Made by a program: the position numbers and the translations under genes. The notes below the pieces were generated by a model. The model saw nothing but the letters and a program-made list of their open reading frames with translations, had not been told where the DNA came from and did not search any database. From an uncultured Deefgea sp. (GTDB lineage: Bacteria; Pseudomonadota; Gammaproteobacteria; Burkholderiales; Chitinibacteraceae), in the NCBI GenBank assembly GCA_963508915.1, contig CAUOZE010000007.1, positions 55 through 64,054 of the forward strand: a stretch of 64,000 nucleotides of DNA. Direction: 5' to 3'. Positions 1 to 64,000 of this stretch are shown in pieces; positions within the stretch are counted from its first letter, which is position 1, and each line of letters opens with the position of its first letter.

Positions 1-118
1 TGTATCTATCACCGTAACTTTGATCTGCCCAGTAGCTATGGAGCAAGGTTTGCGTTTCGCAATTCGCGAAGGTGGTCGTACTGTTGGCGCTGGTGTTGTT
101 GCCACTGTTCTTGTTTAA
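1..118 (+). CDS. tuf: Elongation factor Tu, 3' end (partial)
   Basis: Frame from nt 2 reads ...[29 protein letters not shown], the EF-Tu C-terminus, directly upstream of rpsJ. Confidence 0.97.
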
Positions 119-129
119 GGAACATGTAA

Positions 130-441
130 ATGCAAAACCAAAAAATTCGTATCCGTTTGAAAGCATTTGACTATGCTTTGATTGATCGTTCAGCTCAAGA
201 AATCGTTGAGACTGCAAAACGTACTGGTGCTGTTGTTAAGGGTCCAATTCCTTTGCCAACTAAAATCGAGCGTTTTGACATCTTGAGCTCACCGCACGTT
301 AACAAAACTGCGCGCGATCAATTTGAAATTCGTACACACTTGCGTATGTTGGATATTGTTGATCCAACAGACAAAACTGTGGATGCTTTGATGAAGCTTG
401 ACTTGCCAGCTGGCGTTGATGTAGAAATCAAATTGAACTAA
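130..441 (+). CDS. rpsJ: 30S ribosomal protein S10
   Basis: [14 protein letters not shown]...SPHVNK...QFEIRTH. Confidence 0.99.
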
Positions 442-473
442 TGTTTTGAATTTGATGTGAGTGATTAAAAAAC

Positions 474-502
474 TTGCATCAAACAAAAACATGCGATAGT
501 AT
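474..502 (+). promoter_or_regulatory. Putative sigma70 promoter for the rplC operon
   Basis: TTGCAT-N17-TAGTAT upstream of rplC. Confidence 0.6.
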
Positions 503-504
503 CT

Positions 505-545
505 CGGGCTTGCCATTTATTGTGGCAAGCCCGTTTTATTTTTTA
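505..545 (+). terminator. Intrinsic terminator/attenuator after rpsJ
   Basis: Perfect 11-bp stem CGGGCTTGCCA/TGGCAAGCCCG followed by a T-rich tract. Confidence 0.75.
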
Positions 546-593
546 ATAGTCATAGCCAGTCAATCGTAACTGGCCCTTGAAAAGGGAATAACT

Positions 594-1238
594 ATGAGCT
601 TAGGTCTTGTAGGTCGCAAAGTCGGCATGACCCGCGTATTTGCTGAGGATGGTGCTTCCATTCCAGTAACTGTGTTGGACATGGCTGCTAATCGCGTCAC
701 GCAAATCAAAACTCTGGAAGCTGACGGCTACTCTGCTGTTCAGATAACTTTCGGTACAAAGAAAGCAAGTCGAGTAAATAAGGCTGAAGCTGGTCATTTT
801 GCAAAAGCAGGCGTTGAAGCAGGTTTGGCACTCGTTGAGTTCCGTATCCCAGCTGAAAAAGCTGCTGAGCTAAAAGCTGGTGATGCTTTGTCTGTTGAGT
901 TGTTTAGTGTTGGTCAAATGGTTGATGTTACTGGTACTAGCCAAGGTAAGGGTTGGGCTGGTGTTATCAAGCGTTATCATTTTGCTTCTAATCGTGCAAC
1001 GCACGGTAACTCACTATCGCATCGTTCTGCTGGCTCTATTGGTCAAGCACAAGATCCGGGTCGTGTTTTGCCGGGTAAACGCATGGCTGGTCAGCTCGGT
1101 AATGTTCAGCGTACCGTGCAAAACCTTGAAATCGTGCGTGTTGATGCTGAGCGTCAATTGTTGCTCGTTAAGGGTGGTGTACCAGGCTCCAAAGGCAATG
1201 ACGTTATCGTTCGTTCGAGCGTTAAGGCAGGTGCATAA
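594..1238 (+). CDS. rplC: 50S ribosomal protein L3
   Basis: [29 protein letters not shown] motifs. Confidence 0.99.
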
Positions 1239-1858
1239 TGGAACTTAAAGTTGTTAATACGAAAGGCGAGGCTCAAGTGGCTTTTGCTGCTTCTGAAGAC
1301 TTGTTTGGTCGTGAGTTTAATGAAGCCTTGGTTCATCAAGTAGTTACTGCTTATTTTGCAAACGCTCGTAGCGCTAATCGCGCTCAATTGGGTCGTGGCA
1401 ATGTTAAGCATTCTACAAAGAAACCTTGGCGTCAAAAAGGTACTGGCCGTGCTCGTGCTGGTATGACATCTTCTCCGTTGTGGCGTGGTGGTGGTCGTGC
1501 ATTCCCGAACAGCCCTGACGAGAATTTCTCGCATAAAGTTAACCGTAAAATGTACCGTGCTGGTATTGCGACTATCGTATCGCAACTGGTTCGTGAAGAG
1601 CGTTTGGTTGTGGTTGACTCTTTTGCGCTAGAAGCACCTAAAACTAAGGCTTTTGCTCAAAAATTGGCAGAAATGCAGCTCGATAACGTGCTCATTGTAA
1701 CCAAAGAATTGGACGAAAACTTGTACTTGGCTTCACGCAATCTTCCGCATGTTTTGGTGTTGGAGGCTGCTCAGGTTGATCCAGTAAGTTTGGTGCGCTT
1801 CAAGAAAGTTGTGTTCACGCGTGATGCACTACAGGCTTTTGAGGAGTTGTTTGCATGA
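1238..1858 (+). CDS. rplD: 50S ribosomal protein L4
   Basis: [15 protein letters not shown]...SPLWRGGG. Confidence 0.99.
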
Positions 1859-2160
1859 TCAAAATCGCAGAAAATCGCATGCTTCAAGTGATTTTGGCGC
1901 CAGTAGTGTCTGAAAAAAGCACTATGATTGCCGAAAAAACTGAACAAGTCGTATTTCGTGTAGCTACCGATGCGACTAAAGCAGAAATCAAGGCCGCTGT
2001 TGAGCTTCTCTTTAAAGTGAAGGTTGATGCTGTCAACGTAGTTAATGTTAAAGGTAAGTCTAAGCGTTTCGGCCGTACTAATGGTCGTCGTAAAGATTGG
2101 AAAAAAGCTTATGTTAGCTTGGTTTCCGGTCAAGAACTTGACCTTGCAGCTGCGCAATAA
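1855..2160 (+). CDS. rplW: 50S ribosomal protein L23
   Basis: PVVSEKS...WKKAYV; operon position. Confidence 0.99.
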
Positions 2161-2171
2161 GGGGACTAATC

Positions 2172-3005
2172 ATGGCATTGGTAAAAGTTAAGCCGACATC
2201 GCCCGGTCGCCGCGCAGTCGTTAAGGTAGTAAGTCCTGACCTCCATAAAGGTGCTCCTTACGCTCCTTTGTTGGTTAAGAAATCTAAAACTGGTGGTCGT
2301 AATAACAACGGTCACATCACTACTCGTCATATCGGTGGTGGCCATAAGCAGCATTATCGCTTGGTAGACTTCCGTCGCAATAAAGACGGTATCGTCGCTA
2401 AAATAGAGCGTTTGGAATACGATCCAAACCGTACAGCAAACATCGCTTTGTTGTGCTACGCGGATGGTGAGCGTGCTTACATTATTGCCCCAAAAGGCTT
2501 GACTGCAGGCATGACTGTAGTTTCTGGTTCTGATGCGCCGATTAAAGTGGGTAATACACTTCCAATCCGCAATATTCCAGTGGGTTCTACAATCCATTGC
2601 ATCGAAATGCAGCCCGGTAAGGGCGCACAAATTGCTCGCTCTGCTGGTACTAGCGTTCAATTGTTGGCTCGTGATGGTGCTTATGCTCAATTACGTCTTC
2701 GCTCGGGCGAGATTCGTAAAGTGCATGTGGATTGCCGCGCAACAATCGGTGAGGTGGGTAATGGTGAGCATAGTCTACGTTCATACGGTAAAGCTGGTGC
2801 TAAGCGCTGGTTGGGTATCCGCCCGACAGTACGTGGTACAGCGATGAATCCGGTGGATCATCCGCACGGTGGTGGTGAAGGTCGTACTGGCGAAGGTCGT
2901 GTCCCTGTTAGTCCATGGGGGCAACCAGCTAAGGGCTATCGTACGCGTCGTAACAAGCGTACTAGCAATATGATCGTGCGCCGTCGTCCAGCGAACAAGA
3001 GGTAA
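2172..3005 (+). CDS. rplB: 50S ribosomal protein L2
   Basis: [26 protein letters not shown]. Confidence 0.99.
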
Positions 3006-3010
3006 TGTAA

Positions 3011-3286
3011 ATGGCACGTTCTCTTAAAAAGGGTCCATTTGTTGACCTGCACTTGTTGAAAAAAGTTGAGGCTGTTCGCGCAACTAATGACAAGCGCCCA
3101 GTTAAAACTTGGTCACGTCGTTCAACAGTATTGCCAGACTTTGTTGGTCTGACTATTGCTGTGCATAATGGTAAGCAGCATATCCCTGTTTACGTTAATG
3201 AAAACATGGTTGGCCATAAGTTGGGTGAGTTTGCACTGACCCGTACTTTTAAAGGTCACGCCGCGGACAAAAAATCCAAGCGATAA
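3011..3286 (+). CDS. rpsS: 30S ribosomal protein S19
   Basis: [10 protein letters not shown]...[10 protein letters not shown]. Confidence 0.99.
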
Positions 3287-3295
3287 GGTGAAGAC

Positions 3296-3625
3296 ATGCA
3301 AGTATCTGCTGTACTAAGCAACACTCGCCTCTCCGCTCAAAAAGCGCGGCTAGTCGCTGACCTCGTCCGTGGCAAGCCAGTTGAGCAGGCGTTAAATATT
3401 CTGGCCTTCAGCCCTAAAAAGGGTGCTGTACTGATTAAGAAGGTTTTGGAGTCGGCTATTGCCAATGCCGAGCACAATGAAGGTGCCGATATCGACACTC
3501 TCAAAGTGAAAACGATTTATGTGGACAAAGGACCTTCTTTGAAGCGTTTTACTGCACGTGCTAAAGGCCGTGGCAATAAAATCGAGAAGCAAACTTGCCA
3601 CATTACGCTGACTGTTGGCGATTAA
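3296..3625 (+). CDS. rplV: 50S ribosomal protein L22
   Basis: [10 protein letters not shown]...RFTARAKGR. Confidence 0.99.
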
Positions 3626-3635
3626 GGAGCGACTC

Positions 3636-4340
3636 ATGGGTCAGAAAATTCATCCGACGGGTTTTCGTTTGCCTGTCACCAAAAATTGGTCCTCGCGTTG
3701 GTATGCAAACAGCACTAACTTTGCAAAAATGCTTAACGAAGATATCGAAGTTCGTGCATTTTTGAAGAAAAAGTTGGTTGGTGCTGCTGTTAGCCGTATC
3801 GTTATTGAGCGTCCAGCAAAAAATGCAAAAGTTACAATCTATTCGGCTCGTCCGGGTGTTGTAATTGGTAAAAAAGGCGAAGATATCGAGCAATTGAAAC
3901 TTGCCTTGCAAAAAATCTTAAATGTTCCTGTTCATGTGAATATTGAAGAGGTGCGCAAGCCTGAGATCGATGCTCAAATTATCGCTGATAGTATCACTGC
4001 GCAATTAGAAAAACGTGTGATGTTCCGTCGTGCCATGAAGCGCGCAATGCAAAATGCAATGCGTCTTGGTGCCCAAGGTATCAAAATCATGTCATCTGGT
4101 CGCTTGAATGGTATCGAGATCGCACGTACTGAATGGTATCGTGAAGGCCGCGTTCCATTGCATACATTGCGTGCTGATATTGATTATGCAACTTCAGAAG
4201 CTAATACTACTTACGGTATTATTGGTGTTAAGGTTTGGGTTTACAAAGGTGACTTGAAGCCGGGTGAACGTGTAGCCGCAGAAGTAGTAGAACCACAGAA
4301 GAAACCACGTAAGGGGCCACGAAATGCTGCAGCCAACTAG
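3636..4340 (+). CDS. rpsC: 30S ribosomal protein S3
   Basis: [12 protein letters not shown]; start set at ATG 3636 after an AGGAG RBS. Confidence 0.99.
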
Positions 4341-4740
4341 ACTTAAGTACCGCAAGGTTCAAAAAGGTCGTAACACTGGTATTGCTACACGTGGTAATAC
4401 TGTTGCGTTCGGTGAGTTCGGTTTGAAAGCAATTAGCCGTGGTCGTTTGACTGCGCGTCAAATTGAATCTGCTCGTCGTGCGATCACTCGTTACATCAAG
4501 CGTGGTGGTCGTGTTTGGATTCGTGCTTTTCCGGATAAGCCAATCTCTACAAAACCTGCTGAAGTTCGTATGGGTGGAGGTAAAGGTTCTCCTGATTACT
4601 ACGTTGCAGAAATTCAACCTGGTAAAGTTTTGTACGAATTGAATGGTGTATCTGAAGAAGTGGCTCGTGAGGCGTTCCGTTTGGCGTCTGCTAAGTTGCC
4701 ATTCGCAGTGACCATGGTTTCTCGTCAAGTGGGGCAATGA
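4324..4740 (+). CDS. rplP: 50S ribosomal protein L16
   Basis: [11 protein letters not shown]...RMGGGKG. Confidence 0.99.
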
Positions 4741-4928
4741 TGAAAGCAACTGAACTACAACAAAAAACCGTTGAAGAGCTGAAAGGCGAATTGACGTCGT
4801 TGTTGAAAGCCCAGTTTAGTCTTCGCATGCAGCATGCGACAGGCCAATTGGCTAACACCAGCGAGATCAAACGTGTGCGCAGAGATGTTGCACGTGTTCT
4901 TACTGTTCTGAATCAGAAGGCTGCTTAA
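4737..4928 (+). CDS. rpmC: 50S ribosomal protein L29
   Basis: [10 protein letters not shown]...RRDVARVLT. Confidence 0.98.
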
Positions 4929-4929
4929 T

Positions 4930-5193
4930 ATGAGCGAAGCAAAACTCAAGCGTACGCTGACTGGTCGAGTGGTTAGCGCTAAGATGGATAAAACTGTAAC
5001 TGTTTTGGTGGAGCGTTTGGTTAAGCATCCACTTTACGGCAAGATGGTTCGTCAATCTAAAAAGTATCATGCACATGACGAAACTAATCAGTACGCTGAT
5101 GGTGATTTGGTTGTGATTGCAGAGTGCCGTCCATTGTCTAAAACCAAAAATTGGACAGTGACAGCGCTAGTAGAAAAAGCACGCGCTGCTTAA
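4930..5193 (+). CDS. rpsQ: 30S ribosomal protein S17
   Basis: [11 protein letters not shown]...ECRPLSKTK. Confidence 0.99.
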
Positions 5194-5216
5194 TTTAATA
5201 AATTAAGCATAAATGC

Positions 5217-5258
5217 TTGTGTGGGCATTCTGCTTTGTGTAGAATGCCCTCTTTTCTT
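5217..5258 (+). promoter_or_regulatory. Putative spc-operon promoter overlapping the S10-operon terminator hairpin
   Basis: TTGTGT(5217)-N17-TAGAAT(5240); stem GGGCATTCT/AGAATGCCC (5223-5249) followed by TCTTTTCTT. Confidence 0.6.
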
Positions 5259-5382
5259 GTGGTGCTCTATGAGTTCCACTGTTTTCCCTTCGGGATCCAA
5301 AACTAGCCGCTATTGGCTCGGTACATCCGGGCACCTGGTAAACCAGGCTAATTAAGCGGGTTAAGTTGGAGGTTTGTCTTAA

Positions 5383-5751
5383 ATGATTCAAATGCAATCA
5401 AAGCTAGATGTTGCTGATAACACTGGTGCACGTTCTGTTATGTGCATTAAGGTTTTGGGTGGCTCTAAGCGTCGTTATGCGTCTGTTGGCGACATCATCA
5501 AGGTAAGCATTAAAGATGCTGCACCTCGTAGTCGTGTCAAAAAAGGCGATGTATACAATGCGGTTGTAGTTCGTACTGCTAAAGGTGTACGTCGTGCTGA
5601 TGGCGCGCTTATCAAGTTTGATGGTAACGCTGCTGTTCTTCTTAATGCAAAACTTGAGCCGATCGGCACTCGTATCTTCGGGCCAGTTACGCGTGAATTG
5701 CGTACAGAGCGTTTTATGAAGATCGTGTCACTCGCGCCAGAAGTTCTTTAA
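5383..5751 (+). CDS. rplN: 50S ribosomal protein L14
   Basis: [16 protein letters not shown]...RIFGPV. Confidence 0.99.
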
Positions 5752-5763
5752 GGGGTATCCAGC

Positions 5764-6084
5764 ATGAACAAGATTCGCAAAGGCGATGAAGTAATCGTTC
5801 TCACTGGCAAAGATAAGGGTAAGCGCGGTACCGTACTTACTTCTATTCCAGCTGAAGGTCGTGTTGTGGTTGAAGGTGTTAATATCGTTAAAAAACATCA
5901 AAAACCAAATCCAATGCGCGGCGTTCAAGGTGGTATCGTTGAGCTGACTAAATCAGTTGACGTATCTAATGTAGCTATTTTCAATGCTGCGACTGGCAAG
6001 GCTGATCGTGTTGGCTTCAAGACTCTTGAAGACGACAAGAAAGTTCGTGTGTTCAAGTCTAGTGGCGAAGTAGTTGGCGGCTAA
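5764..6084 (+). CDS. rplX: 50S ribosomal protein L24
   Basis: [20 protein letters not shown] motif. Confidence 0.99.
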
Positions 6085-6095
6085 GGAGAATCGAT

Positions 6096-6635
6096 ATGGC
6101 TCGTTTTCAAGAGATTTATGAGAACCAGATTGTTCCGAAATTAGTCGAGCAATTCGGTTACAAGTCTGTAATGCAAGTGCCACGCATCGAAAAAATCACC
6201 ATTAACATGGGTGTCGGTGAGGCAGTTGCAGATAAAAAAGTAATGGATTTCGCCGTTGGCGACATGCAGAAGATTGCCGGTCAAAAACCAGTGGTTACTA
6301 AGTCTAAAAAGTCTATTGCTGGCTTCAAGATTCGTGATAACTACCCAGTTGGCTGCAAAGTGACTCTGCGTCGTGAACGTATGTTTGAATTCCTTGATCG
6401 CCTAATCACAATCGCGCTTCCGCGTGTTCGTGACTTCCGTGGTGTTGGTGGCAAGTCCTTTGATGGACGTGGCAACTTTAACATGGGTGTGAAAGAGCAA
6501 ATTATCTTCCCGGAAATTGAGTACGATAAGATTGATGCGCTTCGTGGTATGAATATCACGATCACAACTACGGCTAAAACTGACGATGAAGCACGTGCTC
6601 TGCTCGCTGCCTTCAAATTCCCGTTTAAGACTTGA
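6096..6635 (+). CDS. rplE: 50S ribosomal protein L5
   Basis: [10 protein letters not shown]...FDGRGN...EQIIFPEI. Confidence 0.99.
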
Positions 6636-6642
6636 GGCGATC

Positions 6643-6948
6643 ATGGCAAAACTTGCACTGATTAAACGTGAGGCTAAGCGTGTTGCTACTGTTGCGAAAT
6701 TCGCAACAAAGCGCGCTCAGCTCTTGGTCGTTATTAACGATCAAAATGCGAGTGAGGAAGAACAATTCCAAGCTCGTTTGAAACTCCAGCAACTTCCACG
6801 TAACGCATCTCCAGTACGCTTGCGCAATCGCTGCGCATTGACTGGTCGTTCACGTGGGGTATACCGCAAATTCGGTCTCGGTCGCAGCAAGCTGCGTGAA
6901 CTCGCCTTCAAAGGCGAAATCCCGGGTCTGGTCAAAGCTAGCTGGTAA
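6643..6948 (+). CDS. rpsN: 30S ribosomal protein S14
   Basis: [10 protein letters not shown]...[12 protein letters not shown]; true start ATG 6643. Confidence 0.98.
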
Positions 6949-6963
6949 TAGGAGAGAAAACAC

Positions 6964-7356
6964 ATGGCAATGCATGATCCTATCGCCGATATGCTAACTC
7001 GTATCCGCAATGCACAACGTGCCGACAAAGCTGCTGTGGCTATGCCGTCTTCGAAACTGAAGGTAGCAATTGCTAAAGTTTTAGTTGAAGAAGGTTATGT
7101 CGAATCGTTTACCGTTGCTGGCGATGTTAAGCCGGTTTTGACGATTGAATTGAAATACTACGCAGGTCGCCCAGTTATTGAGCGTCTTGATCGTGTTTCT
7201 AAGCCAGGCCTGCGCGATTACCGCGGTGCTGGTGACATTCCAAATGTAATGAATGGTCTTGGTGTGGCGATTGTGTCTACATCCAAGGGTGTGATGACCG
7301 ACCGCAAAGCGCGTGCCAATGGTGTTGGTGGCGAGCTTTTGTGCATCGTTGCTTGA
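6964..7356 (+). CDS. rpsH: 30S ribosomal protein S8
   Basis: [13 protein letters not shown]...SKPGLR. Confidence 0.99.
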
Positions 7357-7368
7357 TGAGGTATCACA

Positions 7369-7902
7369 ATGTCACGCGTAGCTAAAAGTCCGGTAACAAT
7401 TCCGGCAGGCGTAGAAGTTAATATTGCCTCAGGTGAAATAGTGGTTAAAGGTCCTAAGGGTTCTTTGGCTCAACCAATAGTTTCGGATGTAACTGTAAAG
7501 ATCGAAGATGGCAATGTCGTTTTCGCAGCTAATGGCAATAGCAAATTTGCTCGCGCTATGTCTGGTACTTTACGTGCTCTGGTTAATAATATGGTTAACG
7601 GTGTATCTAAGGGTTTTGAGCGTAAATTGACACTCGTTGGTGTCGGTTATCGTGCTCAAGCTCAGGGCGAAGTATTGAACCTATCATTGGGTTTCTCTCA
7701 TCCAGTTGTTCACGCAATTCCTGTAGGGATTACTTGCGAGACTCCAACTCAGACTGAGATCCTATTGAAAGGTGCCGATAAACAACTTATTGGTCAGGTT
7801 GCTGCAGAGATTCGTGCGTACCGTTCACCAGAGCCTTATAAAGGCAAGGGTGTTCGTTATTCTGATGAAGTTGTGGTTATCAAAGAAACCAAGAAGAAGT
7901 AA
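7369..7902 (+). CDS. rplF: 50S ribosomal protein L6
   Basis: GVGYRA...[11 protein letters not shown]. Confidence 0.99.
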
Positions 7903-7915
7903 TCGAGGCTGAATC

Positions 7916-8269
7916 ATGGATAAGAATCAAAGTAGACTTCGTCGTGCACGTAAAACCCGTGCCAAGATTGCGGAGCTCAAGGTTGTGCGCTTGTCGGTCC
8001 ATCGTACCAATAGCCACATGTACGCCCAAATTATTGATGTAACGGGCGGCAATGTTTTGGCTGCAGCTAATACTCTGGAAGCAGGGTTGCGCGCTGAAGT
8101 TAAAAATGGTGGCAGCGTTGCAGGTGCAACTGCTGTTGGTAAGTTGATTGCTGAACGTGCAAAAGCAGCTGGTATTGAAGCAGTTGCGTTTGACCGTTCC
8201 GGTTTCCAGTACCATGGCCGCGTTAAAGCGTTGGCTGATGCTGCTCGTGAAGCTGGCCTGGCCTTCTAA
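7916..8269 (+). CDS. rplR: 50S ribosomal protein L18
   Basis: [16 protein letters not shown]. Confidence 0.99.
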
Positions 8270-8288
8270 TTGAGTTTGGAGTTGAATA

Positions 8289-8804
8289 ATGGCTAAGAAC
8301 GAAAGAGAAGAAGTCAAGGACGGTCTACTCGAGAAAATGGTTAGCGTTAATCGCGTAACCAAGGTTGTTAAGGGTGGTCGTATCCTCGGCTTTGCAGCAC
8401 TTACTGTTGTTGGTGACGGTGATGGTAGTGTTGGTATGGGTAAAGGCAAATCTAAGGAAGTGCCTGTAGCTGTACAAAAAGCAATGGAAGAAGCTCGTCG
8501 TAAAATGGTTAAAGTTAGCTTGCGTAATGGTACTGTGCAACACACAGTATTCGGAAAGCACGGCGCTACGACTGTATTTATGCAGCCAGCTCCAGAAGGT
8601 ACTGGTATTATTGCGGGTGGTCCAATGCGCGCAGTGTTTGAAGTGATGGGTATTCATAACATTACTGCAAAATGCCATGGCTCAACTAATCCATACAATA
8701 TCGTTCGTGCGACATTGGATGGTTTGGCTAAATTGCATACCCCATCTGATATTGCTGCTAAACGCGGTAAAGCAGTTGAAGAAGTTCTTGGGGGTGCGCA
8801 ATGA
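8289..8804 (+). CDS. rpsE: 30S ribosomal protein S5
   Basis: [11 protein letters not shown]...GTGIIAGG. Confidence 0.99.
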
Positions 8805-8986
8805 GCGACGTAAAAACAATTAAGGTGACTCTGGTTAAAAGCTTGATTGGTCGTCTTGAGGCTCATAAAGCATGTGCTCGTGGTTTGGGTTTGCGTCGTA
8901 TGAACAGCTCAGCTGTTGTAATCGATACGCCTGCAAATCGTGGCATGGTTAATAAAATCAGCTACTTGCTAAAGGTGGAGGGTTAA
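8801..8986 (+). CDS. rpmD: 50S ribosomal protein L30
   Basis: [11 protein letters not shown]...[11 protein letters not shown]. Confidence 0.98.
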
Positions 8987-8987
8987 T

Positions 8988-9422
8988 ATGCAACTCAATA
9001 ACCTAACTCCTGGTGTAGGCGCAAAACATGCTTCTAAGCGTGTTGGTCGCGGCATCGGTTCTGGTTTGGGCAAAACTTGTGGTCGTGGTCATAAGGGTCA
9101 AAAATCCCGTACTGGCGGTTTCCATAAAGTGGGTTTTGAAGGCGGTCAAATGCCTTTGCAACGCCGTTTGCCTAAGCGTGGTTTCGTATCTCTTGCTAAA
9201 GGCAAGAATGCAGAAATTACTCTGTCTGAATTAAATGCTTTGCCAATTGGTGAAGTAGACTTGCTAAGTCTTATTCAGGCTGGTTTGATTTCTCAGCATT
9301 CTTTGACTTGCAAAGTTGTTTTGTCTGGCACAATTGAGCGCGCTGTAACTGTGAAAGGTTTGGGCGTGACTAAGGGTGCTAAGGCTGCAATCGAAGCTGC
9401 TGGTGGTTCAATTAGCGAGTAA
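8988..9422 (+). CDS. rplO: 50S ribosomal protein L15
   Basis: [19 protein letters not shown]...FEGGQMPL. Confidence 0.99.
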
Positions 9423-9451
9423 TGCTGTAAATCAATAGGATAGGGCAGAAC

Positions 9452-10756
9452 GTGGCAAATCCCGCTTTGGCTGGCTCAGCAAATAAATTTGCTGATCTCA
9501 AGAAACGGATCTGGTTCGTCGTAGGTGCACTGATCGTATATCGTATCGGTGCACATATTCCAGTTCCGGGTATTAACTCTGCAGAACTGGCGAATTTGTT
9601 CCATTCGTCACAAACTGGCTTGTTGAACATGTTTAACATGTTCTCTGGTGGTGCCTTGGAGCGTTTCACCGTATTCGCTATTGGTATCATGCCATATATC
9701 TCGGCGTCGATTATTGTTCAACTCGCCGGCGAGGTACTGCCTTCCTTGAAGCAGCTGAAAAAAGAGGGTGAATCTGGTAAGCGTAAGCTTACTCAATACA
9801 CCCGCTATTTCACTGTTCTTTTGGCTACGGCACAAAGTTTTGGTATTGCAATGATGTTGTTCCGTCAGCCTAATTTGGTTGTGATGGATCAGGGAATCTT
9901 TGTTGCTGTAACGATGATTTCCTTGGTTACGGGAACTATGTTTTTGATGTGGCTTGGTGAGCAGATTACTGAGCGCGGAATGGGTAATGGTATTTCTATT
10001 CTCATTTGTGCTGGTATTGCCGCTGGCGTTCCTTCTGCAATTGCTAAAACATTAACATTATCCACTCAGGGATCTTTACCAATTTTGTTGGTATTGTTCT
10101 TGTTTGTTGGTGTTGTGCTTTTAACTGCTGCAGTGGTATTTGTTGAGCGTGGTCAACGTAAAGTTCCCATTCAATATGCAAAGCGTCAGGTTGGTAACCG
10201 CCTAATGCAGGCGCAAAGTTCATTTTTGCCATTGAAAGTAAACATGGCAGGTGTTATTCCGCCGATTTTTGCTTCTTCGATCATACTTTTTCCTGCTACG
10301 GTCTTGTCGTGGACAGGCAATAACGAAAAATTGACTTGGCTTAAATCGTTGGGTGATATGCTTCATCCAGGGCAGCCGCTGTATGTATTGTTCTATGCTG
10401 CTGCTATTATCTTTTTCTGTTTTTTCTATACAGCTCTCGTGTTTAGTCCAAGAGAAACTGCGGATAACCTTAAAAAGAGTGGCGCAATGGTTCCTGGGTA
10501 TCGTCCTGGTGATCATACAGCCAAGTATGTAGAGAAAGTAATTTTACGGTTAACGTTGGTTGGTGCTGTATACATTACAATCATTTGTTTGATCCCTGAG
10601 TTTCTGATTTTGAAATGGAATGTGCCATTCTATTTTGGCGGTACTTCACTGCTAATTATGGTTGTGGTAACAATGGATTTCATGGCTCAGTTGCAATCTT
10701 ATGTGCTTTCCCATCAGTATGAAGGCTTGTTAAAGAAAGCAAACTTTAAGGGTTAA
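9452..10756 (+). CDS. secY: Preprotein translocase subunit SecY
   Basis: Multi-TM protein, [25 protein letters not shown]; GTG start. Confidence 0.99.
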
Positions 10757-11002
10757 GATGGTTCTTTGTATAAGCCCTGTCTAACAAACCTTTGTAATAT
10801 TCCCAGTCTGATTGTTTCTTGCTGGGAATGTTGCATAAATCGGACGTGCGGTTCTTGTTTTACTTCCCAGAAAGTATTGGATGCTATATTATTCAGTCCC
10901 TCTTGGATTGCATGGTTGCAGTTTTTGTGATCATAAAACAAGTTCTGTATTGTATTCCAGCCTTTGGGTTGGGATTTTATTTTTGATCGTAAAGGATAGA
11001 CC

Positions 11003-11116
11003 ATGAGAGTTCAGGCATCGGTCAAGAAAATCTGCCGTAATTGCAAAATTATCCGTCGCAACCGAGTTGTGCGTGTAATTTGTACAGACCCACGGCACAA
11101 GCAGCGCCAAGGTTGA
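11003..11116 (+). CDS. rpmJ: 50S ribosomal protein L36 (Zn-binding type)
   Basis: Manual translation [37 protein letters not shown]; below the ORF-track cutoff. Confidence 0.98.
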
Positions 11117-11174
11117 TTCTTAGAATCAATTTTTGGAGTTAGTATCCACGACTTTTTAACCTGGGGTAAGAAGT

Positions 11175-11537
11175 ATGGCCCGTATTGCTGGGGTTAATAT
11201 TCCCAATCATCAGCATGCTGTGATCGGCCTTCAGGCTATTTTTGGTATCGGCCAAACTCGCGCTAAAGCGATTTGTGCTTCTACTGGAATTGAGCCTAGT
11301 AAGAAGGTAAAAGATCTCAGTGATGTTGAACTCGAAAAACTGCGTGACGAAGTAGGCAAGTTCACTATTGAAGGTGATCTACGTCGTGAAGTAACCATGA
11401 ACATCAAGCGTCTTATGGACCTTGGCTGCTACCGTGGTTTACGTCATCGTAAAGGCTTACCTTGTCGCGGTCAGCGTACAAAAACCAATGCACGTACTCG
11501 TAAGGGTCCGCGCAAGGCTATCGCTGGCAAGAAGTAA
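11175..11537 (+). CDS. rpsM: 30S ribosomal protein S13
   Basis: [10 protein letters not shown]...[14 protein letters not shown]. Confidence 0.99.
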
Positions 11538-11552
11538 CTAAGGACATAAATT

Positions 11553-11945
11553 ATGGCTAAAGCAAACACAGCTCGTGTACGTAAGAAAGTCAAGAAGAGC
11601 GTATCTGAAGGTATCGTGCACGTTCACGCTTCTTTCAACAATACGATCATTACCATCACTGATCGCCAAGGCAATGCTTTATCTTGGGCTACCTCGGGCG
11701 GTGCTGGTTTCAAGGGCTCTCGTAAAAGTACACCTTTTGCTGCACAGGTTGCCGCAGAAGCTGCTGGTAAAGTTGCCCAAGAATATGGTGTTAAGAACCT
11801 CGAAGTTCGTATCAAGGGTCCGGGCCCAGGTCGCGAATCTGCAGTGCGTGCATTGAACGCGCTTGGTTTCAAGATCACCAGTATCTCGGATGTGACGCCT
11901 GTTCCACACAACGGCTGCCGTCCGTCGAAGAAGCGTCGTATCTAA
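11553..11945 (+). CDS. rpsK: 30S ribosomal protein S11
   Basis: ASFNNTI...RKSTPFAA...[11 protein letters not shown]. Confidence 0.99.
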
Positions 11946-11959
11946 ATCTGGAGTAAGAA

Positions 11960-12583
11960 ATGGCTCGTTATATTGGACCTAAGTGCAAACTCGCACGCCG
12001 CGAAGGAACGGATCTGTTCTTGAAGAGCGCGCGTCGTTCGCTCGATAGCAAATGCAAGCTGGAACAAGCCCCAGGCCAGCATGGCGCGAAGAAAAATACG
12101 CGTCAGTCGGACTACGGCGTACACCTGCGCGAAAAGCAAAAGATCCGTCGTATTTACGGCGTTTTAGAACGTCAATTCCGTGGCTACTTCCATGAAGCAG
12201 CTCGTCGTAAGGGTTCAACTGGTGAAAACCTGTTGAAACTTCTTGAGAGCCGCTTGGATAACGTTGTTTATCGCATGGGCTACGGTTCTACCCGTTCTGA
12301 ATCTCGTCAACTAGTTTCCCATAAAGCTATCACTGTTAATGGCAAGCCTGTAAACATTCCTTCTTTCCAAGTGAAAGCGGGTGATGTGGTTGCTGTACGT
12401 GAAAAGTCTAAGAAACAAGTACGTATCCAAGAGGCACTGTCTCTTGCTGAAGGTATTGGTTTCCCAAACTGGGTACAGGTTGATTCTAAGAAAATGGAAG
12501 GCGTATTTAAAAGTATGCCAGAGCGTTCTGACCTTTCTAGCGATATTAATGAATCGCTTGTGGTTGAATTCTATTCCAAGTAA
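11960..12583 (+). CDS. rpsD: 30S ribosomal protein S4
   Basis: [10 protein letters not shown]...[10 protein letters not shown]. Confidence 0.99.
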
Positions 12584-12617
12584 TAACCTGACCCGCTAAG
12601 GCAAGGGATACTGACTT

Positions 12618-13601
12618 ATGCAAATCAACGCAAACGACTTGCTCAAACCGCGCATCATCGACGTACAAGCTGTTGCTTCTGCACATGCTAAAGTTGTGAT
12701 GGAGCCTTTTGAGCGTGGTTATGGCCATACGCTCGGTAATGCATTACGCCGGATTCTACTTTCTTCAATGCCGGGTTATGCCCCGACAGAAGTAAAAATT
12801 GAAGGTGTAGTGCATGAATACTCCGCGCTTGATGGTGTACAGGAAGACGTTGTTGACATCCTGCTAAACCTTAAAGGCGTTGTGCTCAAGCTGCATGGTC
12901 GGGACTCTGTTACTCTCACTCTCTCAAAAGAGGGTGAGGGTATTGTTACGGCGTCCGACATTCAGCTTCCGCACGATGTTGAAGTGATCAATCCAGACCA
13001 TGTGATTGCTCATCTTTCTGCTGGTGGTAAGCTCAACATGGAAGTTACAGTTGAAAAAGGGCGTGGTTATCAACCTGCCCCAGCTCGATTGAACAAAGAA
13101 GAAGGACGTACCATTGGTACTGTTATGCTGGATGCATCGTTCAGCCCGATTCTTCGTGTTAGCTACCAAGTAGAAAGCGCTCGTGTCGAACAGCGTACCG
13201 ATCTTGACCGTTTGATTATCGACATTGAAACTAATGGCGTAATTGAACCGGATGAGGCAGTTCGCCAAGCCGCACGGATGTTAATTGACCAACTTGGCGT
13301 TTTTGCTGATTTGGAAGGTACGCCAGAAGTAACTGTTGCAGAACCTACAATCACAATTGATCCTATCTTGCTTCGGCCTGTAGATGATCTTGAGTTGACT
13401 GTACGTTCGGCAAATTGCCTTAAAGCGGAAAACATCTATTACATTGGCGATCTGATTCAACGTACAGAGACTGAGTTGTTAAAAGCTCCGAACCTGGGTC
13501 GTAAATCGCTGAATGAGATCAAAGAAGTGCTTGCTTCGAAGGGGCTTAGCCTTGGCATGCGCCTCGAAAACTGGCCTCCGGCTGGCTTAGATAAGCCTTG
13601 A
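12618..13601 (+). CDS. rpoA: RNA polymerase subunit alpha
   Basis: [22 protein letters not shown]...LTVRSANCL. Confidence 0.99.
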
Positions 13602-13628
13602 AGTAGGCACTAGCAAAGGAACTGACAA

Positions 13629-14018
13629 ATGCGTCACCGTCTTTCTAATCGTAAACTTAATCGCACGACAAGTCATCGTCTTGCGATGCTTCGTAACTTG
13701 GCTAATTCGTTACTTAAGCACGAAGTTATTAAAACGACTTTACCAAAGGCAAAAGAGTTGCGCCGAGTAGCGGAGCCGTTGATCACATTGGGTAAAAAGC
13801 CTTGTTTGGCTAATCGCCGCTTGGCTTTTGACCGTACTCGTGATCGTGATGTTGTTGTTAAATTATTTGATGTGTTAGGCCCACGTTACGCAACACGTAA
13901 CGGTGGTTACCTACGCGTTCTTAAGTGTGGTTTCCGTCAAGGCGACAATGCTCCTATGGCATTTGTTGAACTTGTTGATCGCCCTGAAGAAGCTGAAGCT
14001 TTAGATTCAGCTGAATAA
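13629..14018 (+). CDS. rplQ: 50S ribosomal protein L17
   Basis: MRHR...[10 protein letters not shown]...GDNAPMA. Confidence 0.99.
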
Positions 14019-14040
14019 GTAATAAGCAATTAATCATTAG

Positions 14041-14068
14041 AAAGGCCAACTTATGTTGGCCTTTTTTA
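14041..14068. terminator. Bidirectional intrinsic terminator
   Basis: AAAGGCCAAC-TTAT-GTTGGCCTTTTTT between the convergent rplQ and HDOD genes. Confidence 0.85.
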
Positions 14069-14071
14069 TAT

Positions 14072-14953
14072 TTAAGAGATTAGTCTTGCTGCTGTCGGTT
14101 GAACCCCAAACCAATCCCAATGTTTGGCGGTGTATACGGCGGTACTAACTACTAGTCGATGCGCTTCATCTTCATCAATCTTTAAAAAGTTAGCCGTATT
14201 GCTTAGATCTTTAAGATAAAAATCGGTATAAATTGACCATTCAGTGTGCCGTGCTATTGAGGTTGCAAGTTTTACTAATTTAACACGTGGCTCATCTGCA
14301 CAGTCTTCGTTTGCAAGGTGTGTTAAGATTTTGGGGAGATTCCAAATAGAGCAAAGTCTTTGTTGTAATTCATTAAAATTACAACCGAATGTCTCATTTT
14401 GAATGTCCTTGCTTCTTAATTCCCGATTGTTACTTAATTTTTGTTTCAAATTTATCATGAGCTCAGGTGCAATTTGCCATAATAAAATCTCGGCGGTTTC
14501 GTGTAAGAGTGCAGCTGTTACTATCTCATTTGGGTCAAGATCTCTTCTGTATTTGCCCATTGAGTCTGCTAATTGCGAAGCAAAGTAAGCTCGATAGCAG
14601 GTTTTGTGGCAATCTTCAATTGCAGCTTCATTTTGGCCTATGGTGTCTTCTATGTGCTGAGTTCCACCAAAAGAGTTAAAAAAACCTTTAATCCCAATCA
14701 TTAAAAGTACTTTTTCAATTGTTGTGATATCAGTTGTTTGATTAAAACTTCTTTTTTTTTCTTGATGCTTTAGCAACTTTAAGCTCAGCAGTGGGTCGTG
14801 CCGAATTAGTATTGATAAGTCTCTAAGATCAATGTTGTCGATATTTTGCTGGTGCTTAATGATTTGATCGTGGGTGTGCTTGAGTATAGGAATCTCAAGA
14901 TTGCTAAGTAAAGATAGCCAAGACTCAATATTATTTGGGTATTTTTTTATCAT
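14072..14953 (-). CDS. HDOD-domain protein
   Basis: IRHDPLLSLKLL...ALLHETAEILLW...WNLP; start placed at MIKKYP to avoid overlap with apaH. Confidence 0.85.
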   Translation of the reverse strand: MIKKYPNNIESWLSLLSNLEIPILKHTHDQIIKHQQNIDNIDLRDLSILIRHDPLLSLKLLKHQEKKRSFNQTTDITTIEKVLLMIGIKGFFNSFGGTQHIEDTIGQNEAAIEDCHKTCYRAYFASQLADSMGKYRRDLDPNEIVTAALLHETAEILLWQIAPELMINLKQKLSNNRELRSKDIQNETFGCNFNELQQRLCSIWNLPKILTHLANEDCADEPRVKLVKLATSIARHTEWSIYTDFYLKDLSNTANFLKIDEDEAHRLVVSTAVYTAKHWDWFGVQPTAARLIS

Positions 14954-14983
14954 GATGCGATTTCTTCTAAGAAAGAGACATAG

Positions 14984-15799
14984 ATGGCTAGCTACGTAAT
15001 AGGTGATATCCAAGGCTGTTTTGATGAATTCATGGGCTTGATATCCTTGATTGAGTTTAACCCAATTCTGGATAAAGTCTATCTAGTAGGGGATCTAGTA
15101 AATAGGGGGCCTCGCTCTCTTGATGTTTTGCGTTATGTTTACGCGAATCGAAAATCATTTAGGATGGTGCTCGGGAATCACGATTTGCACTTGCTGGCGT
15201 GTTGGGCTGGAATTTCTAAACCTAAATCTCTAGATACGTTTGATGATGTACTGCAAGGTGCAGAGGTTAATGAATTAATGTCTTGGCTGCGAAAGCAGCC
15301 GCTCGTTTTGGAGCTTCCTGAGTGCCTAATTGTTCACGCAGGTATTAATCCGAGTTTAAGTTGGCAAAAAAATCTTGAGTTGGCTATGTTTTGCAGTGAA
15401 AAACTCGCTGCCGACGATTTCTACTTTTGGTTGTCAAACATGTATGGAAGTTCTCCTACGAAATGGGCTGACGGAATGGAAGGGGTTGAACGATTCAGAT
15501 TCGGGATTAATACTTTTACGCGAATGCGGATGCTTGATGGTTGTGATCTTGATATGAAATTTAAAGGTACAATTGAGAGTGCGCCGGATAATTTGCGGCC
15601 TTGGTTTAACCAATTAGCTAACTTACCAAAGCCGGTGATGTTTGGTCATTGGTCTGCTTTAGGCTTGGTTGTAAATGAAAAAGTGGTTGCCTTAGATACA
15701 GGTTGTATATGGGGCGGGCAATTGACGGCTATTTGCTTAGATAGTGGGAGTTTATTTCAATATCCTGCATTAGTCGGGGCGAGAGGCGGAGATGAATAA
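14984..15799 (+). CDS. apaH: Symmetrical bis(5'-nucleosyl)-tetraphosphatase
   Basis: GDIQGC, GDLVNRGP, VLGNHDLHLL, FGHWSALG, LDTGC. Confidence 0.95.
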   Translation: MASYVIGDIQGCFDEFMGLISLIEFNPILDKVYLVGDLVNRGPRSLDVLRYVYANRKSFRMVLGNHDLHLLACWAGISKPKSLDTFDDVLQGAEVNELMSWLRKQPLVLELPECLIVHAGINPSLSWQKNLELAMFCSEKLAADDFYFWLSNMYGSSPTKWADGMEGVERFRFGINTFTRMRMLDGCDLDMKFKGTIESAPDNLRPWFNQLANLPKPVMFGHWSALGLVVNEKVVALDTGCIWGGQLTAICLDSGSLFQYPALVGARGGDE

Positions 15800-15869
15800 G
15801 ATTCTTGTTTGTGATTGGTCTTCCATTCATAGCCTCGCTTGCGACGAAATAGGTAAATGTGCAGCTGAA

Positions 15870-16070
15870 TTAGTATTCAGCTGACTCTTGTTTCTCTAGT
15901 GTTGGCAGTGGCTCTGTGGTGCTATTGCCGATGCGGTATGTTTCGTCTGCCCAAGCACCTAAGTCAATTGATTTGCAACGTTCAGAGCAAAAAGGTCGAT
16001 ATTGGTTTGTGTTGCTGTAGATCGTTTTACACTTACAAATTGGGCACGAAACGTTGATTTGTGATTTCAT
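15870..16070 (-). CDS. yacG: DNA gyrase inhibitor YacG
   Basis: CPIC...RPFCSERCKSIDLGAWA. Confidence 0.95.
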   Translation of the reverse strand: MKSQINVSCPICKCKTIYSNTNQYRPFCSERCKSIDLGAWADETYRIGNSTTEPLPTLEKQESAEY

Positions 16071-16829
16071 TTATAAATTACAGTAAGCTAGTGTGAATTG
16101 AATGTCAGAATCAACAACTTTAGCTCTATCGCCGCTTGTGCTCGGTACGATAAATCGGATATTTATTGCGTAGCGGTTTGCCGATAATTCAGGCACTGCA
16201 GGTAAGTCATCATTCAAGCTTACTTTCAGTAGTTGCACAGTTTTTCCGCCAGACATTTGCTGGAAAGAGCCACCCTTGGCTATGAAGTGATTTGATTTGG
16301 CCGAATCTCTAAGGAGCTTCAAAACTATGTCTAAACCGTGCTTGATTGGCAGTAGCGGGCTCAGCCAACGATCAAGGTCTATCTTTCTTCGTTCAGCCGA
16401 TTGTGTGCGCCAGTAGTGGTAAGATGGTAGGTCGAATTCGCAAACACCGCCAGGAATCGAGATTCTTTGTTTGATAGCCATGAGCCATTCATTCTCTCTT
16501 AGGTATTGGCCAAGCTTGCCCGTCATTGCGAGTAATCTAGTGTGCGTCGACTCAATTTCAGTAAGTACCCGTTCAAGCGCATCTTCAGAAATATGAGGGT
16601 TGTTTCTTAGGGCAATTAATGTTTGGCGTTGACGTTCGAGTTCTTGCAGTAAGTCCGATTTTAAATCTGCCCTACTTGCGACTTCCATGATTTCAAAAAT
16701 GCCAAGCAGTGCCATGTGATGATCAATGGGTTGATCTCGAGATGCAAATGAAATGGTACGTACGTAAAGATCTTCCAGTCTCAATAGAGTCCGAATTTTC
16801 TCATTGATCGGGAATTCGTAGCTAATCAC
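16071..16829 (-). CDS. zapD: Cell division protein ZapD
   Basis: YEFPINEKIRTLLRLE...PGGVCEFDLPSYHYW; coaE-zapD-yacG order. Confidence 0.95.
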   Translation of the reverse strand: MISYEFPINEKIRTLLRLEDLYVRTISFASRDQPIDHHMALLGIFEIMEVASRADLKSDLLQELERQRQTLIALRNNPHISEDALERVLTEIESTHTRLLAMTGKLGQYLRENEWLMAIKQRISIPGGVCEFDLPSYHYWRTQSAERRKIDLDRWLSPLLPIKHGLDIVLKLLRDSAKSNHFIAKGGSFQQMSGGKTVQLLKVSLNDDLPAVPELSANRYAINIRFIVPSTSGDRAKVVDSDIQFTLAYCNL

Positions 16830-16901
16830 AATTTTATGGCCTTAGAAGGTTTTGCAATTCTGCAGCAAACAATGAGTTTTGAAAACCCATGCATAGTATA
16901 T

Positions 16902-17525
16902 TTAAGTTTTTTCTAATAGAAACTTATGCAATTGCGACACTTTATCTGCAATGTTTTCCAGGCCATCTTCATTGTTGATGACTAGGTCGGCAAGCTTGTT
17001 TCTTTGACTTCTGCTCATTTGAGCATCAATTATCTTACGGACTTGCGTTTCACTTAAACTACTTCGATGCATAACTCTAGTAATTTGTTCATTCTCGGTG
17101 CAATCAATCGCAATGCTAAATTGGGTAAGTTCATGAAATGACTTTTGTTCAAACAGCAAGGGTACGGCAATTATGCAATACGCGCAGCTGTTCTCTAGTT
17201 GCTTAATATGTAGTTTTAATGCTTGTAGAATCAGTGGGTGGAAGATGGCTTCAAGTTGTTTTTTTTTTACATCATCATTGAAGATCGCACTACGTATCCA
17301 TTCTCTATTTAATGTCCCATCTGCTCGTAATGATTGCTCACCAAATAGTTTTTTGACGGTAGTATTTGCTGTTGAATAAGGTTGTGATAAATCGTGAGCG
17401 ATGATGTCGGCGTCAATAATTGGGACACCCAAAAGTGAAAAAGCGGCACAGAAACTGCTTTTTCCAGACCCAATGCCGCCAGTTAATCCAACGACTAGCA
17501 AATTAACTAATTCCGTATAATGCAA
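16902..17525 (-). CDS. coaE: Dephospho-CoA kinase
   Basis: VGLTGGIGSGKS, IIDADIIAH; real start may be TTG at 17501. Confidence 0.96.
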   Translation of the reverse strand: MHYTELVNLLVVGLTGGIGSGKSSFCAAFSLLGVPIIDADIIAHDLSQPYSTANTTVKKLFGEQSLRADGTLNREWIRSAIFNDDVKKKQLEAIFHPLILQALKLHIKQLENSCAYCIIAVPLLFEQKSFHELTQFSIAIDCTENEQITRVMHRSSLSETQVRKIIDAQMSRSQRNKLADLVINNEDGLENIADKVSQLHKFLLEKT

Positions 17526-18372
17526 GCGACAGGTCTTTGCCCCAAATTAAAGCAAGTAAGCCTGCTACGCCTAAGTAGGGACCAAAAGGCATCGGCTTAT
17601 TCCAGCCTCTATTTTTTCCTAAAACCATGACAATTCCGATCACTGCTCCGGCAAATGACGACAATAGAATAATCATTGGGATCATGCTCCAGCCAAACCA
17701 AGCACCTAGCGCAGCTAATAGTTTGAAATCACCGTAGCCCATACCTTCTTTACCAGTTGCAAACTTGAATACCCAGTATACGCTCCAGAGCGATATGTAG
17801 CCTGCTATTGCGCCATATACTGCATTATCTAGTGTGGTGAAGGTATTAAAGCTGTTGAAGATTAGCCCGATCCAAATGAGTGGCAGAGTCATGCTGTCAG
17901 GTAGTAAATAAGTGTCAGCATCAATCATTATGAGTGCAATTAAAAACCACACTAGTATCAAGCCACCTGCTAAGGCATATGAATATCCAAAATGTAAGGC
18001 TAGGCCAGCAGATACAAAAGCGGTAATGAGTTCAATGATAGGGTAGCGAATGCTGATCTTTGCTTTGCACTTACGACACTTTCCCCGTAAAGCAACCCAA
18101 CTGATCACGGGTATGTTCTCAAGCGCAGAAATGGTATGCCCGCACTTGGGGCAGGCCGATCTGGGAAAAATTAAGTTGTACTTAACTTCTGGTTCTAATT
18201 GCGCTACTTTTTTATCAAAGAACGCAGCGCATTCAGTCTTGAAATTGCTCTCCATCATGATCGGTAGTCTATGAATCACTACGTTTAAAAAACTACCCAT
18301 TAGGAGTCCAAGCAAAGTGGACAAAGCTACCAACATATACATGTTGGTAGCTAGATATGAAAAATCAGCCAA
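17503..18372 (-). CDS. pilD: Prepilin peptidase/N-methyltransferase
   Basis: GSFLNVVIHRLP, CPKC/CRKC Cys cluster, GMGYGDFKL, PFGPYL; start uncertain (TTG overlapping the pilC stop). Confidence 0.95.
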   Translation of the reverse strand: MADFSYLATNMYMLVALSTLLGLLMGSFLNVVIHRLPIMMESNFKTECAAFFDKKVAQLEPEVKYNLIFPRSACPKCGHTISALENIPVISWVALRGKCRKCKAKISIRYPIIELITAFVSAGLALHFGYSYALAGGLILVWFLIALIMIDADTYLLPDSMTLPLIWIGLIFNSFNTFTTLDNAVYGAIAGYISLWSVYWVFKFATGKEGMGYGDFKLLAALGAWFGWSMIPMIILLSSFAGAVIGIVMVLGKNRGWNKPMPFGPYLGVAGLLALIWGKDLSLALYGIS

Positions 18373-19594
18373 CTGCAGCACCCATTTTGAAGATTGGTAA
18401 GTACATTGCAACTACTAAGCCACCAATGAGTGTGCCTAGCACGACCATGATTACAGGCTCCATTAAGCTTGAAAGTGCCTCAACAGCGTTATCAACTTCT
18501 TCTTCGTAGTAATCAGCTACTTTACTAAGCATTGCATCTAATGAGCCAGACTCTTCACCGATCGACGTCATTTGCATGGCCATATTAGGAAATACATTTG
18601 CATTTTGCATTGCAACAGTCAGGCTGGTCCCTGTGCTGACTTCGGATTGAATTTTTTTCGTTGCAATTTTATAAATGTAATTGCCGGCAGCTCCACCGAC
18701 AGATTCCAGCGATTCAACTAATGGGACACCTGCTGCAAACATGGTGGCAAGTGTTCGAGTCCAGCGAGCGATCGTTGCATTTTTAACAATTTCACCAAAG
18801 ATTGGTAATTTGAGAATTAGACGATCCATAAAGATTTGCATTGCTTCTGATCTGCGCCACGCATTCATGAACAACCAGAAACCGCCAAAAATTCCACCGA
18901 ATATCAGATACCAATATGAGACAAAAAAATCAGAAATAGCCATAACAAACAACGTGGGGGCAGGTAAATCGGCCCCAAAGCTTGAGAATAAATCCTTGAA
19001 CGCGGGAATTACGAAAATCATAATGACGGCAGTAATGACAAAGGCAGCCACAATGACAGCGGTAGGATAAAACATGGCTGATTTGATTTTCTTTTTGACA
19101 CCCAGAATTTTTTCTTTGTAGGTTGCAAGACGCGCCAAAAGGGCGTCAAGAATACCAGCCTGCTCACCAGCTTGTACGAGATTGCAGTAAAGGGCGTCAA
19201 ATTGCAAAGGATGTTTTCTAAAAGCTTGAGTTAGGGATGAGCCTGTTTCGATATCGTTTTTTATTTCATTTAGCAATTTAGTTACGGAGGGGTTTGAGTG
19301 CCCTTTGGCGACAATATCAAATGAGGTTAGTAGTGGAACGCCTGACTTCAGCATTGTTGCAAGTTGTCGAGTAAACATTGCAATATCTTGTTCGGTGATT
19401 TTGCTACCGCCGCGCATGCGGATTTTTTTTACGCTGGCAACGTTCACGCCTTGGCGTCTTAAGGTGTTTTTGACGACAGCTTCACCACTGGCTCGCATTT
19501 CACCACTGACGGCTTTTCCTGTCCGATCTTTGCCTTTCCAGTGGAAAGTGAATTCTTTTACAGCATTGCTGGCTGCTTTTTTTGGGGTTGCCAT
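18365..19594 (-). CDS. pilC: Type IV pilus inner-membrane platform protein (GspF family)
   Basis: FTRQLATMLKSGVPL, GEQAG, GEESGSLD. Confidence 0.96.
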   Translation of the reverse strand: MATPKKAASNAVKEFTFHWKGKDRTGKAVSGEMRASGEAVVKNTLRRQGVNVASVKKIRMRGGSKITEQDIAMFTRQLATMLKSGVPLLTSFDIVAKGHSNPSVTKLLNEIKNDIETGSSLTQAFRKHPLQFDALYCNLVQAGEQAGILDALLARLATYKEKILGVKKKIKSAMFYPTAVIVAAFVITAVIMIFVIPAFKDLFSSFGADLPAPTLFVMAISDFFVSYWYLIFGGIFGGFWLFMNAWRRSEAMQIFMDRLILKLPIFGEIVKNATIARWTRTLATMFAAGVPLVESLESVGGAAGNYIYKIATKKIQSEVSTGTSLTVAMQNANVFPNMAMQMTSIGEESGSLDAMLSKVADYYEEEVDNAVEALSSLMEPVIMVVLGTLIGGLVVAMYLPIFKMGAAVG

Positions 19595-19605
19595 ATTGTG
19601 GCCCT

Positions 19606-21309
19606 CTATTCGTTAGTCACGGCCATGATTTCTTCGAGTGAAGTTAGGCCTTGTTTTACTTTTCTTAGTCCTGCTTCGCGTAACGATAGGACGCCTTCTT
19701 TACGCGCCTGATCGGCAATATCGATGGCGTTACCGTTGCTCATGATGATTCGATTAAGATCATCGGTTATCGGCATAACCTGATAGATACCAACGCGCCC
19801 TTTATAACCAGTGTCTTTACAGATCTCGCAGCCTTTGGGTCCGTAAGCTTTCCAGGTGCCATCAAGATCGCTCTGCTCGAAGCCTGCGCTCAAAAGCGCA
19901 GCTTCAGGTATCTCTACAGGCTGTTTACAGCTGCATAGTCGACGCGCGAGGCGCTGTGCGGTGATTAAAATGACGGACGAGGCAATATTAAAGGGCTGTA
20001 TGCCCATATTGAGCATACGCGTCAATGTGGTTGGCGCGTCATTGGTATGTAGGGTCGAAAACACCATGTGGCCGGTCTGTGCGGCTTTAATGGCAATGTC
20101 GGCCGTTTCTAAATCGCGAATCTCACCCACCATAATGATGTCCGGATCTTGCCGCAAAAATGCTTTAAGTGCGGCAGAGAAAGTTAGGCCTGCCTTGTCG
20201 TTTACATTGACTTGATTAATGCCAGGCAAATTAATCTCGCAGGGGTCTTCTGCGGTTGAGATGTTGATATCAGGTTTGTTGAGCAAATTTAAGCATGTAT
20301 AAAGTGAGACAGTCTTACCTGAGCCAGTGGGTCCTGTTACCAACACCATGCCATAGGGGCGCTGAATCGCTTCAAGAATAATTGCTTTTTGATCTGGGTC
20401 GTAGCCTAGGGCATCAATACCTAGTGTTGCGGACGATGGATCTAAAATCCGCATTACAATTTTTTCGCCGTGCATCGTAGGCAGTGTTGATACCCGAAAG
20501 TCAATCGCGCGACTTTTAGATAAAACAAGCTTCATACGGCCGTCTTGTGGGATGCGTTTTTCTGAAATATCTAACTTTGAAATGACTTTAATGCGCGAAG
20601 AGATTTTTTCTTTGATCGCTAGTGGTGGTGTTGCTACTTCGCGTAGTACGCCGTCAACTCGGTAGCGGATTCGGAAAAATTTTTCGTAGGGTTCAAAGTG
20701 GATGTCGGATGCACCTTGATTGATCGCATCCATTAACATTTTTTGTAGGTATTTAACGACGGGCGCATCATCAATCTCGAGATTGGCGGCATTGCCTTGT
20801 ACTGGTTGGTCATCACCGCCCGCCATTTCTAGTTCCGCTTCATCGATGGTCATGTCTTTGAGGGTTGTCCCACTGGCTTCGATCATTTTACCAAGTAAAA
20901 CGGCGAGCTTTGGGTCTTCAACGATAATGGGTTCGACTTGAGCGTTAGTTTGGAAGCGGACGTTTTCCACCGCAGCCATATTGGTGATGTCTGAAATGCC
21001 AATAAAAAGTTTGGTGCCGCGCTTATAGAGCGGAACTAAGCGCTGCGTTTGCATCGCTTTGGCGTCAAGAATGCCTTGCGGAATATAGCTTGGATCAACA
21101 CGATCCAGATCCAGTAGCGGATAACCAAATGTTTTGGACGAGAAATCTGCAACGTCGCGCGCGGACATTTTCTTGCTTTGAATTAGCTGCTCAATAAATG
21201 ATATTTTGTTACTGGCAGCGGTAGTTTGCAAAGCTTCTGCATCGGCTTCGATTAGGCGTCCGTGTTGCACTAGCAGTCGTGCAAGCCCAGAAATATGAGG
21301 TGCGGTCAT
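19606..21309 (-). CDS. pilB: Type IV-A pilus assembly ATPase
   Basis: GPTGSGKT, LRQDPDIIMVGEIRD, STLHTNDA, GYKGRVG. Confidence 0.97.
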   Translation of the reverse strand: MTAPHISGLARLLVQHGRLIEADAEALQTTAASNKISFIEQLIQSKKMSARDVADFSSKTFGYPLLDLDRVDPSYIPQGILDAKAMQTQRLVPLYKRGTKLFIGISDITNMAAVENVRFQTNAQVEPIIVEDPKLAVLLGKMIEASGTTLKDMTIDEAELEMAGGDDQPVQGNAANLEIDDAPVVKYLQKMLMDAINQGASDIHFEPYEKFFRIRYRVDGVLREVATPPLAIKEKISSRIKVISKLDISEKRIPQDGRMKLVLSKSRAIDFRVSTLPTMHGEKIVMRILDPSSATLGIDALGYDPDQKAIILEAIQRPYGMVLVTGPTGSGKTVSLYTCLNLLNKPDINISTAEDPCEINLPGINQVNVNDKAGLTFSAALKAFLRQDPDIIMVGEIRDLETADIAIKAAQTGHMVFSTLHTNDAPTTLTRMLNMGIQPFNIASSVILITAQRLARRLCSCKQPVEIPEAALLSAGFEQSDLDGTWKAYGPKGCEICKDTGYKGRVGIYQVMPITDDLNRIIMSNGNAIDIADQARKEGVLSLREAGLRKVKQGLTSLEEIMAVTNE

Positions 21310-21554
21310 AAGCGCGAGATAACTCCAAGGCTTTTATTGTTTGAAATGAACGTTGCCACAAATATAGTGTGCTTTATCGTTTTTCGCTTGCAGTCTAGCA
21401 GATGTAACAGGGTTGGCGGTGTGACGATGTGGCGTAGCTTATTCAATGTTGTATCAGTGTTGCTTTATTTGGTTTTAATTTGATTGTACTGATGGAGTTA
21501 GTGGTAGCTGAGTGGTTACTTTGGTTTTGTTTTGCGTTGTGGATGTATTGCCTG

Positions 21555-22364
21555 CTAGCTCTTATTAATAAATACCTCTAAGGCAATACGTGTGCCGATG
21601 TAGCCTAAAAAAAGCAGTCCAAATCCAATTAAAGCCCAATTGGCGGCAAAACTGCCTCGCCAGCCATGGCTGAATCTCCCCATTAATAGTGTGCCGAAGA
21701 TCACCCACGATGCTAAGGCAAAAATGGTTTTGTGTGAGAACGAAAAGAACTGCCCACTAGTTTGTTGAGAAAAAATACTACCGGTGATGAGCGCCGCTGT
21801 CAGTAAGGTAAAACCGATGGCGACGCAGCTAAACAATAGTTTCTCCAGTGTAAGCAAGGGAGGGAGCGTGCGTGCTAATATTTTCTTGCTGTTGTGGTGC
21901 AAGTTTTTATCGGAAAAACGCATTAGAATGGCCACCGCAGCGGCATTGACGATCAGGCCTTGTGCAAGCATCGCGAGTAGGAAGTGACTGCGGAATAAGT
22001 TGTTTTGTGCGTAGCTGATGGCGTGGCCAGTCGGTAAAATCAGCGAAAGCAGCACAAAACTGCCGATAAAGGCAAATAGCGGGGGCTCTAGCCCGTCTAA
22101 TTTCCAACGGAGTTTGCCAAGTAAGTAAACGTTTAGACTGAGCCATGCCGTGAGGGATAAGGACTCTGCCGCGCCAAAGTGTAATTGTTGTTGGCTAAGG
22201 ATGGGGAGGAGTGCTGCCGCGCCATGTGTAAAACACACTGCCAATAGCAGTGTTTGCTCAGGTAAGCGCCGTGCAGCGCTGTGCCCAACAAGGCGAATTT
22301 GGCAAAAATGCCAGCCGAGTAGCAGGTAAATGAGAAAGGTCAGTGGCGTAAGCAGGGTGAGCAC
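21555..22364 (-). CDS. Cytochrome c assembly (CcsA/YpjD-like) inner membrane protein
   Basis: Multi-TM; LPPLLTLEKLLF, HKTIFA, GWRG; divergent from ffh as in many proteobacteria. Confidence 0.85.
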   Translation of the reverse strand: MLTLLTPLTFLIYLLLGWHFCQIRLVGHSAARRLPEQTLLLAVCFTHGAAALLPILSQQQLHFGAAESLSLTAWLSLNVYLLGKLRWKLDGLEPPLFAFIGSFVLLSLILPTGHAISYAQNNLFRSHFLLAMLAQGLIVNAAAVAILMRFSDKNLHHNSKKILARTLPPLLTLEKLLFSCVAIGFTLLTAALITGSIFSQQTSGQFFSFSHKTIFALASWVIFGTLLMGRFSHGWRGSFAANWALIGFGLLFLGYIGTRIALEVFINKS

Positions 22365-22446
22365 GTCAATTCAGGGTAAAATGTCGATTGTTTAGTCTAA
22401 CAGAGTCGGTGCCCACTCGGCATCAACCGCATTAAAGGTGTAACGC

Positions 22447-23790
22447 ATGTTTGAAAATCTGTCTGGCCGTTTAGGTGGTGTCGTTAAAACGTTGCGCGGC
22501 AACGCCCGCTTGACTGAAGACAATATGAAGGATGCGCTGCGCGAAGTGCGCATGGCGCTGCTTGAGGCCGATGTGGCATTGCCAGCGGTCAAGCAATTTA
22601 TTGCTGATGTGAAAGTACGTGCTGAAGGCCAAGAGGTGGTTGGCAGCCTTACGCCGGGCCAAGCATTGATCGGTGTGGTGTACGAAGAACTCACTAAGCT
22701 AATGGGCGCACAAAATGATGCGCTGAATTTGGCCGCGGTGCCGCCGGCTGTGATTTTAATGGCGGGTTTGCAAGGTGCGGGTAAAACCACCACTTCGGGT
22801 AAGTTGGCCAAGCTATTAAAAGAAACGCAAAAGAAAAAAGTCCTTTTGGTTTCTGCTGACGTCTACCGTCCTGCGGCGATTGAGCAGCTTAAAACCTTAG
22901 CGGGTCAATTGACTGTCGATTGGTTTCCTTCTGATGTAACGCAAAAACCGGTTGATATTGCGCTGGCGGCGATTGATCAGGCCAAACGCCATTTTTATGA
23001 TGTGCTGATTGTCGATACGGCCGGTCGCCTAGCGGTCGATGAAGCGATGATGGCCGAGATTAAGGCCTTGCACGCCGCTGTTAATCCGATTGAAACCCTA
23101 TTCGTTGTTGATGCGATGCAGGGGCAAGACGCGGTGAATGTGGCGCAGGCCTTTAATGCCACGCTGCCGCTGACGGGTATTGTTCTCACCAAGATGGATG
23201 GTGATTCGCGCGGTGGTGCGGCTTTGTCGGTGCGTCATGTGACGGGTAAGCCGATTAAATTCTTGGGTACAGGCGAGAAGCTCACCGGACTTGAGCCGTT
23301 CCATCCCGACCGCATGGCGAGCCGTGTCTTGGGTATGGGCGATGTGCTGTCTTTGATCGAAGATGTGAAGAACACAGTCGACGAGGCTGAAGCACTCAAA
23401 ATGATGAAAAAGGTCAAGTCCGGCAAGGGGTTTGATCTGGAAGACTTTAAAACCCAAATTCAGCAAATGAAGAAAATGGGTGGTATGTCGGCTTTGATGG
23501 ATAAATTGCCTGGCAATATGGCGGCGATGGCCGATAGCCAGCTGACGGATAAGTCAGTTGCGCGTATCGAAGGGATTATTAATTCCATGACGCCGCTTGA
23601 ACGCCGCAAGCCAGAGTTACTGAAAGCCAGTCGCAAACGCCGCATTGCGGCAGGTGCTGGCGTATCGGTGCAAGAAGTGAATCGTTTGCTCAAGCAATTT
23701 GAGCAAACCCAAAAAATGATGAAGCAATTCTCGGGTGGCGGCATGGCAAAAATGATGCGCGGCCTAAAAGGGATGATGCCTGGGATGTAA
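22447..23790 (+). CDS. ffh: Signal recognition particle protein
   Basis: GLQGAGKTT, DTAGR, TKMDGDSRGG, Met-rich M domain. Confidence 0.99.
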   Translation: MFENLSGRLGGVVKTLRGNARLTEDNMKDALREVRMALLEADVALPAVKQFIADVKVRAEGQEVVGSLTPGQALIGVVYEELTKLMGAQNDALNLAAVPPAVILMAGLQGAGKTTTSGKLAKLLKETQKKKVLLVSADVYRPAAIEQLKTLAGQLTVDWFPSDVTQKPVDIALAAIDQAKRHFYDVLIVDTAGRLAVDEAMMAEIKALHAAVNPIETLFVVDAMQGQDAVNVAQAFNATLPLTGIVLTKMDGDSRGGAALSVRHVTGKPIKFLGTGEKLTGLEPFHPDRMASRVLGMGDVLSLIEDVKNTVDEAEALKMMKKVKSGKGFDLEDFKTQIQQMKKMGGMSALMDKLPGNMAAMADSQLTDKSVARIEGIINSMTPLERRKPELLKASRKRRIAAGAGVSVQEVNRLLKQFEQTQKMMKQFSGGGMAKMMRGLKGMMPGM

Positions 23791-23791
23791 A

Positions 23792-23895
23792 GTGCGAGGT
23801 GCGAGGAGTTTGTGCGGTTGGGTATTTGTCACAGGGCTTTATTTAGTGCTTATTTGACTCGTATAGCATCGCACTTGCACCTCACGCCTTTCACC
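23792..23895. repeat. Heptamer-repeat imperfect inverted element
   Basis: GTGCGAG-GTGCGAGG left arm and CGCACTTGCACCTCACGC right arm; related to the element at 61278-61372. Confidence 0.5.
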
Positions 23896-23933
23896 TCACT
23901 CATCACCGTTCAGAAGTTAATTGCCCATCGTCC

Positions 23934-23962
23934 TTGCGGTGAGGCCTGATTTCTGGCAGAAT
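23934..23962 (+). promoter_or_regulatory. Putative sigma70 promoter of the rpsP operon
   Basis: TTGCGG-N17-CAGAAT with TGn extension. Confidence 0.5.
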
Positions 23963-24000
23963 CGCCGCCTTTCTGCTAATTACCAATATTGGGTTTTATT

Positions 24001-24243
24001 ATGGTCGTGATTCGTCTAGCTCGTGGTGGCGCAAAAGATCGCCCGTTCTACAACATCGTTGTGACTGACTCGCGCAATCGCCGCGATGGTCGTTTCATCG
24101 AGCGCGTAGGTTTTTACAATCCTCAAGCCCGTGGCGCTGAAGAAACTGTACGTTTGACGCAAGATCGTCTGACTTACTGGCTCGGCGTTGGCGCACAGCC
24201 TTCTGACACTGTTGCTCGTTTGATCAAAAACGCAGCTAAGTAA
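24001..24243 (+). CDS. rpsP: 30S ribosomal protein S16
   Basis: [17 protein letters not shown]...[10 protein letters not shown]. Confidence 0.99.
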
Positions 24244-24246
24244 TCA

Positions 24247-24789
24247 GTGTTAAAAGATCAGAAGTCCTCAGCAGTTGCCACAGCAGTACCAGATGATCTG
24301 GTGTCGATGGGGTATGTGAATGGGGCTTTTGGCATTCAAGGCTGGATTAGTCTTGTTGCTGATACCGAAAGCGCCGATGGCCTGTTGGACTATCCAGTCT
24401 GGTGGCTAGGGCGTAACGGTGTTTTCCGCGCGTATACTGTGGTGGATTCGCATATGCAGCCTAAGAAATTGGGCGCAAAACTCGAAGGTGTTAATGACCG
24501 CGATGCGGCTTTTGCACTCAAAGGTAGCGAGATTTTTATCCCACGCAGCAGTATGCCGCCGGCGGCTGAAGGTGAATATTACTGGGCTGATTTAATCGGT
24601 TTAGTCGTAATTAACCAGCAAGATGAGCGCTTGGGTGTCATTGAGAAGCTGTTTGAAACCGGCGCGAACGATGTCATCGTGGTAAAAGACGAGGCAACTG
24701 AACGTCTGGTGCCCTTTGTTGGGCATGTGGTGTTGGATGTTAATCTTGAAACGCGTGTGATGCGCGTGGATTGGGGCTTGGATTATTAA
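24247..24789 (+). CDS. rimM: Ribosome maturation factor RimM
   Basis: GAFGIQGW, EGEYYWADLIG, TGANDV, LVPFV. Confidence 0.97.
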   Translation: MLKDQKSSAVATAVPDDLVSMGYVNGAFGIQGWISLVADTESADGLLDYPVWWLGRNGVFRAYTVVDSHMQPKKLGAKLEGVNDRDAAFALKGSEIFIPRSSMPPAAEGEYYWADLIGLVVINQQDERLGVIEKLFETGANDVIVVKDEATERLVPFVGHVVLDVNLETRVMRVDWGLDY

Positions 24790-24817
24790 TCCTTAGCGCC
24801 AGGCTTGGTGTAGGCGT

Positions 24818-24903
24818 GCAAAAATTTTATGGCAAGGCGTACAAGCCTCAGTCAGTACAATTGAGTACGGCCAGGCAAGACAACGAGGCAAGAAATTTTT
24901 TGC
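24818..24903. mobile_element. Correia/NEMIS-like miniature element
   Basis: Ends GCAAAAATTTT...AAATTTTTTGC; core CAAGGCGTACAAGCCTCAGTCAGTACAATTGAGTACGGCCAGGCAAGACAACG resembles the Neisseria Correia core as I recall it. Confidence 0.55.
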
Positions 24904-24921
24904 TTAAAGTGTTAGGTTCGC

Positions 24922-25683
24922 ATGCAATTTGATGTTGTTACGTTGTTTCCGGAAATGTTTGAAGCAATCAGTGCGCATGGGGTCACTCGGCGAGCGGTTG
25001 AATTAAATCTGATCGGTTTAACAACATGGAATCCGCGAACATACACAACAGATAACTATCATCGTGTCGATGATCGCCCCTTCGGTGGTGGTCCTGGGAT
25101 GGTGATGTTGCCTGCTCCGTTGGATGAGGCTTTGGCTGCGGCTAAGCAACATCAGCGTGATGTAGGCTGTGTGCCACACACGATTTACCTGTCGCCGCAA
25201 GGCGCGCTGCTCACTCACAAGAAAGCTGAACAATTGGCGCAAATGCCGAGTTTGGTTTTGTTATGTGGGCGGTACGAAGGCGTTGATGAGCGTGTTATCC
25301 AGACGCAAGTCGATGAAGAAATTTCGGTCGGTGATTATGTATTGTCGGGTGGCGAATTGCCCGCGATGATTCTGATCGACGCCGTATCCCGCTTGATTCC
25401 TGGTGTGCTCAATACCGCAGCCAGTGCAGTGGAAGATTCTTTTGTGGATGGGTTGCTGGATTGTCCGCATTACACCCGTCCCGAAAATTATCGCGGCATG
25501 ATGGTGCCTGATATCTTGATGTCGGGAAATCATGCAGCAATAAGGCGCTGGCGCCTGAAGCAGTCACTCGGTCGTACTTGGTTACGCCGTCCTGATTTGT
25601 TGCAAGGTCGTCAGTTAACTAAAGAGGAAGCTCGGCTTCTGGCTGAATTCAAAACTGAATATACAGCACTCCCAAATCCTTAA
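24922..25683 (+). CDS. trmD: tRNA (guanine37-N1)-methyltransferase
   Basis: [38 protein letters not shown]. Confidence 0.99.
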
Positions 25684-25727
25684 AACTTGGGCAGAAGGTA
25701 CGGTTTCACATACGGAGTAGTATCCAA

Positions 25728-26108
25728 ATGAATTTGTTACAAATTCTTGAGCAAGAAGAAATTGCTCGTTTAAACAAAGCGATCCCTGATTTTGCACCTG
25801 GCGACACTGTTGTCGTTAGCGTAAAAGTGAAAGAGGGTACTCGTGAACGTCTACAGGCTTACGAAGGTATCGTTATTGCTAAGCGTAACCGTGGTCTAAA
25901 CAGCGCGTTTATCGTGCGTAAAATTTCTTCTGGCATGGGTGTTGAGCGTACTTTCCAAACGTACTCTCCATTGGTTGCTGGTATCGAAGTTAAACGCCGT
26001 GGTGACGTTCGCCGCGCGAAACTGTACTACCTCCGTGATCGTTCAGGTAAATCTGCACGTATTAAGGAAAAATTGCCAGCTCGTAAAGTGGCTGCAGTTC
26101 AAGCGTAA
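25728..26108 (+). CDS. rplS: 50S ribosomal protein L19
   Basis: GVERTF...[14 protein letters not shown]. Confidence 0.99.
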
Positions 26109-26157
26109 TCTCGCTTTAATTGCAACTGCATCGCTTGCTTGCTTTGCAGGCGACGAG

Positions 26158-26186
26158 AAAACCCCGCATGATTTGCGGGGTTTTTT
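26158..26186 (+). terminator. Intrinsic terminator after rplS
   Basis: AAAACCCCGCA-TGATT-TGCGGGGTTTTTT. Confidence 0.85.
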
Positions 26187-26274
26187 GTTATCTAGTGTAT
26201 TGGGTATTGCGATGTAGTCATTGCTAAATAATGGCTGCAATTAAATACCCTGTAGTAATGGGTGATGTTCAGAT

Positions 26275-26410
26275 TTGGTGTTGATATCGTTTCGCGCTCG
26301 TCGAGTTGGGGTTTTAAAACCCCTCATATCAAACCGACGAAGTCGGTGCAGATATATCGGTCGCCTTCTTTTGCTTACTTTTCTTGGCGAAGCAAGAAAA
26401 GTAAGTCCCC
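26275..26410. repeat. Multi-hairpin intergenic repeat element
   Basis: 16-bp palindrome GGGGTTTTAAAACCCC (26308-26323), ACCGAC-GAA-GTCGGT hairpin, perfect 13-bp stem CTTACTTTTCTTG/CAAGAAAAGTAAG (26374-26405). Confidence 0.6.
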
Positions 26411-26458
26411 ATCGCGGATTGCGATTGCAAAACACCGTGCCGCAGGCACTTAAAACCA

Positions 26459-27358
26459 TCAACACGTAATCTGAACATTGCCTAGTAATGATTGTTTGGC
26501 TGCGCTGATGACCGCTTGGCTGAGTCGCTCTAATTTGGGTGATTGCACGCGCCAGCAATGCCAGTAGAGGTTGACGTCGGTGGGGTGAGCGGGTGCAAGG
26601 TCGACCAAACTGCCGCTGGCCAATAATTCCCGATATTGCAGCTCAGGCACCATGCCGTAGCCTAGCTCCAGTTGAATCGCCTGCAAAAATGCCTCGCTCG
26701 AGGGTACGTAATGACAATGAATGTGCTTGCTAGGTAAGCCCAGTGAGTCGAGTAGGAAATTAGCTTGCAGCGCATCTTTACGGTTAAACACCATCAAAGG
26801 AGCCAAACGCGCCGCCTCCCGTTGTAGTCCGTGCGGGAAATAACGCGCTGCAAATTGTGGGTGCGCCAACAGGCGATAGCGCATGATACCCAGTGGTTCG
26901 GCACGGCAGCCGCGCAGCGCCTCGCTTTCGCTTGAAACGCCTGCTAGCGCGTGACCCGATTCTAAAAAAGTGTAGGTATGGTCTTGGTCGTCGACGGTGA
27001 TGTCGAGTAACACACGCTCGGATATCAAAAAATCAGCCAGCGCCGGCAGTAGCCATGTGGCGAGCGTGTCGTGATTGACCACAATCGGTACGGTGAGGGT
27101 TTGATCCGCATCCAGCTCGGCAAAAAACTCACTTTCCAATAAATGACTCCGGCGAAGGTATTGCGCCAAGCGCTGCCCGGCGCGGGTTGGGCGGCAAGGG
27201 CGGGTGCGGTGGAGTAAAGGCGTGCCGAGTTGGCTTTCCAGCGCGCTCACGCGCTGCGAAATGGCCGATGCAGTCAGATGCAATTGCACTGCGGCTTGTT
27301 CAAAGCTGCCGCTATCGATGACTGCCAGCAGTGCTTCGCCCTTGCGGATGTCGAGCAT
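26459..27358 (-). CDS. argP: LysR-family regulator, ArgP/LysG type
   Basis: GSFEQAA..LHLTASAISQRVSALE; VNHDTLATW, LYWHCW; divergent from a LysE-family exporter. Confidence 0.85.
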   Translation of the reverse strand: MLDIRKGEALLAVIDSGSFEQAAVQLHLTASAISQRVSALESQLGTPLLHRTRPCRPTRAGQRLAQYLRRSHLLESEFFAELDADQTLTVPIVVNHDTLATWLLPALADFLISERVLLDITVDDQDHTYTFLESGHALAGVSSESEALRGCRAEPLGIMRYRLLAHPQFAARYFPHGLQREAARLAPLMVFNRKDALQANFLLDSLGLPSKHIHCHYVPSSEAFLQAIQLELGYGMVPELQYRELLASGSLVDLAPAHPTDVNLYWHCWRVQSPKLERLSQAVISAAKQSLLGNVQITC

Positions 27359-27465
27359 GATCGATCCTATATTAAGAAAAATTAATCATTAATTAGAAAT
27401 AATAAATCACATTTAGTTTTAAGACATTGTCCATGACAATCAGCTCAACACAAAACAGGTGAGTC

Positions 27466-28083
27466 ATGATGATTGATTGGATGGTTTTTATTAAAGCGTT
27501 GGGTTTATGCGCGGCACTGATTATGGCGATTGGCGCACAAAATGCGTATGTGCTACGGGTAGGGATTCAGCGCCAGCACTTAATGATGACCTTGGCAGTT
27601 TGCATCACGCTCGATGCCTTGCTGATTGCCTTAGGTGTGCTGGGGATGGGCGCCTTGGTGCAGGCCTCGCCAATTTTACTGGGTGCAGCACGCTGGGGCG
27701 GGGCGGCTTTTTTAATTTGGTATGGCTTGCGCAGTTGGGCGGCTATTTTGCGTCGAGATACCGCGCTGGAAGTGGAACCTAGTGCTGCACCCATCAGCGC
27801 GAAGCGCGCTTTGATCACGATCTTGGCGATTTCGCTGCTCAATCCACACGTGTATTTGGATACCGTGGTGCTATTGGGCTCAATCGGCGGCAGTTATCCC
27901 GCTAGTTTGCAGCCGAGCTTTATTTTGGGCGCAGCGAGTGCGTCTTTACTTTGGTTTTGTGTGTTGGGTTTTGCCGCTCACGCGCTGTCACGCCATTTGT
28001 CACGCCCTGCCGCTTGGCAGTGGATTGATGGCATTACCGGCGGCACGATGCTGTTTTTAGCGGGCACTTTGGTGCTTGCTTAA
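27466..28083 (+). CDS. argO: LysE/ArgO family amino-acid exporter
   Basis: LIMAIGAQNAYVLRVG, SLLNPHVYLDTVVLLGS. Confidence 0.88.
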   Translation: MMIDWMVFIKALGLCAALIMAIGAQNAYVLRVGIQRQHLMMTLAVCITLDALLIALGVLGMGALVQASPILLGAARWGGAAFLIWYGLRSWAAILRRDTALEVEPSAAPISAKRALITILAISLLNPHVYLDTVVLLGSIGGSYPASLQPSFILGAASASLLWFCVLGFAAHALSRHLSRPAAWQWIDGITGGTMLFLAGTLVLA

Positions 28084-28334
28084 TCAGGAATGGCTTCAAC
28101 CATCGCCTTAATTTTGACTGCCTTTTCAAAATGATCGAGGCGATGCGTTTGAATACACCATGTTGCCGCTTCCATCAATAAAGTTGGATTTTCGTTTTTA
28201 TTGGCAAAAAAGGCGTAAAACGATAAGCCAACCTCTTCGCCTTTCTGAGCTATTTTTTGCTGGCAAACAGCGATGATTTTTTGTTTGAGCTGAGGAGTCA
28301 TTTTTTCTGGTGTTGGGTATGTGTACCTAGCCAT
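28080..28334 (-). CDS. Hypothetical protein (84 aa)
   Basis: Plausible ORF filling the gap; LSFYAFFANKNENP...HRLDHFEKA; function unknown. Confidence 0.7.
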   Translation of the reverse strand: MARYTYPTPEKMTPQLKQKIIAVCQQKIAQKGEEVGLSFYAFFANKNENPTLLMEAATWCIQTHRLDHFEKAVKIKAMVEAIPD

Positions 28335-28362
28335 TATTTGGTAATGGCTAGGTGTAAATACA

Positions 28363-29799
28363 TTAGTAATTTATTTCAGGTGCAATTATTTCTGCGTAAT
28401 CATACAGTGCGGCCAAAATCGCCTCGCCGCGTTCATCGGCGTCTTCCGACAGGCGATCAATTTCTTCGCTGTATTGTTCTAGTGTTCGCGCACCCGCGGT
28501 GCCATCAAACAATTTGTCACTACGCCATTGATCCCAGCGTTGCATTTCTTGCTCGTTGAGGCTACTTGGGTAATTTCTAGCGCGGTAGCGGAAAAATAAT
28601 TCTTCGAGTTGGCGGTCGTCAAAATGCGCTTGTTCGATGGCGAGTTTCTCTGGTGAGAGCGTGCGGATTCGATTGAGCGTGCGGCGGTCGGTGGGCGAAA
28701 CAAAGCCACCATATAGATTGGCATCGACATCGGTTTTTTCGCTACTGGCTTCGCGTTTAAAGACATCACGCCAAATGGCGGATAAATCACTACCCGCTGC
28801 TAGTTGTGCTGCGTGCGCTTGAATGACGTCCATATCGATGCCCCACAGTGCCGCTTGCTCTGCGCTGAGTGTTTTCAGATTGCTCACGACAATCGGCGAT
28901 TTATTCGCGTGGATGGTTTTGATGGGGAGGCGAGTTAAGCCCTCGGGCAAGTCAGCTAGTTTGGTAAACATCCGTTCGCGCATCGTCGGTGCGTCGAGCG
29001 TAAACAATTCGCTTGGATCAAAAGCCAAATCCCACACGATGATTTCATTTTTATTGCTGGGGTGCATTGCGAGTGGCCAGACAATCGCGAGATTGCCGCG
29101 CTCTGCGCCGTACATGCCAGAAATATGAATAAACGGTTTTGGATTGGCGAGATTGATTTCATCAAACACGCGATCTTTTTTGCGCAGCGCCAGACAGAAA
29201 TCAAACAGACGTGGCTGTTTCTCACGGATTAAGCGCGCCAGCGCAATCGTCGCGCGCACATCAGACAGTGCATCATGCGCCGCTTCGTGAACTAAGCCAT
29301 TTGCCGCACTCAGCATTTCGAGCTTGAAACTCACCTTGCCTTCTTCATTGATCGGCCACTCAATCCCCGCTGGGCGCAGCGCATAGGTGGCGCGCACCAC
29401 ATCCAGTAAATCCCAACGCGAGCAATCGTTTTGCCATTCACGCGCATACGGATCCATCAAATTGCGCCAGAACATGTATCGCGTTACTTCATCATCAAAG
29501 CGAATCGTGTTGTAACCCACGCCAATCGTGCCGGGCTGTGCGAGTTCGCGCTCGATCAGGTGCGCAAATTGATTTTCTGGTAGGCCTTTTTCTAGGCAAG
29601 TTTGCGGCGTGATGCCAGTGAGCAAGCAGGCAAACGGATCAGGCAAGAAATCATTGGCAGGCTGGCAATAGATCATCAGCGGTTCGCCGATTTCGTTCAA
29701 CTCACTGTCGGTACGAATCCCTGCAAATTGGCTAGGGCGATCTAAGCGCGGCACTGCGCCAAAGGTTTCGTAGTCATGCCAGAAAAAAGTGTGAGTCAT
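28363..29799 (-). CDS. sbcB: Exodeoxyribonuclease I
   Basis: FFWHDYETFG..PRLDRPSQFAG, GYNTIRFDDE, AHDALSDV; start set at MTHTFF. Confidence 0.97.
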   Translation of the reverse strand: MTHTFFWHDYETFGAVPRLDRPSQFAGIRTDSELNEIGEPLMIYCQPANDFLPDPFACLLTGITPQTCLEKGLPENQFAHLIERELAQPGTIGVGYNTIRFDDEVTRYMFWRNLMDPYAREWQNDCSRWDLLDVVRATYALRPAGIEWPINEEGKVSFKLEMLSAANGLVHEAAHDALSDVRATIALARLIREKQPRLFDFCLALRKKDRVFDEINLANPKPFIHISGMYGAERGNLAIVWPLAMHPSNKNEIIVWDLAFDPSELFTLDAPTMRERMFTKLADLPEGLTRLPIKTIHANKSPIVVSNLKTLSAEQAALWGIDMDVIQAHAAQLAAGSDLSAIWRDVFKREASSEKTDVDANLYGGFVSPTDRRTLNRIRTLSPEKLAIEQAHFDDRQLEELFFRYRARNYPSSLNEQEMQRWDQWRSDKLFDGTAGARTLEQYSEEIDRLSEDADERGEAILAALYDYAEIIAPEINY

Positions 29800-29924
29800 G
29801 CGGATATTGAATTCAAAAATGGATGCGGCTTTTATACTGTGTGCGCCGCATGCTGGCAAGTTCCATCGCCAAATCAGAATGAATCAGCGCTCTGCACTGT
29901 CCATGTCGACAAAGCTAATGCTTG

Positions 29925-30140
29925 TCAGTGTTGGCAGCCGGGCCCGCATTGGTGTGGCACTGGGCTGGCTTGACTCGCGCCGCCGCTGGCTGCTTTCAGT
30001 GCGATGCTGACTGCGCTGAGTTGTTTTTGATATTGGTCTACATGACAGGCAGGGCATGTGGCGAGGGGGGCGTCACTCATTTTTTGTAAGTGATCACCTT
30101 GGTGACCGCATTCAGCACAGCGATAAGCATAAATCGGCAT
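29925..30140 (-). CDS. FmdB-family zinc-ribbon protein
   Basis: MPIYAYRCAECG...CPAC. Confidence 0.9.
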   Translation of the reverse strand: MPIYAYRCAECGHQGDHLQKMSDAPLATCPACHVDQYQKQLSAVSIALKAASGGASQASPVPHQCGPGCQH

Positions 30141-30276
30141 GGCTCAACTTCCCTATTAAATTTCTACTTAGCTTAACTCAAAAGTGTAGGCCGATACAGG
30201 ATAGTGAAATCTTGAATGGCTGGGTTGGCGCAAATCCGCTATAAGTGGCTTTTGCATATTTGGCAGGTTTCAAGCG

Positions 30277-31980
30277 ATGTTCAGTCAGCAGCTCACCCTT
30301 GTTTTGCTTTTGTTGCAGCAAACTTGCGTCTTTTTGGTGATCGCTTGGTTGTTGGCGCGCACGCCTTTGTTCACGCCCTTGATGCAGGTGACGATCCGTT
30401 TGCCACACAAGCTGACTTGTTACTTGGTGTTTTCTGGCTTTTGTATCTTGGGTACGCAGCTGGGTCTAAAAGTGGATGATTCAATCGCTAATATTCGCGC
30501 GATTGGTGCCGTGTTGGGTGGTTTGCTCGGTGGGCCATCGGTTGGTTTGGCGGTGGGGTTTACCGGGGGATTTCATCGCTATACCTTGGGTGGCCCCACT
30601 GATCTTGCCTGCATGATTTCAACGATTTGCGAAGGCTTGTTTGGCGGCGCGATACATCGAGTGCTAATTCGCCGTGGCCGTGTTGATCTCTTATTTCAGC
30701 CCATGCTGGTGGGCTCAGTCGCTTTGGTTGCGGAAATGATGCAGATGCTCATTATTTTAGCGGTGACGCGGCCATGGAGTACGGCGCTGTCCGTGGTGAG
30801 TCATGTTGCACTACCAATGCTGGTGGCCAATAGCGTCGGCGCTGCCTTATTTATGCGCTTGTTGTTAGATCGGCGTGCATTGGCTGAGCAGTTTTCGAAT
30901 GCTTTTTCGGCGCATGCGCTGCGGATTGCCGCGCGAACCGAAGGGGTGCTGCGCGCAGGCTTTAATGAAGCCAATTCGATGAAAGTGGCGCGGATTATTT
31001 CGGAGGAAACCGGCGTTGGTGCGGTGGCTATTACCGATAGGGAAAAGCTGTTGGCGTTTACGGGTACAGGGTCAGACCACCATTTACCCGGTACGCCGAT
31101 TACCTCGCAGCACACATTGCACGCCATTCGTGATAATCGGGTGGTGTACGCCGATGGGAATGAAGTGGCCTACCAATGTTCAATTCATGCGGATTGTCGT
31201 TTGGGATCGACCTTGGTAATTCCTTTGCAAGACGCCGACGATCAAGTGATCGGTACGATTAAGCTGTATGAGCCCAAGGGGCGCCTGTTTGCCAAACTCA
31301 ATCGCACCTTGGGTGAGGGTATCGCGAAGCTATTGTCGCGGCAAATCTTAACTGGGCGAATTGAGGCGCAGCGCGCCTTGCTGGCACAGTCTGAAATTAA
31401 ACTGCTGCATGCACAAGTGAATCCGCATTTTTTATTTAATGCGCTCAACACGCTTAATGCGGTCATCCGAATTGATCCTGATCGTGCTCGTACTTTGGTG
31501 CAGCATTTATCGACCTTCTTTCGTAAAAATCTAAAGCGCCCCGATGAGGTGGTCGCCTTAGCCGATGAGCTTGAACACATCAACGCTTATTTACAGATTG
31601 AGCTGGCGCGCTTTGGTGATCGGCTGAATGTGGTGGTGAAGATAGATTCGGCCTTTTTACAAGTCCGCTTGCCCGCATTTTCGCTGCAGCCTTTGGTCGA
31701 AAACGCGATTAAGCATGGCACTTCTCAGCTTTTGGGTTTGGGTCAGCTGACCTTGTCGGCCGAGCTAGGTAGCCGCGCCAATACCTTGTTGCTGCATGTT
31801 GAAGACAATGCTGGACTATTTGAGCCGAGTCGAAAAAGCAGCGATGGGATGGGGATGAGTCTGGTTGATCGCCGCCTGAAGGTGCGATTTGGCCCTGAGT
31901 ATGGGCTGAACGTTGATAAAATTGCCGATCAATTTACCCGCGTCACTTTGACCTTGCCCCTAACAGAGGAGATTGCGTAA
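30277..31980 (+). CDS. btsS: LytS-family sensor histidine kinase (BtsS/YehU-like)
   Basis: 5TMR-LYT region (IANIRAIG), GAF, LHAQVNPHFLFNALN, LQPLVENAIKHG. Confidence 0.9.
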   Translation: MFSQQLTLVLLLLQQTCVFLVIAWLLARTPLFTPLMQVTIRLPHKLTCYLVFSGFCILGTQLGLKVDDSIANIRAIGAVLGGLLGGPSVGLAVGFTGGFHRYTLGGPTDLACMISTICEGLFGGAIHRVLIRRGRVDLLFQPMLVGSVALVAEMMQMLIILAVTRPWSTALSVVSHVALPMLVANSVGAALFMRLLLDRRALAEQFSNAFSAHALRIAARTEGVLRAGFNEANSMKVARIISEETGVGAVAITDREKLLAFTGTGSDHHLPGTPITSQHTLHAIRDNRVVYADGNEVAYQCSIHADCRLGSTLVIPLQDADDQVIGTIKLYEPKGRLFAKLNRTLGEGIAKLLSRQILTGRIEAQRALLAQSEIKLLHAQVNPHFLFNALNTLNAVIRIDPDRARTLVQHLSTFFRKNLKRPDEVVALADELEHINAYLQIELARFGDRLNVVVKIDSAFLQVRLPAFSLQPLVENAIKHGTSQLLGLGQLTLSAELGSRANTLLLHVEDNAGLFEPSRKSSDGMGMSLVDRRLKVRFGPEYGLNVDKIADQFTRVTLTLPLTEEIA

Positions 31981-32699
31981 TGCGTGCCTTGATTATTGAT
32001 GATGAGCCCCTCGCGCGTGATGAGTTACGCAGCTTATTGCTTGCAGAAGGCATTGAGGTTGTTGGCGAGGCGAGCCATGCCATCGAAGGCATGCAATTAA
32101 TTAATCAACTGCGGCCTGAGGTGGTTTTTCTTGATATTCAGATGCCGCGAATTTCAGGCCTGGAAATGGTGGCTATGCTCGATCCTGAGCGACAACCCTT
32201 GATTGTGTTTGTGACTGCGTATGATGAGCATGCAGTGAAAGCATTTGAAGAGCAGGCGTTTGATTATTTGCTGAAACCCGTTGAAGCGCAGCGTTTGGGT
32301 AAAACACTGGTGCGATTAAGAAAATCGCAAGGGAGTGCGCCCGATTACGGTGCCTTGGCGCCACGAGAAGCGCTAAAGCAATTGCCTTGCCATCGGCATG
32401 ATCGGATTGTGTTGCTGCCAATTGATGAGCTTGAGTTTGTTACCGCGCGTTTGTCTGGTGTGTATTTGGTGGGTCGAGAAGGTCATGAGCATTTCACTGA
32501 ACTCACACTGAAAACATTGGAAGAAAAAACCAAGCTATTGCGTTGCCATCGTCAGCATTTGGTGAATCCAGACAAAATTGCTGAAATTGTCTTGCTCGAT
32601 GGTGGTGGTGCCGAGTTGCTCACGCGTGGTGGATTGAGCGTGCCGGTGAGTCGGCGTTATTTAAAGGTACTGAAAGAGAAGTTGGGGGTATTTGCCTAA
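31980..32699 (+). CDS. btsR: LytTR response regulator (BtsR/YehT-like)
   Basis: DDEPLAR, FLDIQMP, RCHRQHLVN, VPVSRRY. Confidence 0.9.
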   Translation: MRALIIDDEPLARDELRSLLLAEGIEVVGEASHAIEGMQLINQLRPEVVFLDIQMPRISGLEMVAMLDPERQPLIVFVTAYDEHAVKAFEEQAFDYLLKPVEAQRLGKTLVRLRKSQGSAPDYGALAPREALKQLPCHRHDRIVLLPIDELEFVTARLSGVYLVGREGHEHFTELTLKTLEEKTKLLRCHRQHLVNPDKIAEIVLLDGGGAELLTRGGLSVPVSRRYLKVLKEKLGVFA

Positions 32700-32781
32700 A
32701 GGCTATTTTAAATAGTGACTGGATGAAAATACCCTCTATTTCTTATTGTTTGTCTAATTTTTGCGCTAAATCAATACCGCT

Positions 32782-32830
32782 GCCGCTGAAGTGCGTTTCA
32801 TCGCCGCTTAAATTCACCAGTAACCGCTCC
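32782..32830 (+). promoter_or_regulatory. Putative BtsR/YehT direct-repeat binding site
   Basis: GCCGCTGA(32782)-N13-GCCGCTTA(32803) plus ACCGCTCC(32823); resembles the E. coli YehT ACC[GA]CT[CT]A-N13 repeat. Confidence 0.55.
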
Positions 32831-32904
32831 CTCAGTTCCGCACGCACTCTTCGTCGTACTCGGCATAGCATGGGTTTGTCATAAACTATCCCCCGAGGTT
32901 TGTC

Positions 32905-34971
32905 ATGAACTCAATTAAGCAGTGGGGCGTCTGGATGCTCATCGCGCTGGTGGGCGCGTTCTCCTTCGCTATGCTGGCGCTATCGCGCGGCGAACACGTC
33001 AATGCGGTGTGGTTGGTGTTGGCGGCAATTAGCTGCTACAGCATCGCCTATCGTTTTTATTCCAAATTTATCGCAGAAAAAGTCTTTGAATTGGACGATA
33101 CGCGGCTTACGCCTGCGGTGCGTCGTAATGACGGTTTGGATTACGTCCCGACCAATAAATGGGTGTTGTTTGGTCACCACTTTGCTGCGATTGCGGGGGC
33201 AGGCCCGCTCGTTGGGCCGATTTTAGCAGCGCAGATGGGCTTTTTGCCGGGCACGATTTGGATCTTGGTTGGCGTGATGCTGGCGGGTGCGGTACAAGAC
33301 TTTTTGATTTTGTTCATCTCAACACGTCGCGATGGTCGTTCACTCGGCGAAATGGCCAAGCAAGAGCTAGGTACGATTCCTGGCTTTATTGTGATGGTCG
33401 GCGCATTGGGTGTGATGATTATCATCTTGTCGGCTTTGGCGCTGGTGGTGATTAAAGCCTTGGCGGAAAGCCCATGGGGTGTGTTTTCGATTGCGGCGAC
33501 CATTCCAATTGCCTTGTTTATGGGCATCTATATGCGCTATATCCGCCCGGGCCGAATTGGTGAAATCTCGGTGGTCGGTTTTGTGCTGATGATGGCAGCG
33601 ATTATTTATGGTGGCGACATTGCGGCGCACCCATATTGGGGCCCATTTTTCACGATGACCGGTCCGCAATTGACCTTTGCGCTGGTGCTGTACGGTTTTA
33701 TCGCTTCAGCTTTGCCAGTGTGGCTCTTGCTAGCGCCGCGTGATTACCTATCGACCTTCCTTAAAATCGGTGTGATTGCGGGTTTGGCGATTGGGATTGT
33801 ATTTGCTGCGCCTGAACTCAAAATGCCAGCGGTGACTCGATTTATCGACGGCTCTGGCCCAGTTTTCTCTGGTTCTCTATTCCCATTCCTGTTTATTACG
33901 ATTGCGTGCGGGGCCATCTCCGGCTTTCATGCCTTGGTGGCATCAGGTACAACGCCAAAACTGATTGAGAAAGAAAGCCATATGCGTGCAATTGGCTATG
34001 GTTCGATGTTGTGCGAATCATTTGTGGCGATCATGGCGCTGATTTGTGCTTCTGTGCTCGATCCGGGTATTTATTTTGCGATGAATTCACCGGCAGCAGT
34101 GATTGGTACCACCGTAGAGAGCGCTTCTACCGTCATTAATGGCTGGGGCTTTTTGATTACGCCAGAGGTGCTCACGCAAATCGCTAAAGACGTCGGTGAG
34201 CATTCGATTCTGTCGCGTGCGGGTGGCGCACCAACGTTTGCAGTCGGTATGGCGCATATCATTTCGGATATTTTTGGCAGCAAAGCCATGATGTCATTCT
34301 GGTATCACTTTGCGATTCTGTTTGAAGCCTTGTTTATTCTGACTGCCGTCGATGCCGGTACCCGTGCTTGCCGCTTTATGGTGCAAGACACGGTGGGGGT
34401 GTTTATCCCTGGGATGGCTAAAAGCCATTCGTGGGCGGGCAATATGCTAGGCACAGCGGTTGCGGTTTCGGGCTGGGGCTTCTTTGTTTACCAAGGTGTA
34501 ACTGACCCATTGGGTGGTATCAATACGCTGTGGCCGCTATTTGGGATTGGCAATCAAATGCTGGCGTCAATGGCGCTGCTGCTTGGTACGGTGGTGCTGT
34601 TTAAGATGAAGAAAGAGCGTTATGTGTGGGTGACTTTGCTGCCTACTACATGGTTATTTATTACGTCGATGACGGCGGGTTGGCAGAAAATCTTCCATGA
34701 AAACCCGAAGATTGGTTTTCTCGCCCAAGCGAATCGTTTCCAGAATGCGATTACCGATGGCACCTTGCTGGCACCGGCGAAGAGCATCGCGGATATGGAG
34801 CGAATTGTATTTAACAATCAAATCAATGCGGGTTTGTGCGCCTTCTTTATGTTGGTCGCTGTAACGATGCTGATTGCAACGATCGTTCACGTTCGGAAAG
34901 CACTTGGCCATGCTCATCCAACCGTGAATGAAATTGGTGGTGAGCTGCAGATTGAGGGTGGTCGTGCTTGA
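32905..34971 (+). CDS. cstA: Carbon starvation CstA-family transporter (BtsT/YjiY-like)
   Basis: LFGHHFAAIAGAGPLVGP, ITIACGAISGFH, LWPLFGIGNQML. Confidence 0.95.
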   Translation: MNSIKQWGVWMLIALVGAFSFAMLALSRGEHVNAVWLVLAAISCYSIAYRFYSKFIAEKVFELDDTRLTPAVRRNDGLDYVPTNKWVLFGHHFAAIAGAGPLVGPILAAQMGFLPGTIWILVGVMLAGAVQDFLILFISTRRDGRSLGEMAKQELGTIPGFIVMVGALGVMIIILSALALVVIKALAESPWGVFSIAATIPIALFMGIYMRYIRPGRIGEISVVGFVLMMAAIIYGGDIAAHPYWGPFFTMTGPQLTFALVLYGFIASALPVWLLLAPRDYLSTFLKIGVIAGLAIGIVFAAPELKMPAVTRFIDGSGPVFSGSLFPFLFITIACGAISGFHALVASGTTPKLIEKESHMRAIGYGSMLCESFVAIMALICASVLDPGIYFAMNSPAAVIGTTVESASTVINGWGFLITPEVLTQIAKDVGEHSILSRAGGAPTFAVGMAHIISDIFGSKAMMSFWYHFAILFEALFILTAVDAGTRACRFMVQDTVGVFIPGMAKSHSWAGNMLGTAVAVSGWGFFVYQGVTDPLGGINTLWPLFGIGNQMLASMALLLGTVVLFKMKKERYVWVTLLPTTWLFITSMTAGWQKIFHENPKIGFLAQANRFQNAITDGTLLAPAKSIADMERIVFNNQINAGLCAFFMLVAVTMLIATIVHVRKALGHAHPTVNEIGGELQIEGGRA

Positions 34972-35341
34972 TCTGAGCTTTTTGCTCCCAGCTTCTGCCC
35001 GCGCTGCGCGGGTAGAGCTGAGTGATGAGACGTTTCAGGATGAATATGATCGCTACGTGGCCGAACAGCGATTAACAAATCCTTATGGCGTCTTGATGAG
35101 TCCAGATGATTTTAGGCGCTTTAGCTTGGGATCGAACTGGCTAACAGGGCTGAAAGATACGGCGCAAAAAGTGGTGCAAACGTGCCGCCTGATGGTTGGG
35201 ATTCATGATTATGAATATTATCTAGACCATATGCGCAGTCAGCATCCCGGTGCGAAACCCTTTACCCGCGATGAGTTTTACCGCTATTGTTTGGATGCTC
35301 GGTTCCCGAGCGCCGGCAATGTCAATAAATGCCCGTGCTAA
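34964..35341 (+). CDS. YbdD/YjiX-family protein with an extra N-terminal copy of the motif
   Basis: C-terminal LMVGIHDYEYYLDHMRSQHP...RDEFYRYCLDARF...KCPC; GTG start overlaps the cstA stop. Confidence 0.85.
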   Translation: MLDLSFLLPASARAARVELSDETFQDEYDRYVAEQRLTNPYGVLMSPDDFRRFSLGSNWLTGLKDTAQKVVQTCRLMVGIHDYEYYLDHMRSQHPGAKPFTRDEFYRYCLDARFPSAGNVNKCPC

Positions 35342-35400
35342 ACGGTTAAATCAATGAGCGTATTGCAGCATGGCTGCGTGCGCTCATTTTTTATGCTTGG

Positions 35401-35868
35401 ATGAATCGTATGAAAGTAACTTGCATCGTCGAGCAGCCTCGCAATGAGCCCTATCGGGTTCGGTTTGAGCCCAGTGCGAAGGCATTCATCAAAACAGAAT
35501 TTCTTTCATTAATGCATGCCAGAAATTTCATGGGCGTGTATGGCTGGGTTGCTGACAGTGGCACACCTCCAGATCCGCATTTTGATATTTTGATCGCAAC
35601 GAATGAAGACTTTGCGGCTGGCGAGCTTATCGACGCGCACGTCTGTGGCATGTATCTAAGGGAGGACGGTGATCATAAATTGCTCGCGTTGGCTGATGAC
35701 GTGATTCGTGCAAATGGGGTGAGTGAGATTTGCTTGTCTCAGCTGCCTGAAGTGCTGCGTTCTAATTTCTTGGGCGTGTACCCGTATTTAAATTTGGGCG
35801 AGGCGTGGCTCAACGCGGCAGAAGCCATCGAGTTTTTGCGGAGCAATTTAGCAACGTCAGGTGATTAA
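35401..35868 (+). CDS. Divergent inorganic pyrophosphatase-like protein
   Basis: VYGWV, PDPHFDILI and GDHKLLAL echo family I PPase motifs but deviate from them. Confidence 0.6.
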   Translation: MNRMKVTCIVEQPRNEPYRVRFEPSAKAFIKTEFLSLMHARNFMGVYGWVADSGTPPDPHFDILIATNEDFAAGELIDAHVCGMYLREDGDHKLLALADDVIRANGVSEICLSQLPEVLRSNFLGVYPYLNLGEAWLNAAEAIEFLRSNLATSGD

Positions 35869-35998
35869 ATTTGGCCGATGTGATGCCGTGCCATATCTCA
35901 ATGAGAGATTAAATAGCGAAACGTAAACAGCGTACGTGTTGTTACGGTCTTCTTGGCGGAAAGCGTTCTTGAGTACAAAGGGCTTACAAGGGATTATC

Positions 35999-36096
35999 GA
36001 GCGGAAATGAACAAGGCCCCAACTTTCGTTGAGGCCTTGATTTTTGTGGGGTGGCTGATGGGGCTCGAACCCACGACAACAGGAATCACAATCCTG
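35999..36096. repeat. att site (distal copy): 3' half of tRNA-His plus downstream terminator
   Basis: 98-bp direct repeat of 59943-60040 with 2 mismatches; identity ends at the anticodon stem. Confidence 0.95.
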
Positions 36097-36141
36097 CTAT
36101 TTTTACATTTCTTCGAGTTGATTGCCATTCCTAAAGTAGCT

Positions 36142-36154
36142 CAATACCTTGATA
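36142..36154 (-). promoter_or_regulatory. IHF consensus site in the att arm
   Basis: Minus strand TATCAAGGTATTG matches WATCAANNNNTTR exactly, between core and arm sites. Confidence 0.65.
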
Positions 36155-36217
36155 TATCTAGGTTTTAATCGTTTTATCTGTTTTTTAATATTCCTGAATA
36201 TTCCTAAAAGTTGCTAT

Positions 36218-36261
36218 AATTTGCCTACATAGTGCCTACATGAAACTCCATGTAGGCAAAA
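36218..36261. repeat. Integrase arm-type binding sites (left)
   Basis: AATTTGCCTACATAGTGCCTACATGA plus inverted CATGTAGGCAAAA; same 26-mer at 59910-59935. Confidence 0.8.
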
Positions 36262-36276
36262 CAGGAGTAAATCCTC

Positions 36277-37587
36277 ATGGCAAAAAGCAATCGTATTTCG
36301 TTTACCGCGTCTCGCGTTGAAAAGGCCTCTTGTGAACCGGGCAAAGCGCAGTCTTTTCTTTGGGATAGTGGCGCGCCTGGTCTTGGTTTACGCATGACCC
36401 AAAACAAAGAGGGCAAAGCATACATTTTCGAGAGTCGGGTGAATAGCAAAACTCTGCGAATCACAATTGGCTCTGTGCTGTCATGGACAATTGATGCCGC
36501 CCAGGCAGAGGCGCGTCGTTTGCAGTCGTTGTGCGACCAAGGTATTGACCCTCGCCAACAAAAGTCAGATGAGAAGGCTATTGCTACTGCGCGGCGATTA
36601 GAAGAAAAGCGTAAACATATCAAATTAGGTGACGTGTGGCCTGTGTATATCGAGGAACGCCGCAGCAAATGGGGCGAATGGCATATCCGCGACCATGAAG
36701 AAATGGTTCACCTTGGTGGCGTTAAAAAAATACGTGGTCAAGGTTTGACGCAGCCGGGCGCGTTGGCTGCATTGTTGCCACTGAAGTTGTCTGAGCTAAC
36801 TGTAAAGCGCGTCGCGTCGTGGTTGGCTGCGGAAACACTCGTGCGACCGACGAAAGCGCGGTTGGCGTATCGCTTATTGTCGGTCTTTGTTAATTGGTGC
36901 GAGTCGCAAGACGAATATGCGGGCTTAATTCCGGCTGGGGTATGCAAGGCGAAGCAAGTTAAAGAAGAGTTAGCGGCAAAAAATACGAAGGATGATGATT
37001 GCTTGCAATCAGAGCAGTTACCGCGCTGGTTCGCCGCTGTGCGTGGTTTGAACAATCCAAGTGCATCAGTGTACTTGCAAGGTTTGCTGATTACGGGGGC
37101 GCGTCGTCGCGAATTAGCGGACTTACTTTGGGACGACATTAATTTTGAGTGGAACAGCCTGACCATTCGCGACAAGGTTGAAGGTGAGCGCACCATTCCA
37201 CTGACCCCGTACTTTAAGTCGCTGCTGCAAAATTTGCCTCGTCGCAATAAATGGGTTTTTTCGAGTGCATCATCGGCGTCTGGTAAGTTGGTCGAACCGA
37301 CTGGACCGCATCGTCGCGTCTTAGAGGCTGCCGAGTTGCCGCACCTATCCTTGCATGGCTTGCGCCGCTCATTTACGACCTTGGCCGAATGGGTTGAAGT
37401 GCCTGTCGGCGTGACGGCTCAAATCATGGGGCACAAGCCAACAGCCATTGCCGAGCTTCACTATAAACGCCGCAAACTCGATATCCTTCGCCGCTACCAT
37501 ATTAAAATTGAGCAGTGGATGTTGGAGCAGGCGGGGGTTGAGTTTCATTATGAGAATGTGCCACCAGCTTTGCGCTTGGTCGCATAA
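36277..37587 (+). CDS. Tyrosine recombinase/integrase with N-terminal arm-binding domain
   Basis: FLWDSGAPGLGLR arm domain; catalytic TGARRRE, HGLRR, MGH, LHY. Confidence 0.95.
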   Translation: MAKSNRISFTASRVEKASCEPGKAQSFLWDSGAPGLGLRMTQNKEGKAYIFESRVNSKTLRITIGSVLSWTIDAAQAEARRLQSLCDQGIDPRQQKSDEKAIATARRLEEKRKHIKLGDVWPVYIEERRSKWGEWHIRDHEEMVHLGGVKKIRGQGLTQPGALAALLPLKLSELTVKRVASWLAAETLVRPTKARLAYRLLSVFVNWCESQDEYAGLIPAGVCKAKQVKEELAAKNTKDDDCLQSEQLPRWFAAVRGLNNPSASVYLQGLLITGARRRELADLLWDDINFEWNSLTIRDKVEGERTIPLTPYFKSLLQNLPRRNKWVFSSASSASGKLVEPTGPHRRVLEAAELPHLSLHGLRRSFTTLAEWVEVPVGVTAQIMGHKPTAIAELHYKRRKLDILRRYHIKIEQWMLEQAGVEFHYENVPPALRLVA

Positions 37588-37589
37588 TG

Positions 37590-37618
37590 TTGATACGTGT
37601 AACGTTACGGTATACAAT
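37590..37618 (+). promoter_or_regulatory. higBA promoter with palindromic operator
   Basis: TTGATA-N17-TACAAT with palindrome GTAACGTTAC (37599-37608) in the spacer. Confidence 0.75.
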
Positions 37619-37621
37619 TAA

Positions 37622-37900
37622 ATGATTAAAACTTTTCGCCATAAAGGACTGCAAGTTTTCTTTGAAACGGGCAGTAAAGCGGGAATCCAGCCGCATCACG
37701 CCGCCCGGCTCGGTCGGCAGTTGATTCGCCTAGACCAAGCCAGTCGGCCAGAAGATATGAATATACCAGGGTGGCGTTTGCATGGACTTGAGGGCGAATT
37801 AGCGGGGCATTATTCGGTGACTGTAAACGGCAACTGGCGAATGACTTTCGTTTTTGAAGGGGCAGATGCCGTGTTGGTTGATTATCAAGATTATCATTGA
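37622..37900 (+). CDS. higB: HigB (RelE/ParE superfamily) toxin
   Basis: MIKTFRHKGL..FF...PGWRLHGL...SVTVNGNWRMTF. Confidence 0.92.
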   Translation: MIKTFRHKGLQVFFETGSKAGIQPHHAARLGRQLIRLDQASRPEDMNIPGWRLHGLEGELAGHYSVTVNGNWRMTFVFEGADAVLVDYQDYH

Positions 37901-37913
37901 AAGGAGTAACACA

Positions 37914-38222
37914 ATGAGCCAAATGTATAACCCTCCACACCCAGGTGAAACGCTAAGAGAAGATGTATTGCCTGCCTTGGGGCTCTCTGTTACGACCGCA
38001 GCGGCACAACTTGGCGTCACGCGGGCGACCTTATCAAGAGTGCTCAATTGCCGCGCGGCTATATCCCCTGAAATGGCGCTGAGATTAGAGGGTTGGTTGG
38101 GTATCGAGAACGGCGGTCGCGCCGATGTGTGGGTTGCGCAGCAGGCTGCTTATGACCTATGGAAAGCGCGCGAAGCGGGTATGCCTGTAGTAATGCACGC
38201 GTCGATTCAGGGTGGTTGCTAA
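37914..38222 (+). CDS. higA: HigA antitoxin (HTH)
   Basis: MYNPPHPGETLREDVL...ISPEMALRL; ATG 37914 after AAGGAG. Confidence 0.92.
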   Translation: MSQMYNPPHPGETLREDVLPALGLSVTTAAAQLGVTRATLSRVLNCRAAISPEMALRLEGWLGIENGGRADVWVAQQAAYDLWKAREAGMPVVMHASIQGGC

Positions 38223-38334
38223 TAAGGTACTATATTTTTTCAAATAAAATGCACGGGCACTTTCAAAATGAAGCGGCTCTTATCGAATTACTTATAAATG
38301 CGCCCCAAGCGCTCAGTTTAATAGCAGCCTAAAT

Positions 38335-39312
38335 ATGACTGGCACAACTAACTATTCTGATGAAGTAAAAGCAAAATCTCCCTGTTTGATTATCATCGAA
38401 GGCCGATACGCTTTGCGCGTGCGTGCCATTCCATTTGTAACTCACGATGTGATTGGCGCTGAAACGCTTGCATGTTGGCTAGCCTATGGTGAGAAGCTTC
38501 ATCGGCTTGGTGATATTCAAGCTTTTCATCTCATTAATGGCATGTGCGCCGATATCCCCGCCCAATTTTGGGCTGGCATCGTGAACCAATTAGAAACGTT
38601 AGAGCGTGAATTGCGCACTGTCGAATCTGTTGAAAATGCACTTGAGGCACAATGGTTACTCCAGGCACTGCAAATTTTGCCTGTAGCCTACATATGGCTG
38701 GATGAATTCGAGGCGGTATGGCTTGAGCGGTTTACGCCGACGGATATTCGCCCGATTCATACTGGCCACTTTGTTGGAAAAACGTGGGTTGTAGATAATC
38801 GTGCAAGTTCGTGGACTTTGAATTTGTTGCCGTATCTCACCGCATCCCAGAGCGCACTTGTACTCGACGAATGGGCTGACGACTTTACTCAGAATGACAA
38901 GCGGCATGCTATGCAAATAAGAGAGGCTGCCGTTTCTGAGATTCACAGAAAAAGTGAAGCTAGTGCGGATGGGAGCATCAAAAATCAGGCATTGGCGTCA
39001 TTGCACATGAAGAATAACGAGCCACAGATTACGCAAATCAATGAGGTCAATGTTTCTGATATTCAAGGTAAAAGTGAAGTTAGCCTAAATTGGAAAATGA
39101 GAATTCAGGCAGAGGCGGCTTTGCGATGGACTGCAAGTCTGGAAGTGGGCGCGAAGCCGACAAAGCAAGGGATGGCGCCAGAATTAGCAAAGTGGTGTCG
39201 AGAAAATGAGATAAAAACGGATAAAACTAATTATCCGACTGCTACTTACATACAACGACATGTCCTGCAAAGCTGGAATCCACCGCCAAAAACGAGAATA
39301 AAAACAAAATAA
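38335..39312 (+). CDS. Hypothetical protein of the island backbone
   Basis: 325-aa ORF between the TA pair and the xis-like gene; no motif recognised. Confidence 0.7.
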   Translation: MTGTTNYSDEVKAKSPCLIIIEGRYALRVRAIPFVTHDVIGAETLACWLAYGEKLHRLGDIQAFHLINGMCADIPAQFWAGIVNQLETLERELRTVESVENALEAQWLLQALQILPVAYIWLDEFEAVWLERFTPTDIRPIHTGHFVGKTWVVDNRASSWTLNLLPYLTASQSALVLDEWADDFTQNDKRHAMQIREAAVSEIHRKSEASADGSIKNQALASLHMKNNEPQITQINEVNVSDIQGKSEVSLNWKMRIQAEAALRWTASLEVGAKPTKQGMAPELAKWCRENEIKTDKTNYPTATYIQRHVLQSWNPPPKTRIKTK

Positions 39313-39316
39313 ATGT

Positions 39317-39424
39317 TCGGCAAAAATTTGCCTACCTAAAAAAGGCACCACAACCCGCATAAACATTGGTTTTGCGGGCTTTTTATTGCGAAAAATTTAG
39401 TGCTTGTAGGCAAATTTTTGCCGA
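39317..39424. repeat. Perfect 19-bp inverted repeat containing the arm-type motif
   Basis: TCGGCAAAAATTTGCCTAC (39317-39335) / GTAGGCAAATTTTTGCCGA (39406-39424). Confidence 0.9.
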
Positions 39425-39499
39425 GTCTGAATTGGGTATCAACGCATCGACACAGCAATACCGCTGAGGTGCACTTTCGGAAACGAGAGGAAAGTTGAT

Positions 39500-39730
39500 A
39501 TGGCTATGCCAGTTAAATTGCCCGAAAAACTTGCCGAGGTCGCCCAAGGGCGCGACCACATTAATACCGCTGAATATGGCCATGCCATTGACCGCGCCAA
39601 TCAGACTATCCGTAAAAACTACTGCCTCACTGGTCATTGCTTCGGCATTCGTCCGGTGAAGGTGGGGGGGCGTTTGTTGTGGCCTGTCGCGGATATTGCC
39701 CGCCTGCTGAATGGGGAGGCTGCAAAATGA
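39500..39730 (+). CDS. Excisionase/AlpA-like winged-HTH protein
   Basis: 76 aa; QTIRKNY...PVKVGGRLLWPVADIARLL is typical of recombination directionality factors. Confidence 0.75.
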   Translation: MAMPVKLPEKLAEVAQGRDHINTAEYGHAIDRANQTIRKNYCLTGHCFGIRPVKVGGRLLWPVADIARLLNGEAAK

Positions 39731-40113
39731 AAAGCGCCCCTGCCGAATACCCCAACAAGAGCGCCCCTCCACAAGGTCATTTTAACACATCAAAACAATT
39801 GCCCTTATTCCCGAATGAAGCGCCAGTTGGCCGCTTTATGGGAACAACTAATCCACGCCATGTTCGTGTCTTGAAAATGTTTTTAAAAGAAAAAAAACTT
39901 ACGCGGGAAGAGGTGGACAAGATTGCTCGTGCATCAAATGGCCCTGATTTAATTGCCGACCTACGCCAACTTGGCTTGGAGCTACCGTGTCGCCGTTTTA
40001 GTCGGCGCGATTTTGATGGCCGTTTTTGCCGCCCTGGTAGGTATGAGGCTACTGATAATGACATTAAGTTGCTTGAGGCCTGGTTTCAGGAGTTCGGTCA
40101 TGCAGCGCATTAA
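39727..40113 (+). CDS. Putative HTH DNA-binding protein
   Basis: ATGA overlap with the upstream gene; LTREEVDKIARASNGPDLIADLRQLG. Confidence 0.6.
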   Translation: MKSAPAEYPNKSAPPQGHFNTSKQLPLFPNEAPVGRFMGTTNPRHVRVLKMFLKEKKLTREEVDKIARASNGPDLIADLRQLGLELPCRRFSRRDFDGRFCRPGRYEATDNDIKLLEAWFQEFGHAAH

Positions 40114-40234
40114 TGTCCAATTAATTAGCATCGTTTTCGCTGCTATGTCTGAGCTGGTATTTGTTAGGTTGCTTAGCCGCGAAGCTTCTTTGCTGGTGCT
40201 GCATTGGCTAGCTAGGAGGCAACATGGCAATTGA
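40100..40234 (+). CDS. Small hydrophobic protein (44 aa)
   Basis: AGGAG RBS, MQRINVQLISIVFAAMSELVFVRLLSREASLLVLHWLARRQHGN; overlaps both neighbours. Confidence 0.45.
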   Translation: MQRINVQLISIVFAAMSELVFVRLLSREASLLVLHWLARRQHGN

Positions 40235-40718
40235 CCAAACTGAGAAGAAGCGTCGTGCGGGCAAAGGGCGTGGCAAGGACCGCGATGGCGAGCAGTTTGT
40301 TGCCATTCCGATGGTGGTGTTGAATTCGCCAGCGTTTATTCACTTATCACCGCGTGCGGTGAAGCTTTTGTTGGATATTGCTTCGCAAAACAATGGGCGT
40401 AATAACGGACGTTTATTGGCGTCAAAACGCTTTATGACGTCACGAGGCTGGACCAGTGTAGACCAACTTACCAAAGCGCTTCATGAGTTGTTGGAGCATC
40501 GCTTGATTGAACAAACCGTCCGAGGGCACATGCCGAATAAAGCAAGTTGGTTTGGCGTGACGTGGCAGGGATTGGAGCCTCGTACCGATTACGATATGGC
40601 GATGAGTGGTTGGCCGAGAAGTGCATATATGAACTGGAAACCACCGGCAATTCCACCCAAAAAACGTCCACCACCAAAATCAAAACGTCCTGACCGTAGT
40701 ACGGACTTAAAGGAGTAA
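40224..40718 (+). CDS. Putative replication-initiator-like winged-HTH protein
   Basis: FVAIP..VLNSPAFIHLSPRAVKLLL...LTKALHELLEHRLI; directly followed by an iteron-like array. Confidence 0.6.
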   Translation: MAIDQTEKKRRAGKGRGKDRDGEQFVAIPMVVLNSPAFIHLSPRAVKLLLDIASQNNGRNNGRLLASKRFMTSRGWTSVDQLTKALHELLEHRLIEQTVRGHMPNKASWFGVTWQGLEPRTDYDMAMSGWPRSAYMNWKPPAIPPKKRPPPKSKRPDRSTDLKE

Positions 40719-40816
40719 AAATAGCTCCGTAGTACGGACCTACGGTCAATTGGCCAAGTCCGTACTACGGTTCTATATGGGGGCTTTTTGTGATTCCTCA
40801 GCACCGTAGTACGGAC
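40694..40816. repeat. Iteron-like array (putative origin)
   Basis: Four exact CCGTAGTACGGAC copies: 40694, 40727, 40804 direct; 40758 inverted. Confidence 0.8.
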
Positions 40817-40939
40817 ACCATCTAGATGTTGCCATCTGTGGGGTTAAAAAGAATGTCGGCATAGGGTATGCGTACAGCATCACCTTGAAGTGGTATGCAG
40901 GTTTTGGATTGCCACCAAATTCCAAGCTACATAGTCGCC

Positions 40940-41337
40940 CAACACGGACGAATAGTTTTAAGCTATTCGAGAGTCAGTGTTGCGCACTGCGCACTGCGCA
41001 GGCTAAAGTGGGTTTTGTAGTGCGCAAGTGCGTACTCATCATGAACATTTGTCACCAAGCATCGTCACCTCATTTTGTTTTGATATATCCCCACCATTTC
41101 AAGCCAGCTATTGTCTCGCCTGCGCCGGCTGTCAAACTCGCTCAACACGGATGAATAGTCTTAAGCTATTCGAGAGTTAGTGGTACGCAGTACGCAGGCT
41201 AAAGGGGGTGTTTGAAGTGCGTACTGCGTACTACTCGTGAGACTTTGTCGCCAGGCTCATCAAGCAAGTTCGTTTAATATATCCCCTCCATTTCAAGCCT
41301 AGCTATTGTCTCGCCTGCGCTGCGCTGTCAAACTCGC
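40940..41337. repeat. Diverged ~200-bp tandem duplication upstream of hsdM
   Basis: Units 40940-41141 and 41143-41337 share CAACACGGA..AATAG..TTAAGCTATTCGAGAG and GCTATTGTCTCGCCTGCGC..GCTGTCAAACTCGC. Confidence 0.85.
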
Positions 41338-41360
41338 GGGCTATATTTGTAACTTAGGCA

Positions 41361-42959
41361 ATGCCCGTGAACACCTCTATTCAAGACCTTGAAAACCGCC
41401 TCTGGTCCGCTGCTGACCAACTTTGGGCGATGACCGACCTCAAGCCTTCCGAATTTTCAACGCCTGTTTTGGGGCTGCTGTTTTTGCGTTATGCCGAAAC
41501 CAAATTTGCCGCCGCCGAAGCGCGCTTTGCTGAGGACGGCCTGAGCGCTGCTGAACTCGATAAAACAGATTTTCAAGCCGATGGTGTGCTGTACCTCACG
41601 GGCATTGCGCGCTTTAGTTATTTGGTGAATTTACCCGAAGCCGAAAATCTCGGTTTGGCCGTTAATATGGCAATGGCAGCGGTCGAGCTAGAGAACGAAG
41701 AATTACGTGGCGTGCTGCCGCGCAGCTACACGCGCCTGGATAATGGCGTGATTCAAGAGCTATTGCGCTTGCTTGCGCCGATTAAGATTGAAGGCGATGC
41801 GTTTGGTCGCGTTTACGAGTATTTCCTCGGCAACTTCGCGATGAAGGAAGGCCAAAAGGGCGGCGTGTTTTACACCCCGACCAGTATCGTTAAACTAATT
41901 GTCGAAATCCTCCAGCCCTACCACGGGCGCATTTACGACCCCGCTTGCGGTTCGGGCGGTATGTTTGTGCAAAGCGCGGAATTTGTGAATCAACATAACA
42001 AACGCGCCGCCGATGAACTCACGGTATTTGGCACCGAGAAATCCGCCGATACCGTCAAACTCGGCAAAATGAATTTGGCCGTGCATGGCTTGTCGGGCGA
42101 CATTCGCGTTGCCAATAGTTTTTTTGAAGACCCGCACGAATCGCTGGGCAAGTTTGACTTTGTCATGGCCAATCCGCCGTTCAACGTCAGCGGCGTGGAT
42201 AAAGACCGTATCAAGGGCGACCCGCGCCTGCCGTTTGGCTTGCCAAGCACCGACAACGCCAATTACCTGTGGATTCAATACTTCTACAGCACGCTGAACG
42301 ACACGGGCCGCGCCGGTTTCGTCATGGCCAATTCAGCAGGCGACGCGCGCGGTAGTGAGCTGGAAATCCGCAAGCAAATGCTGCAAAACGGTGTGGTCGA
42401 TGCCGTCGTCAGTATCGGCTCTAACTTCTTCTACACCGTCACGCTGCCGTGTACTTTGTGGTTCTTTGATAAGGCCAAGCGCAGCCTTCCCCCTCTCCCC
42501 ACGGCGGGAGAGGGTCGGGGTGAGGGGCGCGTGCGCGGCAAAGAGACCGTGCTGTTCATCGACGCGCGCCACCTGTACCGCCAAGTGAGCCGTTCTGTGC
42601 GCGACTTCACGCCAACGCAAACCGAATTTCTTGCCAACATTGCCCGCCTGTATCGCGGCGAAGCGGTTGAAAACCTGCATGATAGTGCGGAACTCATTGC
42701 GCAGCATTTCCCCGCAGGCGTCTACGCTGACGCGGCAGGGCTATGCAAAGTGGCAACGCTGGCCGACATCGAAGCGCAAGGCTGGAGCTTGAATCCTGGG
42801 CGTTATGTCGGCGTGGCCGATGCTGCGGCGGATGATTTTGTGTTTGCTGAACGGCTGGAAGAGCTGAGCGAAGGATTGGTTGTGTTGAACGATGAGGCTC
42901 GTCAGTTGGAGTCGCTCATCGCGCAAAATATAGCGCTAATTTTGGATGGTGTAGCATGA
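41361..42959 (+). CDS. hsdM: Type I R-M methyltransferase subunit
   Basis: [22 protein letters not shown]. Confidence 0.97.
42485..42527. repeat. Palindromic REP-like element inserted in frame in hsdM
   Basis: CCCTCTCCC-CACGGC-GGGAGAGGG-TCGGGGTGAGGGG, encoding [14 protein letters not shown]. Confidence 0.75.
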
Positions 42960-44194
42960 GTGCGCGTCAAAAATTTAAGCTTGATGAGTTAGGTACTGTT
43001 GGTAGAGGTAAGTCTAAACATCGGCCTCGTAATGACCCCAGCCTTTATGGTGGCCCATATCCATTTTTTCAAACTGGCGACGTAAAGGCTGCTGAGCTTT
43101 ATTTGCGTGAATATTCGCAAACGTATAGCGATGCTGGATTGGCACAAAGCAAATTGTGGCAGCCAGGTACGCTTTGTATCACTATTGCCGCTAATGTCGC
43201 TGATACAGCAATTTTGGCAATTCCTGGTTGCTTCCCTGATAGCGTCGTTGGGTTTATCGCAAATCCTGAAAAAGCTGATGCTCGATTTATTAAATACTAT
43301 ATCGACGTTATTAAGCGGCAGATGGTTAGCGCCTCAAAAGGCACTACGCAAGATAATTTGAGCGTAGATAAGTTACTGATGTTTGATTTTGAAGTTCCGC
43401 TGGTCTGCGAGCAAACGCATATTGCAGATATTATTTCCGCCTATGACGACCTGATTGAGAACAACACGCGGCGGATTGCGGTGTTGGAGGAAATGGCGCG
43501 GCGGATTTATGAAGAATGGTTCGTCCACTTCCGCTACCCCGGCCACGAGCAAGCCCAAAAAGTAGAAACCGAGCTAGGCTTGGTGCCGGAAGGGTGGGAG
43601 GTTAAGCAGCTTGGCGAATGTTCCGTTTATGTGAATCGGGGCATTACCCCTAAGTATGACGATGCTGCTGAGGGCTTGGTTATCAATCAAAAATGCATTC
43701 GAAATGGCAAGCTAAGTATGGCTTTTGCAAGAAGACAGTCGAAAGTACCTCCAAGCGATAAAGTGGTGCGTTATGGTGATGTATTAATTAATTCAACAGG
43801 TGTTGGTACTCTTGGACGTGTTACTCAAATTTGTGAAAATTTGAATAATGTCACGGTAGATACGCATGTCAGTATTGTTCGTCCGAGGCCTGAGCTAGAT
43901 GTAGAGTTTTTTGGATTGGCACTGCTTCGGCTGGAGCCGCACTTTGAGCAACAAGGAGTCGGAGCAACTGGTCAAACAGAGTTGAGCCGCGCCCGTATTG
44001 CGGAAACTCCGATGCTCATTCCGCCGTTTGAATTGCAGGTGCAGTTTTCGAATATGGTTTCTGCAATGCGTAAGCAGCCACTAATTCTATCCAAGAAAAA
44101 CGCTAACCTCCGCCAAACCCGCGACCTACTCTTGCCGCGCCTGATTTCGGGCGAGCTGGACGTTTCTAAGCTGGTGCTGCCGGATGTGGCTTGA
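42956..44194 (+). CDS. hsdS: Type I R-M specificity subunit
   Basis: Two TRDs with conserved [17 protein letters not shown] and [17 protein letters not shown]; ATGA overlap with hsdM. Confidence 0.96.
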
Positions 44195-44346
44195 TGGGTA
44201 TGTGGTGCTGAGTGATGGTGGTAATGGGTTGTGAGTATATACCCGTTATGACTGTTTTGCACCCTGTCGCACGCCCCGTGGCTGCGCAAGCCCACCAACT
44301 TCGCCTACGAATGCTCTGTGCGTTGCAGAGTGAACGAAGCCGAAGC

Positions 44347-44452
44347 ATGCGCGCGTTTGCCGAGTCATGGCCGCAAGAGGCAATTGTCCAGCAGGCTGTT
44401 GGACAATAATCGTGGGTGCGAAAGTTGAAAGAACCGCAGTGGCGGATGAGGG
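44347..44452 (+). pseudogene. Remnant of a DUF1016/YhcG-family gene
   Basis: MRAFAESWPQEAIVQQAVGQ* then SW..KLKEP resembles the DUF1016 MRAFAEAWP..IVQQ...QLPW motif; in-frame TAA and deletions. Confidence 0.65.
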
Positions 44453-44456
44453 CGTA

Positions 44457-44906
44457 ATGTCGAATGTGGTGTTGGAATGTGGTCAGTGCGGTAAGGCCAA
44501 TAAGGTGGAAACCCAGTTTCAGATTAGCTGTGGGTGTTGCAAAGCACCGCTGGATACGCAGGCGTTTCGCCCTTATGCCGATTATTTTGAGCAACAAAAG
44601 CCCGCTAAAAAAAGCGGTGTGAGCAAAACGACGATGTTTGTGGTGGCGACGGTGACGGCGGTGAGTGGCTTTTTTTCGGCTGAATATGTGTCGCAGCGCG
44701 CGGCGGTTTCTCCGACCGAATACCGCTTCTTGGAGGCATGTATTTTGGGCTCTGAGCCAACAAACCATGCACGTTATCAGCGCAAAGTGGCCATTTGTAC
44801 TTGTGCATTTAATCAAACGCGCGACAGCCTTGCGGCCAAGCCTGAGCTAGATTTCGTAGCGACGTTTGAGCAGACTGTTACCGCGTGCGCAGGCGCGGTG
44901 CAATAA
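44457..44906 (+). CDS. Zn-ribbon + single TM + Cys-containing C-terminal domain protein
   Basis: CGQC...CGCC, TM MFVVATVTAVSGFF, C-terminal EAC/CTC/C. Confidence 0.7.
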   Translation: MSNVVLECGQCGKANKVETQFQISCGCCKAPLDTQAFRPYADYFEQQKPAKKSGVSKTTMFVVATVTAVSGFFSAEYVSQRAAVSPTEYRFLEACILGSEPTNHARYQRKVAICTCAFNQTRDSLAAKPELDFVATFEQTVTACAGAVQ

Positions 44907-44927
44907 CCCCAGGGGTTAAGCCTGGGG
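44907..44927. terminator. GC-rich hairpin between convergent genes
   Basis: CCCCAGG-GGTTAAG-CCTGGGG; no clear U-tract. Confidence 0.4.
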
Positions 44928-44933
44928 CTGCGA

Positions 44934-45074
44934 TTACTTGGCTTGCGTGTCGCCGGAGTCTAGGCGCTCTTCGTAATCATCTGGCCGCTCATCCAAACCG
45001 CGCGACTCCCAATAGGCGTCGTTATTTGGATTGAGCTGGTTGCTATGATTGTCGTTGTCGTCTTTTTTGCTCAT
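44934..45074 (-). CDS. Small acidic protein (46 aa)
   Basis: Manual translation MSKKDDNDNHSNQLNPNNDAYWESRGLDERPDDYEERLDSGDTQAK*. Confidence 0.7.
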   Translation of the reverse strand: MSKKDDNDNHSNQLNPNNDAYWESRGLDERPDDYEERLDSGDTQAK

Positions 45075-45086
45075 GGGCCAGGCTTC

Positions 45087-45194
45087 TTATTTAGTTTTCG
45101 GTGGGTTGTTATCACGGCCACCGCCTGATGGCTCTCCTGTTTTGCTCGGCCAATTGGGCTGGTTTGATGCGGTCAATGTTTGAGTTGTGTTCAT
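45087..45194 (-). CDS. Small Gly/Pro/Asn-rich peptide (35 aa)
   Basis: Manual translation MNTTQTLTASNQPNWPSKTGEPSGGGRDNNPPKTK*; GGAG RBS 7 nt upstream. Confidence 0.6.
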   Translation of the reverse strand: MNTTQTLTASNQPNWPSKTGEPSGGGRDNNPPKTK

Positions 45195-45216
45195 GGTGAG
45201 GCTCCATTTGAGTTGA

Positions 45217-45642
45217 ATGCTGGATAAGGCTTACCCAGTGATGGAGATAATACGGAGTGGTACTGTGACAGTACGTGACAGCGAGCAGGTGATTTCCCAT
45301 TGGCCGCAATTAAGCGTCATCATTGATGAATGCGGCGGTGCGGCGGCTTTTTTGCGTGGCATCGAAGGCGATGCGCTGGATGAGTTGCTGGACAAAAGAT
45401 ATGGCTGCGCAGACGGTGATGACATGCGCATTGAAAAGCTCAATGAGAGCTTAAGGCAGTGCTTGAGCCGCTATAAACGTGGCAAGAATTTACAGGGTAA
45501 TTCGCTGGATTTAGGGCGGCAATTATTGGAAATCTGGCTGAAGAAATATCCTAGTGCAATACGTTATACCGAACATGAAGAGCTTCGGCAGATGCGAGCT
45601 ATTTCACATGAGCTTGAACGGCTGCTTGCTGGCAATGCCTAG
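45217..45642 (+). CDS. Hypothetical protein (141 aa)
   Basis: ORF between the micro-ORFs and hsdR; no motif recognised. Confidence 0.6.
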   Translation: MLDKAYPVMEIIRSGTVTVRDSEQVISHWPQLSVIIDECGGAAAFLRGIEGDALDELLDKRYGCADGDDMRIEKLNESLRQCLSRYKRGKNLQGNSLDLGRQLLEIWLKKYPSAIRYTEHEELRQMRAISHELERLLAGNA

Positions 45643-45827
45643 CGCGTTGATTGCTAGCTTGTAAGATTGATGCGACTTGGGTAGTCTTTCGTCTATGTTC
45701 AGTTAAAAAATAAGATAATTCAGCAAAAATTAGTTTTCATTAGCTGACTATTTATCCTATTCGCTGGGCGAATTGAATGGTAAGTCTTTGATAAGACTGC
45801 TATTTGTATTGGATAAAAGGACCGTCA

Positions 45828-48800
45828 GTGCCCTATAACATCGAAAAACCAACCCCACATTCCGCGCGTGACGTGTCGGCTGGCTATGGCGAGCTGAATT
45901 TAGTTGAAGCGCCTGCCATTGAATTACTTAAAAATTTGGGCTGGCAGCATGCGGATTTGTTCAAAGAAAAAATAGGGCGTTTGGGCACTGAAGGGCGCGA
46001 GAGCGAAAGCCAAGTCATTTTGCCGAACCGCTTGCGGGCGGCATTGCAGCGGCTCAATCCTGGCTTGTCGCCATTGGCGTATGAGCTGGCGTTTGACGTG
46101 TTAAATACCGACCGTTCCCGTGAGTCGGCGGTGGTGGCGAATCAAGCGATTTATGCCTTGCTGCGCGACGGCGTCAAAGTCACCGTTCCCGACGCCGATG
46201 GTATGCCGAGCTTTGAAACGCTGGTGCTGGTGGACTGGAAAAATCCCGAGAACAATGAATATTTTCTGGCGACTCAACTTTGGGTGGCGGGGGATATGTA
46301 TCGCCGTCGCTGCGATGGTGTCGGCTATATCAATGGCTTGCCGCTGGTGTTCTTAGAATTTAAAGCGCCTGGTGTACATTTAAAAGCTGCCTTTGACGAA
46401 AACCTGCGCGATTACCGGGGGCAAAGCATCCCGCAATTGTTTCACTTCAATGCGTTTATCTTGTTATCCAATGGCCGAGAAACTAAGGTCGGTACGCTCA
46501 CGTCAATGTGGGAACACTTTGCCGAATGGAAGCGGATTTCGACCGAAGAAGAGCCCGCTAAGGTGTCGCTAGAAACCGCACTGCGTGGGATGTTGCTGCC
46601 TGAGCGTTTACTCGACCTGATTGAAAACTACACTCTGTTTGAACTGGTTCGTGGTGGGCTGGTGAAGAAGGTCGCTAAAAACCATCAATTCCTTGGTGTG
46701 AATAAAGCCATCGAGGAAGTGGGCAAGCTGAACGAGAACCAAGGGAAGTTGGGCGTGTTCTGGCATACCCAAGGCAGTGGCAAGAGTTTGTCGATGGTGT
46801 TCTTTACACAGAAAATCTTGCGCAAGCGTCCTGGCGCGTGGACTTTTGTGATTGTGACGGACCGCGAAGAACTTGATACGCAAATCTATAAAACCTTTGC
46901 CAATACGGGTAGTGTGGGCGCTGAGGTTCAAGCCACTAGCGCGGCGCACCTTAAAGAGTTGTTGGCAGGTAATCAGCGCTATGTGTTCACGCTGATTCAA
47001 AAATTCCGCAGTGAGGACGGTGCAGAATATCCGCTGTTGTCGAATCGTTCCGACATCATTGTGATTACCGACGAAGCGCATCGTAGCGAGTACGGCACGT
47101 TTGCAATGAATATGCGCAAGGCGCTGCCGAATGCGGCGTTTATTGGTTTTACCGGAACGCCATTGATTGCGGGCGAAGACGAAAAAACTCGCGCCGTGTT
47201 TGGTGATTATGTTTCGGTCTATAACTTCGCCCAGGCTATTCAAGACGGTGCAACGGTGCCGCTGTATTACGAGAATCGTATCCCCGCTTTGCAACTGACT
47301 AACGAAGATTTGAATGCCGACTTGGCGAGTATTTTGGAAAATGCCGACCTCGACGAGGACCAAGAGCAAAAACTAGAGCGCGAATTTGGCCGTCAATATC
47401 ACCTGATAACTCGTAACGACCGACTTGAAACCATCGCCGCTGACATCGTTGAGCATTTCACGGGTCGTGGGTATCGCGGCAAAGCGATGATGGTGTGCAT
47501 CGACAAGGCAACCGCCATTCGCATGTACGACAAGGTGCAAGCACATTGGCAAGCGACGCTGACACGCCTAAATGCCGAGCTAAAGTCGAGTACGGGTGAA
47601 CATGCCGAGGCTATACAGGCCCGTATCACCTTGATGCTCGATACCGATATGGCCGTGGTGGTGTCGCAAGGCCAAAACGAAGTGGCCGACCTGAAAGAGA
47701 AAGGCCTGGATATTGAGCCGCATCGCCGTCGCATGATGCAGGGTGATTTGGAAGAAGAATTCAAAAGCCCGACGACCAAGCTAAAACTGGTGTTTGTTTG
47801 CGCGATGTGGATTACGGGCTTTGACGTGCCGACTTGCTCGACGCTGTATCTGGATAAGCCGATGAAGGCGCATACCTTGATGCAGGCCATCGCCCGCGCT
47901 AATCGGGTGTCTGAAGGCAAAACCAGCGGCATGATTGTCGATTACGTCGGGATTTTCCGTCACCTCAAAGACGCGCTTTCTATTTATGCCAATTCAGGCG
48001 CGGGCGGTGCGGGTTGTGATGATTCGGGCGATGATTCAGGAAATGTCCCGCTAGAGGCGAAACAACAGCTTATTAGCTTGCTTGAGCAGTCCATTACCGA
48101 CGCGGAAATGTGGTGCCAAACTCAGCAAATTAGTATCACCGACATCATTGCTGCCGAAGGATTTCACCGTGTTGGCTTAATGATGGACGCGGTCGATGCC
48201 ATCGTCGCCAGTGATGATACTAAAGCGCAGTTTATGGCGCTGGCGGGCTTTGTGGCTAAACACTACAAGGCCATTTTGCCCGATACCCGCGCTGCGGATT
48301 ACGCGCCCAAAACGGTTGCGCTGGCGTTCTTGGCACGGCAAGTCAAAGCGCTGATGCCACCCGTCGATATTAGCGAGGTGATGAATGATATTGAGGCCTT
48401 GCTCGATGATTCTATTGCCACCGATGGGTATCACATTTCCGCCAGTGGTATGGCCAAAGCTTTGGTTGATTTGTCGGAAATTGACTTTGAAGCGCTGGAT
48501 GCCGAGTTTAAAAAGAGCAAGCGTAAACACGTTACAGCCGAACAGTTGAAGGGCGCGGTCGAGCAAAAAGTGAACGAGCTGGCGGCGAAAAATCCAAGTC
48601 GTGAAGGCTTGGTCGAAAAGCTGAAAAAACTGATTGATGCGTACAACGCTGGCGATATCAACATCGAAACGTATGTCGAGGAACTCAAGCAATTTACTAA
48701 AGAGTTGAAAGCGGAAGGGTTGCGTGGTGAATCGCTAGGGCTTAGCGAAGAAGAGTTGGCCGTGTTCGACATTTTGACTCAGCCCGACCCGCCACTCACG

Positions 48801-49025
48801 CCTGAACAAGAGCAAGAAGTACGCCGCGTAGCGAAAACGCTATTGACCAAGTTGAAAGCAGAAAGGCTGATTTTGGATTGGCGTTTAAAACAACAAGCCC
48901 GTGCTGCAGTGCAGAAAACCATCAGAGATATTTTTAGAACATTGCCACAACCCTATAACCCCGACCTGCGCCAGGAAAAAGCGGCTAGGGCTTATAGCTT
49001 TGTTTATGACAATTTGGCGGGGTAA
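45828..49025 (+). CDS. hsdR: Type I R-M restriction subunit
   Basis: FLEFKA nuclease motif, WHTQGSGKS, DEAHRS, GFTGTP, MWITGFD, QAIARANR; start uncertain (GTG 45828). Confidence 0.97.
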   Translation: MPYNIEKPTPHSARDVSAGYGELNLVEAPAIELLKNLGWQHADLFKEKIGRLGTEGRESESQVILPNRLRAALQRLNPGLSPLAYELAFDVLNTDRSRESAVVANQAIYALLRDGVKVTVPDADGMPSFETLVLVDWKNPENNEYFLATQLWVAGDMYRRRCDGVGYINGLPLVFLEFKAPGVHLKAAFDENLRDYRGQSIPQLFHFNAFILLSNGRETKVGTLTSMWEHFAEWKRISTEEEPAKVSLETALRGMLLPERLLDLIENYTLFELVRGGLVKKVAKNHQFLGVNKAIEEVGKLNENQGKLGVFWHTQGSGKSLSMVFFTQKILRKRPGAWTFVIVTDREELDTQIYKTFANTGSVGAEVQATSAAHLKELLAGNQRYVFTLIQKFRSEDGAEYPLLSNRSDIIVITDEAHRSEYGTFAMNMRKALPNAAFIGFTGTPLIAGEDEKTRAVFGDYVSVYNFAQAIQDGATVPLYYENRIPALQLTNEDLNADLASILENADLDEDQEQKLEREFGRQYHLITRNDRLETIAADIVEHFTGRGYRGKAMMVCIDKATAIRMYDKVQAHWQATLTRLNAELKSSTGEHAEAIQARITLMLDTDMAVVVSQGQNEVADLKEKGLDIEPHRRRMMQGDLEEEFKSPTTKLKLVFVCAMWITGFDVPTCSTLYLDKPMKAHTLMQAIARANRVSEGKTSGMIVDYVGIFRHLKDALSIYANSGAGGAGCDDSGDDSGNVPLEAKQQLISLLEQSITDAEMWCQTQQISITDIIAAEGFHRVGLMMDAVDAIVASDDTKAQFMALAGFVAKHYKAILPDTRAADYAPKTVALAFLARQVKALMPPVDISEVMNDIEALLDDSIATDGYHISASGMAKALVDLSEIDFEALDAEFKKSKRKHVTAEQLKGAVEQKVNELAAKNPSREGLVEKLKKLIDAYNAGDINIETYVEELKQFTKELKAEGLRGESLGLSEEELAVFDILTQPDPPLTPEQEQEVRRVAKTLLTKLKAERLILDWRLKQQARAAVQKTIRDIFRTLPQPYNPDLRQEKAARAYSFVYDNLAG

Positions 49026-49120
49026 GGGGGAAGGGAGTTTGAATTTCATCACAAAATCTTGAAATAAGACGTTTGGTTGCTTTGTTGTTGGCTCGTCATC
49101 ATAAATTGTAATTTCACCTG

Positions 49121-52100
49121 TTGAGTAAGGCGCTGAGTATGGCTGATATGTTGATTAAACATTTAAATGAAAAAGGCAGTGCCCATTCGGGACTATCCTT
49201 GTTGGTAAATCAATGGGGGTTTGATGAAAAACTAATTCCCAAAGCGTTACAAACAATAGGCGGCCTTTTTCCTCATTACAGCAGGCATGATGAGTCCCAT
49301 AGTAAACAGATTTTAATTAATATTGAGCGCCTGCTCGGTGAGAATATAAAGCTGCTCACGGCTACAGATACTTGGCTTTTGCTTGAGGCTGCGTATTGGC
49401 ATGATATTGGTATGGTTGTTCCTCAGGAAGATATTGCCAATACGTTAAAATTAGCTGAATTTCAACAATATCTTGATTCAATTTGTAATACGCCGAACCA
49501 TGAGTTAGAGCGTTGTGCTAGAAATTTACGTACGAGAAATGATAGCAACAGTTTTTTTGATGCACGTTCACCGCTAGAAGCTGTTGGGCAGTTTGGACAG
49601 CTAATGGCTGAGTGGTTTCGCAGACAGCATGCAGGACGAGCAGCAAAAACAATTCAATCTCCTTGGGATAGTGCTGGAATTAGTTCTCCCCGCACAGAGC
49701 TGATACCTGCTCGACTCTTTAAATTGCTTGGACGAATTTGCCAAATGCACGGTTCACCATTTGAGGAGTTGTTGGCTCCGAATGGTTTACCTTTCCGAGA
49801 GGCGGGTTTAGCACAGGAGGATTGCCACCCCCGATTTATTGCTTGTCTGCTGCGTATGGGGGATTTATTGGATTTGGATGACAATCGTTTTTGCCCTGTT
49901 ATGCAGCGCATCGCGGGTGAAAACCGCCCCAAACTCAGTAAGGCGCATGAAGATAAGCATGCAGGGCTTCGGCATTTGCGAATAGACCGTGAACGAATTG
50001 AAATCAGCGCAGAGTGCGAAACGATTGATGGATATTTAGAAACCTTCAAATGGTTTGATTGGCTTAAGCAAGAAGTTCAAAATCAAATGGTGAACTGGCA
50101 AGATATCGTCCCAAGCCGGGATTTAGGGCTTTTGCCTACACTGGGTTCGTTAAAGGTTCGATTAAGTGGTGAGTTACAAATATTAAAAGAAGGGCAGCGC
50201 CCGCAGTTTGGAGTTGATGGCGTAAAAGCTATTGAGCTGTTGCAAGGAAATAATCTGTACAGCACGAAATTTTCCTGCATTCGTGAGTTATTGCAAAACG
50301 CGGTCGATGCTACTTTGCTACGGCTGTGGTTGAGTAAGAGTAAACGTAAAAGTGACACCGCTGAGGTTTGGGATAGTCCGTTGGCTGAAGGAGCTAGAGT
50401 TGCTCTTGATTCGGCATTGGTAGAAGTTAGCCTGACTGAAACCCCTGAGCCTAACGAGGATATGACTGATAAGTCTACTTGGACTTTAACAATTACTGAC
50501 GAAGGGACCGGTATTAGTCGGGAAGATTTGGCATACATGCTGCAAATTGGCGGCTCACATCGTAATCAGCAAAGGCAAGCTAAAATTAGCGCAATGCCGG
50601 AATGGATGAAGCCATCAGGTACTTTTGGTATTGGTTTGCAAAGTGTGTTCTTGTTGTGCAATGAAATAACACTAACGACTAAAAGTATATTTAGTAATGA
50701 AATATTGCAAATAACAATGCATAGCCCTACAGGGCCACATGAAGGTTTGGTGCTGTTAAAAATACTTGAGAATGACATCGGACGTTCTTTTGGCACCGAA
50801 ATTAAAGCTAAATTTCAACTAGATGCTTTTGCCAAATCATGGACTATATCGTTAGGTGGCAATATTTCTTTGGCCGAAAAATTCGTAAATGCAATGGACC
50901 CTCTTGATGCTTCATTCCCCTATGAAGCGGCTAAAATTGCGGATGAGTTCATTGCATTTTCTGCAAATTCACCCATTAAAATCGTACCCAAGTTAATAAC
51001 TTCTAATGGAAAACAACATATTGATGTTACTGCTAAGGTGCCGATTAGTAATGTTTCAAATCAATGGCGTTTTGTGAATGTTAATAGTCATGCGTTGGCA
51101 CTTCGGTACACTCCCGTTGTTTATGGTCGTTCAAATTGGAGTCTGAGTTTGCTTTATCGTGGTCAACCATTTGAATTTAAAAACAAGGTTTATTCTCACC
51201 TTCAACTGGAGGTTGACTTAATGTCAGGGAAGGCCGGCCATTGGTTGATTGCTAATCGCGAAAAGTTGGCGGGCAGTGCCGAGGGTGAATTGAACAAACT
51301 AATCCTGGCTGCACTTGAGCAGCAGGTGAGGAGTGATATTGCAGCTCCCGAAGATATTGAGATGCTTCATGAGAATAATCGACCAACGTATTCTTTTTTT
51401 CTTGAAGTGATGGCATTGAGTCATCAAGGTGGCTGGAAGGAGTTAGCCCAACTTTTCGATAAAGAATGGTTAGCTTTACCTTGTCGCTCAAAGATATATC
51501 CCACATTCCATGACGCATTTTTGGCACACTCTTGGACTCTAGGAGAGGCACCATCCCGTGGTGAACCTGAAGTTCTTGGATGTGATGTTTTAGTGGATAG
51601 CCCTAGTTGGGATGCTACCCTGCATATTGTTCTGAATGAGTGGTTAAAAGATGACCGCAGAACGGTGCAAGTGCAAGTACCTGAACTACGCGAAGAATCT
51701 GCTGTTGGTTGCTCAGAGGGGGACATACCTACGACATATTTAGAAGATGCAGTTAAATATCGTGTTCGTTATCTACTTAAAAAAGAGAAACAAGAGGCCT
51801 ATACGAACGACGCGTTAGCTACTCGGTTGGCTGCGGTTGCACGTCAAACATCTGGTAATTCTCGTTACTTATTAAATGTAGATGATATTAGGTGGAATAA
51901 ACTATGGTTGAAAGATGATGCTCAGGTGATGGCTCAAAGATTGTTTGATGTGACACCGCGAAATGCAAAATTTATTTTATTACCTTTTCTCTTTCGTGGT
52001 TTGGTTAGAGGAGTGGGGGTTTCGAGTGAAGCAACTTCAGAGCAATTGGATGCCTTATGCAAATGGATTCAGCCTAATTTGGTTTCTACAGTTACGCTAG

Positions 52101-52210
52101 AAGAAATTAGAGAGACTTACAAAAAGCTCATTGAGTATCTTGATGTTGATGTCATGGGCCCGTCGATACATAGTGCAAGATGGCGAACCTCACGAGGTCT
52201 TAGTGATTAA
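49121..52210 (+). CDS. HD-phosphohydrolase / GHKL (Hsp90-like) ATPase fusion protein
   Basis: HYSRHDESHS, AAYWHDIG, QHAGR, MHG, RMGDLLD (HD); IRELLQNAVDA, DEGTG, GTFGIGLQS (GHKL). Confidence 0.85.
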   Translation: MSKALSMADMLIKHLNEKGSAHSGLSLLVNQWGFDEKLIPKALQTIGGLFPHYSRHDESHSKQILINIERLLGENIKLLTATDTWLLLEAAYWHDIGMVVPQEDIANTLKLAEFQQYLDSICNTPNHELERCARNLRTRNDSNSFFDARSPLEAVGQFGQLMAEWFRRQHAGRAAKTIQSPWDSAGISSPRTELIPARLFKLLGRICQMHGSPFEELLAPNGLPFREAGLAQEDCHPRFIACLLRMGDLLDLDDNRFCPVMQRIAGENRPKLSKAHEDKHAGLRHLRIDRERIEISAECETIDGYLETFKWFDWLKQEVQNQMVNWQDIVPSRDLGLLPTLGSLKVRLSGELQILKEGQRPQFGVDGVKAIELLQGNNLYSTKFSCIRELLQNAVDATLLRLWLSKSKRKSDTAEVWDSPLAEGARVALDSALVEVSLTETPEPNEDMTDKSTWTLTITDEGTGISREDLAYMLQIGGSHRNQQRQAKISAMPEWMKPSGTFGIGLQSVFLLCNEITLTTKSIFSNEILQITMHSPTGPHEGLVLLKILENDIGRSFGTEIKAKFQLDAFAKSWTISLGGNISLAEKFVNAMDPLDASFPYEAAKIADEFIAFSANSPIKIVPKLITSNGKQHIDVTAKVPISNVSNQWRFVNVNSHALALRYTPVVYGRSNWSLSLLYRGQPFEFKNKVYSHLQLEVDLMSGKAGHWLIANREKLAGSAEGELNKLILAALEQQVRSDIAAPEDIEMLHENNRPTYSFFLEVMALSHQGGWKELAQLFDKEWLALPCRSKIYPTFHDAFLAHSWTLGEAPSRGEPEVLGCDVLVDSPSWDATLHIVLNEWLKDDRRTVQVQVPELREESAVGCSEGDIPTTYLEDAVKYRVRYLLKKEKQEAYTNDALATRLAAVARQTSGNSRYLLNVDDIRWNKLWLKDDAQVMAQRLFDVTPRNAKFILLPFLFRGLVRGVGVSSEATSEQLDALCKWIQPNLVSTVTLEEIRETYKKLIEYLDVDVMGPSIHSARWRTSRGLSD

Positions 52211-52416
52211 ATGTTTAAGAATTGATGTATCAAAAATGGTTTTAGAAAATATTTTATATTAGCGAAGAAGTGAGTTAGCTATAGCGCGGCGACAGGGGTT
52301 TATGCGTTCTTAATGATGCATTTAAGTTTGTTGCTGCCTCAATTATCACGCCAGACCATCATTAGCCCCATCCCGTTTCATCCTGTGACTTGCAATTCTT
52401 GGCTTGAGTTAGTCTA

Positions 52417-52441
52417 GAATGTAGCCTTAAAAGCTACATTC
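52417..52441. promoter_or_regulatory. Putative operator of the MNT gene
   Basis: Perfect 9-bp IR GAATGTAGC-N7-GCTACATTC just upstream of an HTH-bearing gene. Confidence 0.55.
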
Positions 52442-52461
52442 GTAGCTAAAAAGGCAACGCT

Positions 52462-53061
52462 ATGCTAGCGGATTTATTACTTGGGCAGTATCGCAGACGG
52501 GTGCTGGCACTACTGCTGCTACACCCCGACAACGCATGGCATGTGCGCGAAATAGCGCGGTTGACGCAAACGCAAGCGGGTACACTCAACCGTGAACTGG
52601 CCAAATTGGCCGACGCTGGTGTGCTACTGGTGAGCAAGGTCGGTAATCAAAAGCATTACCGCGCTAATACTGATTGCCCCGTATTTTCTGAACTGGCGGG
52701 CTTGCTGCGCAAAACGGCGGGAGTGGCCGATGTGCTGACTGCGGCTTTGGCCGAGTTGGCTGAGCGAATTGATGTTGCCTTGGTCTTTGGCTCGGTTGCG
52801 CGCGGTGAAGAGCGTGCGGGTAGTGACATCGACGTGCTGGTGCTGGGTGAGGTTAATTTTGCCGAAGTGGTGGCGGCGTTATATCCACTGCAAGAGCAGC
52901 TTGGTCGAGAAATTAATCCCGCCGTATATAGCGTGGCTGAATTTGCCGACAAAACTGTACAGCAACAAGCATGGGCGATGGACGTATTAAAACAGCCGAA
53001 GTTATTTTTGATAGGTAATGAGCATGACCTTGGAAAACTTGCTGGCAAGTCAAAAAGCTGA
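52462..53061 (+). CDS. HTH + minimal nucleotidyltransferase (MNT-type antitoxin)
   Basis: N-terminal wHTH (WHVREIARLT...LNRELAKL); FGSVARG..SDIDVLV pol-beta motif. Confidence 0.88.
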   Translation: MLADLLLGQYRRRVLALLLLHPDNAWHVREIARLTQTQAGTLNRELAKLADAGVLLVSKVGNQKHYRANTDCPVFSELAGLLRKTAGVADVLTAALAELAERIDVALVFGSVARGEERAGSDIDVLVLGEVNFAEVVAALYPLQEQLGREINPAVYSVAEFADKTVQQQAWAMDVLKQPKLFLIGNEHDLGKLAGKSKS

Positions 53062-53065
53062 ATAG
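53024..53065 (+). pseudogene. Truncated 5' stub of the MNT partner (probable HEPN-like) gene
   Basis: MTLENLLASQKAE* overlapping the MNT 3' end; same start sequence at 59189. Confidence 0.45.
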
Positions 53066-53186
53066 CCAGCAGTTTTACCCTATTGCGTTGTAACGGCTAC
53101 AGGTGGACGCGGCTCGCCATTTACTTGAACACAAAGATATAGCACAGCTTTTCCTTGACCTAAAATCGCATATTTTTAATAAGAAC

Positions 53187-53942
53187 TCAGGCTAAGTCAT
53201 GAATAGTGCGACCAAGACTCAAGAAATAATTCTCAGTTACTCCGCGAGATGTTGAATGATTAACTATGAAAAAGTTCGTTGCTGGCGTTGGGCTCAATAG
53301 GACTGTTAATTGACAGTCAGGGTCAGGAGTTTCCTCTGTCCATATACTTTCCTGCCCAGTTACGGCTTGAACTATGCTTTTCCATGAGGGTAAATAAGTT
53401 CTCCCATAAAAAACAACATTTCTTGGGCGGTAGTTACGAATTTTCGTCGCTAATGTGTTTATTCGCTGAGGCTCAAGTTGGTTGCGATAAGCTCTGCGAT
53501 TTTGCAGCATAGTGTATTGGTGTTCTTCGGCCCAGGGAGTATATATCCAGCTAGTAATTCTTCTTGAAGCCAGAGGCATCAATTCAAGAAGACAGTGATT
53601 GGAGTTTGGTGTGCCAAACATGTTTGCTTGAAAGTCTCGTATCGCTTCAATATCAGCTCTTTTGTATCTTTGATACCCAAGGAGTATTCTGATTAGTCCT
53701 CTCCACGTAGGCTGAGTTGGGGGTCTCGCTCTATCAAAGTATTTGGACTTATCAATTACACGATGATACGTGACTAAATCAATGACGTCGCCAGCGCCCA
53801 GTCTTTGCCAGGCCTCTATTCGGGCTTGTGCTTCAGCTAAATCTTTGCCACCGCCTTCCTCCATGCCAATAAACCAAATTGGGGCTTTTAAATTGCCATA
53901 CCCGAAAAAATTATGAAGAAATCTGTCTATTAGCTCATGCAT
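53187..53942 (-). CDS. Uracil-DNA-glycosylase-superfamily-like protein
   Basis: GYGNLKAPIWFIGMEEGG resembles UDG motif A; FIVNHSTS resembles motif B; start set at MHELID. Confidence 0.6.
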   Translation of the reverse strand: MHELIDRFLHNFFGYGNLKAPIWFIGMEEGGGKDLAEAQARIEAWQRLGAGDVIDLVTYHRVIDKSKYFDRARPPTQPTWRGLIRILLGYQRYKRADIEAIRDFQANMFGTPNSNHCLLELMPLASRRITSWIYTPWAEEHQYTMLQNRRAYRNQLEPQRINTLATKIRNYRPRNVVFYGRTYLPSWKSIVQAVTGQESIWTEETPDPDCQLTVLLSPTPATNFFIVNHSTSRGVTENYFLSLGRTIHDLA

Positions 53943-54129
53943 ATACTCTCCATTGGAGTGACAAAAGTGTTTTTTATTGGCCGACTGTGAACTGTCACTA
54001 AGTTTATCTGCGGCGCATATTACGTGCATTAATCTCTGGCTAGGTAGTGTGGAATTGTTTGCTCATATTTGATTTGCAAAAGCGAGTTGCAGTAATTGTC
54101 GCGGCAAACCTTTCTGACTTCGTCATACA

Positions 54130-55587
54130 ATGAATTATTCACCAACGTATGATATTGATTCATTTATTGGCAGGCGAGCTATGGAAACACAAGTCTATTT
54201 TTCAGGTATTCGCAAAGAAATCATCCAGCGTTTGGACAAGGCAACAGAGCGGGTTTTGGTCGCGGTGGCGTGGCTTACCGACAAGTCGCTTTTTGATGCG
54301 CTAGTTTCGTGCCAGCGCCGTGGGGTGGTCGTTTCACTTGCGGTGCTAGACGATACAATTAACCGTCAATCCTCCATTGCTTGGGAGCGCCTAACTGCCT
54401 TGGGCGGTAATCTATACTGGATACCCGAAGGAACAGACCATCATGGCTCTTTGCATCACAAGTTCTGCCTGATTGATACGCATACCGTGATGAATGGCAG
54501 CTTTAACTGGACCTACCGCGCCAGCCGTGCCGATGAAAATATGACGGTGTTTGAAGGCGACGCAGCAATAGCTCTTCGTTTCCAGCAAGAATTTGTCCGG
54601 TTACTCAGCAAATATGGCCATGGCCCCGCGCCAGTGGTTATCGATTCCGCCAAGCTCATGGCGCGGCTATCAATTATTGCTAGCTTATTAGAATTGGCCG
54701 AATTTGACGAAATTCCCCAGCACATCAACAAAATTGCCAACGCCCAAGGGCAGACTGACATTGATAGTTTAATGCAATACGTTCAGCAACAAGACTGGCA
54801 AGCGGCGCAAGAAGTTGTGCGTTGCATTTTGTCTCGGGGTACGGCTGTTACGCTTTATCTTGACCCACTCGCAGAGGCGTTGAATTGGCAAATTCGCCTT
54901 CTGGAAATGGAGATTATTGCGCTAGAAACATCGCTAGGTGAAATGCTGCGGCAAATCCACTTGTTTGATTACCAGCAGAACCAAGCTATTGGTGATTTAA
55001 CGCGTGAATATCTAGAGGTTCGTTGGCGTTACTTGGCCCAGTTACATCAAAGAAAACAGCAGCAAAAAACATATGAGGACGCTGAGGCAGCCAAAAAAAC
55101 CTTCCATGATTATCAGCAAGCGCAATCCGAGCTTGCGCACGAAGCCCAGCCCATTGCACTTGATGCAGAGCAGCAAGCGGAGCTAAAACAGCTCTACCGA
55201 AAACTGGCTATGCAGAGCCACCCAGATAGGGTGGCTGCACATCTGCAAGAGCAGGCCAAGGTCTTATTTCAGCAATTACAGGCAGCCTATCAAAATAACG
55301 ATTTAGCGGCATTGCAGCGCATCAAGCTACAAATTGAACAAGGCCTTGCCCCAGTAGAACAGGTGGCCTTATCCATTGAGCGGCTAGAGCTGCGTATGAC
55401 TGAACTGCAAAGTGTTCAAGCGCAACTTGCCCAACAAATTGGAGCGCTGAGTCAGACCTTGGTTTGGCAAACGCTAAGCACGCACACGGATTGGGCGGTA
55501 TGGTTTGCCGAGCAAGCTGAGCGACTGAGAACAGAAATCGCAAATTATCGAGCACAGCTTGAAGAGCTTGAGGCGATGCCGATATGA
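54130..55587 (+). CDS. PLD-family (single HKD) nuclease domain + coiled coil + J-domain-like protein
   Basis: VAVAWLTD, HHKFCLID..NGSFNWT..ADEN; LKQLYRKLAMQSHPDRV...AKVLFQQLQAAY; alternative start ATG 54181. Confidence 0.85.
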   Translation: MNYSPTYDIDSFIGRRAMETQVYFSGIRKEIIQRLDKATERVLVAVAWLTDKSLFDALVSCQRRGVVVSLAVLDDTINRQSSIAWERLTALGGNLYWIPEGTDHHGSLHHKFCLIDTHTVMNGSFNWTYRASRADENMTVFEGDAAIALRFQQEFVRLLSKYGHGPAPVVIDSAKLMARLSIIASLLELAEFDEIPQHINKIANAQGQTDIDSLMQYVQQQDWQAAQEVVRCILSRGTAVTLYLDPLAEALNWQIRLLEMEIIALETSLGEMLRQIHLFDYQQNQAIGDLTREYLEVRWRYLAQLHQRKQQQKTYEDAEAAKKTFHDYQQAQSELAHEAQPIALDAEQQAELKQLYRKLAMQSHPDRVAAHLQEQAKVLFQQLQAAYQNNDLAALQRIKLQIEQGLAPVEQVALSIERLELRMTELQSVQAQLAQQIGALSQTLVWQTLSTHTDWAVWFAEQAERLRTEIANYRAQLEELEAMPI

Positions 55588-58244
55588 ATCTCGTCCCTAT
55601 TGGTGCGCAACTACCTACGGCTCTCACAAGGCGTTGCGATATTGTGGCGAGCACACTCGCTACCGTTGAGCAGCAAGAAATCATGCAGTTTTTTCGTGAT
55701 TTCCCTGAGTTGTTTTATTACTGCGTGCAACGGCACTATCCACTAACGGAAGAGCAAGTAACTCGCTATCCAGACTTTTGGGATTGGTCTCTATTGAGTA
55801 AAAATAGAGACTTGATGCGGTCTTATGATTTGGTTGAGCAGCATGCTGGAAAATTAAACTTGGGCTGGTTGAGTTGGAATGGGCTTTTGCCATGGTCAGG
55901 TGATTTGATTGAGCGTTATGCTGGCCAGTGGGATTGGAGGGCGCTAAGTTGGAATGGGGAGTTGCCATGGTCGGATGACTTGATTGAGCGTTATGTTTGC
56001 CAGTGGGATTGGAGGGCGCTAAGTAGGAATGGGGCGTTACCATGGTCGGATGACTTGATTGAGCGTTATGTTTGCCAGTGGGATTGGAGGGCGCTAAGTG
56101 GGAATGAGGCATTGCCATGGTCGGTTGATTTGCTAGGGCGTTATGTTGACCGCTGGGATTGGGGTTACTTAAGTAGAAATACAGCTTTACCATGGTCGAG
56201 TGATTTGGTTGAATGTTACGCTCTTCGATGGAATTGGGAGGAGTTAAGCTTCAATCACGCATTGCCTTGGTCAATTGAAATGATTGAACATTTCTCCGCC
56301 CAATGGGATTGGGAAAATTTGAGTTTGAACCACTCCTTGCTTTGGTCGTGTGAGTTGCTTGAACGTTTTGCCGACCAATGGGATTGGATAACGATAAGCT
56401 TTAATCGCGCAGCGCCTTGGACGCTTGAGTTAACGAAGCGTTATGCGAACACGTCGAATTGGCAAGGGCGGGGCGTAAATGGTTTCCTTCCATGGTCGCC
56501 TGATTTGATTGAGCGCTATGCTGACCGATATGATTGGGAAACACTGAGTTGGCATGTTATTTTACCGTGGTCGATTGATTTAATTGAATATTATTCTGAC
56601 CGATGGGATTGGGGTTCGTTGAGTTGGAATGATGGCGTGATTTGGTCGTATGAATTAATAGAGCGCTTTTCTGACCGATGGGCTTGGCCGATTCTAAGTC
56701 AATGCCATTCTTTGCCTTGGTCGAATGAATTGATTGAGCGTTATGCCCAGCGATGGAGATGGTTGGACCTGAGTTTAAATAGTCGTTTGCCTTGGTCTAG
56801 GGCCTTGTACCGAAAATTTAGCATGAAATTTGATACTTTAGCGGTCTCGACAATTGAAGACTTTGGTATCCAGTCTTTGCTGCCCCAGCAAATCAACCAG
56901 CTATTAACTGAAAACTTAGGGCGTCAATCAAAATTCAAACCTGAAAATAATAAACCCCTCGTGCATGACCAGGTGATGGATTCGGAATTTGAATGTAGCA
57001 AGACGGCTGATGTGACGGCGCAAAATTTAAGCGCAGAATACTACTCGAAAAAAAACTTAGTTAGCGCTGACCGCGCCAATGAAATTAGTGCACAGCTAAA
57101 CAATACGAACAGCGGTATCGACCTTGAAATGATGCAGGATGGGATTGTTTTAGCTGGCTATCACATCGAAAAAGGGGCGCGTACATTTGCCGCTTATGCC
57201 GAGGCAATGATTGGCGATTTAGGCGAGGCAGTAAAACCATATCTTAAATCATGGTATATGAGTGTGAAGTACGACCCTCGCGCTGCTGGCATAGAAGGCT
57301 TGAGCAGCGCCGCCGAGGTGGAAGCCGCTGATATTGATGCCTTAGCAACTCCCGAAGACCACGAAGCAGAGCTGGCAAACGACACTTTAGATGACGTGCA
57401 CGCGGATAGCACTGATGATGTGAAGGCAAGTAGTGCGGCTCTGGGGCAAGTAAAGATTGATCTTGTAAATGCACTTTACCACCGTGATAACATTTTTTTG
57501 CATGAGCGAAAGGCTAATATCTCCCCTGAACTGAGTGACCTCGAGCAGCGCTATGAAACCACCAAAGGCAAATTTGAGCTAGATACGAAGGGGGTTCGTA
57601 ACGCTTCAGAACTTCTCCCCGCACTCTCAAAAGTAATTGGCTTGCTGATGGAACAAGGCTTGCGAAGCTTTGCCGAGGTAGTTCAAACAACTTATTCATT
57701 GCTAGTTCGTAACGGGCTTGACACAAATTTACTGGCACAAGTGAGCGACCAGCGATGGGCCGCGGCCTACAACGGGGTTGCTGAGGATTACCAAGGTACG
57801 GAAGGTCTGGATGATGTGTGGAAACAAAGTGCAAAGGCAATTATTAAATCAATGCAGTCGGTCGTGCCAGGTGCTAGCTCTTATTTAACGTCCGAACAAG
57901 AGAAAGCCATTATGCCAATTTTGGTGCGCGTGTTAGATGTTGCTTTCCGTCTTGGGTATTACAAATTCAAGGATGCAGCAAAATTCATTCTTGATGAGAT
58001 TCGAGGGGCAATTAGCGCAGAAGTGGCCGACGCGATAACACTTGACAATTTGCAAGGTGCATACATTGCAATGTCAACTAGATACGAAAACGCCGACAGT
58101 GCCGAGGAAGTTATTGCGGTCAAAAGCGTCGATGAAATCAACGCGCACACGCTAATTGACCTTCACGCGCCGACCTACGAAGCCCACGAATCAGAGCTGG
58201 CCGACAACCCTGTGGATGATGTTGTGGAAGCGGAAAGCAGATAA
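55584..58244 (+). CDS. Trp-rich 25-aa repeat protein with C-terminal helical modules
   Basis: 14 repeats of consensus WDWxxLSxNxxLPWSxxLIERYxxx; C-terminal GARTFAAYAEAMIGDLGEAVKPYLKSWY; ATGA overlap with the upstream gene. Confidence 0.85.
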   Translation: MNLVPIGAQLPTALTRRCDIVASTLATVEQQEIMQFFRDFPELFYYCVQRHYPLTEEQVTRYPDFWDWSLLSKNRDLMRSYDLVEQHAGKLNLGWLSWNGLLPWSGDLIERYAGQWDWRALSWNGELPWSDDLIERYVCQWDWRALSRNGALPWSDDLIERYVCQWDWRALSGNEALPWSVDLLGRYVDRWDWGYLSRNTALPWSSDLVECYALRWNWEELSFNHALPWSIEMIEHFSAQWDWENLSLNHSLLWSCELLERFADQWDWITISFNRAAPWTLELTKRYANTSNWQGRGVNGFLPWSPDLIERYADRYDWETLSWHVILPWSIDLIEYYSDRWDWGSLSWNDGVIWSYELIERFSDRWAWPILSQCHSLPWSNELIERYAQRWRWLDLSLNSRLPWSRALYRKFSMKFDTLAVSTIEDFGIQSLLPQQINQLLTENLGRQSKFKPENNKPLVHDQVMDSEFECSKTADVTAQNLSAEYYSKKNLVSADRANEISAQLNNTNSGIDLEMMQDGIVLAGYHIEKGARTFAAYAEAMIGDLGEAVKPYLKSWYMSVKYDPRAAGIEGLSSAAEVEAADIDALATPEDHEAELANDTLDDVHADSTDDVKASSAALGQVKIDLVNALYHRDNIFLHERKANISPELSDLEQRYETTKGKFELDTKGVRNASELLPALSKVIGLLMEQGLRSFAEVVQTTYSLLVRNGLDTNLLAQVSDQRWAAAYNGVAEDYQGTEGLDDVWKQSAKAIIKSMQSVVPGASSYLTSEQEKAIMPILVRVLDVAFRLGYYKFKDAAKFILDEIRGAISAEVADAITLDNLQGAYIAMSTRYENADSAEEVIAVKSVDEINAHTLIDLHAPTYEAHESELADNPVDDVVEAESR
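55779..56828 (+). repeat. In-frame 75-bp tandem repeat array (14 units)
   Basis: Period 75 nt (e.g. CCATGGTCGG at 55965 and 56040); units 3-5 nearly identical in DNA. Confidence 0.9.
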
Positions 58245-58310
58245 CAGCCTGCTAACTTCATCCTGCTATTGTTTTAGGCTAATCGGATGATGAGTTAATG
58301 GCGCTGAATT

Positions 58311-58763
58311 TTAACCGTTCAACACAGGTACAAGCTGGCCGTTTTGCTGCTCGATGACGACCGTTGTTATCGCCAGCGGCTCATCAGGCAATTTGGGGTG
58401 GATTTGTCGGTAACCATTCGTTGGGCAGACCACCAATTGTGCTGGAACGGTTTTGGCTAAATGTTCAATCAGCTCGGCAAATAAATCCGCATGCCCATTT
58501 GGCGTGCGTAGCACGGCGGTACTAGTAATACCCTGCATCGATTCCCCGTTGGGCCCCACCAAAGTGAAATTTTTAGCCACGGGAATCCACTTTGCGGTAA
58601 GAAAATCCGACCTAGCGAGGCAACGCAATATATTGAGTTTTTCTGTATCTGTGCCGTGCAATGCATAGCTCTTGCCTGCTAGGCGTTGGATGTTCCCATC
58701 TTCGTCTGAATAGGCCCAGAGGTTGATAACGACTTCAGCTGTTTTGTGTGATTCACCCAGCAT
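58311..58763 (-). CDS. Hypothetical protein (150 aa)
   Basis: Clean ORF convergent on the repeat gene; no motif recognised. Confidence 0.65.
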   Translation of the reverse strand: MLGESHKTAEVVINLWAYSDEDGNIQRLAGKSYALHGTDTEKLNILRCLARSDFLTAKWIPVAKNFTLVGPNGESMQGITSTAVLRTPNGHADLFAELIEHLAKTVPAQLVVCPTNGYRQIHPKLPDEPLAITTVVIEQQNGQLVPVLNG

Positions 58764-58900
58764 GGCCTAATCCTTGGGAAGTTTAAAGACAACGGTTTTC
58801 ATTTGTATGAAGGTCCGCAGTTGATATGTGTTCTAGAATGTTTACGCCATATGTCAACCATGTGAAGCTGAGGCGTACTATGGCTATAGCCGAAGTTAGT

Positions 58901-59242
58901 TTTTCTTGGGGGCTTGCTGCGCAAAACTACGGCGGGGTGGTCGATGTGTTGACTGCGGCCTTTGCTGGAGTTGGCTGTGCGAATTGATTTTTTATTCAGT
59001 AGCGCACGGTGAAGAGCGTGTTGGCAGCTACATTAACGTGCTGGTGCTGAGAGAAGTGAACTTTGCCGAAGTGATGGCTCTACATCTATTGCACATAGTT
59101 GCCGAATTCGCAGACAAAGCCACTCTGGAACAAGCATGGGCGCTGGAGGTACTAAAATAGACGAAATTGTTTTTGATAGGAGGCGAGCATGACCTTGGAA
59201 AACTTGCGGGCCATTAACAAGCTGATTCGCTCCCCCGTGTAA
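58901..59242 (+). pseudogene. Degenerate second copy of the MNT gene plus partner stub
   Basis: Aligns by eye to ~52683-53040 (GGGCTTGCTGCGCAAAAC, TTTGCCGAAGTG, ACAAGCATGGGCG, GAGCATGACCTTGGAAAACTTGC), with deletions and a CAG>TAG stop. Confidence 0.85.
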
Positions 59243-59302
59243 CAAAAAGTCGTGTGCAGCAAGTACGGGGGACCACTTCGACTCTTTGCTGCAAAAGTCG
59301 TT

Positions 59303-59710
59303 TTAGAACCGCACGCTGGACGCGTCTTGAAACCCCTTGATAACATCGGGCTCAGATGAAAGTAGGCAAAAGAATTTTCGCTTTGTAATGTAGTTCTTGT
59401 GAAGTTTAGAAAACCATTCTACTTTTGTGTCCAATAAAACGGTGTCTTTAAGAAGTGATTCCTTCCCGAGTATGCGCAATTTGAACTCAGCGTAATCCCC
59501 TGAGAAGGGAGGGTACTCATTTGATGAGTATTGAAAGCAGTCAACAAGTCGAAACTGTGTTGGTTTCTCGATGCTACCTTCAACAACCCAGATGATGTCG
59601 TGAAGGCAGAGTTTTGGCTGGTTGTTCTTGCTGTAAACAGCGGAAATGCCTAGGGTGGCGTAGTCATGCCTCATAGTTTTTACGCTGTGATAAATATACC
59701 AGTGCTGCAA
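59303..59710 (-). CDS. Hypothetical protein (135 aa)
   Basis: ORF at the island right end; beta-rich looking, no certain family. Confidence 0.6.
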   Translation of the reverse strand: MQHWYIYHSVKTMRHDYATLGISAVYSKNNQPKLCLHDIIWVVEGSIEKPTQFRLVDCFQYSSNEYPPFSGDYAEFKLRILGKESLLKDTVLLDTKVEWFSKLHKNYITKRKFFCLLSSEPDVIKGFQDASSVRF

Positions 59711-59889
59711 TTCAGTCTCCTAAACTCTAATTTTTAAGTCGTCTCAGTTATTGATGTTTTACTGCATTGAAATCTTAATATTGATTTTATTGTGCGACTT
59801 GAATTTGTTGGCTATGAATTTTGGTTAATTTTTGATGAGAGAAGTTAAAAAGGTGTTACTAGAGGCCTGATTGGCTTTTTGACTTTGCT

Positions 59890-59935
59890 CATGTAGGCAA
59901 AAAATACTGAATTTGCCTACATAGTGCCTACATGA
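59890..59935. repeat. Integrase arm-type binding sites (right)
   Basis: CATGTAGGCAAAA plus AATTTGCCTACATAGTGCCTACATGA, identical to the left-end motifs. Confidence 0.8.
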
Positions 59936-59942
59936 GATTTTG

Positions 59943-60040
59943 GAGCGGAAATGAACAAGGCCCCAACTTTCGTTGAGGCCTTGATTTTACTGGGGTGGCT
60001 GATGGGGCTCGAACCCACGACAACAGGAATCACAATCCTG
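59943..60040. repeat. att site (tRNA-proximal copy)
   Basis: 98-bp repeat of 35999-36096. Confidence 0.95.
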
Positions 60041-60067
60041 GACTCTACCAACTGAGCTACAGCCACC
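59991..60067 (-). tRNA. tRNA-His (GTG)
   Basis: GGTGGCTGTAGCTCAGTTGGTAGAGTCCAGGA-TTGTGAT-TCCTG...TTCGAGCCCCATCAGCCACCCCA, with G-1. Confidence 0.97.
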
Positions 60068-60103
60068 ACAAAACTTTTATAATCTTCGAATTCTCGGCAT
60101 GCT

Positions 60104-60180
60104 TGGCGCACCCGACAGGAATCGAACCTGTAACCTACGACTTAGAAGGTCGTTGCTCTATCCGGTTGAGCTACGGGAGC
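60104..60180 (-). tRNA. tRNA-Arg (TCT)
   Basis: GCTCCCGTAGCTCAACCGGATAGAGCAACGAC-CTTCTAA-GTCGT...TTCGATT...GCCA. Confidence 0.95.
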
Positions 60181-60204
60181 TCCGTATTTACTAATAAGTG
60201 TTTC

Positions 60205-60281
60205 TGGTCGGGGCGGTGGGATTCGAACTCACGACCACCTGGTCCCAAACCAGGTGCGCTACCGGGCTGCGCTACGCCCCG
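60205..60281 (-). tRNA. tRNA-Pro (TGG)
   Basis: CGGGGCGTAGCGCAGCCCGGTAGCGCACCTGG-TTTGGGA-CCAGG...TTCGAAT...ACCA. Confidence 0.95.
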
Positions 60282-60293
60282 AACAGAGGCCGA

Positions 60294-60322
60294 ACTATAC
60301 GTTGCCAAATTCTCCGCGTCAA
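60294..60322 (-). promoter_or_regulatory. sigma70 promoter of the tRNA operon
   Basis: Minus strand TTGACG-N17-TATAGT followed by a GC-rich discriminator. Confidence 0.8.
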
Positions 60323-60422
60323 CACCCTGTGCGAACTTTTTTTTGAAAATGTTGAAATGATGAGAAAAAAAGTTCAAATGATGAGAAAATGCGCTCCTCA
60401 TTGAATATGCCGGAGTAAGCCC

Positions 60423-61277
60423 ATGACCGCCCAGATCCTCGATGGTAAAGCCATTTCTCAAGAAATCGTTAGCGAAGTTCGCTTGAAAGTCGACGCGCGT
60501 GTCGCGAGCGGCAAGCGTGCGCCTGCCTTGGCGGTGATTTTGGTAGGTAGCGATCCGGCTTCACAGGTGTACGTGGGCAATAAAAAACGCCAATGTGAAA
60601 ACGCCGGTATTACGTCGTTTGCCTATGATTTGCCTGCCGATACGTCGGAAGCCGATGTGTTGAAATTGGTTGCTGAACTCAATACGCGGGATGACGTGGA
60701 TGGCATTTTGGTGCAATTGCCGCTACCGAAGCATATTGATGCCGATAAAGTGATCGAGTTGATCGACCCGATTAAGGATGTCGACGGTTTCCATCCCTAC
60801 AATATTGGCCGCTTGGTATTGAAAATGCCTTTGCTGCGCCCTTGCACGCCGCGTGGCGTGATGACTTTGCTGGAAAAAACTGGCATTGATTTGGTCGGTA
60901 AAGATGCGGTGGTGGTGGGCGCGAGCAATATTGTAGGCCGCCCACAAGCGCTAGAGCTTTTGCTGGCGCGTGCGACGGTGACGGTCTGCCACAGCAAAAC
61001 CAAAGATTTGGCCGAAAAAGTTCGCGGCGCGGATGTTGTGGTTGCAGGCGTGGGTATCCCGAACTTTGTTAAAGGTGAGTGGATTAAAGAAGGCGCGATT
61101 GTGATCGACGTGGGTATCAATCGTCTTGAAACCGGCAAATTGTGCGGCGACGTGGAGTTTGACGTGGCGAAAGAGCGCGCCAGCTGGATTACGCCAGTGC
61201 CGGGCGGTGTTGGTCTGATGACGGTGGCCACCCTAATGCAGAATACATACGACGCTTGCGTAAATCGGAATGGGTAA
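60423..61277 (+). CDS. folD: Methylenetetrahydrofolate dehydrogenase/cyclohydrolase
   Basis: [32 protein letters not shown]. Confidence 0.98.
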
Positions 61278-61372
61278 GGTGCGAGGCGTGAGGTGTGAGG
61301 GGTAAAGTCAACAGCTTTAAACCATCGCACCATAACGCTTTTACTCCTAACACCTCACCCCTAACACCTAAC
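61278..61372. repeat. Heptamer-repeat imperfect inverted element
   Basis: GGTGCGA-GGCGTGA-GGTGTGA-GGGGTAAA / TTTTACTCCTAACACCTCACCCCTAACACCTAAC. Confidence 0.6.
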
Positions 61373-61383
61373 AAGGTTTCAAC

Positions 61384-62415
61384 ATGGCTTACCAACTCGC
61401 AAAACCCCTGTTATTCATGATGGAAGCGGAGCGCGCGCATCATGTGGCATTTAAGGGGCTTGGCTTACTCCAAAGCATGGGCTTTTTGCGCACGCTCACG
61501 CCAACGGTGCAAGACAATCCCGTCACGGTGATGGGTGTTGAATTTCCAAATCCAGTCGGCTTGGCGGCTGGTTTGGATAAAAACGGCGATTACATCGATA
61601 GCTTGGGCGAGTTGGGCTTTGGCTTTTTAGAAATCGGTACGGTGACGCCACGCCCGCAGCCGGGCAATCCAAAGCCACGTTTGTTCCGCCTGCCCGAGGC
61701 ACGCGCGATTATTAACCGTATGGGTTTTAATAATGGCGGCGTGGATAATCTGCTCACGAATGTAGCTGCAAGCCAGTATAAGGGTGTACTTGGTATTAAT
61801 ATTGGCAAGAACGCCGATACCCCGATGGAAAAAGCAGTTGATGATTATTTGATCGGCTTGCGCAAAGTCTACGCGCAGGCGAGCTATGTCACCGTGAACA
61901 TCTCCAGCCCGAACACCAAAAATCTACGCCAATTGCAGCAAGCGGATGAATTTGGCGCGCTGTTGTCGGCCTTGAAACTGGAACAAACTAAATTGGCCGA
62001 TGAACATGGCCGTTATGTACCGATTGCTGTCAAAATTGCGCCAGACTTGGACAACAACCAAATCCAAGAAATCGGCCAACTGTTGATGGCGCACAAAATC
62101 GATGGCGTCATTGCGACCAATACTACGCTGTCGCGCACGGGTGTTGAGCATTTGCCTCATGGCCAAGAAGCCGGTGGTTTGTCGGGTGAGCCAGTACGGG
62201 CCAAATCAACCTCTGTGATTCGCGAACTCGCGCAAGTGCTTGATGGCGCATTGCCGATTATTGGCGTGGGCGGGATTGTGTCTGGCGACGACGCCGCTGA
62301 GAAAATCCGCGCTGGTGCTGCCTTGGTGCAAGTGTATAGCGGCCTGATTTATGAAGGCCCGCAATTGATTGCCGATTGCGCCGAAGCGATTGCCAAACAC
62401 CAACAGCACCGTTAA
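61384..62415 (+). CDS. pyrD: Dihydroorotate dehydrogenase (quinone)
   Basis: [30 protein letters not shown]. Confidence 0.98.
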
Positions 62416-62449
62416 TTGCACGATTTGATTTTGAAGAAGGGCGTCACCG

Positions 62450-62836
62450 TTGAAAGCTCAAGACGAAGCAATAACGCAAACCGTACTCACTTTTGCCCAG
62501 CCCGTGCTGGTCGGTTTGCCCAAGCCATGCAGTAAAGAGCAATTCGCCGGCGTCATGCGCACCGTGTTGACGGTGTGGAATGCGGTGGTGAAAGATGGTT
62601 TAGATGGCGGCGATAAACATGAAACCGCCGTATTGGCGACGATTGCCGCCGCACCGAAGCCAGTTCAGTTGATGGTGAAGCGGCTGATCAAACGTAAAAA
62701 AACCAAGTTCGCCGATTTCGATCAAGTTATTGGTCAGCATTGGGTGCATGAGCAAGGTGGAGAAGTGTTGTTTGGCTGCGAGGTGGCGGTCGTTGAGCCG
62801 CCAGCGCTAAGTGGTGTGCCATTTAAGGTGAAGTAA
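62450..62836 (+). CDS. Hypothetical protein
   Basis: 128-aa ORF with TTG start; stop abuts the next start. Confidence 0.65.
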   Translation: MKAQDEAITQTVLTFAQPVLVGLPKPCSKEQFAGVMRTVLTVWNAVVKDGLDGGDKHETAVLATIAAAPKPVQLMVKRLIKRKKTKFADFDQVIGQHWVHEQGGEVLFGCEVAVVEPPALSGVPFKVK

Positions 62837-63591
62837 TGGGGGGATTGCTGAAGCGGTGTAATTGGATTTATGTGGCACTTGTAGTCATTGCTGTTATCTG
62901 TGCTATTGCGATTCTTTCATGGTTTTTCACTTTTAAAACCTCACTTTTCTCGAGTGATCCGAAGGGATGGGCTGACTTCGGTACTTATGTTGGTGGCGTG
63001 CTTTCCCCATTGTTTGCCGCCGCTGCATTTCTAGGATTATGGAAAACAATTCAGCAGCAAACTGAAGCTCATAATAAGCAGAAAATAGACGTTGACTCAG
63101 AAAGCTATTTCAAGCATGCAGTGCAAAATCTTGAACGGGCTTATGAAGCGATTGCTCCATTATCTGGCGATGCAATGCCTGTGCGAGATCGACTTGCGTG
63201 GTTAACCTGCGCTAGATTGTTGTTGGCGGCTAAATCAAGCTCCTGCAGAATTCATCATGAGTGTGAAGGTCTTTGTCAGCTTTATGCTGGTGAAGAGGAG
63301 TATTGGCGACATAAATTTTATAAGCTTTTACACCATGAAGGAACATCAGGGATTGGGAGGGATTGTCTTTTTTTTCAAGGAGATAAGGTCAAAAAAATAG
63401 CTGAAATAGCAGAGGAATCAATCAGGGTAATCTATGAGTTTAGTGCTTGGCGGAACGATCAGGCTGATCCATTGCTGAGTATTCCGAAATACACTCAGAG
63501 TGAGTTAGATGGTGTGAAATTTTCTTGTGAAATGGCTGGAATCAAGAAATATATTCTATCTAAAGGTCGTTTTAAATCACCCAATCGGTAG
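62836..63591 (+). CDS. Membrane-anchored hypothetical protein
   Basis: Two N-terminal TMs with WADFGTYVGGVLSPL, then a soluble helical domain. Confidence 0.7.
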   Translation: MGGLLKRCNWIYVALVVIAVICAIAILSWFFTFKTSLFSSDPKGWADFGTYVGGVLSPLFAAAAFLGLWKTIQQQTEAHNKQKIDVDSESYFKHAVQNLERAYEAIAPLSGDAMPVRDRLAWLTCARLLLAAKSSSCRIHHECEGLCQLYAGEEEYWRHKFYKLLHHEGTSGIGRDCLFFQGDKVKKIAEIAEESIRVIYEFSAWRNDQADPLLSIPKYTQSELDGVKFSCEMAGIKKYILSKGRFKSPNR

Positions 63592-63613
63592 ATCGATTTG
63601 GTTAGGTTTTATC

Positions 63614-63640
63614 GTTCGCGCAAAGAAAGGCGACCCGGGG
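63614..63640 (-). repeat. Deleted relative of the 26.3 kb hairpin element
   Basis: Reverse complement reads CCGGGTCGCCTTTCTTTGCGCGAAC, versus CGGTCGCCTTCTTTTGC at 26358. Confidence 0.4.
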
Positions 63641-63835
63641 CGAACCCGGCTCCGCCGTTCCCTTGCTCGTCGTGAGCCAAACATAAAACCGTTTGTCTCC
63701 CTCCTCGCGCGGTGTTCGCTTGAACGGGTTGAAAAGCATTCATCCACCTGATGCGTGCTTGGTGAGTGAAGTTCTGAGTTAAGAATTAATCAATCTTTGA
63801 ATTTGATTTTGTTTGATGTATCACTGCCTAGTCAG

Positions 63836-63927
63836 GTAGGGCGGGTTAGTTTTATCAACCCGCGCGGATCGCAATGTTTAAAGGCCAAGTTAGATTGGCG
63901 GGTTACGCCTAAAGGCTAACCCGCCCT
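63836..63927. repeat. GTAG-family REP doublet (REPIN-like)
   Basis: GTAGGGCGGGTTAG...AACCCGC and inverted GGCGGGTTACGCCTAAAGGCTAACCCGCCCT. Confidence 0.7.
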
Positions 63928-64000
63928 TGTATCTTTCTCTCCGTGGTGGTTAGCTACTACCACATGAGGCGAAGTGAGTTTGAACCCACCCTTAAGGCAT

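Follow-up and report, generated by a model that had tools for sequence, protein, structure and literature searches.

A putative HD-CE/Hsp90-module conflict system in a tRNA-His defence island of an uncultured Deefgea species

Background

What might a large gene do that directly follows a type I restriction-modification (R-M) operon and joins an HD phosphohydrolase to a GHKL ATPase on one polypeptide? The question is raised by positions 49121-52210 of a 64,000-nucleotide stretch of an uncultured Deefgea genome (hereafter the window), where a sequence-only reading had proposed a single-gene defence protein in which ATPase-driven sensing activates nucleotide depletion, possibly backing up the R-M system. 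Our analysis suggests that the gene is probably a single-protein conflict system, most likely anti-phage, of the HD-CE/Hsp90-module class, carried as cargo of a ~24-kb tRNA-His island. The stand-alone organization, the intact HD and GHKL modules and the mobile defence island all agree in silico with the earlier proposal; its novelty does not stand, as HSP90-module/HD-CE systems had already been put forward as a computational prediction, by Nicastro, Burroughs, Iyer & Aravind (NAR 2023, 10.1093/nar/gkad879), as relayed in the Tiamat preprint (10.64898/2026.09.30.754977).

Results and discussion

Gene structure and start site

The reading frame at 49121..52210 (plus strand) is open throughout and the gene is intact. 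Because all 26 of 26 aligned homologues begin with MAD(x)L, the ATG at 49139 is most likely the real start, as judged from this alignment, and the upstream in-frame TTG at 49121 an unlikely one. The coding sequence of the HD-CE/Hsp90-like protein would then span 49139..52210 (plus strand; 1,023 amino acids and a stop codon). With this start, the spacer after the hsdR stop codon (49025) measures 113 nucleotides (49026..49138, plus strand) and not the 96 bp given by the sequence-only reading, which had correctly placed the gene downstream of hsdR on the same strand. A scan of the 113-nucleotide spacer turned up neither a consensus promoter nor a terminator and is uninformative on co-transcription with hsdR. 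An identical 1,023-residue protein (P0002) is on record, the nearest other protein on record being 63% identical, and the source genome has one copy of the gene, on which the HD-CE match was confirmed. The GC content drops to 0.418 at 50001-52000.

The HD-CE head

All motifs that had been named from the letters alone are present where they had been placed. In the head, these are HYSRHD (H46..H50-D51), WHD (W87-H88-D89, 49397-49405), RRQH (H164), QMH (H204) and MGD (D242), all on the plus strand; the H88-D89 dyad (49400..49405, plus strand), the signature of the HD motif, is invariant in alignments A1 and A3. The HD-CE (HD 'conflict effector') phosphoesterase domain occupies 49268..50080 (plus strand; residues 44-314), between a helical N-terminal extension (residues 1-43) and a beta-hairpin/helix linker that reaches to residue ~345. 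It matches Pfam PF24391 (HD-CE) far beyond chance, with E=1.1e-56 and 192.9 bits versus a cut-off of 27, over profile positions 1-262 of 263. Across 35 diverse sequences, down to 28% identity, H50, H54, D77, H88, D89, H164, H204, H230 and D242 are invariant, and this list includes the entire HD-superfamily metal-ligand set (H50, H88-D89, H164, H204/H230 and D242), as expected of an active and not an inactive version of the domain. The basic residues R161, R192, R232, R239, R250 and K273 are also invariant in the same alignment. Profile match and alignment together assign the head to the HD-CE family of HD-superfamily metallophosphoesterases and show a full set of candidate metal ligands.

An AlphaFold model of HD-CE built on the diverse 35-sequence alignment reached a pLDDT of 90.2 and a pTM of 0.90 (in a full-length model from 26 sequences, the HD part had a pLDDT <50). 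Its best Foldseek match was the HD-like domain of an exopolyphosphatase (E=9e-3), the best sequence-profile match to solved structures had E=0.12, and a dNTPase (3irh) was matched in fold only at E~1. Foldseek and profile searches found no solved close relative of the fold, and neither structure searches nor the literature yielded a solved structure or assay of any HD-CE member. The substrate assigned to the head is therefore a guess. The six invariant Arg/Lys residues beside the metal ligands, together with weak best fold matches to polyphosphate/pppGpp (PPX/GppA-type) and cyclic-nucleotide phosphoesterases, not Cas3, would favor small phosphate-rich substrates.

An Hsp90-like ATPase and its divergent tail

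Downstream of the linker lies an Hsp90-type GHKL (Bergerat-fold) ATPase N-terminal domain at 50198..50833 (plus strand; residues ~354-565). Its N box ELLQNAVDA (E383-A391, 50285-50311), G1 box DEGTG (D454-G458, 50498-50512) and G2 box GTFGIG (G494-G499, 50618-50635), all on the plus strand, are complete, as had been read, and are conserved in alignment A1, where E383, N387, D390, D454-G458, G494-G499 and T514-K515 are invariant or nearly so. The domain matches Pfam HATPase_c_3 (33.1 bits versus a cut-off of 25) and the NCBIfam model 'HSP90 family protein' (E=1.7e-13, under its cut-off). In a profile search of the PDB, the best 60 of 138 matches at E<=1 were all Hsp90/TRAP1/Grp94/HtpG N-domains, and hhalign against HtpG gave a probability of 97.6% over residues 356-663. 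The GHKL module is closer to Hsp90 than to MutL, MORC, gyrase or histidine kinases. The sequence-only reading, right about an intact ATPase, had missed both its Hsp90-like nature and the apparently Hsp90-type domains that follow.

The remainder of the protein (50834..52207, plus strand; residues ~566-1023) evolves fast and, in the model, has folds that resemble the Hsp90 middle domain and possibly its C-terminal domain. It had been described as an unassigned C-terminus of ~500 residues; at the level of the modeled fold it appears to continue the Hsp90 architecture and not to be a new domain. In the full-length model this region has pLDDT values mostly of 80-94, and the best 50 Foldseek matches, aligned over 424-770 columns, were all Hsp90 chains, among them NTD-MD constructs and full-length HtpG/TRAP1. 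The structural similarity of the tail to Hsp90 corresponds to TM scores, normalized to the target, of 0.35-0.55. In the model, the resemblance of residues ~350-1023 to Hsp90 appears to begin with the N-terminal domain and to extend into the middle domain; some of the alignments are as long as full-length chains. There is no sequence-level counterpart to this resemblance: when hhalign compared residues 545-1023 with the middle and C-terminal domains of HtpG, the probability was 0.2%. By position only, the invariant R674 (YRGQ) and R707 (ANR-D/E-KL, reminiscent of the Hsp90 'SRE') are candidates for the catalytic-loop arginine of the middle domain. We presume that residues ~566-1023 form the sensor/clamp part.

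With HtpG/Hsp90 the protein shares the Bergerat-fold N-domain motifs, the signature 'LY..k...RELL.NA.DA' before the N box, a module size of ~670 residues and, in the model, apparently the overall N-M(-C) fold. Unlike HtpG/Hsp90, it bears an extra HD-CE head of 350 residues and has no sequence similarity past the start of the middle domain. The NCBIfam HtpG models PRK05218 (32 bits versus a cut-off of 371) and PRK14083 (49.9 versus 455) place it outside the HtpG equivalogs.

Conservation and distribution of the family

The family comprises 803 clusters at 50% identity, with members always ~950-1050 residues long. From head to tail, pairwise identity falls from 0.70 (HD-CE) through 0.56 and 0.37 (residues 546-735) to 0.31 (residues 736-1023), and the matches to 150 cluster representatives all begin at residue 1, with many ending near 560-730. 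These comparisons show an evolutionary gradient along the protein: the predicted enzymatic head is conserved and the tail diverges rapidly. Homologues occur in Proteobacteria, Bacteroidota, Spirochaetes and Firmicutes, patchily across phyla. None of 60 related genomes, including nine of the same genus, has one: their best matches were weak (E 8e-6 to 1e-3, in ORFs of ~630-905 residues), and those sampled were HtpG. Broken copies exist among 61 homologue loci (L025, L029 and L058). Plasmid or phage carriage was rejected as a notable feature of the family, with a relative on 4 of 72,556 plasmids and on one 7-kb metagenomic 'phage' fragment.

When 983 ORFs from the 61 loci and the window were clustered all against all, the result revealed no gene partner conserved across lineages, in line with the gene having been described as stand-alone. 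Protein clusters shared between loci reflect lineage-specific synteny, none being common to more than one lineage, and ten annotated homologue contexts differ completely. Two candidate partners in the window, the downstream nucleotidyltransferase and a PLD/J-domain pair, were rejected, neither having a counterpart beside homologues. Defence and mobility genes found next to homologues include BrxR with a ubiquitin-like system, SIR2_2, CcdAB, integrases, AriA, mads and PDC-S06, and R-M neighbors include type II, III and IIG components (methylase or restriction subunits) and type I operons. Many other homologues sit amid ordinary metabolic genes. Acinetobacter and Psychrobacter each keep the gene at one fixed chromosomal locus per genus, beside fadAB or purL, a less usual pattern for a mobile defence gene. 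Homologues residing mainly in conserved housekeeping loci had been named in advance as the pattern that would speak against defence; family-wide this is not what we observed, only these two sub-lineages being fixed.

A mobile defence island at tRNA-His

The gene is cargo of a ~24-kb mobile defence island that lies at tRNA-His and carries its own integrase. The island is bounded by direct repeats (repeat family D3) with 91% identity between copies. The left copy (35969..36096, 128 nucleotides) contains a duplicated 3' fragment of tRNA-His, and the right copy (59913..60040) overlaps the 3' 50 nucleotides of the tRNA-His gene itself (59991-60066, minus strand). A P4-type tyrosine integrase (Pfam Phage_integrase and Arm-DNA-bind_3) is encoded at 36277..37587 (plus strand), and a sister genome has the same flanks at this site around a different insert of 5.6 kb. 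Given this tRNA-His repeat and integrase, the other cargo at the sister site, the single copy and the absence of the gene from all 60 relatives, horizontal acquisition of the HD-CE/Hsp90-like gene is shown.

The type I R-M operon upstream (41361..49025, plus strand; identified by Pfam) consists of hsdM (41361-42959), hsdS (42956-44194), two small ORFs with no assigned function, and hsdR (45804-49025). The last of these, recognized as hsdR in the sequence-only reading, has the full type I domain set (HSDR_N, SWI2_SNF2, T1R_D3-like and T1RH-like_C). Downstream of the HD-CE/Hsp90-like gene is a PDC-M05A candidate (E=5.7e-81), and the island also encodes a PLD nuclease with weak DrmC/DpdK similarity. 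Type I R-M, further defence candidates and an integrase mark the setting as a mobile defence island.

Comparison with known systems

Tiamat (TmtA), reportedly a single-gene Hsp90-like defence protein described by Millman et al. in 2022, is likewise a single large protein that couples an Hsp90-like GHKL ATPase to a hydrolytic effector. It differs in having an N-terminal ATPase, TPR-like folds and a C-terminal PD-(D/E)xK nuclease, whereas the effector here is N-terminal and of the HD type. Membership in Tiamat was rejected: the PADLOC TmtA match (E=0.036) covers profile positions 36-128 of 1,302, the ATPase only, and there is no Pfam match to DUF3684 or NOV_C. According to the Tiamat preprint (10.64898/2026.09.30.754977), the ATPase site of Tiamat is needed for defence, a clamp-type activation is proposed, the protein is a DNase, and the Hsp90-like HD/calcineurin proteins are placed in another clade. 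PADLOC has no model for the HD-CE/Hsp90-like protein, and its marginal matches to known systems, the C-terminal region of RT_UG24 (E=5e-6), PDC-M66A and TmtA, do not amount to membership in any of them.

The same preprint, dated October 2026, still refers to HSP90-module/HD-CE proteins as 'putative antiphage' and relays that those who named the family predicted nucleotide targeting. As described there, these systems are, like the protein in the window, one stand-alone protein encoded in defence islands, in which an N-terminal HD-CE is followed by an Hsp90-like ATPase and then by a C-terminal part that evolves rapidly. The domain order on a single polypeptide and the patchy, horizontal spread with defence and mobile genes are both found here. 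By this relayed description the architecture matches the class without structural difference, which makes the gene a further member and the idea not new; particular to this copy are the tRNA-His island and the place directly behind a type I hsdR. A full-text search of the literature found no experimental test of any HD-CE/Hsp90 family member.

Experiments on Calcineurin-CE (PUA-Cal-HAD, from E. coli ECOR28) have established that it depletes dNTPs and aborts infection (10.64898/2026.01.15.699771). It too is a 'conflict effector' phosphoesterase named in the 2023 study and joined to a sensor module, and by this analogy may be the best experimental guide to how the HD-CE/Hsp90-like protein works. 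It differs in its calcineurin-like catalytic fold, a PUA sensor that binds m6-dAMP, its two genes and its filaments. HD dNTPases that starve phages of nucleotides (bacterial dGTPase/SAMHD1-like; Clover CloA, 10.1101/2025.07.09.663793) are, like the HD-CE head, metal-dependent phosphohydrolases of the HD superfamily and offer a functional model for it. Unlike them, the head is not detectably related in sequence, and those enzymes are regulated by oligomerization or nucleotide signals and not by a fused Hsp90 module.

Proposed mechanism and competing explanations

In the mechanism we propose, the protein would be a latent dimeric clamp. An infection-associated ligand or 'client', for instance a phage protein or some other abnormal molecule, would bind to the divergent surface of its middle and C-terminal parts. 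Client binding, together with the cycle in which ATP drives the Hsp90 module to close, would lift inhibition of the HD-CE head, which would then hydrolyze phosphate-rich small nucleotides (NTP/dNTP or related). The resulting loss of nucleotides would starve phage replication and arrest or kill the infected cell, in the manner of abortive infection. If true, bacteria have recast the Hsp90 chaperone clamp as an immune sensor for turning on an enzyme that destroys nucleotides, infection being sensed via protein 'clients' and not nucleic acids, and nucleotide-depletion immunity gains a third enzyme fold after the SAMHD1-like HD dNTPases and Calcineurin-CE.

HD domains include nucleases, for example that of Cas3. 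The same architecture could serve defence with an HD-CE head that cuts DNA or RNA instead of hydrolyzing free nucleotides. This is a minority reading, which we consider unlikely. The island and the homologue neighborhoods are rich in nucleic acid-targeting systems, no structural match links HD-CE specifically to dNTPases, and the related Hsp90-like Tiamat is a DNase (10.64898/2026.09.30.754977). However, the invariant basic residues beside the metal ligands and the fold matches to phosphoesterases of small molecules and not to Cas3 point toward nucleotides, as do the relayed prediction of the family's namers and the dNTP depletion by the sibling Calcineurin-CE.

A functional tie to the adjacent R-M system would make the protein a guard or back-up held latent by HsdR/HsdMS and released by a phage anti-restriction protein, in the manner of PrrC-EcoprrI. 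The gene does lie on the same strand, 113 nucleotides past hsdR, the spacer having neither a predicted terminator nor a predicted promoter, and embedded defence genes are known in type I R-M operons (10.1101/2024.01.29.577857). Homologues also sit between hsdS and hsdR in a Bacteroidales MAG (HsdR 31% identical) and after hsdR-YgjP on a metagenome contig (HsdR 28% identical); both operons are unrelated to that of the window. In all, three unrelated type I R-M operons carry a family gene adjoining hsdR. Yet R-M genes are missing from the vicinity in roughly nine of ten independent contexts. Type I R-M adjoins homologues in 3 of ~40 (plus one with hsdM nearby), which is not a consistent co-occurrence; the place relative to hsdR varies (before, after, after YgjP), and adjacency is expected of any resident of a defence island. 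We regard such a tie as very unlikely. A narrower version confined to these three hsdR-adjacent copies, in which the clamp would hold or monitor HsdR as its client and free the HD-CE hydrolase when an anti-restriction factor disables or unfolds the R-M system, strikes us as a long shot; if true, a chaperone fold would here underlie a second line of defence similar to PrrC.

A non-immune role, either as a chaperone-coupled nucleotide/alarmone phosphohydrolase in stress physiology or as an addiction/toxin module stabilizing the island, is suggested by housekeeping HtpG as the closest cellular relative of the ATPase, by HD fold matches of the PPX/GppA type (polyphosphate and (p)ppGpp metabolism), by the loci kept in Acinetobacter and Psychrobacter and by homologues amid metabolic genes, but it is highly improbable in view of the absence from all 60 relatives, nine congeners included, the patchy distribution across phyla, the broken copies, the rapid divergence of the tail, the repeated adjacency to defence and mobility genes and the HtpG score of 32 bits versus 371.

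As a genomic observation, the putative single-protein conflict system in the window adds little beyond the published prediction. Any well-behaved member of the family is a worthwhile target, as a first solved structure and a first substrate are to be gained for the HD-CE fold and for the whole protein alike. With its intact gene, compact and clearly bounded island, ordinary gammaproteobacterium-like genome and adjoining type I R-M operon, this copy lends itself to cloning, either alone or together with its neighbors.

Gene, start codon and motifs

The open reading frame at 49121-52210 on the forward strand of the window carries, in translation, the whole HD and GHKL motif set that the sequence-only reading had described, with each motif where that reading had placed it. 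Counted from the ATG at 49139, WHD lies at 49397, the N box ELLQNAVDA at 50285, DEGTG at 50498 and GTFGIG at 50618, all on the forward strand. Pfam searches recovered both of the families suspected at that stage: HD-CE (PF24391) is matched at E = 1.1e-56 over 262 of 263 profile positions, and HATPase_c_3 scores 33.1 bits against a cut-off of 25. The gene does directly follow hsdR on the same strand; according to Pfam, this upstream gene encodes a full-length type I HsdR, and hsdM and hsdS come before it. Because 26 of 26 aligned homologues open with MAD(x)L, translation likely starts at ATG 49139, which gives a protein of 1,023 residues, identical to a recorded protein of that length (P0002). 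This start also lengthens the spacer from the hsdR stop codon (49025) to 113 nt, instead of the 96 bp first proposed, and a scan of the spacer found no consensus promoter or terminator.

The HD-CE head

A first full-length model, built on a shallow alignment, represented the HD-CE head poorly. The second model of the head, based on an alignment of 35 diverse homologues (A3) with identities down to 28%, is confident (pLDDT 90.2, pTM 0.90). It shows the head (aa 1-345) as an all-helical HD-type core (aa 1-275), joined to the ATPase by a beta-hairpin, a long helix and a strand. Residues H50, H54, D77, H88-D89, H164, H204, H230 and D242 are invariant in all 35 sequences and are predicted to form together the full H...HD...H...H...D ligand set; six basic residues (R161, R192, R232, R239, R250 and K273) are invariant as well. 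Comparison of the head model with solved structures using Foldseek revealed no close relative. The best match is the HD-like domain of the exopolyphosphatase PPX/GppA (E = 9e-3), followed by cyclic-nucleotide phosphodiesterases and, at E ~ 1, a dNTPase, and the HD-CE sequence profile found nothing better than E = 0.12 in the PDB. We consider it unlikely, if worth keeping in view, that the head is a nuclease instead of a nucleotide hydrolase.

A divergent Hsp90-like module

The best 60 of 138 PDB profile matches (E <= 1) are to Hsp90-family N-domains only (Plasmodium Hsp90, TRAP1, Grp94 and HtpG), and the match extends over the characteristic stretch that precedes the N box ('LYSTKFSCIRELLQNAVDA' versus 'LYsnKeiFLRELISNASDA'). 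When aligned to HtpG sequences from relatives, hhalign gave 97.6% probability for aa 356-663 against HtpG 11-294, a stretch that covers the N-domain and reaches the beginning of the middle domain. The full-length protein is well modelled from aa ~380 on, and the best 50 Foldseek matches of this model are all Hsp90 chains (alignments of 424-770 columns), including NTD-MD constructs (TRAP1 4z1i_A, TM 0.55 normalised to target) and full-length HtpG (9a6t_B, E = 1.8e-12). The ~500-residue C-terminus, previously described as unassigned, is therefore best read, by structure model only, as divergent Hsp90 middle-like and possibly C-terminal-like domains; the tail alone has no sequence similarity to HtpG in hhalign. 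Two invariant residues, R674 and R707, are candidate catalytic-loop arginines. Conservation declines along the protein, with a mean pairwise identity of 0.70 in HD-CE, 0.56 in the ATPase N-domain, then 0.37, and 0.31 in the tail.

Taken as a whole chain, the following mechanism seems to us reasonably probable. The divergent tail of a latent Hsp90-like clamp, presumably dimeric, would capture an infection-specific client; the ATPase cycle would then unleash the HD-CE head to hydrolyse phosphate-rich nucleotides, and the infection would be aborted.

The abstract of Nicastro, Burroughs, Iyer & Aravind (2023) reportedly names Calcineurin-CE, HD-CE and PRTase-CE, and is said to present HSP90/HSP70 modules as analogues of STAND NTPases. 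One passage of the Tiamat preprint (bioRxiv 10.64898/2026.09.30.754977) cites that study and terms HD-CE/Hsp90 proteins 'putative'. 'CE' denotes 'conflict effector', and the sibling Calcineurin-CE effector has been shown experimentally to deplete dNTPs (10.64898/2026.01.15.699771). No experimental study of an HD-CE/Hsp90 protein came up in our literature search. This kind of protein is already known by computational prediction, and the window gene is a sound further example and a reasonable experimental candidate.

Relation to the type I restriction-modification operon

A possible role in backing up the restriction-modification (R-M) system had been suggested in the sequence-only reading. In a Bacteroidales MAG, a homologue is located between hsdS and hsdR (HsdM 36% and HsdR 31% identical to those of the window). 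On a metagenome contig (L080, 1-19081) a homologue 60% identical to the window protein (P0005) lies within a composite island of type I R-M genes, arranged as hsdM-hsdS-Fic/RhuM-hsdR-YgjP-like, the HD-CE/Hsp90 gene, DUF4238, an unknown gene and a second hsdR; here HsdR is just 28% identical. Both operons are unrelated to that of the window. Juxtaposition with hsdR occurs in three independent cases in roughly 40 independent contexts, which fits residence in defence islands and the embedded defence genes that type I operons are known to harbour (10.1101/2024.01.29.577857). Three cases are too few to point to an obligate partnership, and we regard a role as guard or back-up of R-M as quite improbable.

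Two small open reading frames, of 179 and 141 aa (44367-44906 and 45217-45642, forward strand), lie between hsdS and hsdR; neither has a Pfam or PADLOC match, and they may represent embedded genes of the type I operon. Just upstream of hsdM, a non-coding segment of ~195 nt is tandemly duplicated (40930-41320; 84-100% identity in four collinear pieces), and three copies of the palindromic CCGTAGTACGGAC occur at 40694-40819. The duplication and the palindromes may be regulatory.

Distribution and genomic neighbours

A word-indexed search identified at least 384 full-length relatives that share 46-63% identity and come from Pseudomonas, Burkholderia, Methylomonas, Alcaligenes, Dyella and Stenotrophomonas, among others. 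When 1.84 billion cluster representatives were searched exhaustively with HMMER, 803 scored E <= 1e-30; the best 150 of these are nearly all ~900-1,050 residues long, and their matches begin at or near residue 1 wherever the N-terminus is present, often stopping at 530-730. Within GTDB (one genome per species) we recovered 61 loci, spanning Beta-, Gamma- and Alphaproteobacteria, Bacteroidales, Leptospiraceae, Treponemataceae, Lachnospiraceae and others, with broken copies among them (L025, L029 and L058). A database search found the family rarely on plasmids (4 of 72,556) and practically never in phage records.

When 983 ORFs, taken from these 61 loci and from the window, were clustered, no neighbour cluster was common to different lineages, in keeping with the earlier description of a stand-alone gene. 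The ten homologue contexts annotated with Pfam each differ. The 56 immediate neighbours at 30 independent loci are a mixture of ordinary genes with mobility and defence genes: integrases, a Tn3 transposase, parts of type I, II, III and IIG R-M systems, AriA-like ATPases, mads genes and PDC-S06. The closest homologue (63%) adjoins BrxR and a ubiquitin-like conjugation system, another a 1,277-residue SIR2 protein, and a third CcdAB.

Recurrent neighbours are confined to two genera, where they are syntenic housekeeping genes. In Acinetobacter the gene occupies one chromosomal locus beside fadA/fadB (L026, L030, L032-L037, L039, L040, L042 and L047), and in Psychrobacter one between an AmpD-like amidase and purL (L021, L022, L024, L025, L027, L028, L031, L056 and L057). 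The proteins of both genera align with the window protein over aa 1-570 only, and their tails are unrelated in sequence. A fixed locus in each of these Moraxellaceae genera is uncommon for a defence gene and seems to reflect either a long-lived hotspot or vertical retention. A non-immune role for the protein appears very improbable. Variable small genes adjoin the Moraxellaceae gene.

In one proteobacterial MAG (L053, 10001-16205), two divergent HD-CE/Hsp90 paralogues stand nearly in tandem; the second has 824 aa and is 24% identical. The upstream neighbour there and at another locus (L019, 5926-9945) is a 1,339-aa HTH-Mrr_cat-STAND (AAA_16/NB-ARC) protein.

A variable island at tRNA-His

The window copy was acquired horizontally. 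It lies in a ~24-kb island bounded by a 128-nt direct repeat (35969-36096 and 59913-60040, 91% identical) that takes in the 3' 50 nt of tRNA-His, and immediately inward of the left repeat Pfam identifies a tyrosine integrase that carries an arm-binding domain. Beyond the repeats are cstA on one side and tRNA-His/Arg/Pro and folD on the other. In a complete genome from the same genus (G006), the same flanks, at 91-96% identity, enclose 5.6 kb of unrelated DNA in place of the island (L075 14387-20000 and L073 1-1474 being the equivalent tRNA-His/cstA-side junction). Since the same flanks enclose different cargo, the tRNA-His site is a variable, recurrent integration spot. The HD-CE/Hsp90-like gene is single-copy in its genome and was found in none of 60 relatives (9 from its genus, 27 from its family and 24 from its order), where the only matches are weak, HtpG-level ones over aa 426-549. 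GC content is 0.418 across its tail versus about 0.50 in the R-M genes.

The cargo also includes the type I R-M operon, a nucleotidyltransferase, and a PLD-nuclease/J-domain gene with a Trp-rich repeat partner. The nucleotidyltransferase (52462-53061, forward strand), just downstream, combines a winged helix with a nucleotidyltransferase domain and matches the PADLOC candidate PDC-M05A (E = 5.7e-81). The 3' two-thirds of this gene recur as a degenerate second copy 6.2 kb on, at 58905-59220 near the right end of the island, where three repeat segments show 78% identity; beside neither copy is a PDC-M05B-like partner ORF of at least 80 aa visible. At 54130-58244, the gene for the PLD nuclease fused to a J-domain overlaps that of the Trp-rich repeat protein, and no homologue of either adjoins the 61 HD-CE/Hsp90 loci. 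Two defence candidates with a chaperone theme share the island: the Hsp90-like one and another that recruits Hsp70.

Follow-up and report, generated by a model that had tools for sequence, protein, structure and literature searches.

A predicted PLD nuclease with a J-domain and its tryptophan-repeat partner: a putative functional module of a widespread two-gene family

Nucleases of the Nuc type have a single HKD motif per chain, build one active site per homodimer, and act as phosphodiesterases on nucleic acid. Specialized J-domain proteins of the DjlA, CbpA, HscB, or auxilin type carry an HPD tripeptide between helices II and III. In STAND/NLR and TIR-TPR proteins (Avs, bNACHT; Kaur et al. 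2020, PMC7159879), a constant effector is combined with swapped LRR, TPR, or WD40 arrays, and phage sensing by bNACHT25 is reported to be mediated by host DnaJ (PMC12169576). Here we analyze two adjacent genes that resemble each of these systems in part, found in a stretch of 64,000 nucleotides (the window) from an uncultured Deefgea sp.

The first gene (gene 1, 54181..55587, forward strand) codes for a protein of 468 amino acids composed of a PLD (HKD) domain, a coiled coil, and a J-domain. Its ORF is open from 54130, and the alignment of homologues shows that they begin at M18 of this long ORF, so that the start is most likely at 54181. The Nuc/Zucchini-type single-HKD PLD domain (54184..54612, forward strand, long-ORF residues 19-161) matches Pfam PLDc_2 at residues 31-158 (E 1.3e-24) and contains the complete motif HxK(x)4D(x)6G(S/T)xN (HHKFCLIDTHTVMNGSFN, long-ORF residues 109-126, 54454-54507); across the wide family, conservation reaches 90% or more at H92, K94, S107, and N109 (numbered on the 468-aa protein). 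A PDB profile search with the gene 1 family profile retrieved Nuc (1byr) at 5e-15 and J-domains at 3e-7 to 1e-4, among them the E. coli DnaJ J-domain structures (4e-5 to 9e-5). With Foldseek, the AF2 model (pLDDT 82) was superposed on Nuc 1byr (TMt 0.79, rmsd 2.7), and Zucchini and NucT superpose too. According to the AF2 secondary structure, the PLD domain is followed by a helical domain (residues 173-236) and a long coiled coil (246-336; together 54646..55137, forward strand). This is probably a dimerization or partner-binding region, and the modeled coiled coil could support dimerization of gene 1; the helical domain is also kept in PLD-repeat and J-repeat fusion proteins. The J-domain (55153..55338, forward strand), delimited with Pfam, AF2, and the family profile, consists of helix II (346-363), the HPD tripeptide (364-366, at 55219-55227), helix III (370-388), and helix IV (392-403). 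Its Pfam DnaJ match (residues 348-388) is marginal, with 29.1 bits versus a gathering cut-off of 27.8; helix I is not evident, and Gly/Phe and zinc-finger regions are absent. The single-HKD PLD domain and the HPD module that a sequence-only reading had assigned to gene 1 are nevertheless borne out by Pfam, motif, AF2 model, and PDB profile.

Gene 2 (55584..58244, forward strand, 886 amino acids) has an N-terminal helix and, after it, a solenoid of Trp repeats; a disordered linker then leads to a unique C-terminal extension. The N-terminal helix (residues 12-39, 55617..55700, forward strand; pLDDT >79) is conserved among the N-termini of Trp-repeat partners, which makes it a candidate docking element for gene 1. 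The 14 tandem 25-aa Trp repeats reported from the earlier reading were confirmed at residues 66-415 (55779..56828, forward strand), with seven variable positions in the unit (4, 5, 8, 10, 11, 16, and 24). Their consensus is WDWxxLSxNxxLPWSx[DE]LIERYxxx, Trp accounts for 12% of the stretch, and the 75-nt period was found by Tandem Repeats Finder and by a second repeat search; the repeats are modeled as a solenoid with two short helices per unit (pLDDT >90). PADLOC retrieved nothing for gene 2, Pfam found no enzymatic domains in it, and the PDB offered no structural match for the solenoid. In other proteins the Trp-repeat domain is fused to TIR, HNH, DarT, PLD, kinase, helicase, or DEDDh domains, and one TIR-Trp-repeat protein adjoins two TIR-TPR proteins.

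Several lines of evidence tie both genes together. Direct reading of the sequence confirmed that they share an ATGA start/stop overlap (55584..55587, forward strand), and the same 4-nt overlap recurs at the homologous loci L081, L084, L086, L097, L099, and L100 and at many GTDB loci. Co-occurrence across genomes, a check named in advance, was found at 32 of the 35 species loci with room for a neighbor, where a Trp-repeat gene lies directly downstream of the gene 1 homologue. Fusions provide further evidence: the PLD and helical domains of gene 1-like proteins are joined to Trp repeats in P0161, P0181, and P0128, the coiled coil and J-domain in P0141, while at L015 and L022 the gene 1 homologue itself bears three Trp repeats. 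Conserved neighbors, frequent 4-nt overlap, and fusions strongly support a functional coupling and, from comparative sequence analysis, we conclude that genes 1 and 2 constitute a single functional module, part of a two-gene family that is widespread but undescribed.

At 50% identity, the PLD-J family falls into at least 182 clusters. Its most conserved feature is HPD: alignments A1 and A4 show no exception to it, and it occurs in 107 of 108 full-length 50%-identity representatives and in 73/73 members of another homologue set. HKD is intact in 94 of these 108 representatives, the protein of this window included, which implies selection for catalysis. A Trp-repeat or N-motif gene is adjacent at 33 of 51 loci. 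In distant members the adjacent gene belongs to other classes, namely LRR (6), TPR (5), WG repeat (4), and WD40 (2), besides partners with FGE-like and vWA-like N-terminal regions, read by eye. With an HMM made from the N-termini of the partner cluster that includes LRR proteins, those of the other classes were recovered at E 2e-10 to 1e-2 (3,492 frames); the N-terminal motif of LRR/TPR/WG partners resembles the N-terminus of this gene 2 in visual comparison only, with no statistical link (hhalign E 0.11). A shared N-terminal motif with swapped repeat classes is the pattern expected, at the sequence level, of interchangeable sensors. Two observations connect the family indirectly with Hsp70: the partner at L164 looks like an Hsp70 ATPase domain (sequence motifs by eye), and P0094 is an Hsp70-Trp-repeat fusion with dynamin-like GTPases on both sides.

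The pair is located in a 24-kb island at tRNA-His (35969..60040), bounded by a 128-nt direct repeat (att; 35969-36096 and 59913-60040) that contains the 3' part of the tRNA gene. The island also carries an integrase (36277-37587), a type I R-M system (hsdM/S/R, 41361-49025), an HD-CE/GHKL protein (49121-52210), and a PDC-M05A-like nucleotidyltransferase (52462-53061). The pair had been placed among R-M, toxin-antitoxin (TA), and defence-like genes in a tRNA island; R-M system, integrase, and att repeats agree with this, while for TA the support is loose and comes only from an ORF resembling an HTH antitoxin (37854-38222). Downstream of gene 2, and convergent with it, lies an accessory gene of 150 amino acids (58311..58763, reverse strand) that gave no match in family searches. 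Its homologues at L099 (9284-9754) and L086 (12050-12505) follow gene 2 directly on the same strand (34% identity, E 2e-21).

HKD-intact relatives of the pair are found in similar surroundings. Neighbors include an integrase, a Gp49 TA system, SIR2, and AAA_25 at L099, an integrase and AAA_25 at L100, MazEF at L097, MNT-HEPN, PIN, and type III R-M genes at L084, and an HNH-DEDDh protein and HicB at L086. Defence neighbors were found at neither of the HKD-intact loci L081 (ggt, glycosyltransferase) and L104. HKD-intact members are carried in integrase islands, with TA, SIR2, and R-M genes close by; some loci have no such neighbors.

Among the roles considered here, the HKD-intact, island-borne form in this window is most likely a sensor-effector pair involved in conflict (anti-phage or anti-mobile-element); on the comparative evidence, we put the odds for it at about even. 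A sensor-effector pair had been proposed from the sequence of this locus; partner exchange among LRR, TPR, WG, WD40, and Trp repeats, the near-universal HPD, the surroundings of HKD-intact members, and the precedent of bNACHT25 speak for it, and a flagellar-cluster clade with dead HKD (see below), HKD-intact loci with no defence neighbors, and the merely generic PADLOC matches speak against it. In such a pair, the constant subunit would be the Nuc-type PLD nuclease with its coiled coil and J-domain, and the exchangeable subunit the repeat array. The repeat protein would dock on the PLD-J protein through the gene 2 N-terminal helix and, once docked, would keep the single-HKD domain unable to form its catalytic dimer. 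Binding of a foreign ligand by the solenoid would lead the J-domain, through HPD, to recruit host DnaK/Hsp70, whose ATP-driven remodeling would release or rearrange the complex, so that the PLD domains could pair and cut nucleic acid. The analysis shows the domain identities, the coupling of the genes, the exchange of partners, the conservation of HPD and HKD, and the mobile and defence-rich settings; what the nuclease cuts, what triggers it, which way DnaK acts, and the defence role itself are our inference. More tentatively, and with the balance tipped against it, the family could represent a new class of innate-immune switch in which host Hsp70, via the J-domain, supplies the ATP step of activation, the N-terminal motif on swappable sensors is the DnaK handle, and one branch was later domesticated, its nuclease dead, into the flagellar clusters of Comamonadaceae.

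A J-domain with a repeat partner fits an ordinary specialized co-chaperone with its client as well. The module could be a non-immune co-chaperone or adaptor that brings DnaK to a repeat scaffold to assemble or remodel a structure, its PLD domain serving mainly for binding or dimerization as in FAM83, which has a catalytically dead PLD fold. FAM83/SACK1 is indeed a further match of the gene 1 PLD domain, and the prominence of HPD among the conserved features of the family would suit this function. The same applies to a Comamonadaceae clade that makes up 29 of the 38 GTDB species loci, in which HKD has been lost and the genes are located in flagellar gene clusters. All 29 are framed by two Sel1 proteins, one of them accompanied by a sigma-54 activator; within the flanks examined, FlhB occurs in 21 cases and an LPP20 (FlgP-like) gene in 21. 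In this branch, at least, a role other than defence is indicated, and the module is therefore not intrinsically a nuclease-based defence. However, the frequency of a complete HKD among the representatives, this window's included, argues against a mainly structural PLD domain. The loss corresponds to one split (97/84 support) of an unrooted tree and looks derived, going by the state that most of the wider family shows. Moreover, the copy in the window is island cargo, and a search of 9 genomes of the same genus and 51 of other relatives found no full-length homologue. We consider the co-chaperone function of the pair unlikely.

Two overlapping genes with the nuclease first, repeatedly carried as cargo of integrase islands beside other TA pairs, also call to mind an addiction module that stabilizes the island, with a PLD toxin, a repeat protein as chaperone-dependent antidote, and no specific phage sensing. 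We regard this as quite improbable, since partners of 400-900 amino acids made of exchangeable LRR/TPR/WG/WD40 arrays are typical of sensors and unlike antitoxins, and the fusion of both parts in one chain does not fit the logic of differential stability. The type II TA pair, with its small labile antitoxin, does not describe the module either: the partner consists of 388-886 amino acids of repeats and is sometimes fused.

The C-terminal half of gene 2 is a unique addition, which makes this copy atypical as judged by sequence comparison. Its C-terminal 450 amino acids were found only in this genome, and partner proteins elsewhere are repeats only (388-638 amino acids). Within it, an 80-aa domain (residues 506-585, 57099..57338, forward strand) recurs in the giant polyvalent proteins (DarB-like/PLxRFG) of phages (phrog_10089, E 5e-36; phrog_938, E 1.4e-32), with 63-75% identity to those of Atu_ph08, PBC5, and Skulduggery; in Atu_ph08 gp21 it sits between InPase and PBECR1. 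It is also found in 13 metagenome proteins at 50-71% identity. The rest of the extension (57339..58244, forward strand) is helical with low model confidence, and a homologue search found none for it; the tail of the extension is similar to the one that follows the 80-aa domain (E 2e-5 between segments). Considering this unique half and the inverted third gene, this copy of the pair might be rearranged or non-functional. That the pair serves mobile-element offence (anti-defence or inter-element competition), with the phage-shared domain targeting a host or phage component, is very improbable: polyvalent proteins are described as injected early effectors (PMC5512222), L015 is located right behind the TraI and TraD genes of a conjugative element, and two homologues are on IMG/VR contigs, but other partners lack the extension that carries the virion module, and the pair here has no virion, portal, or transfer genes next to it.

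If the pair indeed works as a defence system, no earlier one would have a nuclease effector wired to host Hsp70 via its own J-domain. It would also provide a function for the Trp-repeat solenoid, an orphan widespread across bacteria and giant viruses, and for the N-terminal motif that links varied repeat sensors to one effector. HKD and HPD are two near-invariant, cleanly mutable motifs, and the fusions and the dead-nuclease flagellar clade are natural controls; with a family this well defined, the hypothesis is directly testable. Should defence fail, the flagellar-cluster clade would still indicate an unrecognized J-protein/repeat pair tied to motility genes.

Compared with known systems, the pairing was found neither among the named defence systems in PADLOC v2 nor in the literature searched, in agreement with the earlier reading. 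PADLOC gave only generic PLD matches for gene 1 (DrmC, DpdK, and MkoB, E 4e-8 to 2e-5). This likeness to DrmC (DISARM), DpdK, and MkoB (Mokosh) is weak, with NCBIfam scores far under the cut-offs, and the partner genes of DISARM, Dpd, and Mokosh are absent from the window, so the pair is not a known PADLOC-DB v2 system. Gene 2 shares one small 80-aa module with the phage polyvalent proteins, virion proteins of 2,000-4,900 amino acids (Iyer et al. 2017, PMC5512222), but has none of their enzymatic domains and lies outside a phage structural module; it is not one giant chain with many effector domains. Its predicted solenoid matches proteins of the entomopoxvirus "tryptophan repeat gene family," of giant viruses, and of Bacillus phage G (Foldseek versus BFVD, E 4e-17 to 1e-5, best 4.4e-17; two entomopoxvirus family members at 2.6e-13 and 3.1e-13, predicted versus predicted structures). 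The viral Trp-repeat family consists of multigene families of eukaryotic viruses with neither an assigned function nor a solved structure.

Like Nuc, NucT, Zucchini, and BfiI, gene 1 has one HKD per chain, the same fold, and a complete motif, but this predicted nuclease adds a 90-residue coiled coil, a J-domain, and a repeat-protein partner, an arrangement that we know of in no Nuc-type enzyme. It likewise shares helix II, HPD, and helix III with specialized J-domain proteins, and its non-J part would set client or location; as a predicted co-chaperone, it differs in carrying an enzyme domain and lacking an evident helix I. With STAND/NLR and TIR-TPR proteins, the PLD-J pair has in common the constant effector with swapped repeat arrays and the location in variable, defence-rich regions. 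However, the pair has no NTPase of its own and carries a J-domain instead, through which host Hsp70 would supply the ATP-driven switch that is built into STAND/NLR-type systems, and its sensor and effector are mostly two distinct proteins, with an N-terminal motif as the joint.

The reading frame of gene 1, which encodes the PLD-coiled coil-J-domain protein, is open from position 54130; since all its homologues begin at METQ, matching M18 of this frame, the start is likely to lie at 54181, giving a product of 468 amino acids (54181-55587, forward strand). Both catalytic and chaperone-related motifs proposed by the sequence-only reading, a single-HKD PLD domain and an HPD-bearing J-like module, were recovered. 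In the numbering of the long frame, the complete HKD motif (HHKFCLIDTHTVMNGSFN) occupies residues 109-126 and the HPD residues 364-366, and Pfam assigns PLDc_2 (E = 1.3e-24) and DnaJ (29.1 bits, cut-off of 27.8). The AlphaFold2 model (pLDDT of 82) consists of a PLD domain (residues 19-161), a small helical domain (173-236), a coiled coil of 90 residues (246-336) and the J-domain helices II and III on either side of the HPD, followed by C-terminal helices. The modeled PLD part is superposable on Nuc, NucT, Zucchini, and FAM83 (TMt of 0.79 to 1byr), and a search with the family profile returned Nuc (E = 5e-15) and many J-domains (E of 3e-7 to 1e-4). The idea that the C-terminal helix VWQTLSTHTDWAVWF is a lone Trp-repeat unit able to stack on the partner solenoid was dropped because the unit HMM scored shuffled sequences as high as real ones.

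Gene 2 (55584-58244, forward strand) encodes a protein of 886 amino acids, in which the 14 tandem 25-amino-acid repeats with variable positions counted from the sequence alone were found again at residues 66-415. The units follow the consensus WDWxxLSxNxxLPWSx[DE]LIERYxxx, with variation centered on positions 4, 5, 8, 10, 11, 16, and 24, and tryptophan makes up 12% of the repeat stretch. Units 3 and 4 (55929-56078) are 96% identical in DNA (the median between units is 61%), which points to a recent duplication of a unit in the array. Residues 12-445 are modeled as a solenoid with two short helices per unit (pLDDT >90), for which a Foldseek search of the PDB gave no counterpart (best E = 0.23). 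The protein has no family in PADLOC, NCBIfam, or Pfam, and the Pfam matches on Trp-repeat proteins to Sigma_1s and Zf-C2H2_ZNF451 were taken as repeat artifacts because zero stretches were reported. It is matched in PHROGs, and the gene 2 model matches the entomopoxvirus "tryptophan repeat gene family," uncharacterized proteins of marseille-, pitho-, orpheo-, and mimiviruses, and gp558, gp560, and gp563 of Bacillus phage G (E of 4e-17 to 1e-5 over all viral matches).

The two ORFs are present as first described, and the stop codon of gene 1 and the ATG of gene 2 do share the ATGA at 55584-55587, a 4-nucleotide overlap common to many homologous pairs. Of 38 species-representative loci with a full-length relative of gene 1, 32 have a Trp-repeat gene immediately downstream, and three of the other six stop at a contig edge; in one locus (L002), the gap inside the pair is a Tn5-type transposase insertion (10423-11751, reverse strand). 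Fusions link the same parts in other combinations. Three proteins (P0161, P0181, and P0128) lack the J-domain and have a gene 1-like PLD and helical domain fused straight to Trp repeats; a fourth (P0141) lacks the PLD and combines the helical domain, coiled coil, and J-domain with Trp repeats. In two Thiorhodococcus genomes, three Trp repeats are found within gene 1 itself. We consider it very probable that genes 1 and 2 form one functional unit.

An exhaustive search (E of 1e-30 or better) placed the gene 1 family in 182 clusters at 50% identity. HKD is kept in 94 of the 108 full-length representatives and HPD in 107, and an alignment of 47 diverse members (numbered by the 468-amino-acid form) shows H347, P348, and D349 to be invariant and H92, K94, S107, and N109 to be conserved in at least 90%. 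In distant members the neighbor, sited upstream or downstream, is usually another repeat array and not a Trp-repeat protein; a Pfam tally of 31 neighbors gave LRR (6), TPR (5), WG (4), and WD40 (2) repeats, and some carry, by eye, an FGE-like or vWA-like N-terminal region. Of 51 metagenomic or viral loci, 33 have a Trp-repeat neighbor or one with the N-terminal motif described next, and many of the others are short contigs. The partners of the distant members have in common a motif of about 30 amino acids at the N terminus (nsLIPxGsxGLvRVxNSIxITNKIL). When searched against 3,492 frames, an HMM of the motif made from the LRR-containing partner cluster alone found the N termini of WG, TPR, and Trp-like partners (E of 2e-10 to 1e-2). 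The N terminus of gene 2 itself (MNLVPIGAQLPTALTRRCDIVASTL) resembles the motif by eye, and hhalign placed the two in the expected register (E = 0.11); HMM searches between it and the LRR/TPR/WG motif were negative both ways, giving no statistical link. The motif is also borne by a 405-amino-acid protein encoded 3 nucleotides behind a PLD-J gene (L164, 1449-2666), with Hsp70/actin-like ATPase motifs recognized by eye, which would connect the J-domain with an Hsp70-like protein of its own.

Partners in other loci are 388 to 638 amino acids long and consist of repeats alone, whereas gene 2 continues for about 450 amino acids beyond the repeats via a disordered linker. No second protein with this C-terminal half as a whole was found among 5.8 billion. 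Within it, relatives were found for residues 506-585 only, which are 63 to 75% identical to a module of DarB-like/PLxRFG virion proteins of 2,000 to 4,900 amino acids, the polyvalent proteins of Iyer et al. (PMC5512222). In gp21 of Agrobacterium phage Atu_ph08 (4,877 amino acids; L105, 7177-21810) the module is placed between the InPase and PBECR1 domains, at about residues 1608-1688. This unassigned 80-amino-acid segment is highly conserved, is present in many other giant proteins of phages, and is not a Pfam family. An internal triplication of the C-terminal half was rejected, as only the tails of 480-625 and 760-886 are alike (E = 2e-5) and the middle segment has no significant similarity to the flanking ones in the internal comparison.

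In an unrooted maximum-likelihood tree of 73 proteins, all of which keep HPD, one branch (support of 97/84) divides those with an intact HKD from those that have lost it. Of the 38 species loci, 29 belong to the HKD-lost clade; all of these come from Burkholderiales, most of them from Comamonadaceae. They lie in a conserved flagellar gene cluster, which runs from fliLMNOPQR-flhB through three genes of unknown function and a divergent sigma-54 activator to a Sel1 gene, the J-protein and Trp-repeat genes, a second Sel1 gene, and LPP20 (FlgP-like), and then through more unknown genes and a hook-length-like gene to flgN, flgM, and flgA. Examples are L095 (1-21245) and L096, and also L004-L036 (Comamonadaceae and other Burkholderiales); the Sel1-flanked block may code for flagellar accessory proteins not yet described. 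The HKD-intact clade, to which the pair studied here belongs, is scattered and usually mobile cargo. Its neighborhoods comprise an integrase, Gp49-type TA, vWA, and SIR2 before the pair and AAA_25 behind it in L099; an integrase and AAA_25 before it in L100; MazEF in L097; DUF5677 before it and MNT-HEPN, PIN, and type III R-M behind it in L084; an HNH-DEDDh protein and HicB behind it in L086; and Uma2 before it and DUF2971 and a DEDDh exonuclease behind it in L002 and L005. L081 and L104 lack neighbors of these kinds.

In this genome, the pair lies in a 24-kb island at tRNA-His, delimited by a 128-nucleotide direct repeat (35969-36096 and 59913-60040, 91% identical) that takes in the 3' part of the tRNA. 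The island contains an integrase, an HTH antitoxin-like gene, hsdM, hsdS, hsdR, an HD-CE/GHKL protein, a PDC-M05A-like nucleotidyltransferase, and the pair; the tRNA-integrated setting with R-M genes thus stands, while the toxin-antitoxin content reduces to the antitoxin-like gene. Nine other species of the genus and 51 further relatives yielded no full-length homologue of gene 1, and the repeat gene is in single copy within the genome, which indicates that the pair was acquired with the island. A decayed second nucleotidyltransferase copy (58905-59220), 78% identical to 52693-53055 with deletions, corresponds to the 3' part of the intact gene (52462-53061). The two copies flank a 5.8-kb segment carrying the pair, so the island end has been rearranged, and this arrangement suggests an insertion or recombination between related islands. 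A 150-amino-acid gene that in L099 and L086 comes directly behind gene 2, in the same orientation (34% identity, E = 2e-21), is inverted here (58311-58763, reverse strand); it has no family match in Pfam, NCBIfam, PADLOC, or PHROGs and may be a third component.

Other genes of the region deserve mention in their own right. The HD-CE/GHKL protein (49121-52210, 1,029 amino acids, 96 bp behind hsdR; HD-CE E of 1e-56, plus a GHKL ATPase domain) was matched in PADLOC only weakly, by part of a DRT UG24 model, and may be a separate defense candidate. The 280-amino-acid ORF divergent from gene 1 (53187-54029, reverse strand) and a 135-amino-acid ORF were unmatched in the same four databases, and the former is not kept beside the pair in other loci. 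Just 5' of hsdM (40930-41320), two tandem units of about 195 to 200 nucleotides (repeat families D6, D8, D10, and D11; 84 to 100% identical) may have arisen by duplication of a regulatory or origin-like region. A scan for promoters and terminators gave no excess over shuffled sequence.

Across the family, a constant PLD-coiled coil-J subunit has been selected for HKD and HPD alike, the repeat-array subunit is exchangeable, the two are physically fused in some lineages, and the HKD-intact clade occupies mobile, defense-rich settings. The repeat array would act as a ligand sensor and the PLD as a nuclease effector needing dimerization; on triggering, the J-domain would recruit host DnaK, which would remodel the complex. 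The flagellar clade shows that catalysis is dispensable for the J-protein/repeat core, which can also function outside defense, and because of it we keep alive the reading of the pair as a non-immune co-chaperone. For the copy studied here, with its intact HKD, we put a conflict or defense role at even chances.

As the sequence-only reading anticipated, no named defense system was found to correspond to the pair: PADLOC v2 gives generic PLD matches only, and we did not find it described in the literature (J-domain with PLD in defense; PLxRFG). Elsewhere, the Trp-repeat domain is fused to kinases, PIF1-type helicases, ankyrin, Hsp70, HRDC, TIR, PLD, UDG, HNH, DEDDh, DarT, SMI1, and dynamin-like GTPases. 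A TIR-Trp-repeat protein adjoins two TIR-TPR proteins, and an Hsp70-Trp-repeat protein is flanked by two dynamin-like GTPases, an arrangement reminiscent of the GTPase/Hsp70 conflict systems described by Kaur et al. (PMC7159879). Combining a repeat sensor with a nuclease effector has precedent; coupling through a J-domain, a Trp-repeat solenoid in the partner role, and an N-terminal motif common to the partners have no known precedent. STAND-type systems have a built-in NTPase, whereas in the sensor-effector mechanism proposed here, host Hsp70 would take its place.

Follow-up and report, generated by a model that had tools for sequence, protein, structure and literature searches.

Among PLD enzymes, Nuc (pKM101/Salmonella, 1byr), H. 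pylori NucT and Zucchini/MitoPLD carry one HKD motif per chain and are stand-alone proteins of ~150-200 aa, secreted or membrane-anchored. Single-HKD PLD nucleases of this kind need a homodimer to make one active site. PLD-type nuclease domains are also found in defence contexts, as in DrmC of DISARM, DpdK of Dpd and MkoB of Mokosh. On the chaperone side, the AtcJ-AtcC-AtcB system of Shewanella oneidensis is built around an operon-encoded class-C J protein, AtcJ, that brings DnaK to its operon partner (PMC6715715; bioRxiv 10.64898/2026.09.07.749886); AtcJ has no enzyme domain, serves in cold adaptation and is not found on mobile islands. In phage defence, sensing by bNACHT25 needs host DnaJ (PMC12169576). 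Chaperone-based conflict systems have also been predicted, namely the MoxR-vWA ternary systems and GTPase systems with Hsp70, GrpE and DnaJ-fused FNIII proteins (PMC7159879), and CoCoNuT type IV restriction carries Hsp70-like domains (PMC11090510). Lastly, entomopoxviruses encode tryptophan repeat multigene families whose function is not known (PMC12484599), and neither J domains nor PLD are linked to viral families of this sort.

The locus described here lies in a window of 64,000 nt from an uncultured Deefgea sp. (GCA_963508915.1, CAUOZE010000007.1 positions 55-64,054, forward strand), and consists of a two-gene cassette of ~4.1 kb. The first gene (54181..55587, + strand) encodes a 468-aa protein, PLD-J, that begins with a single-HKD PLD domain and continues through a helical insert and a long hairpin of helices to a J domain, whose loop carries HPD, and lastly to a helical tail that is conserved (AlphaFold2 model, pLDDT 82.7). 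The second (55584..58244, + strand) encodes an 886-aa partner with tryptophan (Trp) repeats. We found no published description of a PLD-J/Trp-repeat system, and the cassette has the look of an anti-invader system that depends on chaperones and is so far undescribed. Our preferred reading, to which we give a probability of roughly 40%, is that it is a mobile two-component sensor/effector conflict system, probably anti-phage, that uses host DnaK as an ATP-driven switch. The longest ORF, at 54130-55587 (+), is present as originally predicted; the true start of PLD-J is probably the ATG at 54181 rather than 54130, because the database copy and all homologues begin with 'MET/MKTQ' and an AGG-containing stretch lies just upstream. 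The stop codon of PLD-J overlaps the start of the partner (ATGA), and the same overlap recurs in relatives; on sequence grounds, the two genes are translationally coupled. A consensus promoter scan gave no match above shuffled expectation.

The PLD domain (residues 1-144, 54181..54612, + strand) matches Pfam PLDc_2 (PF13091) with an E value of 1.3e-24, and the family profile searched against the PDB matched Nuc (1byr) at E 6e-15. The PLD fold spans these same residues in the AlphaFold2 model, which Foldseek aligned with Nuc (1byr, TM 0.76) and NucT (6ehi, TM 0.72). The nucleases Nuc, NucT and Zucchini are the nearest relatives of this domain (TM 0.66-0.76 with Zucchini/MitoPLD included), sharing with it one HKD per chain and an equal motif spacing. 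The HHKFCLID motif lies exactly where it had been predicted (54454-54477) and forms, with the downstream GSFNWT, the full signature HxK(x)4D(x)6GSxN (54454-54513; HHKFCLIDTHTVMNGSFN at 54454-54507). Among the 110 full-length representatives listed, HxK(x)4D is found in 97, and the whole catalytic motif HxK(x)4D(x)6G(S/T)xN is retained in 96-97. By its Nuc-type, single-HKD organisation the domain is nuclease-like and not lipase-like. PLD-J nevertheless differs from the Nuc-type enzymes in being cytoplasmic, in its extension by the insert, coiled coil, J domain and tail, and in its coupled partner gene. The insert (residues 156-221, 54646..54843, + strand; from the alignment and AlphaFold2) is restricted to HKD-intact members, and is present too in direct PLD/Trp-repeat fusions. 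The long coiled coil noticed earlier is modelled as a helical hairpin (residues 229-319, 54865..55137, + strand) made of helices 229-292 and 295-319. Dimerisation of the PLD domain via this coiled coil is plausible from the model, and constitutive dimers would more simply result from such a hairpin than a licensed dimerisation. PADLOC gave only weak, domain-level PLD matches for PLD-J, to DrmC, DpdK and MkoB (E 4e-8 to 1e-3; best 4.4e-8, DrmC), and the ORFs screened between 49.1 and 59.7 kb included no DrmA/B, Dpd or MkoA genes. Given these weak matches and the missing companion genes, we rejected PLD-J as a component of DISARM, Dpd or Mokosh.

The J domain (residues 329-388, 55165..55344, + strand) comprises helix II, the HPD and helices III and IV. 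The match to Pfam DnaJ (PF00226; E 1.1e-6) scores 29.1 bits, a margin of only 1.3 bits above the gathering cut-off of 27.8, and spans profile positions 13-51 of 63, i.e. helix II, HPD and helix III. The J-like character proposed for this region also holds against solved structures, as the family profile picks up numerous J domains of known structure (E 3e-7 to 1e-5). AlphaFold2 places a helix at 329-346, the HPD at 347-349 and further helices at 353-371 and 375-388; the canonical helix I, whose absence had been remarked on, is not separately seen in this model either. When Foldseek was run with the full-length PLD-J model, the best 50 matches all fell on the PLD part and none on the J region. 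Helix II, with its Y-R-K...HPDR, resembles the DnaJ consensus, and the HPD (55219-55227, again precisely as predicted) is invariant across 80 aligned homologues and present in 109 of the 110 full-length representatives listed, far above chance; 96 of these carry both motifs. The domain looks like that of a class C J protein, an Hsp70 docking module. The fusion of a Nuc-type PLD domain and a J domain announced by the original prediction is real and conserved, and both sets of motifs are under selection.

This architecture recalls AtcJ, an operon-encoded class-C J protein with a C-terminal extension that holds the operon partner and recruits DnaK to it, as PLD-J would. We considered whether PLD-J belongs to the AtcJ type, by homology and by the PX7W partner-binding motif, and rejected it: the NCBIfam AtcJ model gives E 0.052, far below cut-off; outside the J domain the two are unrelated in sequence, and the likeness is functional only. 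As with bNACHT25, host Hsp70 co-chaperone machinery would take part in triggering a defence protein that bears a nuclease. There, however, housekeeping DnaJ acts in trans on a STAND NTPase, whereas in PLD-J the effector has its own J domain and the cassette encodes no NTPase. The MoxR-vWA, GTPase and CoCoNuT systems resemble the cassette in joining ATP-dependent chaperone modules to variable effectors and superstructure-forming repeats on mobile loci, but they encode their own ATPase, and none has a PLD-J fusion or a Trp-repeat partner; term searches found no mention of PLD in the text of PMC7159879, and none of DnaJ or J-domain in that of PMC11090510.

Beyond the J domain, PLD-J ends in a conserved helical region (residues 399-465, 55375..55575, + strand; alignment and AlphaFold2) with near-invariant W438, F442 and L449, which is a candidate docking site for the partner. 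In one fusion protein (P0082), a PLD-J-type tail lies between a J domain and a partner-type N-terminus, ~75 residues ahead of the latter. The W-rich stretch at the C terminus of PLD-J was also considered as a cryptic Trp-repeat unit that would complete the partner solenoid, and was discarded, the unit HMM giving E ~1, no better than shuffled.

The partner gene had gone without mention in the original prediction. Its product starts with an N-terminal cap (residues 1-65, 55584..55778, + strand) conserved in all Trp-repeat partners, of which an N-terminus of ~48 residues is conserved in 56 out of 56. A tag common to all partner types found no confirmation: the HMM of the Trp-partner N-terminus misses the LRR partner of Methylobacter, and only the 'M-x-A-L-I-P' start is alike by eye. 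The cap is followed by 14 Trp-rich repeats of 25 aa (55779..56828, + strand), with two 6-residue helices per unit, and residues 1-455 are modelled confidently as an alpha-solenoid and show 39-54% identity to downstream genes at distant loci. Each unit has a framework (W1, W3, L6, S7, N9, L12, P13, W14, S15, L18) and highly variable positions (4, 5, 8, 10, 11, 16, 24), and the solenoid shows recent unit duplication; specificity in the system probably resides in this obligate-looking Trp-repeat partner. No solved structure resembling the solenoid was found in the PDB (best E 0.6). Against BFVD, Foldseek matched the repeats with proteins of entomopoxviruses, giant viruses and phage G (E 8.5e-20 to 1e-10, probability 1.0). 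The likeness to the viral 'tryptophan repeat gene family' lies in the shared predicted solenoid fold with ~25 residues per unit; identity is only 17-25%, and common descent is therefore not established. The C-terminal extension (56949..58241, + strand) is, by comparison with relatives, specific to the window locus, and its residues 506-585 (57099-57338) match a module from DarB-like polyvalent phage proteins at 74% identity.

Two flanking genes were also considered. A 150-aa protein (58311..58763, - strand) is kept as a possible accessory, since in the nearest relative locus (L001) a homologue immediately follows the partner; it did not hold up as a third component, because its family is uncommon (2 of 400 class genomes) and neither PLD-J nor repeats accompany it there. 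On the other side, a divergent neighbour encodes a 280-aa protein (53187..54029, - strand), a putative member by adjacency only, with no match in Pfam, NCBIfam, PHROG, PADLOC or PDB. The idea of a UDG-like glycosylase was dropped, as the protein matches nothing in these databases and does not resemble the UDG domain found in a fusion with Trp-repeats.

The cassette sits in an integrative island of 24 kb (35969..60040) bounded by a 128-nt direct repeat (35969-36096 and 59913-60040), the downstream copy of which overlaps tRNA-His. The island carries an integrase (36277-37587), a type I R-M system (41361-49025), HD-CE/GHKL and a PDC-M05A gene. The cassette is horizontally acquired, mobile and part of a defence island, a location suggestive of a defence role. 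A search of 9 genomes from the same genus and 15 others from the family gave no full-length PLD-J. Relatives have HigBA, VapC/IS, Phd and DUF2971 genes as neighbours or lie in an ArdC/IS110 mobile element, and a Hymenobacter copy lies in an element with ArdC and MPTase-PolyVal genes. This last copy would also suit a cassette that serves the element itself as a weapon or addiction module, acting in establishment, anti-defence or post-segregational killing and hijacking DnaK as phage/viral J proteins do. The DarB-like module, which resembles part of giant phage proteins, points the same way, as do PHROG families matching the PLD, J region and repeats, and the abundance of Trp-repeat solenoids in giant viruses, entomopoxviruses and Bacillus phage G. 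We hold this to be quite improbable: neither the full PLD-J protein nor the full cassette was found in the phage or plasmid records searched, the repeat region has weak matches in only 2 phage records, the DarB-like module is peculiar to the window locus and not a family feature, and the cassette is placed among the cargo defence genes of the island.

At E<=1e-30, the PLD-J family comprises 182 representative clusters. A solenoid neighbour is present at all 15 assessable HKD-intact loci (Trp-repeat 9, LRR 2, TPR 4), the sampled loci being few and retrieved by an HPDRV-type peptide pattern. Elsewhere, Trp-repeats are fused to a coiled coil-J-tail unit (P0082), to an Hsp70 NBD (P0183) and to PLD-insert units (P0102, P0143), as well as to TIR, HNH, RNase T, UDG, HRDC and kinase domains. 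The nearest sister clade is a derived one that occupies a fixed position in flagellar clusters of Comamonadaceae, between cytoplasmic Sel1-repeat proteins; it has lost the HKD residues and kept the HPD and the partner, so the J domain acts for the partner complex as well as for the nuclease, and the J-plus-partner core can work without nuclease activity and outside defence. There are also relatives of the scaffold that lack the PLD, such as a Salmonella J protein of 391 aa (34% identity over 167 aa) that adjoins ordinary chromosomal-type genes (pheP, rclABC) in a record listed among plasmids. Together with the precedent of AtcJ (PMC6715715), these two groups argue for a non-immune co-chaperone module akin to AtcJ-AtcC, where the scaffold brings DnaK to a repeat-held client and the PLD is a nucleic-acid/ligand handle or a housekeeping nuclease. 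Such a module is a serious if doubtful possibility for the window locus, whose clade retains the full catalytic motif across phyla; its variable or mobile locations and its absence from the congeners searched speak against it, and the TIR, HNH, PLD and RNase T domains fused to the repeats are typical conflict effectors.

If the cassette is a DnaK-switched conflict system, as we prefer, its action can be pictured as follows. PLD-J would be a Nuc-type single-HKD nuclease kept as a dimer-capable unit by its long helical hairpin, and the Trp-repeat solenoid would be the specificity or sensor subunit, its conserved N-cap binding the C-terminal helices of PLD-J. When the solenoid meets its ligand, the J domain would recruit housekeeping DnaK-ATP and trigger hydrolysis, and DnaK would then clamp and remodel the complex so that two PLD domains build an active site and cut nucleic acid. 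Recruited in this way, host Hsp70 would supply the ATP switch that STAND or AAA+ NTPases give in other sensor/effector systems. Which way DnaK control runs is guesswork. The original prediction, in which phage-driven titration or engagement of DnaK licenses dimerisation of an Hsp70-gated nuclease, can be worked out as a reversed, guarding version: in healthy cells continuous J-stimulated DnaK binding would hold the complex inactive until a phage diverts or overloads DnaK, upon which the freed PLD domains pair and cut DNA, leading to abortive infection. The architecture accommodates both directions equally, and chaperone guarding has a precedent in bNACHT25 and DnaJ (PMC12169576). No dedicated Hsp70 was found in the island, DnaK and HscA being encoded elsewhere in the genome, and the system must therefore read the housekeeping pool, a point in favour of guarding. 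We still regard it as unlikely, since it leaves the swappable repeat partner without a clear role and would let the nuclease go off under any heat or proteotoxic stress; moreover, that the HKD-dead flagellar clade keeps its HPD is easier to reconcile with DnaK being brought to a target than with a nuclease being repressed. A bolder extension of our reading, which we offer as speculation, is a new immune class whose effectors, through a J domain of their own, turn housekeeping Hsp70 into the ATP-driven activation switch in place of a STAND/AAA+ NTPase, and where interchangeable solenoids (Trp-repeat, LRR, TPR) act as pattern receptors. Here, the receptor might have captured a DarB-like module and could sense injected polyvalent proteins homotypically on entry.

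If our reading is true, the cassette would add a mechanistic class to bacterial immunity, with effectors plugged into the universal Hsp70 machine by their own J domain. It would also tie together the role of chaperones in phage sensing, the recurring chaperone-type ATPases in predicted conflict systems and the viral Trp-repeat families. With its two genes, the cassette is small enough to be tractable in laboratory E. coli. The J-domain field gains a widespread, uncharacterised class-C family (~180 clusters, 50% identity) with clear enzymatic cargo, and the Comamonadaceae clade provides a natural instance of a conflict cassette turned to another use, in a flagellar locus, once the catalytic residues were lost.

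The ORF at 54130-55587 (+) exists, and the motifs that the original prediction read in it, HHKFCLID at 54454-54477 and HPD (the J-domain tripeptide) at 55219-55227, lie at exactly these positions. Its product, PLD-J, is likely translated from ATG 54181 (468 aa), the start point of the database copy and of every homologue, with a stretch containing AGG upstream of it. The PLD signature HxK(x)4D(x)6GSxN is complete and PLDc_2 is matched with E 1.3e-24 (Pfam); the Pfam DnaJ match (E 1.1e-6) scores 29.1 bits, where the gathering cut-off is 27.8, and spans only helix II, HPD and helix III. A family profile of 26 homologues matched Nuc (1byr, E 6e-15), a nuclease, as well as Zucchini and NucT, and also numerous J domains of known structure (E 3e-7 to 1e-5). 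AlphaFold2, run with 80 homologues in the alignment (mean pLDDT 82.7, pTM 0.63), placed a PLD fold at residues 1-144, followed by a four-helix insert (156-221), a long helical hairpin (229-319), the J region (helix 329-346, HPD 347-349, helices 353-371 and 375-388) and a C-terminal trio of helices (399-465). Foldseek ranked Nuc (TM 0.76), NucT, Zucchini and FAM83 highest for this model, which likewise shows no separate J helix I, as had been noted from the sequence. The observation of this ORF, with its motifs and domains, stands; its interpretation as an Hsp70-gated nuclease is only partly supported.

HMMER, run exhaustively over 1.84 billion representatives, yielded 182 PLD-J clusters at E<=1e-30, most matching end-to-end (455-490 aa). 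The family has members in Gamma- and Betaproteobacteria and in Bacteroidota. Among the 110 full-length proteins listed, HxK(x)4D is found in 97, HPD in 109 and both in 96. Searches of 9 other genomes of the same genus and 15 more of the same family returned no full-length PLD-J. A 391-aa 'DnaJ family molecular chaperone' adjoining pheP in Salmonella (NZ_CP149222.1, L106:4344-5519) has the coiled coil, J domain and tail common to PLD-J (34% identity over 167 aa) and neither a PLD domain nor a repeat neighbour; it is a PLD-less Enterobacteriaceae branch of the scaffold.

The original prediction left out the next gene, 55584-58244, whose start overlaps the PLD-J stop (ATGA). This partner of 886 aa carries 14 tandem 25-residue units (residues 66-415) with a framework of W1, W3, L6, S7, N9, L12, P13, W14, S15 and L18, and high variability at positions 4, 5, 8, 10, 11, 16 and 24. 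Two adjacent units share an identical 45-nt core, which points to recent duplication. Residues 1-455 are modelled very confidently by AlphaFold2 (pLDDT 92.5, pTM 0.82) as an alpha-solenoid in which each unit contributes two 6-residue helices, with a helical cap at the N-terminus and a further cap at the C-terminus. Foldseek found no solved structure like it (best E 0.6), and predicted-structure matches, reaching E 8.5e-20 for viral proteins, were to the entomopoxvirus 'tryptophan repeat gene family', many giant-virus proteins and Bacillus phage G gp558-563. The function of these viral families is not known (PMC12484599). The C-terminal 430 residues are missing from other partners and match 71 phage records in total: at residues 506-585 (57099-57338), identity is 74% with the stretch that separates the InPase domain from PBECR1 in a DarB-like polyvalent protein (4,877 aa) of Agrobacterium phage Atu_ph08, and 62-75% with comparable proteins from Sinorhizobium and Pseudomonas phages. 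This 80-aa module has no Pfam family; weaker, diverged copies seem present further along the extension. One appealing, if speculative, idea is that the extension baits injected phage proteins.

The pair is conserved. Partner residues 1-455 show 39-54% identity to the gene products found downstream in distant PLD-J loci, where the downstream start again overlaps the stop of the gene before it. Among the fetched loci, a repeat-unit HMM places a Trp-repeat partner beside PLD-J in 56, the window included. Loci without it have a different solenoid gene in its place: an LRR protein in Methylobacter (start overlapping) and Moraxella, or, in four Hymenobacter genomes, a TPR protein directly upstream of PLD-J, with overlapping starts where gene calls are recorded. 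Because LRR and TPR genes replace the absent partner, a repeat-protein neighbour is found in 15/15 loci with readable flanks and an intact HKD (the PLD catalytic motif), a small set retrieved by an HPDRV-type pattern.

The repeat region, which has no Pfam family, is also fused to other domains. In protein P0082 it is joined to a coiled coil, J domain and tail, with a partner-type N-terminus ~75 residues past the tail; in P0183 to an Hsp70 nucleotide-binding domain; and in P0102, P0143, P0154 and P0192 to a PLD domain with the same helical insert as PLD-J. Other fusions involve TIR, HNH, RNase T, UDG or HRDC domains, and at least a dozen Ser/Thr kinases. P0183, P0082, P0094, P0108, P0112, P0138 and P0171, from other organisms, between them carry Hsp70 nucleotide-binding, J, TIR, UDG, Ser/Thr kinase, HNH and RNase T domains. 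Three independent architectures link the Trp-repeat module to the Hsp70 system, and the fusions have the pattern of a promiscuous recognition or adaptor module on conflict-type effectors. A DEDD (RNase T-type) exonuclease gene, possibly a second effector, lies 1-3 genes downstream of the partner in three loci (L009:16094-16807, L016:13781-14494, L001:11467-12948); RNase T-type domains are also fused to repeats in P0171, P0176 and P0182.

We propose, with a probability of about 0.4, that the cassette is a sensor/effector whose ATPase, DnaK, is borrowed from the host. Ligand binding by the solenoid would come first, the J domain would then pass the complex to DnaK-ATP, and remodelling would pair two PLD domains, allowing nucleic acid to be cut; the steps beyond domain presence and conservation are a proposal. 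DnaK and HscA are encoded in the 3.2 Mb genome, and no Hsp70 gene lies within the island. A guard arrangement along the lines of the original prediction, which we consider improbable, would instead have DnaK restrain the nuclease until diverted by phage. In ~55 Comamonadaceae genomes the pair occupies one constant position within the flagellar gene cluster, flanked by two cytoplasmic Sel1-repeat proteins, with sigma-54 activator, FlgP-like and FliK genes nearby. The PLD-J proteins there have lost the HKD His and Lys and retained HPD and the partner. They form a single clade (support 94/87, maximum-likelihood tree), sister to a 12-row HKD-intact clade (97/86) containing the window protein. Since their PLD domain descends from active nucleases, HKD was lost once and the cassette re-used. 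The J-plus-partner core must therefore have a non-catalytic function, which weighs against treating the J domain simply as a switch that turns the nuclease on or off. A dedicated, non-immune co-chaperone module of the AtcJ kind is, in our view, unlikely. The Comamonadaceae loci (L003-L007, L013-L069; example L004:6813-12674) run in the order Sel1-repeat protein, PLD-dead J protein, Trp-repeat partner, 71-78-aa protein, second Sel1-repeat protein; both Sel1 proteins are without signal peptides and MotX-like (NCBIfam).

In the window, the cassette lies on an island of 24 kb with a 128-nt direct repeat at its ends (35969-36096 and 59913-60040); the copy at 59913-60040 overlaps tRNA-His. Besides an integrase (36277-37587), other genes on the island include those for a type I R-M system (41361-49025), for a protein with HD-CE and GHKL domains (49121-52210) and for a nucleotidyltransferase/HTH protein that matches the defence candidate PDC-M05A (E 6e-81). 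Just inside or next to the 128-nt end repeats, a perfect 26-nt direct repeat (36218-36243 and 59910-59935) is probably a core att or arm-type site of the integrase. Upstream of hsdM (intergenic 40930-41320) are two direct repeat pairs, one of 64 nt (84% identity, spacing 203 nt) and one of 20 nt (perfect, spacing 195 nt). The HD-CE/GHKL gene starts 96 bp past hsdR on the same strand; its 1029-aa product has HD-CE (Pfam E 1e-56) and GHKL ATPase domains and a weak PADLOC match to the C-terminal part of the RT_UG24 model. The block from a 280-aa gene through a 150-aa gene sits between the PDC-M05A-like gene and a decayed second copy 6.2 kb downstream (58905-59220), which matches the 3' part of the intact gene (52693-53055) in three collinear pieces at 78-86% identity; the four-gene block with PLD-J and partner is thus bracketed by direct repeats, possibly a trace of cassette insertion or of tandem cassettes. 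The 150-aa protein gene (58311-58763, -) is convergent to the partner; its homologue in the closest relative locus (L001:10050-10505, 34% identity) directly follows the partner co-directionally, and elsewhere the family is rare and unlinked. PLD-J relatives adjoin HigBA, VapC/IS insertion, Phd, DUF2971 and RNase T genes, and a Hymenobacter relative lies inside an element with ArdC, MPTase-PolyVal and IS110. That the cassette is instead a weapon or addiction module belonging to the mobile element is a reading that we hold to be quite improbable.

Full-text searches of the literature on J-domains with PLD, defence or conflict turned up no account of the PLD-J architecture. Among the nearest concepts to the cassette are AtcJ (PMC6715715), DnaJ-dependent bNACHT25 (PMC12169576), predicted chaperone-based conflict systems (PMC7159879) and the Hsp70-like domains in CoCoNuTs (PMC11090510). 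The PLD-J architecture is widespread and uncharacterised, and it would join a PLD-nuclease effector to chaperone-dependent conflict logic.

Follow-up and report, generated by a model that had tools for sequence, protein, structure and literature searches.

A predicted tryptophan-repeat solenoid paired with a PLD/J-domain protein in a bacterial integrase-bearing island

What is the function of a bacterial gene that encodes a long array of tryptophan-rich repeats, and is that array a receptor with a changeable binding face, as a preliminary description of this DNA proposed by analogy with LRR or TALE receptors? The gene lies in a 64,000-nucleotide stretch from an uncultured Deefgea sp. (the window, meaning the whole stretch analysed), and the coordinates of its features are collected in Table 1. 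The open reading frame, identified from an ORF list and its translation, contains 14 consecutive in-frame units of 25 aa with no insertion or deletion among them (aa 65–414), and 42 of the 350 residues of this array are Trp. Tandem Repeats Finder recovers a 75-bp period there with scores of 267–421, and a DNA repeat search recovers 12 in-register copies at 75-bp spacing; the Trp-rich 14-unit array is thus real. The unit consensus of the protein itself, [RQ]WDWxxLSxNxxLPWSx[DE]LIERYxx, agrees with the WDWxxLSxNxxLPWSxxLIERYxxx given earlier, and unit 10 (aa 290–314) is degenerate. The earlier coordinates, 55779–56828, denote this same array but with the frame set one codon later than ours. The gene is present in a single copy in its own genome, and the 90% protein cluster of its product (P0001) contains one sequence. 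A scan for promoters and terminators gave no signal above shuffled expectation. An antisense ORF (55681–56193, minus strand) lies wholly within the gene and is taken to be a by-product of the repeats.

Table 1. Positions of the repeat gene, its parts and its partner in the window.
Feature	Position	Strand	Basis
Partner gene, 485 aa: PLD-fold nuclease-like domain, coiled coil, J domain	54130..55587	+	Pfam and motifs
Trp-repeat protein gene, 886 aa (P0001)	55584..58244	+	ORF list, translation; no Pfam/NCBIfam/PADLOC match
N-terminal helical cap, aa 1–64	55584..55775	+	AF2 helices 9–39, 41–51, 56–61
14 tandem units, 75 bp / 25 aa, predicted alpha-solenoid	55776..56825	+	TRF, consensus, AF2, phrog_3532, BFVD
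Units 3–5, youngest duplicates	55926..56150	+	DNA identity between units
C-terminal cap helices of solenoid, aa 415–450	56826..56933	+	AF2 helices 418–424, 434–449, high confidence
Helical module, aa ~491–594	57054..57365	+	50–71% identity with polyvalent proteins; phrog_10089

Since near-identity of units 3–5 and hypervariability of certain positions had been proposed, we compared the units with one another. Units 3 and 4 share 72 of 75 nucleotides (96%) and are a recent duplicate, but unit 5 is only 85% identical in DNA to either of them, and the remaining pairs lie between 41 and 72%. Position 9 of the unit is W, R and G in units 3, 4 and 5, the differences arising through the first codon base. 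Pairwise nonsynonymous to synonymous counts within this trio are 2:1, 7:1 and 6:3; the units differ pairwise at only 3–9 codons and the homologs are saturated, and these counts, too few to be told from neutral change, are compatible with neutrality. Positions 9, 11 and 12, singled out earlier, do vary, but so, to the same degree, do 1, 5, 6 and 17, and the same seven positions are the most variable in 1,554 units of 119 homologs. The variable positions are therefore ordinary non-core positions of the family, and hypervariability is not demonstrated. What does hold is that array length changes over evolution: in addition to the unit 3/4 duplicate, homologs paired with a PLD/J-domain gene have about 4 to 18 units, and the closest cassette found (L116) has only 4–5. 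Length would shift through gain of units by duplication and through their loss. Unit number clusters at 12–15 among the paired homologs, however, as if array size were constrained and not free to grow. A unit-by-unit comparison with six homologs gave no colinear best matches, and at their divergence (about 40% identity) such a comparison is uninformative.

The proposal that the repeats form a solenoid fared better. For aa 1–450, AlphaFold2 confidently predicts a new-looking, capped alpha-solenoid (pLDDT 90.6, pTM 0.79; pLDDT about 90–98 across the repeats), in which each unit contributes two helices of 5–6 residues at unit positions 4–9 and 17–22, and DSSP assigns helices and no strand at all to the model. 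In this model W2, W4, L7, S8, N10, L13-P14-W15-S16, L19-I20 and Y23 appear to make up the conserved repeating core. Judging from the helix positions, the residues free to vary would lie on the exposed side of helix A (5, 6 and 9), in the loop after it (11–12) and at 17, an arrangement that might give one variable face. The N-terminal cap is conserved in alignment columns of the cassette homologs and is about 62% identical in amino acid sequence to that of the L116 homolog; it is the candidate interface for a complex of the repeat protein with the PLD/J protein and with DnaK. Profile scans of the protein against Pfam (none at E ≤ 0.1), NCBIfam and PADLOC returned no match; PADLOC has no model for the Trp-repeat protein, which by this test is not a catalogued anti-phage system. 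Foldseek searches of the PDB with the full-length and the repeat-only models gave nothing significant (best E = 0.34, TM about 0.1), and phmmer against PDB sequences gave nothing relevant, only a chance match to Csm6 (E = 0.38).

The array does have relatives. [quoted passage not shown] A Foldseek search of BFVD gives fold matches at 1e-16 to 1e-6 to entomopoxvirus Trp-repeat proteins, to pitho-, mimi- and orpheovirus proteins and to phage G gp563, among them A0A916P757 of Mythimna separata entomopoxvirus (1.8e-13), Q9YW63 (MSV029; 1.8e-6) and phage G gp563 (1.7e-8). The family (phrog_3532; MSV029, AMV254, phage G gp563, BpSp gp053–058) has the common skeleton W..[IL]S..[NQ].L..S.E[FL]IE[KR][FY].D, and our unit motif aligns with the phage motif and has an extra "PW". 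The unit of the window is exactly 25 aa long with three conserved Trp, whereas the viral unit has 23 aa and a single Trp, and the array therefore belongs to the tryptophan repeat gene family as a bacterial variant subfamily. Until now the name of this family had been given only to members from entomopoxviruses, giant viruses and jumbo phages; at E ≤ 1e-3 we count about 2,158 representative clusters among 1.84 billion proteins. Its entomopoxvirus member AMV254 has an F-box (PMC7728225), and our literature search found no characterised tryptophan repeat and no experimental work on the family. In viruses the members are small proteins that stand alone and are encoded by paralogs arranged in tandem; in the window, unlike these, the domain has caps, is attached to further domains and is coupled with a PLD/J-domain partner. 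Homologs show fusions of the repeat domain with Pkinase, PIF1, Hsp70 NBD, TIR_2, PLDc_2, DnaJ, DarT, HNH, RNase_T and UDG domains, and because so many of these are of effector type it seems to behave as a portable module, which would serve to bind a ligand; the F-box of AMV254 agrees with this.

Beyond the C-terminal cap, at which point most homologs are nearly complete (they end 24–106 aa past the last unit), the protein continues into a helical module that also occurs in giant polyvalent proteins encoded by phages and conjugative elements; those proteins carry SNF2/ResIII, methylase, InPase or PBECR1 domains. Residues 468–611 match phrog_10089 ("DarB-like antirestriction") at 5e-36, and two weaker internal copies may follow the module; AlphaFold2 confidence is moderate at the module and low downstream. 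Since a long extension at the C terminus is found in only 4 of 44 paired homologs, we regard this DarB-like part as accessory.

Immediately upstream lies the partner gene. Pfam places PLDc_2 at aa 31–158 (1.3e-24) and DnaJ at aa 348–388 (1.1e-6) of its product, the PLD motif is intact (H109-x-K111-(x)4-D116-(x)6-G123-S124-x-N126), and the J domain has its HPD motif; in PADLOC the protein matches only the generic PLD models DrmC, DpdK and MkoB, at 1e-8 to 1e-5. The two genes are translationally coupled, the repeat gene starting within an ATGA in which the partner gene stops. A search of genome contigs with the single repeat protein found no relatives, and we used a degenerate DNA pattern for one repeat unit, blind to the partner, with which 109 repeat ORFs were collected; full-length PLD/J homologs lie directly upstream of 55 of these, that is, at no fewer than 55 loci. 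Elsewhere the parts occur in single chains: PLD, J and repeats in P0143, J and repeats in P0060, and PLD and repeats in P0047, P0080 and P0100. The fusions P0060 and P0143 and the conserved overlapping gene pair argue that solenoid and J domain are coupled. Of 49 aligned partners, 47 have the HPD motif. The Comamonadaceae/Rhodoferax clade, which makes up about half of the PLD partners, has lost the HxK...GSxN catalytic residues and retains HPD, so that the pair cannot in general act as a nuclease. No J-domain/PLD defence system was found described in our search of the literature.

Both genes are part of a 24-kb island that carries an integrase, lies in tRNA-His and has 128-nt att-like repeats at its ends. 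The cargo of the island includes a type I R-M system, an HD-CE/GHKL protein and a PDC-M05A nucleotidyltransferase, and the Trp-repeat gene was not found in 60 related genomes. Copies elsewhere adjoin an AAA_15/DUF4276 pair, PglZ, an integrase-primase element or an antitoxin, and several are on integrative elements or plasmids. In the Comamonadaceae/Rhodoferax clade the pair is accompanied, in an operon of conserved make-up, by two Sel1-repeat proteins and by a divergent PspF-like sigma-54 activator, a setting less reminiscent of a mobile defence gene than of a regulated module for cellular stress.

What has been computed is the class of fold, the assignment to the family, the pairing of the genes and the fusions. 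As to function, we lean with modest confidence towards the reading that this is a conflict system, a horizontally mobile cassette of two genes in which the capped 14 x 25 solenoid recognises the target or acts as a scaffold, with the PLD/J protein as its partner. The upstream protein would supply a PLD-type nuclease domain, its J domain would recruit host DnaK, and the solenoid would bind a protein ligand, most plausibly one of an invading phage or plasmid. By way of the J domain and Hsp70, such binding would then either activate the PLD effector or lead to remodelling of the target so bound. A precedent for phage sensing linked to chaperones is offered by bNACHT25 and DnaJ (PMC12169576). The role in conflict is supported by the island with its restriction and defence genes, by the TIR, DarT and HNH fusions, by the neighbours of copies elsewhere and by the failure to find the gene in 60 relatives. 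The lack of a PADLOC model, the loss of PLD catalytic residues in about half of the partners, the Comamonadaceae operon, the ordinary, non-core nature of the variable sites, the neutral-compatible substitutions and the clustering of array size count against it.

Three other explanations have to be weighed against this one. The pair could be a specialised Hsp70 co-chaperone complex whose role is cellular and not immune. The solenoid would then act as an adaptor, either presenting endogenous clients or anchoring the J protein; the PLD fold would serve mainly for dimerisation or binding, and variation at exposed sites would be neutral drift. Such solenoid-plus-J-domain co-chaperones are an established architecture, exemplified by the TPR-containing DNAJC3 and DNAJC7, and the near invariance of HPD beside the loss of PLD catalytic residues in so many partners, the conserved Comamonadaceae synteny and the preferred array size all fit; nevertheless, we judge it fairly unlikely, given that here the pair lies in an integrase-bounded island rich in restriction and defence genes and was not found in 60 relatives, that this genome has an intact PLD motif and that the repeat domain is fused to toxic effector domains (TIR, DarT, HNH and similar). 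The cassette could also be a weapon of the mobile element rather than a defence of the host: the solenoid would bind a host protein, the J domain would hijack DnaK, and the DarB-like C-terminal module would point to anti-restriction or host takeover. The expansion of the family in viruses (BpSp, LPJP1, entomopoxviruses, giant viruses), the phrog_10089 match with its polyvalent-protein counterparts and the copies on integrative elements or plasmids agree with this, but the long C-terminal extension is rare among paired homologs, the usual fusion partners (TIR, DarT, HNH, kinase) are the kinds of domain that defence effectors have, and the neighbours in this island are defence genes, so that a weapon appears to us distinctly improbable.

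It is very improbable, and already largely refuted, that the locus is programmed for hypervariability, whether as a contingency locus or through a diversity-generating system by which the variable codons are rewritten. The 3/4 pair of units and the three different residues at position 9, produced by first-base changes in young copies, are what might be expected of it, but neither the window nor the island nor the genome has a second, template copy of the array, no reverse transcriptase was found among the scanned island ORFs, the changes are not confined to adenine-templated sites, and most units, at 41–72% identity, are too diverged for frequent slippage.

We also put forward a bolder version of the conflict-system reading, possible in our opinion but doubtful, namely that the Trp-repeat solenoid represents a type of immune or conflict receptor not recognised before, which bacteria and large DNA viruses both use; in the cassette it would pick out an invader protein and pass it to host Hsp70 through the J domain that the system itself encodes, and Hsp70 would then unleash the nuclease or dismantle the target. 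If true, this would be a mechanism of chaperone-executed immunity. The family has no Pfam model (in the copy searched) and no PDB match. It occurs on TIR, DarT, HNH, PLD, kinase, helicase and Hsp70 proteins and in poxvirus, giant-virus and jumbo-phage genomes; defining its ligand would annotate thousands of proteins at once, and the J domain encoded by the cassette makes it possible to test whether Hsp70 recruitment has a role in bacterial conflict systems.

How, then, does the solenoid compare with systems already known? The likeness to LRR proteins lies in a period of about 25 aa, an L-S-x-N spacing that recalls LxxN, the use of solenoids as binding scaffolds and variable exposed positions. 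LRRs have an LxxLxLxxNxL strand-turn motif that builds a parallel beta-sheet, however, whereas the present model is all-alpha by DSSP, and no LRR profile or PDB fold was matched; the analogy does not stand. TALE repeats likewise have two helices per unit, variable residues near the inter-helix loop and changing unit number, but they are 33–35 aa long and read DNA bases by a repeat-variable di-residue. The window units, at 25 aa against about 34, vary at seven positions with no two-residue code apparent and, save for 3 and 4, are not near-identical, and this comparison was rejected as well. The stacked pairs of short helices also recall LRV (24-aa repeats), armadillo and HEAT proteins, and the best PDB matches, not significant, were designed armadillo proteins; Pfam gave no LRV, HEAT or Arm match. 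Membership of the LRR, LRV, HEAT and TALE classes was dropped because the PDB fold search gave nothing significant. Among defence proteins, DSR2, Avs and bNACHT25 similarly join a repeat solenoid to a toxic effector; DSR2 is triggered by a phage protein (PMC11087589), and bNACHT25 involves the DnaJ of the host in its sensing (PMC12169576). The pair described here differs from these in that it has no STAND/NACHT or SIR2 domain and encodes its own J domain. With the TPR co-chaperones DNAJC3 and DNAJC7 it would share a client-binding solenoid beside an HPD-bearing J domain, in one chain in P0060 and P0143 and in two coupled chains here, but it is built from another repeat family, has a PLD domain added and resides on a mobile island.

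The Trp-rich repeat array of P0001, the protein of interest, belongs to a repeat family that is named and uncharacterised, and represents a new, bacterial variant of it. The tryptophan repeat gene family appears under that name in genome annotations, and its function is not known (PMC12484599). A preliminary description had counted 14 in-frame units, and this count is confirmed, its coordinates denoting the same array one codon off. The 350 array residues include 42 Trp, Tandem Repeats Finder scored the 75-bp period at 267-421, and a repeat search of the window returned 12 in-register copies spaced by exactly 75 bp. The near-identity described for units 3-5 holds for units 3 and 4 (3 of 75 bases differ) but not for unit 5, which has 85% nucleotide identity to each of them; the remaining unit pairs are 41-72% identical. 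The array thus contains a very recent duplication of a unit and a second, somewhat older one.

Coordinates of the repeat gene, its surroundings and related loci
Feature	Sequence or locus	Position	Strand	Remark
PLD/J partner gene	window	54130-55587	+	stop overlaps P0001 start by ATGA
Trp-repeat ORF	window	55584-58244	+	product P0001, 886 aa
Repeat array	window	55776-56825	+	14 units x 25 aa from aa 65; rows of 25 residues, zero indels
Helical tail module	window	57054-57365	+	aa ~491-594 of P0001; 50-71% identity to polyvalent-protein module
128-nt direct repeats	window	35969-36096 and 59913-60040		right copy overlaps tRNA-His
Perfect 26-nt repeat	window	36218-36243 and 59910-59935		right copy overlaps tRNA-His
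Integrase gene of island	window	36277-37587		
PDC-M05A copies	window	52693-53055 and 58905-59220		intact and decayed; ~6.2 kb apart, decayed downstream
Repeats near hsdM	window	40930-40993 / 41133-41196; 41106-41125 / 41301-41320		
Comamonadaceae/Rhodoferax loci	L012, L026, L031, L056, L073, L097, L101, L106, L110, L122, L124, L128			
BpSp paralog array	L131, Bacillus phage vB_BpuM-BpSp	43106-46369		
Listeria phage LPJP1 Trp-repeat genes	L132			

AlphaFold2, given a 40-sequence alignment, bears out the proposed solenoid as a repeat stack with two short helices in every unit (A, unit positions 4-9; B, 17-22), capped by N-terminal (aa 9-61) and C-terminal (aa 406-449) helices. In the full-length model pLDDT exceeds 90 at aa 20-445, and the model of aa 1-450 has a mean pLDDT of 90.6 and a pTM of 0.79; confidence is lowest in unit 10, which is also the most degenerate. 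The analogy drawn to LRR and TALE proteins was not established: a Foldseek search of the PDB with both models gave nothing significant (best E = 0.34, designed armadillo proteins), and P0001 had zero matches in Pfam, NCBIfam and PADLOC. From the helix register we infer that W4, L7 and S8 face the core and positions 5, 6 and 9 point outward on helix A, that variable positions 11-12 lie in the loop after it, and that helix B would place L19, I20 and Y23 in the core and expose positions 18, 21 and 22, mostly conserved charges. Such a register would be compatible with one more-variable face.

Entropy among the 14 units peaks at unit positions 1, 5, 6, 9, 11, 12, 17 and 25, and these are also the positions with the greatest variation family-wide (1,554 gap-free units, 119 homologs; consensus [RK]W[DN]WxxLSxNxxLPWSxELIE[RK][YF]xD). 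Positions 9, 11 and 12, which had been singled out as hypervariable, do vary, but they are part of a larger non-core set common to the whole Trp-repeat family; such variability is expected of any solenoid scaffold and by itself does not establish hypervariability. At position 9 the young duplicates, units 3-5, carry W, R and G. Nonsynonymous to synonymous codon differences among these units are 2:1 (3 vs 4), 7:1 (3 vs 5) and 6:3 (4 vs 5), counts too small to tell from neutral expectation. Neither the genome nor the island holds a second array copy that could serve as template.

Repeat number is not invariant among relatives. The 44 complete paired homologs among the matches listed have about 4 to 18 units, so that unit number changes over evolutionary time; their clustering at 12-15, the commonest lengths, suggests a preferred size. 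The closest cassette among the matches listed (L116, PLD/J partner ~60% identical in protein) encodes a very similar N-terminal cap and only 4-5 units, and the L065 protein has about 9-12, both in metagenome-assembled genomes whose assembly may have collapsed repeats. No colinear unit-to-unit correspondence was detectable with the ~40%-identical homologs.

The partner protein consists of a PLDc_2 domain (1.3e-24), a coiled coil and a DnaJ domain (1.1e-6), in that order, and overlapping PLD/J and repeat genes also occur around homologs P0043, P0025 and P0032. When 185,579 species genomes were searched with a degenerate DNA pattern of one unit, at least 120 loci were marked, those listed including Comamonadaceae, Chromatiaceae, Flavobacteriia, Chitinophagia, Sericytochromatia, Acinetobacter, Colwellia, Thorsellia and others. 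Among the matches listed, 55 of 109 repeat ORFs have a PLD/J homolog within the same 8-kb block, full-length, directly upstream and on the same strand in nearly all of the 55. Single-chain fusions combine PLD, J and repeats (P0143), J and repeats (P0060), or PLD and repeats (P0047, P0080, P0100), and further fusions link the repeat domain to Pkinase, PIF1 helicase, Hsp70 nucleotide-binding domain, TIR_2, DarT, HNH, RNase_T or UDG. In P0013 and P0115 the Hsp70 nucleotide-binding domain is followed by Trp repeats in place of the usual substrate-binding domain, a layout which suggests that the solenoid can replace the client-binding part of Hsp70.

The partner alignment retains the J-domain HPD motif in 47 of 49 proteins, and only about half of the aligned partners, that of the Deefgea genome among them, have an intact PLD catalytic motif. 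Throughout the Comamonadaceae/Rhodoferax clade the partners have lost the HxK...GSxN residues and kept HPD. At the loci whose neighbours were scanned (upstream L012, L028, L097; downstream L061, L068, L114, L125) the pair sits between two Sel1-repeat proteins, the upstream one ~425 aa long and the downstream one ~850 aa; a 378-aa divergent PspF-like sigma-54 activator adjoins in L012 and L097, and neighbouring ORFs at the clade's other loci match in size and position.

The P0001 gene lies within a 24-kb island flanked by 128-nt direct repeats, 91% identical, which together with the 26-nt repeat are likely its att sites; the copies of these two repeats lie 23.7-23.9 kb apart. Cargo also includes type I R-M genes, an HD-CE/GHKL protein and a PDC-M05A nucleotidyltransferase. 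The repeat domain is single copy in the Deefgea genome and was not found among 60 related genomes. A decayed second PDC-M05A HTH/nucleotidyltransferase copy survives in three pieces (78-86% nucleotide identity), and the UDG-like, PLD/J, Trp-repeat and one small gene bracketed by the two copies look like a module that arrived between them by insertion or exchange. Two direct-repeat pairs just upstream of hsdM (41361), each ~200 bp apart, may have a regulatory role or represent a duplicated leader.

Most paired homologs stop 24-106 aa past the last unit; only 4 of the 44 listed have a long tail, that of P0001 being 472 aa. Its helical module, which no Pfam model covers, has giant polyvalent relatives bearing SNF2/ResIII, methylase, InPase or PBECR1 domains; these DarB-type proteins come from phages and conjugative elements. 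Residues 468-611 match phrog_10089 'DarB-like antirestriction' at 5e-36, and the rest of the tail is poorly predicted by AlphaFold2. The module recurs in one or two copies in cassette homologs P0008, P0012, P0025 and P0032, and weaker copies are possible in P0001 near aa 676-730 and 770-835.

Among predicted viral structures, Foldseek matched the solenoid to entomopoxvirus 'tryptophan repeat gene family' proteins (1.8e-13, 1.8e-6), to pithovirus, mimivirus and orpheovirus proteins, and to Bacillus phage G gp563 (1.7e-8). The family link extends beyond fold comparison, since tblastn matched Listeria phage LPJP1 (1e-10) as well as a gene of Bacillus phage BpSp whose annotation is tryptophan repeat family protein (5e-5), and the phrog_3532 profile matches P0001 at 2.5e-16 and the LPJP1/BpSp proteins at 1e-79 to 1e-102. 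In a HMMER scan covering all 1.84 billion representative proteins, 2,158 matched with E <= 1e-3 and 1,226 with E <= 1e-10. One entomopoxvirus member bears an F-box (PMC7728225), which would fit a substrate-adaptor role. The family also occurs on a mobilizable plasmid, Acinetobacter lwoffii pALWED3.6 (L009, 5923-6834), where a truncated gene (303 aa) abuts a transposase and Fic-family and arsenic-resistance genes adjoin.

Solenoid fold, family assignment and the genetic link to the PLD/J protein were obtained by computation. Its architecture, the many fusions and the F-box member mark the solenoid as a probable protein-binding module. The most likely reading, which we hold with moderate confidence, is that of a conflict system acting through a nuclease and recruited DnaK, in which the solenoid would be the half that provides recognition. 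The invariant HPD, the often catalytically dead PLD and the sigma-54/Sel1 operon speak for its main rival, a dedicated co-chaperone complex with no immune role, which we judge rather unlikely. Less probable still is an offensive role on behalf of a mobile element, with which the viral distribution of the family and the DarB-like tail of P0001 are consistent.

The phage and Deefgea units have a common skeleton: the phage unit has 23 aa and that of P0001 25, with 'PW' inserted ahead of the Ser and another Trp close to where the unit begins. Jumbo phages hold tandem paralogous tryptophan-repeat genes, six of them consecutive in BpSp (gp053-gp058), an arrangement that resembles the multigene families of poxviruses.
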